From Tubiluchus corallicola (lineage: Eukaryota; Animalia; Priapulida), in the NCBI GenBank assembly GCA_030141605.1, contig JAQGDQ010001374.1, positions 1-43,982 on the forward strand: a stretch of DNA of 43,982 nucleotides, read 5' to 3'. Below, in pieces: positions 1 to 43,982 of this stretch (position 1 is the stretch's first letter; every line of letters starts with the position of its first letter). The notes under the pieces were generated by a model. That model saw only the letters and a list, made by a program, of their open reading frames with translations, made no database searches and was not told the DNA's origin. Made by a program: the position numbers and the translations under genes.

Positions 1-489
<489 letters not shown>

Positions 490-1061
490 GCGCTTCATGT
501 AATTAGTAAAGTCACTTTAACGTCGGGATCACTTCATGTTTGGGTGCTCCCATTTTTTCATCAATGACGTCATTCGTCTTGAAGAAATGTAGGGCAATGT
601 CAATCATCACAAGTACAGGTTTTTACAAAATTTTGCAACTTTTGCCTGAACATTAGGTAGGCTGCAGAAGTTGAATTAGTTTAAGCTGCACGCGGTTACG
701 AAACGCCACGACTCGCTTACGAAAACTCACGAAGTCTCCCCAGTTAAGTCATGATTTTCAAGTGAATGGCGGCAACCACCACGCCTGAAAATTTCTATTC
801 AGATGTAGTAGACTTTAAATTTATGCTTTATAGGCAGTTCTTTGCAAATTTCTTTATTATATTTTTCTAAGTTTAAGTGATAACAGTAAAATAAACCCAA
901 CATACTGAGTGACTTGTTCTTTCCTTTAAAGAAGAAGAAAAACAGAATTAGAGAAAAGATTTCCAGACAAAGTTATATGACTTAGAATTGCAGTTTGAAA
1001 GACTTATGTAATTAGAAAAGAAAATTCTTAATAACTTAATTCGTGCTACATAGTAAAGCAT

Positions 1062-2240
1062 CACTGTATCGCCATCCCAGGGTGCACTGCATCGCCATCC
1101 CAGGGTGCACTGCATCGTCATCCCAGGGTGCACTGCATCGCCATCCCAGTGTGCACTGCATCGCCATCCAAGTGTGCACTGCATCGCCATCCCAGTGTGC
1201 ACTGCATCGCCATCCCAGTGTGCACTGCATCGCCATCCCAGTGTGTACTGCATCGCCATCCCAGTGTGCACTGCATCGCCATCCAAGTGTGCACTGCATC
1301 GCCATCCCAGTGTGCACTGCATCGCCATCCCAGTGTGCACTGCATCGCCATCCCAGGGTGCACTGCATCGCCATCCCAGTGTGCACTGCATCGCCATCCA
1401 AGTGTGCACTGCATCGCCATCCCAGTGTGCACTGCATCGCCATCCCAGTGTGCACTGCATCGCCATCCCAGGGTGCACTGCATCGCCATCCCAGTGTGCA
1501 CTGCATCGCCATCCAAGTGTGCACTGCATCGCCATCCAAGTGTGCACTGCATCGCCATCCCAGTGTGCACTGCATCGCCATCCCAGGGTGCACTGCATCG
1601 TCATCCCAGCGTGCACTGCATCGCCATCCCAGGGTGCACTGCATCGCCATCCCAGTGTGCACTGCATAGCCATCCCAGTGTGCACTGCATCGCCATCCCA
1701 GGGTGCACTGCATCGTCATCCAAGTATACACTGCATCGCCATCCCAGTGTGCACTGCATCGCCATCCCAGTGTGCACTGCATCGCCATCCCAGTGTGCAC
1801 TGCATCGCCATCCCAGGGTGCACTGCATCGCCATCCCAGTGTGCACTGCATAGCCATCCCAGTGTGCACTGCATCTCCATCCCAGGGTGCACTGCATCGT
1901 CATCCAAGTATACACTGCATTGCCATCCCAGGGTGCACTGCATCGCCATTCCAGTGTGCACTGCATCGCCATCCCAGGGTGCACTGCATCGCCATCCCAG
2001 TGTGCACTGCATCGCCATCCCAGGGTGCACTGCATCGCCATCCAAGTGTGCACTGCATCGCCATCCCAGTGTGCACTGCATCGCCATCCCAGTGTGCACT
2101 GCATCGCCATCCCAGGGTGCACTGCATCGCCATCCCAGGGTGCACTGCATCGCCATCCCAGTGTGCACTGCATCGCCATCCCAGCGTGCACTGCACCGCC
2201 ATCCCAGTGTGCACTGCATCTCCATCCCAGTGTGCACTGC
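1062..2240. repeat. 23-bp minisatellite, about 51 copies, consensus GTGCACTGCATCGCCATCCCAG(T/G)
   Basis: Head-to-tail units with no spacers; source of the HCIAIP/MQCTLG ORFs. Confidence 0.97.
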
Positions 2241-2584
2241 TTCTTCACACATTTTTAATCTTACCAACAAAATAAAGTAACTTAAACTTTTGCTTAGTTA
2301 GTGAAGAGTGCGCTGCGGAATGCTCTGATTTTTTTCTCAATCTCTATGCAATGTTAACTAAAGTTATTTAAAACAACCTGCCGCTAAAGTGGCTCCGCCT
2401 AATAGTCATTGCGAGAGTTTAGACAGCATTTTATATACAGCGTTACTGTTAATGTAAGCACTGCATGCAATAAGACAACTCGCAAGCGAGGTAAATTTCA
2501 AGATTTTTAAGTTTTTTTAAGTTTCATTTATGAAACGTCTTCTTATACTTTAAACGAAAGTAAAGATACGGTAAAGTAACTTAC

Positions 2585-2660
2585 ATAAGTGAAACGGTTG
2601 CTGATGTTCTGTCTGGGTGAGCCAATGATGTCCGCAGCCGTGCAGCAACACCAGTAGGAG
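2585..2660 (-). CDS. Probable internal exon of the FYB/ADAP-like gene, (A)PTGVAARLRTSLAHPDRTSATVSL
   Basis: Minus-strand acceptor ttttagtttcag and donor gtaagt; open in the phase left by exon 8494..9277. Confidence 0.5.
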
Positions 2661-2921
2661 CTGAAACTAAAACAAAATTCCTTAACTACATTTGTAGCAG
2701 CTTTTATATATATATATATATAAATGTAACAGAATATGAAAAAGTTATTTCCCAAACATGTACAAGTTTGCTGGGTAATACCAATAAAAAATTGACCATC
2801 TTAGCATCTTACCAACTTACCATAGTCATAGAATGGTTGAATGGTAAAGGTGTGTGCATGGCGACTGAGCTAAATGCGCAGCAGAAGCGGCGAGTGACTG
2901 GATGGATGACCGCCGGGTTGA

Positions 2922-5900
2922 GAGCTTTGGGACGAAACTTAACAAAGGGGTGCTTTGGGACGAAACTTAACAAAGGGGTGCTTTGGGACGAAAGTTAACA
3001 AAGGAGTGCTTCGGGACGAAACTTAACAAAGGGGTGCTTTGGGACGAAACTTAACAAAGGGGTGCTTCGGGACGAAACTTAACAAAGGGGTGCTTTGGGA
3101 CAAAACTAAACAAAGGGGTGCTTTGGGACGAAACTTAACAAAGGTGTGCTTTGGGACAAAACTTAACAAAGGGGTGCTTTGGGACGAAACTTAACAAAGG
3201 GGTGCTTTGGGACAAAACTTAACAAAGGGGTGCTTCGGGACGAAACTTAACAAAGGGGTGCTTCGGGACGAAACTTAACAAAGGGGTGCTTTGGTACGAA
3301 ACTAAACAAAGGGGTGCTTCGGGACAAAACTTAACAAAGGGGTGCTTCGGGACGAAACTTAACAAAGGGGTGCTTTGGGACGAAAGTTAACAAAGGAGTG
3401 CTTCGGGACGAAACTTAACAAAGGGGTGCTTCGGGACGAAACTTAACAAAGGGGTGCTTTGGGACAAAACTTAACAAAGGGGTGCTTTGGGACGAAACTT
3501 AACAAAGGGGTGCTTTGGGACGAAACTTAACAAAGGGGTGCTTTGGTACGAAACTAAACAAAGGGGTGCTTTGGGACGAAACTTAACAAAGGGGTGCTTT
3601 GGGACAAAACTTAACAAAGGGATGCTTTGGGACGAAACTTAACAAAGGGGTGCTTCGGGACGAAACTTAACAAAGGGGTGCTTTGGGACGAAACTTAACA
3701 AAGGGGTGCTTTGGGACGAAACTTAACAAAGGGGTGCTTTGGACGAAACTAAACAAAGGGGTGCTTTGGGACGAAACTTAACAAAGGGGTGCTTTGGGAC
3801 GAAAACTTAACAAAGGGAGTGCTTTGGGACGAAACTTAACAAAGGGGTGCTTCTGGGACGAAACTTAACAAAGGGGTGCTTTGGGACGAAACTTAACAAA
3901 GGGGTGCTTCGGGACGAAACTTAACAAAGGGGTGCTTTGGGACGAAACTTAACAAAGGGGTGCTTCGGGACGAAACTTAACAAAGGGGTGCTTTGGGACG
4001 AAACTTAACAAAGGGGTGCTTCGGGACGAAACTTAACAAAGGGGTGCTTTGGGACGAAACTTAACAAAGGGGTGCTTCGGGACGAAACTTAACAAAGGGG
4101 TGCTTTGGGACAAAACTAAACAAAGGGGTGCTTTGGGACGAAACTTAACAAAGGTGTGCTTTGGGACAAAACTTAACAAAGGGGTGCTTTGGGACGAAAC
4201 TTAACAAAGGGGTGCTTTGGGACAAAACTTAACAAAGGGGTGCTTCGGGACGAAACTTAACAAAGGGGTGCTTCGGGACGAAACTTAACAAAGGGGTGCT
4301 TTGGTACGAAACTAAACAAAGGGGTGCTTCGGGACGAAACTTAACAAAGGGGTGCTTCGGGACGAAACTTAACAAAGGGGTGCTTTGGGACGAAAGTTAA
4401 CAAAGGGGTGCTTCACAAACAACATTTTGGACGAAACTTAACAAAGGGGTGCTTTGGGACAAAACTTAACAAAGGGGTGCTTTGGGACGAAACTTAACAA
4501 AGGGGTGCTTTGGGACGAAACTTAACAAAGGGGTGCTACAAACAAACAAAGTGCTTTGGGACGAAACTTAACAAAGGGGTGCTTTGGGACAAAACTAACA
4601 AAGGGATGCTTTGGGACGAAACTTAACAGGGGTGCTTCGGGACGAAACTTAACAAAGGGTGCTTGGACGAAACTTAACAAAGGGGTGCTTGGGACGAAAC
4701 TTAACAAAGGTGTGCTTTGGGACGAAACTTAACAAAGGGGTGCTTTGGGACGAAACTTAACAATGGGGTGCTTTGGGACGAAACTTAACAAAGGGGTGCT
4801 TCGGGACGAAACTTAACAAAGGGGTGCTTTGGTACGAAACTAAACAAAGGGGTGCTTCGGGACGAAAGTTAACAAAGGGGTGCTTCGGGACGAAACTTAA
4901 CAAAGGGGTGCTTTGGGACGAAAGTTAACAAAGGGGTGCTTCGGGACGAAACTTAACAAAGGGGTGCTTCGGGACGAAACTTAACAAAGGGGTGCTTTGG
5001 GACAAAACCTAACAAAGGGGTGCTTTGGGACGAAACTTAACAAAGGGGTGCTTTGGGACGAAACTTAACAAAGGGGTGCTTCGGGACGAAACTTAACAAA
5101 GGGGTGCTTTGGGACAAAACTTAACAAAGGGGTGCTTTGGGACGAAACTTAACAAAGGTGTGCTTTGGGACGAAACTTAACAAAGGGGTGCTTTGGGACG
5201 AAACTTAACAAAGGGGTGCTTTGGGACAAAACTTAACAAAGGGGTGCTTCGGGACGAAACTTAACAAAGGGGTGCTTCGGGACGAAACTTAACAAAGGGG
5301 TGCTTTGGTACGAAACTAAACAAAGGGGTGCTTCGGGACGAAACTTAACAAAGGGGTGCTTCGGGACGAAACTTAACAAAGGGGTGCTTTGGGACGAAAG
5401 TTAACAAAGGGGTGCTTCGGGACGAAACTTAACAAAGGGGTGCTTCGGGACGAAACTTAACAAAGGGGTGCTTTGGGACAAAACCTAACAAAGGGGTGCT
5501 TTGGGACGAAACTTAAGAAAGGGGTGCTTTGGGACGAAACTTAACAAAGGGGTGCTTTGGTACGAAACTAAACAAAGGGGTGCTTTGGGACGAAACTTAA
5601 CAAAGGGGTGCTTTGGGACAAAACTTAACAAAGGGATGCTTTGGGACGAAACTTAACAAAGGGGTGCTTTGGGACGAAACTTAACAAAGGGGTGCTTTGG
5701 GACGAAACTTAACAAAGGGGTGCTTTGGGACGAAACTTAACAAAGGTGTGCTTTGGGACGAAACTTAACAAAGGGGTGCTTTGGGACGAAACTTAACAAT
5801 GGGGTGCTTTGGGACGAAACTTAACAAAGGGGTGCTTTGGGACGAAACTTAACAAAGGGGTGCTTTGGGACGAAACTTAAAAAAAGGGGTGCTTTGGGAC

Positions 5901-5966
5901 AAAACTTAACAAAGGGGTGCTTTGGGACGAAACTTAACAAAGGGGTGCTTTGGGGCGAAACTTAAC
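2922..5966. repeat. 28-bp satellite array, about 108 copies, consensus GTGCTTTGGGACGAAACTTAACAAAGGG
   Basis: Near-identical head-to-tail units; intronic. Confidence 0.98.
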
Positions 5967-7239
5967 TTTGAAATGTTTGCTCATGTCAGACAGAAAAAAC
6001 AAGTTGTCTCTCAAAAAATTCTTCCTAAATTGGTTTTGCAAAAACTTTAGCAGAATCTTCCTAAAATTTGCACAAACGCAGTAGCTGTACATGTTGCTAC
6101 ATATAGTAAAGGAAAGCTGTGTTAAATAGTGATTTTGATTAAATTGGTGATTAAATTATTAAATTAATAATTCAAGATTAAATGCTTGACGATGCAAGAT
6201 TAAATTATCGTCGTGGTTAGAAGCCTAGTTAGGTGTGGCATCACATGATCAGCTGATGTTCGACCGGCTGACTCAGAAGTAAAGATTGATGATGTAATCC
6301 TTATGTGCAGAAGCTCATGGCGCATTAGGTAGTTAGACAAAAGTGTTTTGAGGTCCGCACCTCGGGGAGATTAGGAACTGACTTGAAGACGGAGGGCTGG
6401 CATTACTATCCTCTTATGTTTACCGTGTTGTGTTTGTTGTTTAATAAATGTGTAGTTTATTAAATAAAGTCTTGATAGTTTGCCATGCCCATCGTGGCTA
6501 CCTCACACGCCGCGCAATAAACAACAATAATCAGCAAACAGCTTTAACCACTAAATAAACAGACTCTAACGCAACCACTATACCAATTATTTTACTCATA
6601 TCAGTTTAGTTTGAGGCACCTAGCAAATACCGCAAGACATATCCTTGTGTAGTGAACACTCTATAAACAACAATGTGGGTGTTAAGGGCAAATTACCCAA
6701 TTACCCATATAATTCGTTTCTTCTTTTTCCCGCATGAGGGAGCCAAAAACTAAAGGGCACAAGTGGGCAATTGCTGGCAGACTCAACTGGTTATTGCAGA
6801 GACTTACTTGTAATTGGTGGATAATGCAATTTTTTATATGAGAAATTTAATGTCATGCTTCATAAATCATAAACAGTGTGCTCTCTCTAGCCGAATGAAG
6901 TAAGTGATTTTTGTAAATCTAAGTTTATTAATTAGATAACAATTTTCTGTGTAATTTTTTTGTTAAAATTTCTGTAGTTTTGTTCAAATTACATTACTGC
7001 AAATTTTATGTATTTTTTTTTCTTCTCCTTCTTCAAGAATGAAGACTGCAGAAACACATTGTGCAAAGAACTTTCGTGTTTGCTGTGTTAACAGTGTGTG
7101 CACCTTATACATGCATAACATAGTAATTGTAAATTCCGCGTAACCTGAACACATAGCTTTAATCTGAACTGTATCTTATCAAGCGATAGAGGAAGTTCAC
7201 ATCCTTCAAGCATCAGAATATCGCGAATAAGAACGAAAT

Positions 7240-7790
7240 TTGGGGGATTTACCAACGCACACAAATGGACTGTGCAAAAACGCAGCAAAGTCTCTCATGA
7301 AATTACCCATGAAATTTACTCACTGTTCAGTTAACGTGAAGAGACAATTGTTTAATACTTACTGCACTACTTTTTATTGTATGTCCACTTGGAGACATTT
7401 TTATTCTTACAATCTTAGCAAACTCAAGGTTGCATATAATGTATCAACGCGGAAGCTGTTTAACTTTTCATATGATACGAGCGCCAGATATATTTCTACT
7501 AGACTTAATATTATTTATTTTGATGTGATTCACAGAAAATGTGCATACAGTTTACACGTCAGGCTGAATAAGAGTGAAAATTTTATATGCAAGAACATTT
7601 TAAACAGTGATGCAAACTTTACTTCTGTAATTAGACGTCATTGGCGTAGTTTGTTATATCGTTAATTGTTATTTGTGTTATTGTTGTGTGTCATGATTTA
7701 TTGTATTATTTGTATTAATTTGTGATGTGTTTATGAACTTTGTGAAGTTTGAAATAAAATATTAAATCAAATAAATCAAATTTCAAAGTA
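7240..7790 (+). mobile_element. 3' fragment of a non-LTR retrotransposon (L2/CR1/Crack-like ORF2 C-terminus and 3' UTR)
   Basis: ORF 7240..7665 (VKRQLFNTYC..FY...W...LKVAYN...RKLF) resembles post-RT C-terminal regions of LINE ORF2; followed by a T-rich UTR, AATAAA and a short simple-repeat tail. Confidence 0.7.
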
Positions 7791-8493
7791 AATAATAGAA
7801 ATGTGATTGTGCACTTAAAGACAATAAATAAATAAGCAGCACTAAGTTCAACTATGTATTACTAAAAGTTGTTCAAACTTCTGTGCAGTTAATTATGTTT
7901 CGAAGTTCTACATCTGGTATTACTGCTATACTGCTATTTATTATGGGAAAACTAGATGTGACATGCTCAAACACGTCGTAGGCTAATTATTACCCAAGCA
8001 AAATCACTCCTGATACGATTAAAAAATAGATAGTAGATTAAAATAGATAAAATAGATTAAAAATACAATTAAAACTTAGTAACTTTAGCCAATGTGATGT
8101 TGATGATATACATTTTGCAGCAAATATATCATTCATTACGAGAAATGACAACGCATTATTTGTAGGCTATACATTAACCCAACAACTGTTTGTGGTGGGC
8201 TAGCTTTACTGCTGCAAACTAAGTAATGCTTTATCTATATAGAAACCGTGTATCTATCTACGGCATCACTATTCAGAAATAAACTTAGTTCTACAAGCAA
8301 ATGTGCAAGGAAGTTTGCAATACTGTGGTTTCCAGTAGTGTGCTCTCGATTAACTTTGCGAAGAAAGTGAAGAAACAACAAAAACGAAGAAAAAATTTAA
8401 GAATTCAGTTCATTTGTGCTAAAACACTGCCTTTCAGTCAGTGCGTAACGCATATATTTTGTTCTCGAGTAATTCGTAAACAATGTGACTTAC

Positions 8494-9277
8494 CAGAATG
8501 GCTGTCTAACGAAACTGCGGGAGGACGTCTTGGCTTCACTGGACAAGAAGTTCTTGGAGGAACAAACGGTAGTCGCTTCTGGCACTTGACCTTGGAGGAG
8601 CCTTCTGCGACAGGGTTTGGCGGTCGCATGTTAGACGATTTTGGAACGTGACCCGGCGGTGTACCGAGAGACTGCGCAATTGCCCCGCCGAGTTTCGCTT
8701 GGATTTCCTGTACCGACGTCTTCCTTTCTGGAGGTACTTCAGGTGGCAAGCTCCGTTCTTCAGACGCTAGACCTTTGGAAGGCGGTCCCAAATTGCCTCT
8801 GGATGGCAAACTCGGCGGCTGATGAAGTCTCGATGACGGTAAGTTAGGTCGTTGCGAAGAAGGGGTGGTTGTGGCAGAATCATAGTTGCTTTTTGCTCCT
8901 TGACTCTTCAGATGTTGTCTTGCGGGATGTGACGAAGCAATGTGACTGACATCCAGAGGTTGCCGTGAAGGGACACCAGGTGGCGGGCCTACACCATTTC
9001 TTGTCGCCCATCTATGAGCATCAGATGAAGTTCCTTGATTAATAACCTTATTTGGAAGTTTGGCAGCACTGCTGACGTCACTGGTAAAAGTTTTTGTACT
9101 AACAACAGGTCCGACGCCAGTTTGTACATGGCTTGCCGGAACAACGGGTTTCGGTTTTGACGCTATTGCCGGTTTATTGACACCAGCTTGTTTTGGATGA
9201 CTCTGATTCGTCGGTTTGGGGTTTGCACTGTTTTCCTGCTGCTGTTCGAACTTGTTCCGCAACGCGCTTACACCAGA
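8494..9277 (-). CDS. Large proline-rich exon of a FYB/ADAP/PRAM1-like adaptor protein
   Basis: Acceptor tttatttacag (CAG at 9280-9278) and donor gtaagt (8493-8488). N-terminal VSALRNKFEQ and C-terminal KRLPFVPPRTSCPVKPRRPPAVSLD recall FYB motifs (VKSLMAKF; KPLP...PPKPNRPPNVDL). Family call is from motif memory only. Confidence 0.65.
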
Positions 9278-10510
9278 CTGTAAATAAATGCACTTGTAAG
9301 TAAACAAACAGGAGAAGTGACCAGAAAGTAGATACGTCTGAATTTGCTTTATTTATTACATACTCGAATGGTACAGTACATATTAGTAAACGCTTAAAAT
9401 GTTCACATGGAAAACGACATAGTGTGCTTGCAAACCAAAACAGTCCACGAGTCAGCATAGTTAAAACTAAGTTATGGTGCTTCAAAGTAGAATGCATCAA
9501 AAATTTGGTCAAATGTCAATTTTTTCGACTTTTATATTTTTGCACCAGATTATCAAGAAAATGTTCAAAAAATGCTAAGAATATAATTTCATAACCCCAT
9601 ACGCACTTTTCTGTCTAGAAACTAGTACTACAATTGGTTGAAAAATTTGTGGTTTCAAACTCCAATAGTAGTTCGTGGAAGCAGTCATTTTGCTTCGGGT
9701 TTTTTTCTGTTTCCAAACCCAGATCTTTGTCAGGAAGAGCCATCTACTGGATTTAAATGTAACTTCAATGTGTTCTTGCAAAGTCCGTAGCAACCAGCAT
9801 TTGTGCGGTTACTAAATATTTTGCAGAAATGCAACAAAAAACAATGGTTAACTTTAACAGTAATTTTCTCAAGGTTATGTTTTTCAGTGTGCAGCCTGCA
9901 CCTCAACTCCTATGTGGATTATCTCAGCTTAGAAATAACATAGAGTGATGAACTTGGTATCAAAATGATCCTCATGAAATGGAGATTTAGGATATGTGAA
10001 TAACTAGAAAGGGTTTACTGCCGATTTATGGAAGATTTTGCTATGCAAGCATACCTAGCATAAACAGGTGCAAACAATGAGTGACATTAACGAGATTACA
10101 AGCATACAACACAAATAGAATTACACAGTAACACAATTATTCGAATAAAAGCAAATAAGAAATTATAATTACAAAACACTTACACAAACACATACGTCAT
10201 ACTAAACAAGTACAGAAAAAGGAGTTGTCAACAGTAGAAGGCATTACCTACGTGCCAGAAAAGAATTTAAGACAGTTAACATTTTTGCAGGAACAAACAT
10301 TCCAAAACCACTCCACACTTAGGCAGTGCAACAATTGGGTGAAAAATTTGCATTTTCAAACTCCAATAGTAGTTCCTGGAAGCGGTCATTTTGCTGTCAG
10401 TAATGCTGACAGAGACAAGTCCCAATAAAGCCTACTTTCTATATACTCTCCTTTGGTGGCCATCTTTTTATGGGTGTGCCAGTCTACCAATGATGCAGAA
10501 CTGCTTATAG

Positions 10511-10868
10511 CAGGGGTGTGCAAATGATCTGACTAGCCGGGCCACATTAAACTTTCCCGCAATTCCTGCGGGCCACAGGCAGTTTGATCAAGGAGCCAAG
10601 TACAGAAAGGCCTAATAACGATTTTGCATCCGACCTGCGTACGTCATTACTACTACACTCAAGAAACTATTTTAGAAGTTATTAAAATTGATATTACAAA
10701 CCATATATTTCTACTTTCAGGGCAGATAGTGGTAATTTCATTACAATGCATATTAGTAATGTGTATCACACAGTCTGTGTAGTACAGTGTTATTAAGCTA
10801 CAACCGTCTTGTAAGGGTTAATGGCATCCGATCTAGTAGAAACTACCCCCACAATTTGCACACCCCTG
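10511..10868. mobile_element. hAT (Charlie-like) MITE, internally deleted copy
   Basis: TIRs CAGGGGTGTGCAAAT...ATTTGCACACCCCTG; perfect 8-bp TSD GCTTATAG (10503-10510 and 10869-10876); reverse-complement copy at 31537..31996. Confidence 0.92.
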
Positions 10869-11256
10869 GCTTATAGCCAGTCAATTTTTCTTATTTTTGG
10901 CTATAAACAAATCCTACTCATAAAATCTGGCAGAAACTCCCTTCTATATATATATCTGTCCTAACAAGGTACTGCAATTTGATCCACATTGTACAGTGGA
11001 AATACTGTGATCACTAATAAAGTCTACGGTGTTGTGAATCCACTCAAAATAAAGTTTATATCTGGCAATATTGCAGGTTTTTCACAACTTCAGAGACAGC
11101 AAACCAACAACAGGCCGAACTTAAAAAAAAATCAACGTTCTTTTCGTTCATTTTTGAAACTGCCAAATGCATTATCAGTACCTGATGTTGCAACTTTGCA
11201 TGCTTTGACCTTTGACAAAGTCCGGGGTTTAACTCTTGGGTTTTTTGATTACTCAC

Positions 11257-11259
11257 CAT
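11257..11259 (-). CDS. Putative start-codon-only coding part of exon 1 of the FYB-like gene (ATG|gtgagt)
   Basis: ATG immediately followed by a perfect donor; phase-0 join to 9277 gives MSGVSALRNKF. Confidence 0.5.
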
Positions 11260-11903
11260 AATGAACTAAAATGCAAGAATTTGGAGGAAAATTTCAACGC
11301 CACATCGTGTTCCTGTTACAAATGTTTTCTCCAAAGTCTGTAGGTTTCGTCTGCAAAAAAGTAAAATAAAATTTAATACCATGAACCATGCTAATCACCA
11401 AGGATATACACAGATCGCAAGCTGCGTTTAGCGCCACCCAACTTGATGACGTAATACACATTCTCACAAACTCCCTCACTGAAAGTGCTTACAGCATGGA
11501 AATAAACTGACGAACAAGAAAAAAATTGGAAGTAGTAAGCTAGCTACAGGAAAGTTTGATCCTAGTAATTTTGGCTGGAGGAAAAGTTTGGTACCGCGAA
11601 ATTTTAGCTCTACGAAGATAGGCTACTGGTAAAATTCAATACAGTACTGGTGAAGGTTGGCAAGACTTTTTGGTACAAGTAAATCTGGTACAAGGTAAAA
11701 ATGGTACGGAATGTTTGGTGCCAGGAAAGTTTAGTACTGGTAACAGGAAAATATGGTACAGTGAAAATGTAGTACAAGGAAAGTATCTTTCATAAAATGT
11801 ACAAAATGATCATATTGTTTAAGATCATATTAGACACTACAAATGTTCAGTCTTGAAGACATAATTAGCGTTTAAACAACATAAGCTAATTACCCCAGAC
11901 AAA

Positions 11904-12380
11904 CTGTGAACTCTCACACTGTGAACTGTGACAGTGTGAACTCTCACAGCGTGAAATTGCACAGTGAACTCTCGCAGTGTGAACTCTCTCACTGTGAACT
12001 CTCTCAGTGTGAACTCTCGCAATGTGAACTCTCGCAGTGTGAACTCTCACAGTGTGAAATATTGCACTGTACACTCTCACACTGTGTGTCGCAAAGGGAG
12101 ATCTCGCAGTGTGAACACTCACACTGTGAACTCTCGCAGTGTGAACTCTCGTACTGTGAAATCTCGCACTGCGAATTCTCTCATTGTGAACTCTCACACT
12201 GTGAACTCTCGTACTGTGAAATCTCGCACTGCGAATTCTCTCATTGTGAACTCTCACACTGTGAACTCTCGCAGTGTGAACTCTCGCAGTGATAACTGTT
12301 GCAATGTGAACCCTTGCAATGTGAACTGTCGCAATGTGAACTGTCGCAGTGTGAACTCTTGCAATGTGAACTCTTGCATT
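11904..12380. repeat. Degenerate 15-bp tandem repeat (GTGAACTCTCGCAGT)
   Basis: Directly visible; explains the CELSQ, VNSRS and RVHTA ORFs. Confidence 0.92.
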
Positions 12381-12679
12381 GTAATTCAATGCAATTTCTG
12401 CATGTGTTTGGGAGCCACTTTCGTTGCGCAACTTAGATGAAGGAGGAGGGAAGACAAAGGGAGAGCTAATTGGTCGTCACGAGGAGGACCACTGCTGGTT
12501 GACTGACGTTTTGGGATCTGTGTATTCTCTGACATGAGATAATGAACCTACAGAGGTACAGATCTTTTCGATTCTCCATGTTGTGATTCATACATCAGGT
12601 AGTGCAAGAAATGTCATGGAGGTTATGATTGTCATATTACGGGAAAAAGTAATGGAATCTCTTGAAAATTACTTACGCT

Positions 12680-12681
<2 letters not shown>

Positions 12682-12760
<79 letters not shown>

Positions 12761-12860
12761 TGGGTTGGAGTGGGTTGGAGAGAGACACACAGAGAGAGAG
12801 AGAGACAGGGAGAGGGAGAGAGAGGGGAGGAAAAGAGCGAGAGAGAAAGGGAGAGAGAGA
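12682..12860. repeat. (GA)n microsatellite and purine tract
   Basis: Directly visible. Confidence 0.97.
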
Positions 12861-14163
12861 GCAAATACGGTAAACTTAAATTTACGTGATAAAATAAGCA
12901 CAGTCAAAAGCTGCATGCCTTAATTCATTTCTGAAAAAAATTGAAAATTAACTTACAGTTCTTTTGCTTGACAATTAAATCTAGCGCGCCTTTACATTTA
13001 CAAAGTTACATTCGCCTATATTTATAACGTGCACAATGCTACACAGAGTTATAGAACAGAAATAAACTGTGTTACAAACTTAATTATTAATATCTGGTAA
13101 AATCATTCAACTTACTACTTTTTACTTGTACAAATAGACCTTGTTTACACACAATCAAAGTTCAAACTGCTACACATTGCAAACGCAGCACCAAAACACA
13201 TGAAACTCGCAGACTACTGCTCCACAACCTGTTGATCCACTGCAACTGTCACCACGCAAGTCTACTGCAATACAAACGCTATCTAAAAACGTGGTGTACC
13301 AGTCTAACTGGAAAGTACAGCAAAAACTCTGTCCTGCTGTATAATGTGTGCATAGATGCGTTATTACGACGTCGACAAAGTGGCAATGATTCATTTCCGT
13401 TGAGAAATCTAATTAAGCTACTTTAATACTGTTTTTGCATGTTTATTGGTTATCATTCCTGTGAAATAATCATTTAGTTTTATCGAACAAATGCCTAAAA
13501 CAACTTTCAAAACACACCAAGTGATAAATTTATTAAATTTTATCGAAAATTTAACACAGAATAAGTTCAGATGGAAGATTAGAGTTGGGCTCAATCGGCT
13601 TGACACAAAAATTTAATAATTTATACTGCTCATTGATTTTTTTATTATTTGCCGTTGCAAGTAAGTTTCAGCACTCATATGACACAGCTTACTTGACGAC
13701 TGTGGCAGGACGAGAAAGTATCTAAAAAAATCCAGAAGAATCATTTAGACAAAGTTAACATAATGATAAAATATTGTGTAAATTCATTAAGGAGGCAGTT
13801 CCAAAATCTTTTGTTTACATAAGAAGCACAGTTTACATATAAAACGTAATAATAATGTTAATATATTTGTGAATGTTGCATCACAAAAATTCTGCTCGCC
13901 TAATTATATATTTTGTTCTAGCCTTGTTTTGATTTTTTAGTTTCGCCCTGCGAAGATTTTTGTTACTGTTGCTTGATATATGTTTTGGTTTAAACTGAAT
14001 TTTGTTTTTGCTCTTGAGTTTGATTTTGTTGCTTTTGTGTGATATAATTTTTGCCCTTTGTTGAATCCTGTTTTGATTTGCTTGTGATTTCTTTAGTTTT
14101 CAGTTGAATTGCGTTTGTTTTTATAAAAATGTCATCACCCTGTGAATAAACTTAATTTAAATA

Positions 14164-14240
14164 AAGGGCAGCTGACCAAGTGACCAATAGGTCTTTCGCT
14201 GCTCCTTCTCGGCTGTAATGAAACATAAAAATAATTAAGA
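14164..14240 (+). mobile_element. Retroposon 3' end with stem-loop, copy 1
   Basis: AAGGGCAGC...GACCAATAGGTC...GCTGCTCCTT, preceded by a T-rich UTR and followed by an A-rich tail; matches the reverse complement of 14754..14797. Confidence 0.55.
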
Positions 14241-14668
14241 TGAATTCTAAACTGCTATTGATAAAATAAAATTGAATTGAATTGAATATCATCATGTAAG
14301 CAAAATAAAATAAAATCCCACTCAAGGATAAAATTTATGATGGCATTTCTTTTATTGCAGTTACACACTGCTTTCGATTATTAACAATAAGATTTTACTA
14401 TTTTTTTCCAACTACATTAAAGAATTTCTGGTACTTCTGCCTACTGTGAACTATCTCCGAGTATGGATAATTTACCACCTCCAGTTTTCACACACTTTGA
14501 TCATTATTACATTAAAAATGGGAAACTAAAAATTTCAATAGTAATGGACAATAAAAAGCCTTGTTTGAATAGCGTCTTTAAAGGCTAAGGTGCACCATGC
14601 AATAAGCAACTAGGAAACAACTAGGCAAATAAAACTGACATAAAGTAAACTAAGAAATACATGTTCAC

Positions 14669-14797
14669 AATAATAATAATAATAATCTTTTTATTTATCT
14701 TTCAACACACGCACAGTTATAATACCATTAATTTGGTAACAAAAATGTGAAGAAAGGGCAGCGAAAGACCAATTGGTCATCAAGTCAGCTGCCCTTT
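14669..14797 (-). mobile_element. Retroposon 3' end with stem-loop, copy 2
   Basis: Minus strand reads AAGGGCAGCTGACTTGATGACCAATTGGTCTTTCGCTGCCCTT, then AATAAA and an (ATT)n tail. Confidence 0.55.
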
Positions 14798-15145
14798 GGT
14801 TAGTGATGAACATTTTTTATAGGCGCTATGCTACCGTGTACTAGTTTTAGTACTGCTTACAATAAAAACTAAATTGTTACGAATGAGATTAAATTGATAT
14901 GCTTATAACGTGTTAGTACAATTCATACACTGTAATAATAAGTGCATGATACAAAAAAAATCAAACTGAAAATAACTGAAATAAAACTGAACTGAAATAA
15001 GAACTGAACTAAAAAACTGACAACAGAAACATAAAAACAATGGCAACTGAAATTTACTTTATAACACAAGCATAATTGTTAGACATAAGCAAGCGAATGT
15101 ATAATGGAGTCATAATATATCATAATAATGTAAAAACAGCCAAGC

Positions 15146-15864
15146 AAAATATGTGTTGAAGAAGTGTGAACCGAGTGAAAAAATATGTGTTGAAGACGAG
15201 TGAACCGAGTGAAAAAATATGTGTTGAAGACGAGTGAACCGAGTGAAAAAATATGTGTTGAAGACGAGTGAAACGAGTGAAAAAATATGTGTTGAAGACG
15301 AGTGAACCGAGTGAAAACATATGTGTTGAAGACGAGTGAACCGAGTGAAAAAATATGTGTTGAAGACGAGTGAACCGAGTGAAAAAAAATGTGTTGAAGA
15401 CGAGTGAACCGAGTGAAAAAATATGTGTTGAAGACGAGTGAACCGAGTGAAAAAATATGTGTTGAAGACGAGTGAACCGAGTGAAAAAATATGTGTTGAA
15501 GACGAGTGAACCGAGTGAAAACATATGTGTTGAAGACGAGTGAACCGAGTGAAAACATATGTGTTGAAGACGAGTGAACCGAGTGAAAAAATATGTGTTG
15601 AAGACGAGTGAACCGAGTGAAAAAATATGTGTTGAAGACGAGTGAACCGAGTGAAAAAATATTAGTTGAAGACGAGTGAACCGAGTGAAAACATATGTGT
15701 TGAAGACGAGTGAACCGAGTGAAAAAATATGTGTTGAAGACGAGTGAACCGAGTGAAAAAATATGTGTTGAAGACGAGTGAACCGAGTGAAAAAATATGT
15801 GTTGAAGACGAGTGAACCGAGTGAAAAAATATGTGTTGAAGACGAGTGAACCGAGTGAAAACAT
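15146..15864. repeat. 34-bp minisatellite, about 21 copies, AATATGTGTTGAAGACGAGTGAACCGAGTGAAAA
   Basis: Directly visible; no spacers. Confidence 0.97.
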
Positions 15865-16859
15865 GTGACACGTAACCAAATGCTGTTCAATGGAATCCCC
15901 ACTACGGAAAAGACGTTAAGCTTCCACAGTCGACCTAGCCGATAAGAAATCCAGCTTCACTCACTCTAGCTGTTCAGTGACGGGAGTCGAGTTAGCCGAG
16001 ACTTTTGCCGCCTGCGAAGATTTTCGCTCAGGCAATAATCACGTGACACTGCAAATCACTGATTGAAATATGGCAAACGCATTGCGGATTTGCGGTCAGA
16101 TTGTGCGTGTGCGGGCAGAGATACTAAACTTAGCATCTTTAGGCAAAATTAAACGCAGCTTTGGTGTTATAGAGTAAGGATATCGGTGACGCTTTAGTTT
16201 CTCTGCGCATTAACCAACCACAGCACTCCTAATCTAATCCTGGTGAGACACACACTAGATTAATTATGTCTGTCTATCGAGTACAGCAGCATTGTCTACA
16301 TACCGCGGTTATATTGATCGACACGCGGTATATGTATTGATCGATTCACCTCTGAGTTTGTCTGTTTGGCGACATAACGAATATAGTTTACATAAGCACT
16401 CATCCTAGCATGACGTGGCGAGGGCGAGAAGCGAGGGTGGCGACTTAACGAGGTAAATATCAAAGCAGGAAATCCGTCCTGGTACTTTCTATGGCGAGAG
16501 ACGAGTTTGGCGGCATAACGAGGGGCGAGATAACGAGGCTAGACTGTACACACATAAGCAATATATATAAGCAAAGTTAGTCACATGTATGGGTTATTTT
16601 GGTACTGACTCATCTGTAATCAAGATAAGCCTCGCCAAGAGTTGGGTTTACATGATATTTGCAATTGTTTTTTATAATAATAAAAAAATGATCTCTAATG
16701 CATTATTTGAGTTTGTACAACAGCTTTTTTCTATGTATAAGCAACACAAATTTTTTTAAAAAATTTGGCTCCGTAATTTAACAGTTAACTAACAATTTAC
16801 CATTTATTTAGTTAACAAAAATTCGCAGCTTTAGCTGACTTAGCTGCTTGCCTCATTAA

Positions 16860-17968
16860 GCCAACTCAGCTGAAAAGTTAGTCAACCTCAGCCAAGCTAG
16901 CTGATTTACTATGTGAGTTAGCTGATGTAGTAGCGACTCACTCAACTTCAGCCAAGCTAGCTGATTTACTGCATGAGTCAGCTTATGTAGTAGCACCTGA
17001 CTCAGCTTCAGCCAAGCTAGCTGATTTACTATGCGGTCAGCTGATGTAGTAGGAACTGACTCAGCTTCAGCCAAGCTAGCTGATTTACTGCATGAGTCAG
17101 CTTATGTAGTAGCACCTGACTCAGCTTCAGCCAAGCTAGCTGATTTACTATGCGGTCAGCTGATGTAGTAGGAACTGACTCAGCTTCAGCCAAGCTAGCT
17201 GATTTACTGTGTGAGTCAGCTGATGTAGTAGCAACTGACTCAGCTTCAGCCAAGCTAGCTGATTTACTATGCGGTCAGCTGATGTAGTAGCATCTGACTC
17301 AGCTTCAACCAAGCTAGCTGATTTACTGCGCGAGTCAGCTGATGTAGTAGGAACTGATTCAGCTTCAGCCAAACTAGCTGATTTACTGTACGAGTCAGCT
17401 GATGTAGTAGCTACTGACTCAGCTTCAGCCAAGCTAGCTGATTTACTGTGCGAGTCAGCTGATGTAGTAGCAACTGACTCAGCTTCAGCCAAGCTAGCTG
17501 ATTTACTATGCGGTCAGCTGATGTAGTAGCATCTGACTCAGCTTCAACCAAGCTAGCTGATTTACTGCGCGAGTCAGCTGATGTAGTAGGAACTGATTCA
17601 GCTTCAGCCAAACTAGCTGATTTACTGTACGAGTCAGCTGATGTAGTAGCTACTGACTCAGCTTCAGCCAAGCTAGCTGATTTACTGTGCGAGTCAGCTG
17701 ATGTAGTAGCAACTGACTCAGCTTCAGCCAAGCTAGCTGATTTACTATGCGGTCAGCTGATGTAGTAGCATCTGACTCAGCTTCAACCAAGCTAGCTGAT
17801 TTACTGCGCGAGTCAGCTGATGTAGTAGGAACTGATTCAGCTTCAGCCAAACTAGCTGATTTACTGTACGAGTCAGCTGATGTAGTAGCTACTGACTCAG
17901 CTTCAGCCAAGCTAGCTGATTTACTGTGTGAGTCAGCTGATGTAATAGCAACTGACTCAGCTTCAGCC
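16860..17968. repeat. 59/60-bp tandem repeat, about 18 copies, with a 239-bp higher-order unit
   Basis: Unit CTGACTCAGCTTCAGCCAAGCTAGCTGATTTACTGTGCGAGTCAGCTGATGTAGTAGCAA; ORF track recurs at 17269, 17508 and 17747. Confidence 0.96.
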
Positions 17969-18038
17969 TCTACACATAATTAAATTACCAGTGCTAATGT
18001 CCAATAAATGACCAGTACTAATGTCCATCTTGTGAATT

Positions 18039-19079
18039 TTAACTCATCCAGTTATAACTGTATGTGCTCTGCCAAACTGGAAGGTATTCCATCAGTGGCG
18101 CACCTAGCAATGATAAGATGGGAGTACGCGACATGGCGCTCAGAAGTGATATGATTTTTCGTTTTGAAACTTTGTCAAAAAATGGAGATCGCGCGAAATA
18201 TAAAAATAACAGGATCGTGCGGCGTTGAACTTCGGTCTTCTCTTCGGCGGCCAAGTCCTTCGCTTGCCTAGTAAGTAGTACACTTAATACGTCCATGCCG
18301 CCAGCGACGAACCACGGTCTCCAAGAAGATTGACCGTAGATGATCATTGCGGACAGATGCGCAAGTGGACGGAGGACATGCAGATACTCTGCCGTCAAGC
18401 AACCACTCCTCTGAATGTAGTTCTCGTCCGTGGCGTTCGTCCGCTGCTGCCGATGATTCGTCGACTTTGGTAACTTCCAATCGCGGAACTGCAGTGGTGG
18501 CGCGGCGACTAACCTGCGCATCTCTCTACCCGACCGTTCCAAGAGGAACGTCGCCTCGACGGTGCCGTTTTCGCGCACTTGTCTCAAGCATTCTCCTCCG
18601 AGTAAACGCTCACGGTTCAGCGGTGCAATGGGTGGGTGAGGAACTACTTTTGACTTGTGAAAAACCAACAGGACCATCCGCAGTGCGGCTTTAACCAGCT
18701 GCAAGAGAACCACGATGATCCACTTGGCGCGGTCGCCTCCGAAACGTTTGAAGGACAATTCCAAGAACACTTCGACGTATTCTAGAATGGTAAGAAAGCG
18801 CTCTACTTTCTCTTTGTTTCCCGCTTGTGTGAGTAGAACTTTAGCGCGCTGCGACTCGCGCAGAATAGTGTCGTTGAGGAACACGAGCAGATTCGATGCC
18901 GAGTACACGAGCTCCGATAAAACCACCGATTCCTCAAACCTGCCAACCAGAACGTACGATATGCTCCGGAACACGGTCTCAAACGTCGTAACTACCTCCG
19001 GGTTGATCGCTACATAACTCTTGTACTTCTCGAATGCTTCCGCCAGACCAACCAAAAGTTGGTTTCCATTGTTGTTCAT
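18039..19079 (-). CDS. PEX16: Peroxisomal membrane protein / peroxin 16, intronless CDS, 346 aa
   Basis: YKSYVAINP..ETVFRSISYVLVGRF..S..LSELVYSASNLLVFLNDTILR, AEYLHVLRPLAHL, SWRPW, RSPFFD and C-terminal LMEYLPVWQSTYSYNW all match Pex16 family motifs. Confidence 0.95.
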   Translation of the reverse strand: MNNNGNQLLVGLAEAFEKYKSYVAINPEVVTTFETVFRSISYVLVGRFEESVVLSELVYSASNLLVFLNDTILRESQRAKVLLTQAGNKEKVERFLTILEYVEVFLELSFKRFGGDRAKWIIVVLLQLVKAALRMVLLVFHKSKVVPHPPIAPLNRERLLGGECLRQVRENGTVEATFLLERSGREMRRLVAAPPLQFRDWKLPKSTNHRQQRTNATDENYIQRSGCLTAEYLHVLRPLAHLSAMIIYGQSSWRPWFVAGGMDVLSVLLTRQAKDLAAEEKTEVQRRTILLFLYFARSPFFDKVSKRKIISLLSAMSRTPILSLLGAPLMEYLPVWQSTYSYNWMS

Positions 19080-19216
19080 GATTATTGATTATTTCTTGAA
19101 CACACAAGATCCAAATGCTACAATGCTACAAAGGTTTTTTATCGATTGCAAACTGTAAACTGTATCTCTCGATGGACAAAATGTATATGAAAACCGAAAA
19201 GGTAGCCAGCTAGAAA

Positions 19217-19309
19217 CTACAACACAGTTTTCCGAATGTTGGCGGCAACGTCTTGGAAGTAACACCCCTTAAATGACATCATCCGCACGTCTATTTCTCC
19301 TTCTTCTAG
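19217..19309 (-). CDS. DUF4787-like secreted Cys-rich protein, coding exon 3 (LEEGEIDVRMMSFKGCYFQDVAANIRKTVL*)
   Basis: Acceptor ttttcttttag; phase 0; LEEGEIDVR..SF.GC motif; not in the ORF track. Confidence 0.85.
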   Translation of the reverse strand, partial: LEEGEIDVRMMSFKGCYFQDVAANIRKTVL

Positions 19310-19414
19310 CTAAAAGAAAAAAATTTACAAGAGTGAAAGAGTTTCTAGTAGTATTGTAAGTATTTCGTTTAGTTGGTATTAAACTTAGCGTAAACAGTTG
19401 GAATTTATCCAATA

Positions 19415-19700
19415 AAGGAAAACCGGATTCTAAAGACTCAATCTAATTTTAATCTACAGTCCTAAATGCACATTTTGTTGCTTATAAAAGTTAGCAGTGG
19501 CTTCTAATATTTGAATAATTAGCTAGGAAAGTTAATTTACTGCAACCGGACAGTTATCGCTTACGTCACAACTAACCACAGTTCGGGCAATGGTAGACAT
19601 CTTAGCCGCACGTCAAGCACGTTTGTCTAAGAGAAGATTGCTATAAGACGCTGACGTGATGTCACGAAAATGAGCTGCACGCCACAGGCAAACACTTCTC
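19415..19700. mobile_element. Dispersed non-autonomous element, copy 1 of 3 (possibly Kolobok-like)
   Basis: Shares GCTTACGTCA(C/G)AA(A)CTAACC.CAGTT...TCAAGCACGT...TGATGTCA.GAAAA(A)TG with 25896..26416 and 32408..32892. Confidence 0.7.
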
Positions 19701-19752
19701 ACTTTGACACGAAAAAAGTTTTACCAATTTTGACTAACATCTCGTTACGAAC

Positions 19753-19890
19753 CTTGTCGTTAGCATAAAGTTCGTTGAAGCAATATTCGGACATACAGCG
19801 GCGACCGCACATGGACCGTTCGACTCCGACTAAGTTTCTGCACTTGGCTGATTGCTCACAATTGTATTGACTCTTCTTGAATTTCTGCTC
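19753..19890 (-). CDS. DUF4787-like protein, coding exon 2 (EQKFKKSQYNCEQSAKC...CGRRCMSEYCFNELYANDK)
   Basis: Acceptor ttcttacag, donor gttcgt; 138 nt, phase 0/0; C..RC.S..C...LY..D motif. Confidence 0.85.
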
Positions 19891-20123
19891 CTGTAAGAAT
19901 ATGAAACTGTTTGACAAATTATTATTATGATTATTATTATTATTATTATAACTCTTTATTGCTTGATCAACCAAGTTAATCTTATGAATTTTATAGTATT
20001 AGCATTACAGCTGTGTGAAAAATGCTGCATTATCCTTTAACACTTCTTTCGCAGCACCAGTAAAAATACATTTCATAATACGTATGTATTTTAATGAAAT
20101 AGGGACATATTAGGAAAACTTAC

Positions 20124-20255
20124 CTGGGGTTTCTTCTTCCTATATGGAAAATGTTTGTATTGATAAATCACCGGACTGTCTCCCTGACTGCAGAAGATGT
20201 GGTAGAACTCACATAACAAGACGAGAGAAAGAAAAACTGCAGCAAATCTGACCAT
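20124..20255 (-). CDS. DUF4787-like protein, coding exon 1 with signal peptide (MVRFAAVFLSLVLLCEF...RKKKPQ); full protein 120 aa
   Basis: ATG at 20255, CAG|gtaagt donor; the exon also has an upstream acceptor ttttctgcag (exon start 20303). Confidence 0.8.
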
Positions 20256-20815
20256 CTCCAAGGGAACTGCGAAGCCACTGACCACCGAGAGCTGTGAATA
20301 ATCCTGCAGAAAATTCTGAAAAAAGGCAGTAGAATTTACTTCACTCGATTCTTCACTTATGCTTTAGTATTGTCCAGAGGCATACCAGTAGTCTCAATAA
20401 AAATTATATATTAATGTTTTTTTTTTGTAATATTTGTAGTAATTTAATGCTTTTTGTAAAAATTATCATTGTATGCACATGGTAAATCTAGCAATAAATT
20501 CTAATTCTTTCTTGTGCCTTTTTACCTACTTTTCTATTAGTAGAAAAGTCTATTACTTTTCTATTATGCTATTTTTCCCGTGCACAGTTTATAAATGTAC
20601 ACTAGAGTGTTATATCGTTGTCATACACGAGCGCTCAAATAAGGGTAAGGAATGCTGCAGCATCTACAGTCACTTTAGATTCAGATTAGCTAATAAATGA
20701 GATGAACATAAAAACCCGAGAAATTTAATTAGAAAAATTCAGACCTACCTAGAGCACACTCAGCCGGTGTCAGTTTTTGTTACAAGCTTTTTTCCCGATA
20801 ATTTGTTTCTATATT

Positions 20816-20986
20816 TTACTGTTCCCACTTTAAAGGTTTGCGTTCGTCTCGCTCGGACAGCTGTCTCTTTGGATTAACAATTAAGCCAAACCTGCCCCAG
20901 TTTGCGTAAAAGTAATAAACTGCTGATGCTACTACTACACACAGGCCAGCTTTTCTAAAAAGGCTTAACTCATCCCAAAATTTCAT
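20816..20986 (-). CDS. Candidate 56-aa single-pass membrane microprotein MKFWDELSLFRKAGLCVVVASAVYYFYANWGRFGLIVNPKRQLSERDERKPLKWEQ
   Basis: Lies wholly in an exon-like block 20749..21009 (acceptor ccttaccttgcag, donor AG|gtaggt); one hydrophobic helix and a charged tail. Confidence 0.55.
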   Translation of the reverse strand: MKFWDELSLFRKAGLCVVVASAVYYFYANWGRFGLIVNPKRQLSERDERKPLKWEQ

Positions 20987-22294
20987 TGCAAAACATGTCA
21001 CACGTGATACTGCAAGGTAAGGAGTCTAGTAAATTAGTTCGCCGATTCAGGAGACTTTGTTTTCATGCTTACACAGTGGGAAAACCAAAAAAGTGATTTT
21101 TGCCTTATTACTTTTTATTAGTGGATAGTTATCTTTAAAATTGAAAGAAAGTAACAAATGTGCATGGATACACATCAAGTTCATAATAGAAACAAAATTA
21201 AATGCTCTTCTAACTGTGTAAATACTACCATCAGTCATGATCAATGTGAGCAAGCGGTTGCTCTCGAATCAAAAGCCGTGGACACTTTTGACTTCTGCGA
21301 GTTTCGAGTGGAAGATTCGATTTGGAGAGGATTCATGGGTCTTCTCTAGAGAACCTTTGAAAATGAGACCTGTAGCGAACTTTATAATAACGCTTACACG
21401 GCAGATGTTGTCCGCTTCATAAGTTTATAGTAATAAGTGCATTGTTAGCTCAAGGAATTAGGAATGGGCTTTAAAATTCAGGCATGACATGATACAGGTA
21501 GGTAGGGCATGTCTTGAATAATATACTTCTAAAAGTCTTTGACGAGGTACTAGAAGTTGGGGGTGCGGATGGCTAGTATACACGCTGATAAAAGCAACTC
21601 GCTAACATGTGATGGTATTAGAGGTTATGAAAAGAGGTGAAACAAGCAAAACAAACATTGTGGGTGCGGGCTAAAAACACAGATTTACAGACAGGTTAGG
21701 TGGGATACCACCCTCATGGTAGAAACAACAGAGGGTGCTAGGGCTCGGAAATAGTTGATTCTTTATACTTGTATGGGACGGTGGGTAGCAAGTGAGTGTA
21801 GTAGTGTTTGCTTCACAGCCCAGCACATTGCGCTCCAGCAATGCAGTATTTTCCTGTTTTGTGCATGTGGCTATGCTCACATGTCTAAGATAACACGCTG
21901 TATGCTGCACTGCTAGTGTCTGGTGCTAGGTAGAGAAATCACTGTCACTCACACAGTTTGTCAGTTATCGTGCTTAAAAGCATTTTGCTATCATATTCTT
22001 GAATTGCAGCAATTTAGGCTATTCGTAAGCAAAAAAATTTTTATTTATAAATTTTTGTGTTTTTTCTTTTAAAATCACAATTACAATTTACCACATTAAA
22101 ATTACATATGTTTGTTTTGTTTTATGGAATATTAAAACAATGGCTAAAATTTTCTGAAGTAGGACCCCCACTAATGTGAGCCACATGTGTCTACTGTAGT
22201 TTGACAATCGAAACTTTGATATTTTTTCATTTTAGATCATTTCCTAAATAAAACTTAACATTTTGTTTATAGATTAGATTATGAAGTCACGTAC

Positions 22295-22472
22295 TTGCAA
22301 GAAGCTGCTGGTGTAATGTGAACCTTCACCATATCCTGGGATTGTAAAAAGTCGACACGAAAATGACGCGAAACGTCAAAAATTTTTTTTCACACATTTT
22401 AGCCGTCGTGATTGCCTTGTTTACTTCCGCAAACTTTGTATTCGGCTCCTGGAAAACCGATCCACATAAATG
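22295..22472. promoter_or_regulatory. Putative bidirectional promoter with divergent first exons
   Basis: CpG-enriched patch between a minus-strand donor-like site (gtacgt, 22294-22289) and a plus-strand ATG|gtgagt (22470-22478), lying between two divergent genes. Confidence 0.45.
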
Positions 22473-22676
22473 GTGAGTTTCTTCCAACATCTGCATCCAT
22501 TACTCAACAGCAGACCCTAATCCATGTGCATGTGGTCTGGCAGCAGAAGCTGAATTTAGCTCATTATTGCGTATGTCGCAGGGATAAGAATTTTCTGCGG
22601 ATACGCGGAATTCCGAGTTTTCGGAAGACCAGTAGTGCCATTTTTGTAAATCGTGTAAATTCGTTGAGAAAATTTT

Positions 22677-22890
22677 TACGGACCCAGTACATTATTTCAC
22701 AAGCTGACCGCTAGTTGGCAGGCCGTCACTTTGTTTACATCACGTACATCAGTGTAACCATGTGTATATCTCTATGTATAAAAATATAGAATCAATTGTG
22801 CGGAGTTATTTGAGTCAATTGCAGACAGTTTTTATATACTTTTGCATAGGAGCGGCCAGTACTTAGGCATTTTTGAGAAAATTAGGTATC
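22677..22890. mobile_element. Dispersed repeat; inverted diverged copy at about 31095..31320
   Basis: GGCCGTCACTTTG, GTCAATTGCAGACAGTTTTT and CATTTTTGAGA.AATTAGG occur as reverse complements in the second locus. Confidence 0.7.
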
Positions 22891-23784
22891 ATGTATCCTT
22901 GATAGTTGGGTATTTTAAATTATGCACGAAACAAGGTACCTGCTATTTCAAGTCCACGTAGAGGCTCTCTATAATCACAAAATTGCAATTTGTTGCTGGC
23001 TCCAAGGGGGCTTTGCTCCGCTTGAACCCACATGGGGGCCTACGTGGCCCCCAAACCCCCGGCCTGTTTGTGTTTTTTGCAATTTCTCATTCTCATCCCT
23101 GGTACGTCATCGTCGTCATTTGCTGCTACGTTCTAAGAAAACTCTTAACGTTCTAAACCTCTCTCAGCTTTTTTGTTGGTTCAAGAGTTTTACGCAATGC
23201 TATAGGAAGAGGAGAGTCTGTTCATTTTTTGTTTGTTTATTTATTTCACATCAACACAAATACACAATTAATACATTAAAAGAAACAAAAAGTTATCAAT
23301 AATTCAATGAATAACAAACAAAGATACATAATAGGAAGCAAATTTTGGAAAAAAATGATTTAAACTGTCTTTAGACGTAGGTCAACCTATGGTAAACAAA
23401 GATAGTGATATCGCTACTTCCTTTAATACTGGTGTCTAAACAACGTTATGTACAGCATCATTACAAATATACTAAGTTGACTTGCAAAACACTGTGGGGT
23501 TGAAAGATAAACAAGAGAATTATCGCTGTTGTATGTTGCTTAGTAAATTCGTCTTAAGGTAATCTTAGTGCATGTTCAGTCCAATGCAATCTTCTTACTT
23601 GTATAATTACTGATAAGAAACACAAAGATGTTTTATAGCATAAAACTTAATTGAGTGGCTTATATTAGAAATTTTAACGTGTTACAATGTTTTTGGGTTT
23701 AAGGATCCTTAATGATTAATGTTTAAAGATCATAATGGTTCATTAAAATAAAGAAATTTTATTATGTAAATATTTTGTTGCCTA

Positions 23785-24228
23785 CCGTATTTTCCCATGT
23801 ATAAGAGACCCTTGTGTATAAGAGACCCCTTCAATTTTTAGGCAAAAATTCTGGAAAAAAGTTTTTTTGGTAATGAATAACTTTATTCATCATAGAAATC
23901 ATTAAATTAAGCAGAGAGCTTATGCAGATGCATTGATTGGCTGCAGAACAATCGATTTCTCTCCAATACCAAAGATACATTTAAAAAAATAATAACTTAC
24001 CCGGTACATTAATTTTATCATTAGAATTTAGCCATGGAGAAGATTTATTGAAAGGAAACTATAATTATTCGAAATAAAACAGTTGTAGAGCACTTATTTC
24101 TTTAAAATCACTAGTGTCACAATTTATGCATCTTATTGAAAAGACTTACTCCCATGTATAAGAGACCCCCTATTTTTAAAGTGAAAATTCTGAGCAAAAA
24201 AGGGTCTCTTATACACGGGAAAATACGG
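23785..24228. mobile_element. Tc1/mariner-superfamily (CCGTA-ended) MITE
   Basis: 27-bp TIR CCGTATTTTCCC(A/G)TGTATAAGAGACCC with TA on both flanks; internal TGTATAAGAGACCCC subrepeats. Confidence 0.9.
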
Positions 24229-25510
24229 TATATTTCATAAATTACAAAATTAAAAACGATTTTGCTCAAGTAAATTCGAGCATGGTTTGATATTTCGATT
24301 GATTGGGCCCGGAGACCCTGAAATGTCACAGTTTTCAGCACTGAAGGTGTGCCCTATATTGCTGTGAGATGCAGGTCACAAACTGTTTTGTAAACGAAAT
24401 TTTTGAACTTCATTTGAGCTTAATTTGAACTATTTTAGCGAAGATTTTTCAGCGATTTTTGACATCTAGGAGAAAAGAAAGGTTAATTGGATGAACGCTA
24501 GTAAAACCTCGGAAAAGTGGTACTGAAAATTATCCGAAATATCAGCTATTTAATAAATTCGCCAAAACCGAAAGTGCAATTATCCGTGAACCAAACCAAA
24601 AATTTCGTTTTGGTAACATCCCTGCAGTGCGTATTGTTTATTTGTGAAGCCAATGATCTTAAAGGATCAGAAAAGGGATACCTGAAGTAGGTTTCAGAAA
24701 AATTGCCTTAAAAATTATATCACTTTATGCATATATCTTACTCGCGTTGAAAGAAGTTTCTGTTCATTTTCATTTTAAATCTCCCGCAATACTGTTCTGA
24801 CAGCGCCATTACATGACGTCACTTACGCACAACATGAATCAGGTGAAGAAAAGGAAATGTTAAATTATGCCCCAAAAAACTTTCCATGCAAATCTGTATT
24901 ACTTAGCATTTCACTTATCTGCTCTAATAATAATTTAGAATGTTCGTGCCCATTGGTAAAATGCACCACTCTCACTAACCAAAAACATATTTTTAATCTT
25001 ATTGGCAAGATACAGTAATATTTGAATATTTGCTCAGTTGGGGACATGTTGCACCACAAATGCTCTGAACACTCATTAAGTACACGTTTAAATAAAAGTT
25101 TAAAGTGCATTTTTTAACTTGACAAGCAGTTACTCACATATAGAACCCAATGGCATCGCAGATAAACGCCGTTTTGCATACTTTCTTTGCATTTCGTGGC
25201 GCTTTAAAACTGCGTCTCTGCATTCTCTTTAAACTGGGAAGTCATTTTTTGGCTCCTTAAGTTTTAATTTCGTGCAAAATAGCTGCTACTCTGCAAATTT
25301 GCATGTATAAAAAGCACAATCAGTTTATCTGCTGATTAGGCATTAGTTGTCATGTTGTTTACTAAAGACAGTTGTTATCCAGCTTGGGCTGCTGTCCCGA
25401 ATGCTGCTGGCAGAGCTTACATCACATCATTACAGCATTAAATGAGAAAACTTTGTATGCGTTTTACATCACAATTATATATTACCTTTGACTTTAATTA
25501 ACTTTGCTAA

Positions 25511-25820
25511 TATAGGTTTTACACCTCAAATGTAGACACAGGAAAGTTCAAATGTGACTTAGGTAAGTCAAATGTAGACATACGAATTTCGAATGTGTTT
25601 TGGTAACTCAAATGTGACTTAGGTAAGTCAAATGTAGATGCATTACTTTGAATAAATCGGTAATTAAGTTATTTAAGTGCAAATTACAAAAAGATAAACC
25701 AAAGACAGTGCATCTATTAGGCCTATAACGTTGTTATTTTAACTTAGGAGCAATTATTAAATTGAAGTTTGAGTTACCTAAATCTACATTTGAGTCCACA
25801 TTTGACATGTAAAACCTATA
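25511..25820. mobile_element. MITE with TATAGGTTTTACA...TGTAAAACCTATA ends, copy 1
   Basis: Terminal inverted repeats and 60-bp internal subrepeats; inverted second copy at 27919..28268. Confidence 0.88.
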
Positions 25821-25895
25821 TTTTGTTAGATAATTTTATTTTGTCACTAATCTCACGGAATCAATTAATTTTAGGAAATTTGTATTAATGTCAGT

Positions 25896-26416
25896 TAAAG
25901 GAAGACCGGACGATTGTTTAGACTCAATCTCATTTTAATTTACTGTCCAAAATATACATTTTCTTGCCTATAAAAGTGAGCAATAGTTACTTATATTTGA
26001 ACATTTAGCTTAGAAATTTAATTAGCGGCAACCGAACACAGCTATTGCTTACGTCAGAAACTAACCACAGTTTGTGCAATGACAGGCATCTTCCCTTGCG
26101 CGTCAAGCACGTTTGCATAAGTGTTACTGTTTAAACGCGTGATGTCAGGAAAAATGGGCTCTACATCATATGACGTCAGAAACTAACGCTGAAGTTCACG
26201 ATCATGCTTATTACGGTACCATCTTATATTTGTCGGTCACGCGAACGCCACAAAAAGGCGCCTTTGCCAATCTTAGTAGATTCACTGAGCCGCGCGTAGC
26301 TTTGAAAGTTTAACGAAATTTGAGTATCCGAGGTAATTGTTGTTTAATCTAAGCTTTGATGTAAAAAAAGCTATTGTAGTTTTCAGTATTTTATAGCATT
26401 CTTTACTCTGAATTAA
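25896..26416. mobile_element. Dispersed element, copy 2 of 3 (TTAA at both apparent ends, possibly Kolobok-like)
   Basis: Similar to 19415..19700 and 32408..32892; begins TTAAAGG. Superfamily uncertain. Confidence 0.65.
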
Positions 26417-26980
26417 TGTTTACACAATCATCCGATTTTTCTTTAAAATGATAATGATAATACAATGCTACCATAGCTATACTGTAAATGTTAAAAGTGA
26501 CTTGTAAATACTGTTAACTGTTACAGCCCTGCAAATAGAAGGCCATTGTATATATATATATGCTCAAAATAAAGAGTTATAATAATAATAACTATGATAA
26601 TTACATCACAGCGGAGACAGAGTGATGGACGAATATGCTTGACAGCAAAAATTTGCCTTGCACATTTTTTCTGCCATACGCATGATAAAGACATTTTATC
26701 TAAGTTAGTTGTTTAGTGTTTATCGTAAACATTTTGCCTGGTCCTGTGTTTGCATTCATGCATGTTTATGTGCCAGCAACACATGAGAGCTTATCTAGAG
26801 CTTGTTTATGTGCCAACAAGACATGAGAGCTTATCTAGAGCTTTGTAGTTCACAGTTCACATTGCATGCTTAGCTGGGGTTGTATTACATGTTTAACGTA
26901 TGCAGGATGAAACCGTTCTATCGTTTTGTTTCTAATCAATGCATTATTTCAGGCTTGCAAAAGGCGGATTGTGTTGGACA

Positions 26981-27147
26981 ATGCTGAACGCAAAATTTCT
27001 GCTCTTCCTTCTCATCGTTGCTCTGTTCTCCTACTCGTACGGAGGCTTCCGGAAGAAGGCAAACATCATTTCAGTGAAAGTTTTTGACCACAAAGGCAGT
27101 TCTGATGACGGCCTTCCCGCTGAAGATACAGTCTTCAAGTCAAACTA
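26981..27147 (+). CDS. PGGHG: PGGHG/ATHL1-like GH65 glucosidase, first coding exon with signal peptide (exon starts 26953)
   Basis: MLNAKFLLFLLIVALFSYSYG signal-like peptide; ..DTVFKSN TA|gtaagc joins in phase 2 to 29067, giving VFKSNYLP. Confidence 0.75.
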
Positions 27148-27384
27148 GTAAGCGTTTATCGGTCATCGGTGTTTTAACCGGTTTTGGGTTACCTACCGGT
27201 GCGGGCGTGGTTCAGTTTACTATCCTGGGCATCCGCTGGGGAGCCCCCTGGATCAGCCCTCCAGACCTACGGTTCATTCAGAAAGTAATCGAAGGATTTG
27301 GTTTGCAGACATTTGCAGGTTTTGTTCCTTAATAGCTTTTCTAAAGTGTAAGAAGCAGAAAATTGAATCATTTAATCACGTTTT

Positions 27385-27905
27385 TTTCCTGTTCAAAAAC
27401 GCTCATTGAAAATGATTTTTCCGAATGAAAACTTTGAAAATGCTCTCATTTTGGCCAATCTTCAACACCTTTATTTAACCGAAAATTCTTGCAAAAAGTT
27501 GTTCTTATTAATTGAAAATTGTAATAATAAAATCCACACTCTGTTGCCAAATGCTCATACTCATAGATATAGTACATGCCACCATGTGAAAGACCCCTTA
27601 CCTAGATGCAGAACAGAGAGATTCAAGAGACAGTTTTGCCCTATATGGTTTATTTAATTTCTAAACATAGGTTTTAATTTTTCTTTTTGATTTATTTCAT
27701 TCTTGTAAAAGTGTAATAGTGTTTGTCACTGTATGTTCTATCTTGTTTATGCTTTAAAAGTTTTATATTTTGTAATTTTATAATTTGCTGTAATTCAAAC
27801 TTTTGGTTGTAATGATGATCATTTTTTATCTGATTTGCAGTGATTTTTTCTGATTAATTTTCTATTTTAATCAATTTCTTTTTTATGTTTACTGGTAATA
27901 AATTA
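27385..27905 (+). mobile_element. Degenerate LINE 3' fragment (L2/CR1-group ORF2 C-terminus)
   Basis: VQKRSLKMIFP...ALILANL...HTLLP...PRCRTERFK motifs, T-rich UTR, AATAAA near 27897. Confidence 0.75.
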
Positions 27906-27918
27906 GTTCTTTATATAT

Positions 27919-28268
27919 TATAGGTTTTACACGTCAAATGTAGATTTAGGTAATTCAAATGTGGCTTGGTAGCTCAAATGTAGACTTTGGTAGTTCAAAT
28001 GTGTTAACAATGGTTTTCAACAAATCTTGAGCGTTTTTGGTAAGTCAAATGTAGACACCTGTCAAGTCAAATGTCCTATGTCTACATTTGACTTACCTAA
28101 GTCACATTTGAGTTACCAAAACACATTTGAAATTCCTATGTCTACATTTGACTTACCTAAGTCACATTTGAGTTACCAAAACACATTCGAAATTTCTGTG
28201 TCTACATTTGACTTACCTAAGTCACATTTGAACTTTCCTGTGTCCAGATTTGACGTGTAAAACCTATA
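27919..28268. mobile_element. MITE with TATAGGTTTTACA ends, copy 2 (inverted relative to copy 1)
   Basis: TIRs and 60-bp subrepeats TCTACATTTGACTTACCTAAGTCACATTTG. Confidence 0.88.
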
Positions 28269-28780
28269 GTGTTGCTCCACATATCCGATGTGTATCCGAA
28301 AATGGTGATATTCGCGAGATTTTGCAGATATTCGTATCCGACATTATCCGGTAGTTATAAAAATTTGATATTCGCAAATATTAGCTATCCAGTTATCGTA
28401 ATGTGCAGCTGAAAACGGTTTTCGAATAATTTAACAGCCGAAAATAAATAAATAAATTATTACCAAAAATTTAGAGATTGTTTTAGCCTATGTTTGTGTT
28501 TTCATGTCGAGAATTTTGCGCACCTTTTTTTGTTTGCGTGTGGCAATATGGTGTATCTTCGCATAGGGTCCTTTAAGATGATAGTCTTTTTTTTGACAGA
28601 CTAAATGAAAATCCTAATATTTGCAAACATTTACTATTTTCATTGTCCGAACAGATCTGCATATTCGATTCGAATTTACGTAACCTATCCGGTTATATTC
28701 CTAGTCCAGAAGTCAATCTGAGGAAATATTCGATGATATCCGGTATTCGCTATCCCGCAAAAAAGTGCAGAGCAACACTG
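28267..28780. mobile_element. hAT-like non-autonomous element abutting the MITE
   Basis: Ends TAGTGTTGCTC...GAGCAACACTG; internal TATCCG/TATTCG subterminal motifs; TSD not clean. Confidence 0.6.
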
Positions 28781-29066
28781 TATATATATATTCCCGATTT
28801 AAAAAAATATTTTAGATTATTTTTTATCTTGGGGACATATAAAATGCAGATTTTTTTAAATTTATTGCTTCAAAATTTTTTCAGCATAGCTTACTGGCAT
28901 GAGAAACTCGGGGTTGTGAGTTCAACTCATGAATTGGCATAAAGTTTCAAAGCTCCTTTTTTCTCCTTGCGATTAAGTAACTTTCGAGCTGATGAGCTGG
29001 TTTCGATTCTTAATCTCTCAGTTTTGAGTAATTAATTATTCATCAGATTTTATTTTTCATTCTCAG

Positions 29067-29275
29067 TTTGCCGCTTGAATTGGAACGGCACATGGCGACA
29101 GTCGGTAACGGCTTCCTTTCCACTGTCGTTTACTGGAATAGGATATTTGTGAACGGAGTTTATAATGGTGCTAAGGGTAGAAGTCACCGTGCCCGCATCC
29201 CGGCTACCTGTTCACTCCGCCTGTCTGTGGATGGTTGCGCACTAACATCTAATTACGAACTAGACGTGGGCAGAG
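29067..29275 (+). CDS. PGGHG: PGGHG/ATHL1-like GH65, coding exon 2
   Basis: MATVGNGFLSTVVYWNRIFVNGVYNGAKGRSHRARIP matches the PGGHG N-terminus (ATV.N..LGT.V....L.V.GVYNG..G.THRA.LP); acceptor cattctcag, donor gttagc. Confidence 0.9.
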
Positions 29276-29498
29276 GTTAGCATCTTAGTTAATTTAGTAA
29301 TAAATAAATTGTATTATGTAAGCACATATTATATGCCAGAGTAAATGGAATCCAGGTAAAAAAAGTCCCAGGTAAAAAAGCCACAGCATAGAGTTACAGT
29401 GAAAAAATCACAGGTAAAAAGTCACAGAAAACAGTCACAGGAAAGCGTCATAGGTAAAAAGCTGTGCAATATGTGGTGGGTCGGTGACTGTTCATTGG

Positions 29499-29800
29499 AT
29501 GTTGTTGTTGTTGTTGCTGTAGTTGTTGTTGTTGCTGCTGCTCTTGTTGTTGCTGTTGTTGTTGTTGCTGCTGTTGCTGTTGTTGTTGCTGTTGTTATTG
29601 TTGTTATTGTTATTGTTGCTGCTGCTGTTGCTGCTCCTGTTGCTGTTGTTGTTGTTGTTGTTGTTGTTGTTGCTGCTGCTGCTGCTGCTGTTGCTGCTCC
29701 TGTTGTTGTTGCTGCTCCTGTTGCTGTTGTTGTTGTTGTTGTTGCTGTTGCTGCTCCTGTTGTTGTTGTTGTTGTTGTTGTTGCTGCTGCTGCTATTGTT
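29499..29800. repeat. (GTT/GCT)n trinucleotide microsatellite
   Basis: Directly visible; source of the poly-L, poly-V and poly-T ORFs. Confidence 0.97.
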
Positions 29801-30189
29801 ATAACTCCTTTATTACATGTACATACATGCACATTTAATTCCCTCTCTATTTAAGAATATCATTTTATGGTTCCACTTATATATATTAGTTGATTAACAT
29901 TGTGACGTCATATATGATAACATATTTGCATTTAGAAAATCATTATTCTTGTTTCAAAACTATTACTAGTCATGCAAGTCAAATGGGATTGTGTTATTTT
30001 AGATAAATGTGCCTCAGTGAATAGCAACAAGGTTTTTTACATTGACAGCTCCTTTGCGATTAATTCTTTTACTGGTCAAAAAGAATTTCATAATATACAC
30101 TAACGTCTCGTCATCACATGCCGGACAAAAGCGGGGAGACTTCGGTCCAAATTTGCCGATTGTCCATATTTTCCGATGCTAAGCTAATG

Positions 30190-31130
30190 TAATACTAGTA
30201 TGCGCCATTTATTAGACTCACAGTAATGTAGAAACAATCGCCTACTTGTCTCAAATATGTCTAGTATGCGCCATCTATTAGACTCACGGTAATGTAGAAA
30301 CAATCGCCTACTTGTCTCAAATATGTCTAGTATGCGCCATCTATTAGACTCACAGTAATGTAGAAACAATCGCCTAATTGTCCAAAAAATGTCTAGTATG
30401 CACCATCTATTAGACTCACAGTAATGTAAAAACAATCGCCTAATTGTCTAAAAAATGTCTAGTATGCCCCATCTATTAGACTCACAGTAATGTAGAAACA
30501 ATCGCCTACTTGTCTCAAATATGTCTAGTATGCGCCATCTATTAGACTCACAGTAATGTAGAAACAATCGCCTAATTGTCTCAAAAATGTCTAGTATGCG
30601 CCATCTATTAGACTCACAGTAATGTAGAAACAATCGCCTAATTGTCTCAAATATGTCTAGTATGCGCCATCTATTAGACTCACAGTAATGTAGAAACAAT
30701 CGCCTAATTGTCTCAAAAATGTCTAGTATGCCCCATCTATTAGACTCACAGTAATGTAGAAACAATCGCCTAATTGTCTCAAAAATGTCTAGTATGCCCC
30801 ATCTATTAGACTCACAGTAATGTAGAAACAATCGCCTAATTGTCTCAAAAATGTCTAGTATGCCCCATCTATTAGACTCACAGTAATGTAGAAACAATCG
30901 CCTAATTGTCTCAAAAATGTCTAGTATGCCCCATCTATTAGACTCACAGTAATGTAGAAACAATCGCCTAATTGTCTCAAAAATGTCTAGTATGCGCCAT
31001 CTATTAGACTCACAGTAATGTAGAATCAATCGCCTAATTGTCTCAGAAATGTCTAGTATGCGCCATCTATTAGACTCACAGTAATGTAGAATCAATCGCC
31101 TAATTGTCTCAGAAATGTCTAGTATGCGCC
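30190..31130. repeat. 66-bp minisatellite, about 14 copies
   Basis: Unit CGCCTAATTGTCTCAAAAATGTCTAGTATGCGCCATCTATTAGACTCACAGTAATGTAGAAACAAT; 22-aa periodic ORF. Confidence 0.96.
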
Positions 31131-31536
31131 ACCCTTATGCAAAGGTATAGAAAAACTGTCTGCAATTGACACAAATAATTTCGCATAATTAACTCCACTT
31201 ACACACGCTGATACTTAAACACACTGACATAAGTGTCGTTGCGTGCTGCTTGGATGTGAACAAAGTGACGGCCATCCAACTAGCTGTCAGCTGGCAAAAT
31301 AACGGACTGTGTCCGTAGTGTGCGGGACTTTCTAACTGACCAGATTTTGTCCGATTCTTCCGATTGTCGTAAAAGCGAGATCCGGCAAACCGAGACATGA
31401 GTGTATAATTTAGGCCAATTAGGCTTAAAAGTCCCTCCCTGCTTTTATAAGTGTCTCTGAGCTCCATAAATGATGCCATCTGGGATTTGCACATTACCTA
31501 GTGAGGTTATCCCTAACTAAACTGTGTCATCTAGAT

Positions 31537-31996
31537 CAGGGGTGTGCAAATTGCGACCCGCGAAGAGATTTGTCAACCTAATGAAAGTGCGGCCCGGGCG
31601 ATTAATTGAGTGTATCCAGCTGAAGTCCGTGCCACAATCCCAAAGATAGTGCGGGTAGTTTTTTCTACTAGATCGGATGCCATTAATCCTTACAAGATGG
31701 TTGTAGCTTAATGTCACTGTACTACACAGATTGTGTGATACACATTACTAATATGCATTGTAATGAAATTACCACTATCTGTCCTGAAAGTAGAAATATA
31801 TGGTTTGTAATATAAATTTTAATAACTTCTAAAATAGTTTCTTGAGTGTAGTAGTAATGATGTACGCAGGTCGGATGCAAAAAAATCGTTATTAGGCCTT
31901 TCTGTACTTGGCTCCTTGGTCAAACTGCCTGTGGCCCGCAGGAATTGTGGGAAAGTTTAATGTGGCCCGGCTAGTCTGATAATTTGCACACCCCTG
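31537..31996. mobile_element. hAT (Charlie-like) MITE, longer copy
   Basis: TIR CAGGGGTGTGCAAATT; perfect 8-bp TSD ATCTAGAT (31529-31536 and 31997-32004), matching the NTCTAGAN target preference of Charlie elements. Confidence 0.93.
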
Positions 31997-32111
31997 ATCT
32001 AGATGTTCTTGCCGAACGTACGACTTAAATTGGAAATTTTTGTCTCAAACGGCCGTTCCCGTTATCGTTGCACGTCTAAAGTTGCTTAATGAGTGTTTTG
32101 TGTGTTTCCAG

Positions 32112-32228
32112 GAGTATTTACGGAACATATGTCTCATCCCGATGTGTACATTCGGTATGAAATCTACGCCCATCGTGAGAATACGTCACTTTTAATCTGC
32201 ACTGTTAAAGCTAACGTATATAAAAAAG
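32112..32228 (+). CDS. PGGHG: PGGHG-like, coding exon 3 (GVFTEHMSHPDVYIRYEIYAHRENTSLLICTVKANVYKK)
   Basis: IYAHR motif; acceptor gtgtttccag, donor gtgagt; phase 1/1. Confidence 0.88.
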
Positions 32229-32407
32229 GTGAGTTTTGCTGATTACCAAACTATTTTGTGGTTGACTCGGCTTCTAGAGCACAGGGTTCGATTCCTGTAT
32301 TAATTATTTTAATTTTTTTCTGTATAGTCTGGTGATTGTAAGTTTTTCCAGCTGTAATTGATTAGCTAGATAATCCGACATTTTGTATAGTTTTGTTTGA
32401 GATCATT

Positions 32408-32892
32408 TTTAATGGACGTTTGATTAGACCAAATCTCCTGTCAGTTTACTGTCCAAAATATACACCTTCTTGCCTACAAAACTTGTTTAAAATATTAATT
32501 TTGTGTAATTACCTTGGAAAGTTAATTAACAGCAACCGAGCACAGCTATCGCTTACGTCACAAACTAACCTCAGTTTCTGCAATGGTAGGCATCTTCCCT
32601 ATGCATCAAGCACGTCTGCTTAAGCAACCATTGTTATAACACGCTGATGTGATGTCATGAAAATGAGTGCTACATCACAGACGAACACTGCAGTTCATGA
32701 TCATGCTTAGCGTGGTGCCGCTCCTATTTGTCAGCTACGCGAATGTGACAAAATTTCCCGTCTTGGTGGGATCGCACTTTCAAAGTTTAACAAAATTTAA
32801 CTATCCAAGATAATTATTAATTATTCTAAGCTTTGATTTAAAACGAGCTGTTATGATTTTCAGTTTTGTAGACTACATTTTACTTTGAACTA
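32408..32892. mobile_element. Dispersed element, copy 3 of 3
   Basis: Colinear similarity to 25896..26416. Confidence 0.65.
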
Positions 32893-32895
32893 GTG

Positions 32896-33395
32896 TCAGT
32901 TCAGTAACTTCAGTTGTTTTACGTGAACTTTACTTAATTATGCTTTAGTCTGTGCGTAGAGTGATTTACTAGCAGGATCTTGCTTGGGAACAACAAAGCA
33001 AAACCGTCTGTCGCATCAGTTCAGTAACTTCAGTTGTTTTACGTGAACTTTACTTAATTATGCTTTAGTCTGTGCGTAGAATGATTTACTAGCAGGATCT
33101 TGCTTGGGAACAACATAAAGCAAAACCGTCTGCCGCATCAGTTCAGTAACTTCAGTTGTTTTACGTGAACTTTACTTAATTATGCATTAGTCTGTGTGTA
33201 GAGTGATTTACTAGCAGGTTCTTGCTTGGGAACAGGAAAAAATGGACTAGGTAAGGGCCTAGCTAGCTGTTTATACTGTTCCTATGGGCTGCAAGACGTT
33301 GTCAAGTGTACACAAATGCGAAATGTGGTACACTTACTCTTTGAACCTTTTCACGATCTTCATCAATCGCCGGAACCGTGAAAAGGCTTATTCTT
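32896..33395. repeat. 120-122-bp unit x3 plus flank; block duplicated at 43086..43497
   Basis: TCAGTTCAGTAACTTCAGTTGTTTTACGTGAACTTT starts at 32896, 33016 and 33138. Confidence 0.9.
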
Positions 33396-33530
33396 ATGCC
33401 GGAACAATAAAGTCTTAGCAACCTCTTATTTTGCTGTCTTTTGTGAGCCATCATCTATGAGACAGTGTTTTGGTGTCTGGATTTACTCACATTTGTGCTT
33501 AATTTGTGACATGTGTGTTTTTGTCATTAG

Positions 33531-33618
33531 ATCTAATCCTGAGGACGAATAACCACCGTGGCAATGATAGTAGAGACTTCCGCGTGGTCGGCAGTGACAC
33601 TTATGGCATTAATAAAGC
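33531..33618 (+). CDS. PGGHG: PGGHG-like, coding exon 4 (DLILRTNNHRGNDSRDFRVVGSDTYGINKA)
   Basis: Acceptor ttttgtcattag, donor gtaagt; open in the required phase; S.DF motif at the expected position. Confidence 0.7.
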
Positions 33619-33889
33619 GTAAGTGGTTATGATTCAGTGCACTAGTTTTTCAACTCTGTCAAAACTGTCATCTGCGCTGTATAATTTTGCAACGAGTTTT
33701 TGTACGTTCTTTATTGGGAACACTGTAATAATATTTTATTCATTATGGTATGTGAGTTAAAGGCTACCCTTGCAGTCAGCATTGAATTTTGAATCACTTG
33801 TGTTTATGTAACTTGCGAATTTTCACGACTTGTTTTGTTAGAGGTGCTTTTTCGCATATGCTCGGCGCCCTCGGGAAAAGTGAAATATG

Positions 33890-34842
33890 CAGGTGAAGAG
33901 TGATTTATGCTGCTGGTGGAGAATGGCTTATGCTGTAGATGGAGAATGGCTTATGCTGTAGTTGGAGAATGGCTTATGCTGTAGATGAAGAATTGCTTGT
34001 GCTGTAGGTGGAGAATGGCTTATGCTGTAGGTGGAGAATGGCTTATGCTGTAGTTGGAGAATGGCTTATGCTGTAGGTGGAGAATTGCTTGTGCTGTAGG
34101 TGGAGAACGGCTTATGCTGTAGGTGGAGAATGGCTTATGCTGTAGTTGGAGAATTGCTTATGCTGTAGGTGAAGAATTGCTTGTGCTGTAGGTGGAGAAT
34201 GGCTTATGCTGTAGGTGGAGAATGGCTTATGCTGTAGTTGGAGAATGGCTTATGCTGTAGTTGGAGAATGACTTATGCTGTAGATGGAGAATGGCTTATG
34301 CTGTAGGTGGAGAATGGCTTATGCTGTAGGTGGTGAATGGCTTATGTTGTAGATGGAGAATGGCTTATGCTGTAGGTGAAGAATGGCTTATGCTGTAGTT
34401 GGAGAATGACTTATGCTGTAGATGGAGAATGGCTTATGCTGTAGGTGGAGAATTGCTTATGCTGTGCTGTTAGTGGGGAATGGCTTATGCTGTAGGTGGA
34501 GAATGGCTTATGCTGTAGGTGGAGAATGGCTTGTGCTATAGGTGGAGAATGGCTTGTGCTGTAGATGGAGAATGGCTTATGCTGTTAGTGGTGAATGGCT
34601 TATGCTGTTGATGGAGAATGGCTTATGCTGCTGGAGAATGGCTTATGCTGTAGATGGAGAATGGCTTATGCTGTAGATGGAGAATGGCTTATGCTGTGCT
34701 GTTAGTGGGGAATGGCTTATGCTGTAGGTGGAGAATGGCTTGTGCTGTAGGTGGAGAATGGCTTGTGCTGTAGATGGAGAATGGCTTATGCTGCTGGAGA
34801 ATGGCTTATGCTGTAGATGGAGAATGGCTTATGCTGTAGGTA
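33890..34842. repeat. 23-bp minisatellite GGAGAATGGCTTATGCTGTAG(G/A/T)T, array 1
   Basis: Directly visible, about 40 copies. Confidence 0.96.
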
Positions 34843-35577
34843 AAGAATTACTATATAATGCCATATATATTGCAACTGCTCTCTTCATGCAACTTGGTAA
34901 AATATTTCACAATAATTGCTGTATGTAAAGGCAAATCACAACGTTATGACACCATTAGCTGACATATCAGCCTGCACATCTCTCTTACGGATTTATGATT
35001 ATTTAAATTATGAAGCGCAGTACATAACTAAGTTGTAATTTATCAGTATTACCTATGTGGTTGTTGTGAATTACATGTATTTACATAATGCTTATATCCA
35101 AAGCATGCTGAACAAGTGCTTGTGGTGTACTACCATTTTTGAATTAAACCTTTGTTTTCTATTATAACACTTATATAAAAACGGCCTCCGAAACTAAGTG
35201 AATTATGAAATACGTGCTTTAGATGAAAGAATGTGCATTTCCCTCAAAATTTGGTGCCCTAGTTTGCCTATAGATAAATGCGCCCTGTAAACAAGTACCA
35301 CCTTCTAAGGTGCTAGCAGGTTAGCTCGGGAACGTCTTATACATGCGCAAGGAAATAGTAAATGGTAAAAGAGTTTAATTATGAATTTGTTCTCACTATA
35401 AGTTTGTGGTTTCTTAGCCTTGCTGCCTGACTCATGTGGCAGTTCACTAGTTTAAAGTTATGAAAAGAAAAACATCCTTAGAACTTTTGTACAGTTTTTT
35501 TAAATGTTGATTTCGTTTTTCTTTTTCTCCTAAGTATAATATACTCCTAAAGTATATAAAATAGCAGCACTGTTCAA

Positions 35578-35685
35578 ATCACGTTGAAAACACCGGTTCT
35601 CGTCTGATCACCGAAGTTAAGCAACGTGGAGCCTGGTTAGTACTTGGATTGGTGACCCCCTAGGAATACCATGTGCTGTAGGCTT
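35578..35685 (+). pseudogene. 5'-truncated 5S rRNA copy (pseudogene or 5S-derived SINE head)
   Basis: ATCACGTTGAAAACACCGGTTCTCGTCTGATCACCGAAGTTAAGCAACGTGGAGCCTGGTTAGTACTTGGATTGGTGACCCCCTAGGAATACCATGTGCTGTAGGCTT follows invertebrate 5S. The first ~12 nt are absent, there are several substitutions, and there is no oligo-T terminator. Confidence 0.9.
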
Positions 35686-35754
35686 GCGGGATGCTCACAC
35701 TGTACCTCGACACTAGGCGGAGGAGCTGCACAAGGCAGCCAATGGCTAGAGGGC

Positions 35755-36315
35755 TACTACACAAACAAAAATGTTTCTGGTAGACAGTTATTATCTATAT
35801 TATGCTCAAAACAGGCATTTTGCATAAACAAACCTAATTTCAAAGTATTAACTTTTAAACACTGTGATATGTTAGTCAAGAATTTGATGATTCTACACAA
35901 AATAATGCAACGTATGCAAGTTTAAGACTATCAACACCAGTGACTCAGGAAAGGCAGTTTCAATTTAAAAGAAGGATACAGAACATTTTACCATCATTTG
36001 GAGAAATATTTAAAAGCAGCTCAGTACTGGCAGCATTCTTCGTTACTTTGTGGTGAAATTTGGATGAAAGTTTATTGCCTTATTACTAAATATTCTATAT
36101 CAAGTTTTGCTAATTCTGAATTACTATTAGAACTATTGTTGCTCGGTCTTAGTTACTTACAACAAACTAGACAATTCTTAGTGATCTATAAATCTGCTTT
36201 TATTCTACACGACAAAACTGAAACTGTGAATTAATCTTAGCTTGGTTCAAGTTGAGAAACGTGGCTGGACCATTTCAGAAGAGACAACTTTGATTTTGTT
36301 GCTGTTTCAATTATT
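35755..36315 (+). repeat. Near-identical duplicate of the region immediately 5' of the LRR CDS (38173..38668)
   Basis: TACTACACAAACAAAAATG...CCATTTCAGAAGAG.CAACTTT shared; duplicated MEKYLKAAQYWQ pseudo-ORFs. Confidence 0.92.
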
Positions 36316-38677
36316 TATTTATTGTTATAAATATTGTTATTTAATTATTTATGGTTATCAGTATAATATAAAGCCCAGTATAGATTGTTTTGTGGTATAT
36401 TAGTAGCTCCCCTCTATTACTTACATGGTTCTTGTTAATTGCTTGTATTTGAATAGCACTTATCTCTGAAGTAGTGGGTCACTGCATGTGATGTAGTAAC
36501 TTTCATGAAAGAATTGTTGTGCTTATATAAAAGCAGCCAACATAACTGCTTGTGGTGTATTATAAATACGCACTTTAGACGAAAGGACACGTGTTTTACG
36601 GGGGAATAAAAAATTTTAACACTGGCAGCCTAAAATCTGGCACCCTCAGAATTTGATGCTGTCGGCTACAGCTGTTAGCCTTTTGGTAGATACGCCCCTT
36701 CAAACAAGTATAACTCTTTAAGGTGTTGGCAGGTTAGCTGGGTAGTGCCTCATGCAAACAGCAGATGGTAAGAGTTTAATTATGAAATTGGCTTCAGTCG
36801 AAGCTTGCTAGCCTGGTTGCCTGACTGATATGATACCTATTTTAACTCATAGATAGAAAATCATTATTAGAATTCTATTTTAGAGTTATTGAACATTTAA
36901 ATGATTTCTGTTATTCTAAGGATATTCAACAGGCTCTTGCATCAACCTCGTTTAAAATTTTCAAGCTGGAAAATATTTAGCTGAAAACTACTGGGTCATG
37001 CTATATTTACTTCCTGTCTATAAACGTGGGGCAAATCAGGAATTCAGTTGTTCACAGCACTTAAAATGATTCTACTGCTTAGCATTTACGGAAGTGAATC
37101 TTGTATGTTGGTATCGGACATTTTGTTTTTCATTTTTGCCTAATTTTTTTATTGCAATGAGTTTGTTGTCAAAACAATTTGAGGACAAGTTGATTATTTT
37201 TTATGAATTATTTAACATTTTTAAATTTTTGCATTGGAACATTTTTCCCTTAGGCTACGTTTAATGAATTTATTGTTGGCTGCATTCAAATGTATATTAG
37301 TTCTTTCTGAAATGCATTTTTGTGTTGATTGTTACTTTAAATTTCTTATTTTTTATTTTTGCATTGTAAGTTTTCTTAATTTTAATCAGTTTGTTGTTAA
37401 TAGTTCTCGATTTTTCAACAATTTCAAGACCTCCAAGTGACTGATACAGAAAAGATTTTTAAATTAATAATTTTGGTTGCCATTTCGGATTTTGGAATTT
37501 TTCTCCAGGTATTAGAATATTTTCCATACTTTTTTACTTACGTAACTGTACATTTTTGCAAGGTAGCATTCTAGTTTATATGTATTTACAATTATAAAGT
37601 AAACAATTATAAACAAAGCCATAGCAAGAATTTGTGTAATTTTGGGGCAGAGCATGTCATACGTGTTCTCTTAAAGTACGGGAAAATTCTTTAAATTTCT
37701 AGCAAGAGCGATAACATGATATTTTGTTAAGAATCTTCTTTTCTAGTTACACAAGTCTTTCAGACAGGTAAGATTAATGCAAAGTCATAAACTTTGTGTG
37801 GAAAATTTAGTGACATAGTTTAAATTCCCTTTCTGTTGTGGTTAGTAAGTATTAATAATTTATGATCACTAATTCACTGATCATTTTCCTGGGTGTTAGA
37901 AGTTAAAACGTTGTAATAAATTGTTACCTAAGATATGGTTTTGTATTTGCAGCAAATGTGTAGTTATGATAAATTAACAAAAACATAGTACGTTATATGC
38001 AGATTTTACATTAGGTCTATGGGTAGATTTTCTATACGTATTAGTCATTCATACCTTTCGCCCACCCATATTTCAAATGCACGCGTTTTGTAAATTCCCA
38101 AACGTAATTTCTGCATACAATGAAAATTACTTATATCACAGTAAACTTGACCTTTTACGCATTTTGATGAATACTACACAAACAAAAATGCTTCTGGTAG
38201 ACAGCTAATGTCTATATTATGCTCAAAGCAAACATTTTGCATAAACAAACCTAATTTCAAAGTATTAACTTTTAAACACGTGATAACACCAGTGACTCAG
38301 GAAAAGCAATTTCAATTTAAAAGAAGGATACAGAACATTTTACCATCATTTGGAGAAATATTTAAAAGCAGCTCAGTACTGGCAGCATTCTTCGTTACTT
38401 TGTGGTGAAATTTGGATGAAAGTTTGTTGCATTATTACGAAAGATTCTATGCCAAGTGCTGCTAATTGTGAATTACTATTAGAACTATTATTGCTCGGTC
38501 TTAGTTACTTACAACAAACTAGACAATTCTTAGTGATCTATAAATCTGCTTTATTCAACACGACAAAACTGAAACTGTGAATTAATCTGAGCTTGGTTCA
38601 AGTTGAGAAACGTGGCTATACCATTTCAGAAGAGTCAACTTTTATTTTCATTGCTGTTCCAATTATTTGTGCCACAG

Positions 38678-39257
38678 ATGAAGTCGCCAATCAAAGTTGG
38701 ATTTTATCTGATGTCTCTGATCACGGTGTGTAGTGGATGGAGCACATGTGATGATCCGTCTTGGCAGTGCAGATGTGATTATTGGGAAGTTTTTGATTGC
38801 TTTTGGGGAAATTTATCCCTAACAGACGTACAGAATATTTCAAATACATTACCAAAAGATATCGACATGCTCACGATTTACAACTATTCAAACAGTGAAT
38901 TTCCAGACAAATTTTTGGCAGGAAAACAGATCGAGATTTTGTCCATAGAGTACTCCAAGCAGCTGAAACGCATCAATGAAACCAGTATAGCAGCTGACGT
39001 CAGGGAATTACACTTGTATAACCTCAATGCTTTAGAGACAATTGACTCAATGGCATTCCAAGCAATGACAAGACTGCATGTTCTCGATATTTGGGAATGC
39101 TACCAGCTGACATCGATTACTGGGCACTTGTCTTTTACACAAAGTCCAAATCTGATTCACATTTACATTGAACGGACATCCATGGAAATACTTAAGGAGC
39201 CAAAACTACACAGCAGCGTACTGAATAGCAGCAATTTTGTACGGATTAACTTTTGGG
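38678..39257 (+). CDS. Cell-surface leucine-rich-repeat protein, coding exon 1 (signal peptide, LRRNT, about 4-5 LRRs)
   Basis: gccacag|ATG; MKSPIKVGFYLMSLITVCSG signal; C.....C.C......C cap; LRR-like units (VRELHLYNLNALETIDSMAFQAMTRLHVLDI); donor gtgagt at 39258. Confidence 0.85.
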
Positions 39258-39488
39258 GTGAGTTCAATTCAAATTTTTGACTAACAACTTTCAGCAGAGC
39301 ACGAAGCCAGTGTGGTCAATTGAATACATTTATGTGTCATAAGATTTAATGAAAACAGTGTCCTTATAATAGGTGAGCAAGTTTGTCTTACGTGATGCTT
39401 TAGGTAAAAGTTCTTTCACTATTCTTATAAGTTTTGTATTTTAATCGTTGTTTTGCTGTTGTTGTTATCGTTGTTGCCATTTTTATAG

Positions 39489-39862
39489 ATAATAATTTCA
39501 CATGCGACTGTGACATCAGTTGGGTTTTCAACAAACCGTGGAAACTAGTAAGAGATTTTCAATGCCGACAATCAGAAAATGGAAATTACAAAACAGCTAC
39601 AAAAGCAGACTTTGACTATTGTTACGATGCAACAAACCAAACCACTGAGTCGTCTACAGAGGACTCAACCACTGAGCCGTCTAAAGAGAACTCAACCACT
39701 GAGTCGTCTACAGAGAGCTCAACCACTGAACCGTCTACAACGAGCTCAATCACTACAGTATTAGCTAGCTCTTCGAGTGAGCTGTATAGCACACAATGTA
39801 AACTGACTGAAGTCTTTGCATTAGTATTCTTAGTTTTGGCAAGTCACCTTTTTTACCTGTAA
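39489..39862 (+). CDS. LRR protein, coding exon 2 (LRRCT, Thr/Ser/Glu stalk, hydrophobic GPI-like tail); full protein 317 aa
   Basis: Acceptor tttttatag; NNFTCDCDISW LRRCT motif; four 9-aa TTE(S/P)S repeats; ends VFALVFLVLASHLFYL*. Confidence 0.85.
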
Positions 39863-41052
39863 AAATGCCACCAATACAGCTATTCTCAGTAAAAAGACAT
39901 TAGCACCGCCATAGTCATTCAGCAAAAGCGCTGCGTGGTTAAAAAATAGTCACGTTAGAAAGTGATAGTTACGATAAGATATGAATCAATATCATAAATT
40001 TAAAGTAATAATTTAGCCTCATCATAACATAGTGAAAGATTCATCCCAGACTGTAAAAGTTCTGACAGTCTTTCCTGCATGTGATTTATTCCTTTTTAAA
40101 CAAACAAAGTGGTTCATTTTGAGAGGGGAGATTTTCTGTGTTAAAAAGTCTTGAAGTTGAAAAAGGAAGTTAATTTTTGAAAGTCAACAAAATCCAAACT
40201 ACCAAAAAACTGAGGGAAACCATCATAATTGTTATTAGTGTTCTTTTATGCACTGACCAGTGGCCAAGTATAAGTGCCAGTAACTATATTGCTAAGTGTG
40301 TTGCTATAGATAAGAATAGGTAGAAAAACAATTACACTAGTCAGAGATGTAAGTCTTTGCGAAGCAATAAGATGGATCATGTCAGAGTTTAGAAAACGAA
40401 AAAGTTGAAGTTATGCTAAACTATTCGGGTTGGTGATTGTGTGTAAAGCAGATAGACGACCATTTTATACTATTAACATAATAATATGCCATAATAATAT
40501 AACATGATATACACATTCATTATGTGTGCACAATAGCCAGCATTGCTGTTAGAGGTTGCATTTGTCAGCAGTAATATTATATTGCCAATAAAATATAACT
40601 GAGAGAATGGTTTGTGTCAGCATTTTCCTCTCCAGATTTCCCAATGTTTGTCAGGATAAATTATTGTTACAATAAAATTAATATTTTATAATGTAAATAT
40701 AGCTTTTGTTTTTAATTTAACGAGGAGAGTTTGCACAGACTGTGTTTGTTTTAAAGTAAATATTTGCTTATATGTTAAAAGCAGTCAACTAGTAGACGTG
40801 TTTTAGCCACTAGCATGCAACTGCATATCACACTTAGCTAATCTAAATTTTATTAACGTGACAATCAATCATTCAATCAATCAATCAATTTATTTCACTC
40901 CAGCAATACATATACAATACATCAACATACAATATTATTGAAACAAAAAGAAACAGTATAGGTAAAAAACCCATTTATGAAGTCAAATTAACCAATAGAA
41001 AAGAGTTGCTGTATGACACCTTGAAAGCTTGGCTTGTTAGGGTGGCGCAAAT

Positions 41053-41490
41053 GAGTGAATGAAAGAATGGTTAGGGTTAGTAGACATGATGGAATGGAAG
41101 AAAATACTAAGATTAGAGATAGGAAAAAGGAAGGGAGGGAAGGATGAGTGAATGAAAGAATGGTTAGGATTAGTAGACATGATGGAATGGAAGAAAATAG
41201 TAAGATTAGAGATAGGAAAAAAGAAGGGAGGGGAGGATGAGTGAATGAAAGAACGGTTAAGATTAGTAGACATGATGGAATGGAAGAAAATAGTAAGATT
41301 AGAGATAGGAAGAAGGAATGGAAGATGAGTGAATGAAAGAATGGTTAGGGTTAGTAGCTATGATGGAATGGAAAAAATAGCAACATTAGGGATAGGAAGA
41401 AGGAAGGGAGGGAAGGATGAGTGAATGAAAGAACGGTTAAGGTTAGTAAACATGATGGAATGGAAAAAATAGTAAGATTAGAGATATGAG
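41053..41490. repeat. About 93-bp purine-rich tandem repeat x5, next to a minus-strand retroposon-like tail (40863-40900)
   Basis: GAGTGAATGAAAGAA(T/C)GGTTA recurs every 88-93 bp; (TCAA)n followed by TTTATT lies to its left. Confidence 0.85.
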
Positions 41491-42567
41491 GTGAGTAAAC
41501 GACAGTAGTGTATGTTTAAACTACATAAAGCTATATCAAAATAGCATATTATAAATAATTATATACTATTTTCATGCATTTCATGAGTAGCAACTTGAAC
41601 ATAAAACAAAACTTACATGTATGTTGGTAGTTAAAATCATAATAATAAGCTTAGAGAAGGTTAAACTGTTAAAAGGTTATGTAAACGAGTTTTATTTTAC
41701 TGTTATTAAAGCCAGGAATATGATTCTTAGGCATCAAGTATAGTTCACTATATATATATTCATATATCACACATAAATACATATAAAGGTTATGTAAGTG
41801 AGTTTTATTTTGCTGTTATTAAAGCCAGATATATGATTCTTAGGCAGACAGTATAACACACTATATATATATATATATATATGTATTCATATATCACACA
41901 TAAATACATATAAAAAGCTTAAAGACTTGAGTTCACGGTCATTAAATATTTGTATGGTGTTTATCGATCGAGTTCATGAAAATGATAAGTTGCTTTAACT
42001 TTTGAACCGATGAATAACTTAAATAGCAAACGCTTGTAATGATGATTACGGGTTCAAAAGTTGCCAAGAAAAGAACAATTCTCTGAACGTCTACTCCTAA
42101 AACACGTGAAATGCAGAATTATTTATTTAACTAGCAAAGGTCTCGCAAAAAATTTTGCATAAAAATCCACTTATAATCAACAATGCGCGAACATTCTACC
42201 TAGTGCTCGTTTATTTAACAAGCCAGTAGCAGCTTTTACTGAATTAAAGTTATAGGCAGAGTATAATGGATGACGTCACAACAATGGCTTTGCCTCACCA
42301 GTTTTCAAAGCGAAAATCTCCCGAAACGGAATCTCCAATCAACTCGTCACAGCTCCTCACAGTGGAGGTTTCCTAAAATGCTGCTCACATCATCGTATAG
42401 CTCTGTTCTTCCTCTTTCTAAAAAGCTATATATCTCCTTCTACAGGCTGTTTGACCAAATTTCGAAAAAATCGGGAGTTGAGTTCAGGAAAAACGCACGT
42501 TACAGGATGTTGTGGTCATCCCGCGGATTCTAAACATACCACCGAAATTAATATATACGCACCCACT

Positions 42568-42677
42568 TCATAGCAAAAATGGACGCACATTGTAGCTGTC
42601 ATTGGTGTCAGTCTCATTACAGTAGAATTCGGAAATTCCTGGACGAGTTTGAAGCAGCCGGATTGAAGTTGCCCCTC
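42568..42677 (-). pseudogene. Possible orphan WSC-domain-like exon fragment (EGQLQSGCFKLVQEFPNSTVMRLTPMTATMCVHFCYE)
   Basis: GCF...MT...C..FC spacing resembles the N-terminal half of a WSC domain; acceptor tttgtaccag; no convincing flanking exons. Confidence 0.3.
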
Positions 42678-43085
42678 CTGGTACAAACACTTGCACAAAA
42701 AATAATTATTTATTATGCGTCATCAAAACTATTATTTAAAATGTCAATATTTATAACTTCCTTCTTTTTCTTGTACGTAGCGCGTTCAACTTCACTAACA
42801 AAATATGGTCGTCTTAACTCCTTCTGGACAGCACCACTTGAAATATGTCTTGTAAGACCAAGAACTTTCCTGCTGCTGTATGAGCACAGACATAACTAAA
42901 TGATTACAAATTTGGTACTGTTCCATTGTGCAGAACTTTGGCTATCCAATCATGCTACTTGTTTAAACATTTGTAAGTGATTTAATTGGAGAAAATTAAG
43001 AAAAATACGTCCTTTTCAGGCCCTACAATGTAGCCAATCGAGTAGCTTAGTCTGGTGTACACTTGCATGATCATGTGACTTACAT

Positions 43086-43497
43086 TGTCTGCCGCATCAG
43101 TTCGGTAACTTCGGTTGTTTTACATGAACTTTGCTTAATTATGCATTACTCTGTGAGTAGAGTGTTTTACTAGCAGAATCTTGCTTGAGAACAACGTAAA
43201 ACAAAGACGTCTGCCGCATCAGTTCGGTAACTCCTACTGTTTTACATGAACTTTACTTAATTATGCATTAGTCTCTGCTACTACTACTACTGTTACTGCG
43301 GAGTGATACTAGCAGGATCTTGCTTGAAAAAAAGAAAAAATGAACTAGGTAAATTTCTAGCTAACTTTTAAAACTGTTACTATTACAATAGCATGGGCTG
43401 TGAGGCATTGTCAAGTATACACAAATGCGTTGTCTGGTACACTTAACCTTTGACCTTTCCACAAATCATAATCAGTCGCTGGAACTGTGAAAAGGCA
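43086..43497. repeat. Diverged duplicate of 32896..33395 (two 122-bp units plus flank)
   Basis: Shared GTCTGCCGCATCAGTTC, CTAGCAG.ATCTTGCTTG, TTGTCAAGT.TACACAAATGCG and GGAAC.GTGAAAAGGC. Confidence 0.9.
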
Positions 43498-43670
43498 TCA
43501 AAATGAATCCTTTTCTTCGAAGTTAAAATTTAGAACAAATCGTGACCTAGAAACGAAGGTCAAACGTCCAGAAATATGAAACATCTGCTGCTTTCAAACA
43601 CCTACCCTTCATCCCTGAATTTCTGCATAATTTCAGGGAAAAACCATCTTCATCTTTTCATCTTTTGCAG

Positions 43671-43982
43671 TGGAGAATTGCTTGTGCTGTAGATGGAGAA
43701 TGGCTTGTGCTGTAGGTGGAGAATTGCTTGTGGTGTAGATGAAGAATGGCTTATGCTGTAGTTGGAGAATGGCTTATGCTGTAGATGAAGAATGGCTTAT
43801 GCTGTAGTTGGAGTATGGCTTATGCTGTTTGTGGAGAATGGCTTATACTGTAGTTGGAGTATGGCTTATGCTGTTTGTGGAGAATGGCTTATGCTGTTTG
43901 TGGAGAATGGCTTATGCTGTTTGTGGAGAATGGCTTATGCTGTTAGTCGGGAATGGCTTATGCTGTAGATGGAGAATTGCTT
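43671..43982. repeat. 23-bp GGAGAATGGCTTATGCTGT minisatellite, array 2 (runs off the window)
   Basis: Same unit as 33890..34842. Confidence 0.95.

What the first reader, a model, noticed from the sequence alone, without database searches (positions are those of the whole stretch)
18039..22360. Candidate tricistronic animal transcript: 56-aa membrane microprotein, DUF4787-like protein, PEX16
Seen: three same-strand ORFs with no evident room for separate transcription units. Exon 21009..20749 carries a complete 56-aa ORF and ends in a donor; the next acceptor (20303) opens the exon with the DUF4787 ATG. The DUF4787 stop (19217) lies only 137 nt from the PEX16 ATG (19079). On the minus strand that gap has no AATAAA/ATTAAA and no AUG, and an in-frame TAA 10-12 nt before the PEX16 ATG excludes a fusion protein. 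The gap does have a pyrimidine-rich tract and several YAG sites (gatacag, tttacag, ctttgtag). Established: polycistronic mRNAs are rare in animals, apart from operons resolved by spliced-leader trans-splicing. Inference: one promoter near 22.3 kb drives all three cistrons, resolved by trans-splicing, reinitiation or alternative cis-splicing of the 5' exons to an acceptor in the gap.
Basis: partly seen in the sequence, partly recalled or inferred. Interest (0 to 1): 0.85.

Follow-up and report, generated by a model that had tools for sequence, protein, structure and literature searches.

The report
PEX16 tucked behind a DUF4787 gene
In an unidentified invertebrate, an intron-free peroxisome gene (PEX16) starts 137 bases after the end of a small spliced gene (DUF4787), so the two likely share a messenger RNA, a known arrangement in flies and humans, but no RNA data were available and the proposed third, upstream mini-protein is unproven.

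Summary
The anatomy is real. An intact single-exon PEX16 (346 aa, Pfam 6e-91) starts 137 nt after the stop of a three-coding-exon DUF4787 gene (120 aa), and the exon upstream holds a 56-codon ORF. The gap holds a variant signal (GATAAA), and its acceptors are weaker than the gene's own. The full mRNA would put 11 AUGs before PEX16. CpG depletion stops at exon 4, and intron 4 leaves room for a second start, though most of it is a high-copy repeat. The 56-aa ORF has no homologue in any search. No genome or informative RNA run was available. Most likely: a fly-type dicistronic locus, with PEX16 made mainly from a shorter mRNA sharing DUF4787's last exon (0.4). The full one-promoter tricistronic claim is about 0.2. 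FlyBase lists 159 dicistronic and 7 tricistronic loci. The scan noted similar layouts (other gene pairs) in other genomes, not this pair.

The parts
22295..22360 (-). Putative first exon (start site unknown), with an AUG at 22332 that would open a 25-codon uORF overlapping the start of the 56-codon ORF
   Evidence: Inferred: donor CAA|GTACGT at 22294, CpG o/e 1.46 at 22201-22400, uORF from the spliced model. No RNA support.
20749..21009 (-). Putative exon 2 (261 nt)
   Evidence: CAG acceptor and TAG|GTAGGT donor; ATTAAA at 20729 just inside the next intron
20816..20986 (-). 56-codon ORF with one moderately hydrophobic stretch: uORF or orphan microprotein, unproven
   Evidence: Sequence; KD19 1.36; chance 1-2.4% per 261 nt, shuffles 1.5% and 0.15%; no Pfam, no real homologue, ESM Atlas best 0.86
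20124..20303 (-). Exon 3: 48 nt of leader, DUF4787 ATG at 20255, hydrophobic N-terminus (likely signal peptide)
   Evidence: Acceptor TTTTCTGCAG, donor CAG|GTAAGT; KD19 2.06 at residues 4-22
19753..19890 (-). Exon 4, DUF4787 coding
   Evidence: PF16029 positions 1-46, E 4e-10; ESM Atlas nearest clusters are DUF4787 (0.85-0.88)
19413..19696 (.). Interspersed high-copy repeat filling 284 of the 443 nt of intron 4
   Evidence: 79% matches at 25896-26121 and 32496-32689; diverged deep contigs in run X1
19217..19309 (-). Exon 5 coding part of DUF4787, behind the best acceptor of the locus; its two in-frame AUGs (19282, 19279) would form a 20-21-codon uORF on any mRNA entering at exon 5
   Evidence: PF16029 positions 47-63; 13 of 17 pyrimidines and 33-nt AG-free zone; isoform models
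19080..19216 (-). 137-nt gap: no AUG, no canonical poly(A) signal, variant GATAAA at 19143 followed by a GU-rich stretch, weak YAG sites, no unusual fold
   Evidence: (fold z = +0.4)
18039..19079 (-). Intronless PEX16 coding sequence, 346 aa, CpG-rich
   Evidence: PF08610 E 6e-91; 89% to P0001 and about 41% to named animal PEX16; CpG o/e 1.30
16888..17968 (.). 60-nt tandem array (18 copies) behind PEX16; the first canonical AATAAA on the minus strand follows at 16808

Best explanation
An intact, intron-free PEX16 gene begins 137 bases after the stop codon of a spliced DUF4787 gene on the same strand; the DUF4787 mRNA likely runs on through PEX16 (a dicistronic mRNA of the kind known from Drosophila), while most PEX16 protein is likely made from a shorter mRNA that shares DUF4787's last exon. 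Steps shown: the ORFs, their identity, the splice signals, the AUG-free gap, the lack of a canonical poly(A) signal until 16808. Steps inferred: (1) PEX16 lost its introns, probably as a retrocopy that landed in the DUF4787 3' end; (2) transcripts from about 22.3 kb often pass the weak GATAAA signal and end behind PEX16; because PEX16 has no introns, the DUF4787 stop lies in the last exon and the long mRNA would escape junction-dependent decay; (3) PEX16 is read from an mRNA that enters at the strong exon 5 acceptor, from a second start in exon 4/intron 4 or by skipping exons 2-4, which leaves only short uORFs and an AUG-free 137-nt run-up; (4) the 56-codon ORF sits in the DUF4787 leader and is about as likely a regulatory uORF as a real microprotein.
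For: Pfam identity and exon continuity. No AATAAA/ATTAAA between 19216 and 16809 outside the PEX16 CDS. Both spacers are AUG-free: 137 nt (8% by chance) and 115 nt (613 of 5197, 12%), as expected for scanned leaders; this places the PEX16 leader over the DUF4787 3' end. The five-exon mRNA has 11 AUGs before PEX16, two in strong context; the exon 1-to-5 form has 3. Exon 5 has a stronger acceptor than any YAG in the gap (13/17 pyrimidines and 33-nt AG-free zone against 7-10/17; four of five gap YAGs have another AG within 4-6 nt). CpG o/e is 1.27 over 18039-19900 against 0.59 over 20124-22250 (CG:GC 120:105 against 42:92, p 5e-5; still p 3e-5 without the repeat); only 2 of 235 outside 1041-nt windows reach 1.30, both near 28.0-29.1 kb. 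In fly only 45 of 159 dicistronic loci are exclusively dicistronic and the 3' gene's own mRNA usually comes from a downstream promoter (PMC4528330 section 6). Other PEX16 genes are split by introns (2 of 3 metagenome loci).
Against: Every statement about transcripts is inferred; none was seen. Lack of a canonical signal in the gap is a 73% event, and GATAAA plus a GU-rich stretch could end DUF4787 mRNA there. [quoted passage not shown] The promoter-like motifs of intron 4 lie mostly in a high-copy repeat, whose copy at 25.9 kb keeps CpGs as well (12 and 11 of 18 sites, against 6 of 18 at 32.5 kb). The motif TTTTCGTG shared with 22.36 kb occurs 3 times against 1.6 expected. The 3' UTR would have to cross a 1.1-kb tandem array or use a variant signal (AGTAAA repeats in the array).
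Confidence: 0.4

Rival explanations
1. Two ordinary overlapping genes: DUF4787 mRNA ends in the gap at the GATAAA signal, PEX16 has its own promoter in exon 4, intron 4 or exon 5, and bridging mRNA is negligible.
For: GATAAA at 19143 with a GU-rich stretch about 30-45 nt downstream; CpG-rich domain covering exon 4 to the PEX16 stop; 11 AUGs block scanning on the long form; 443-nt intron plus exon 5 give room.
Against: GATAAA is a weak variant (recalled, not tested) and one of 12 variant hexamers occurs in 66% of control stretches (3367 of 5116); 284 of 443 intron bases are a repeat; the CpG step has another reading.
Confidence: 0.25
2. Obligate polycistronic mRNA: one promoter, one five-exon mRNA, two or three proteins made by leaky scanning, reinitiation or internal entry.
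For: Both spacers AUG-free; 137 nt lies in the -34 to 319 nt range of exclusively polycistronic fly loci (PMC4528330); human RPP14/HsHTD2 is a functional bicistronic mRNA with the second ORF in the 3' UTR (PMC4705651 passages); no intron follows the DUF4787 stop.
Against: 11 upstream AUGs, a strong-context DUF4787 start and a 120-codon ORF that likely carries a signal peptide; reinitiation after a long ORF is inefficient (established knowledge); the 56-codon stop has three junctions more than 50 nt downstream, a decay trigger if it is well translated; no unusual structure in the gap (z +0.4).
Confidence: 0.2
3. Spliced-leader operon: a polycistronic pre-mRNA is cut in the gap and a leader is trans-spliced onto a YAG before PEX16 (and possibly onto the exon 2 or 3 acceptors).
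For: Spacing is close to the roughly 100-bp intercistronic distance of Caenorhabditis operons (PMC7986045 passages); a variant poly(A) signal and YAGs lie together in the gap.
Confidence: 0.1

Closest known systems
Drosophila dicistronic and tricistronic loci (FlyBase release 6.04; PMC4528330, section 6 read whole, other passages, supplements searched except file 1)
   Same: Unrelated same-strand CDSs with a short stop-to-start distance; small ORFs over-represented; the 3' gene often has its own mRNA from a downstream promoter or an alternative splice.
   Different: Those loci rest on cDNA, RNA-seq and TSS data; here none. 'Pex' and 'CG3947' (fly Pex16 identifier, recalled) had no occurrence in the 12 supplement files searched, so this pair is not shown to be conserved in fly.
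Human RPP14 / HsHTD2 bicistronic mRNA (PMC4705651, passages)
   Same: A roughly 120-aa upstream CDS followed by a longer, unrelated, conserved housekeeping CDS in its 3' UTR.
   Different: Different genes; both proteins are shown to come from one mRNA there; here the upstream product likely enters the secretory route and the downstream one is a peroxin.
SL-resolved operons of Caenorhabditis, Ciona and Oikopleura (PMC7986045, passages)
   Same: Intercistronic distance of the order of 100 nt.
   Different: No strong trans-splice acceptor in the gap; no SL RNA shown for this organism.
Insect tricistronic mRNA read by context-dependent scanning (Kanamori et al. 2010; seen only as a title in the reference list of PMC4705651)
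   Same: Three ORFs on one animal mRNA without trans-splicing.
   Different: Not read; here the second start is in strong context and 11 AUGs precede the third ORF.

Membership tests
PEX16 (PF08610) | Full-length match above the curated cut-off, intact frame | tested here: met
   305.8 bits against cut-off 25, profile 1-347; aligns end to end with animal PEX16
DUF4787 (PF16029) | Match above the curated cut-off, continuous across exons | tested here: met
   Exon 4 40.1 bits (cut-off 27), positions 1-46; exon 5 23.3 bits, positions 47-63
Dicistronic locus (FlyBase sense) | Two non-overlapping protein-coding CDSs on one strand with short spacing | tested here: met
   137 nt, different frames, in-frame stop before PEX16
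Dicistronic locus (FlyBase sense) | A processed mRNA spanning both CDSs | not testable with these tools
   No RNA holder listed; run X1 covers only repeats
Dicistronic locus (FlyBase sense) | Both proteins translated from that mRNA | not testable with these tools
   Needs Ribo-seq or reporters; sequence shows 11 upstream AUGs
Tricistronic locus | The first ORF is a conserved or translated protein-coding gene | tested here: inconclusive
   No Pfam, three repeat artefacts only, no candidate, ESM Atlas under 0.9; ORF 1-2.4% by chance. Short ORFs are poorly covered by these collections.
SL trans-spliced operon | Strong unpaired acceptor just before the downstream start | tested here: inconclusive
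   Five YAGs, all weaker than the four cis acceptors by pyrimidine count; the organism's own trans-acceptor consensus is unknown
SL trans-spliced operon | SL RNA gene and leader-bearing reads in the organism | not testable with these tools
   No genome, no RNA; Rfam scan of 16-24 kb only, three chance-level hits
Retrogene | Intronless copy of a gene that has introns elsewhere | tested here: met
   Single ORF here; split PEX16 in L002 and L003
Retrogene | Parental intron-bearing copy, poly(A) remnant or target-site duplication | tested here: inconclusive
   No poly(A) run behind the stop by reading; parental copy not searchable without the genome; in-place intron loss is not excluded

The most novel reading that the evidence does not exclude
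One promoter makes a single three-cistron transcript for an orphan membrane microprotein, DUF4787 and PEX16, and it is resolved by spliced-leader trans-splicing or read by successive reinitiation, in a lineage (priapulid-like by unchecked scan notes) for which the searches here listed no report of operons. Intron-free housekeeping genes riding in the last exon of small genes would then be a recurrent way invertebrates build operon-like units.
Probability: 0.15. Interest if true: 0.65.

Novelty: new member of a known kind. Interest (0 to 1): 0.3.

Why it matters
If the bridging mRNA is real it adds a new gene pair, in a poorly sampled animal lineage, to the known class of animal dicistronic loci, and warns that one-ORF-per-transcript annotation will drop DUF4787 or the small ORF. 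It would matter more only if RNA shows trans-splicing or obligate three-cistron translation. As it stands it is a tight gene pair whose transcript structure is untested.

Tried and rejected
No genome is held for this window, so no parental PEX16, SL RNA or genome-wide promoter and acceptor model could be sought. No RNA holder listed; the one listed run, X1, gave only diverged repeat contigs on 16000-24000 and 25500-43900, so it says nothing on expression. Metagenome scans: 79 pattern matches, none confirmed; 3 loci of 184 matches with the alignment, none with a DUF4787 or 56-aa match better than E 0.09; they are distant organisms with little upstream DNA, so this is no test of synteny. DUF4787 exon 4 search: no candidate among proteins of 54-174 aa. 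56-aa ORF: three hits among 1.84 billion representatives, all tandem-repeat proteins; no candidate among 30-98 aa proteins; ESM Atlas leads (OapA_N, plant SDH8, CEBPZOS, SMIM20; 0.83-0.86) below the 0.9 mark. Fusion or stop read-through rejected: different frames and an in-frame TAA. Structured internal-entry element: gap folds no better than shuffles. Rfam: nothing. Shared TTTTCGTG motif as promoter evidence: 3 seen, 1.6 expected, one inside the repeat. Terminal inverted repeats of the intron-4 element: none clear. Pfam scan of 79 other ORFs of 58+ codons: only LRR_4 near its cut-off, no divergent neighbour gene near 22-32 kb. Scan notes: no look-alike stretch in other genomes and nothing nearby. 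Paper searches: PEX16+bicistronic 4 listed, none on such a locus by title and abstract start; DUF4787 0; priapulid+spliced leader+trans-splicing 3 listed, none on priapulids by title and abstract start; Priapulus+spliced leader 0; dicistronic/retrogene/intronless 13 listed, none on this layout by title.
Full report
What is there. Read on the minus strand, the locus holds an uninterrupted 346-codon ORF at 19079..18039 that matches Pfam Pex16 over the whole profile (E 6e-91). Its closest relative is an unnamed protein, P0001, 89% identical and of equal length (37 of 346 positions differ, mostly conservative), then named animal PEX16 proteins at about 41% (best 120 of 329 listed), so the gene is intact and conserved. 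Upstream lies a spliced DUF4787 gene: ATG at 20255 in exon 3 (20303..20124), exon 4 (19890..19753, profile positions 1-46) and exon 5 (from 19309, positions 47-63), 120 aa with a hydrophobic N-terminus, stop ending at 19217. The 137-nt gap has no ATG and no AATAAA/ATTAAA; the two frames differ and a TAA stands four codons before the PEX16 start, so no fusion. Exon 3 begins at a clear acceptor 48 nt before the DUF4787 start, so an upstream exon is needed; 21009..20749 has fitting splice signals and a complete 56-codon ORF. A first exon ending at 22295 is inferred from a donor and a CpG peak only.

How much is more than chance. Controls were overlapping stretches of this window on both strands, tandem repeats masked (11313 of 43982 bases) and the locus left out. 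No canonical poly(A) signal: 3716 of 5116 (73%). Three or more YAG: 3735 of 5116 (73%). No ATG: 417 of 5116 (8%); for the 115-nt spliced spacer between the 56-codon stop and the DUF4787 start, also AUG-free, 613 of 5197 (12%). A complete ORF of 56 or more codons in 261 nt: 56 of 2346 (2.4%), with equal hydrophobicity 24 of 2346 (1.0%); 1.5% and 0.15% in 2000 dinucleotide shuffles of the exon. The exon was chosen after the fact, so these figures overstate the case.

(a) The gap has a variant signal, GATAAA at 19143, followed by a GU-rich stretch; GATAAA itself occurs in 6% of control stretches but one of 12 variants in 66%. (b) The gap YAGs have 7-10 pyrimidines in 17 positions and four of five have another AG within 4-6 nt, against 11-13 and 10-33 nt for the four cis acceptors; the exon 5 acceptor is the best of them. 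A short PEX16 mRNA would more likely enter there than in the gap. (c) The five-exon mRNA has 875 nt and 11 AUGs before PEX16, two in strong context; an exon 1-to-5 form has 296 nt and 3 AUGs, all opening ORFs of 13-21 codons that end 137 nt or more before PEX16. (d) Intron 4 is 443 nt, of which 284 are a repeat with 79% copies at 25.9 and 32.5 kb and deep diverged contigs in run X1. (e) CpG o/e is 0.59 over 20124-22250 and 1.27 over 18039-19900 (p 5e-5; p 3e-5 without the repeat; PEX16 codon-aware excess z 2.9, while two LRR exons and two duplicated exons are depleted). That fits a second, unmethylated start region. [quoted passage not shown] Methylation is predicted for Priapulus caudatus (PMC8821070 passages), but that this genome is priapulid-like comes only from unchecked scan notes and was not tested here. 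(f) ATTAAA at 20729, just inside intron 2, could give the 56-codon ORF its own short mRNA.

The 56-codon ORF. No Pfam family at E 1; three hits among 1.84 billion representatives, all tandem-repeat proteins; no word-sharing candidate; ESM Atlas neighbours are small single-pass proteins at 0.83-0.86, a level shuffled sequences often reach. Its hydrophobic stretch is modest (1.36), its start context is moderate, two upstream AUGs precede it, and its stop has three junctions more than 50 nt downstream. Short ORFs of rare lineages are poorly held in these collections, so the blanks do not exclude a real microprotein. I put it at about 0.4.

Evidence that could not be had. No genome, no RNA holder listed, and X1 covers repeats only. 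Metagenome scans gave no close locus and three distant PEX16 loci without DUF4787; two are split by introns, which supports intron loss or retroposition here, and L001 is an uninterrupted frame on a 1268-nt contig that may be a cDNA.

How it most likely works. The simplest reading that fits all of this is the commonest type of fly dicistronic locus. FlyBase lists 159 dicistronic pairs, seven tricistronic and two tetracistronic sets, 2.5% of genes; only 45 of 159 are exclusively dicistronic, and the 3' gene's own mRNA usually comes from a downstream promoter, sometimes from an alternative splice (PMC4528330 section 6). Here the DUF4787 mRNA likely often passes the weak signal and ends behind PEX16; since PEX16 has no introns, no junction follows the DUF4787 stop, so the long form would be tolerated (inference from the established junction rule). 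PEX16 is likely translated mainly from a shorter mRNA sharing exon 5. I give this 0.4, two independent overlapping genes 0.25, an obligate polycistron read by scanning or reinitiation 0.2, an SL operon 0.1.

Comparison and novelty. It works like fly dicistronic loci and human RPP14/HsHTD2 (PMC4705651 passages); membership needs a spanning mRNA, which was not testable. The pair itself was not found in print in the searches made, nor among scan notes; the scan did note the same layout with other genes in other invertebrates, unchecked leads that suggest the layout recurs. Verdict: observation largely right, interpretation unproven and less unusual than stated; new member of a known kind; interest 0.3.

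Noticed in passing
P0001 and window 17980-19309: P0001's contig is 1327 nt; in the window the distance from the exon 5 acceptor to the start of the downstream repeats is about 1330 nt. If that contig is RNA-derived, a break at the exon 5 acceptor would hint at several upstream exons. The DNA was not seen; this may be coincidence.
   Followed up: no
window 20724-20729 (-): ATTAAA about 20 nt inside intron 2 followed by a U/GU-rich stretch: possible intronic poly(A) site giving a monocistronic mRNA for the 56-codon ORF.
   Followed up: partly
window 19413-19696, 25896-26418, 32414-32895: Interspersed repeat family of about 500 nt, high copy by X1 contigs; the 32.5-kb copy has lost more CpGs (6 of 18 kept) than the other two (12 and 11 of 18). 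Class not determined.
   Followed up: partly
window 35755-36316 and 38172-38668: Duplicated block at 93-94% identity holding a coding-like exon without a Pfam match; the second copy overlaps the start of the LRR gene's first ORF.
   Followed up: no
window 38591-39862 (+): Two-exon gene for a likely surface protein: hydrophobic N-terminus, leucine-rich repeats (LRR_4 E 3e-5), Ser/Thr-rich stalk, hydrophobic C-terminus.
   Followed up: no
window 8438-9352 (-): Long proline-rich open frame without a Pfam match; looks like an exon of a signalling adaptor (impression, untested).
   Followed up: no
window 7231-7665 (+): 144-codon frame resembling the C-terminal part of a LINE reverse transcriptase (recalled resemblance; no Pfam hit).
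   Followed up: no
window 19724 and 19702 (-): Alternative donor-like sites just after the weak exon 4 donor (AAG|GTTCGT); their use would truncate DUF4787.
   Followed up: no
window 15146-15861 and 16888-17968: Tandem arrays of 34 nt (21 copies) and 60 nt (18 copies, with 179/239-nt higher order) directly behind PEX16.
   Followed up: no
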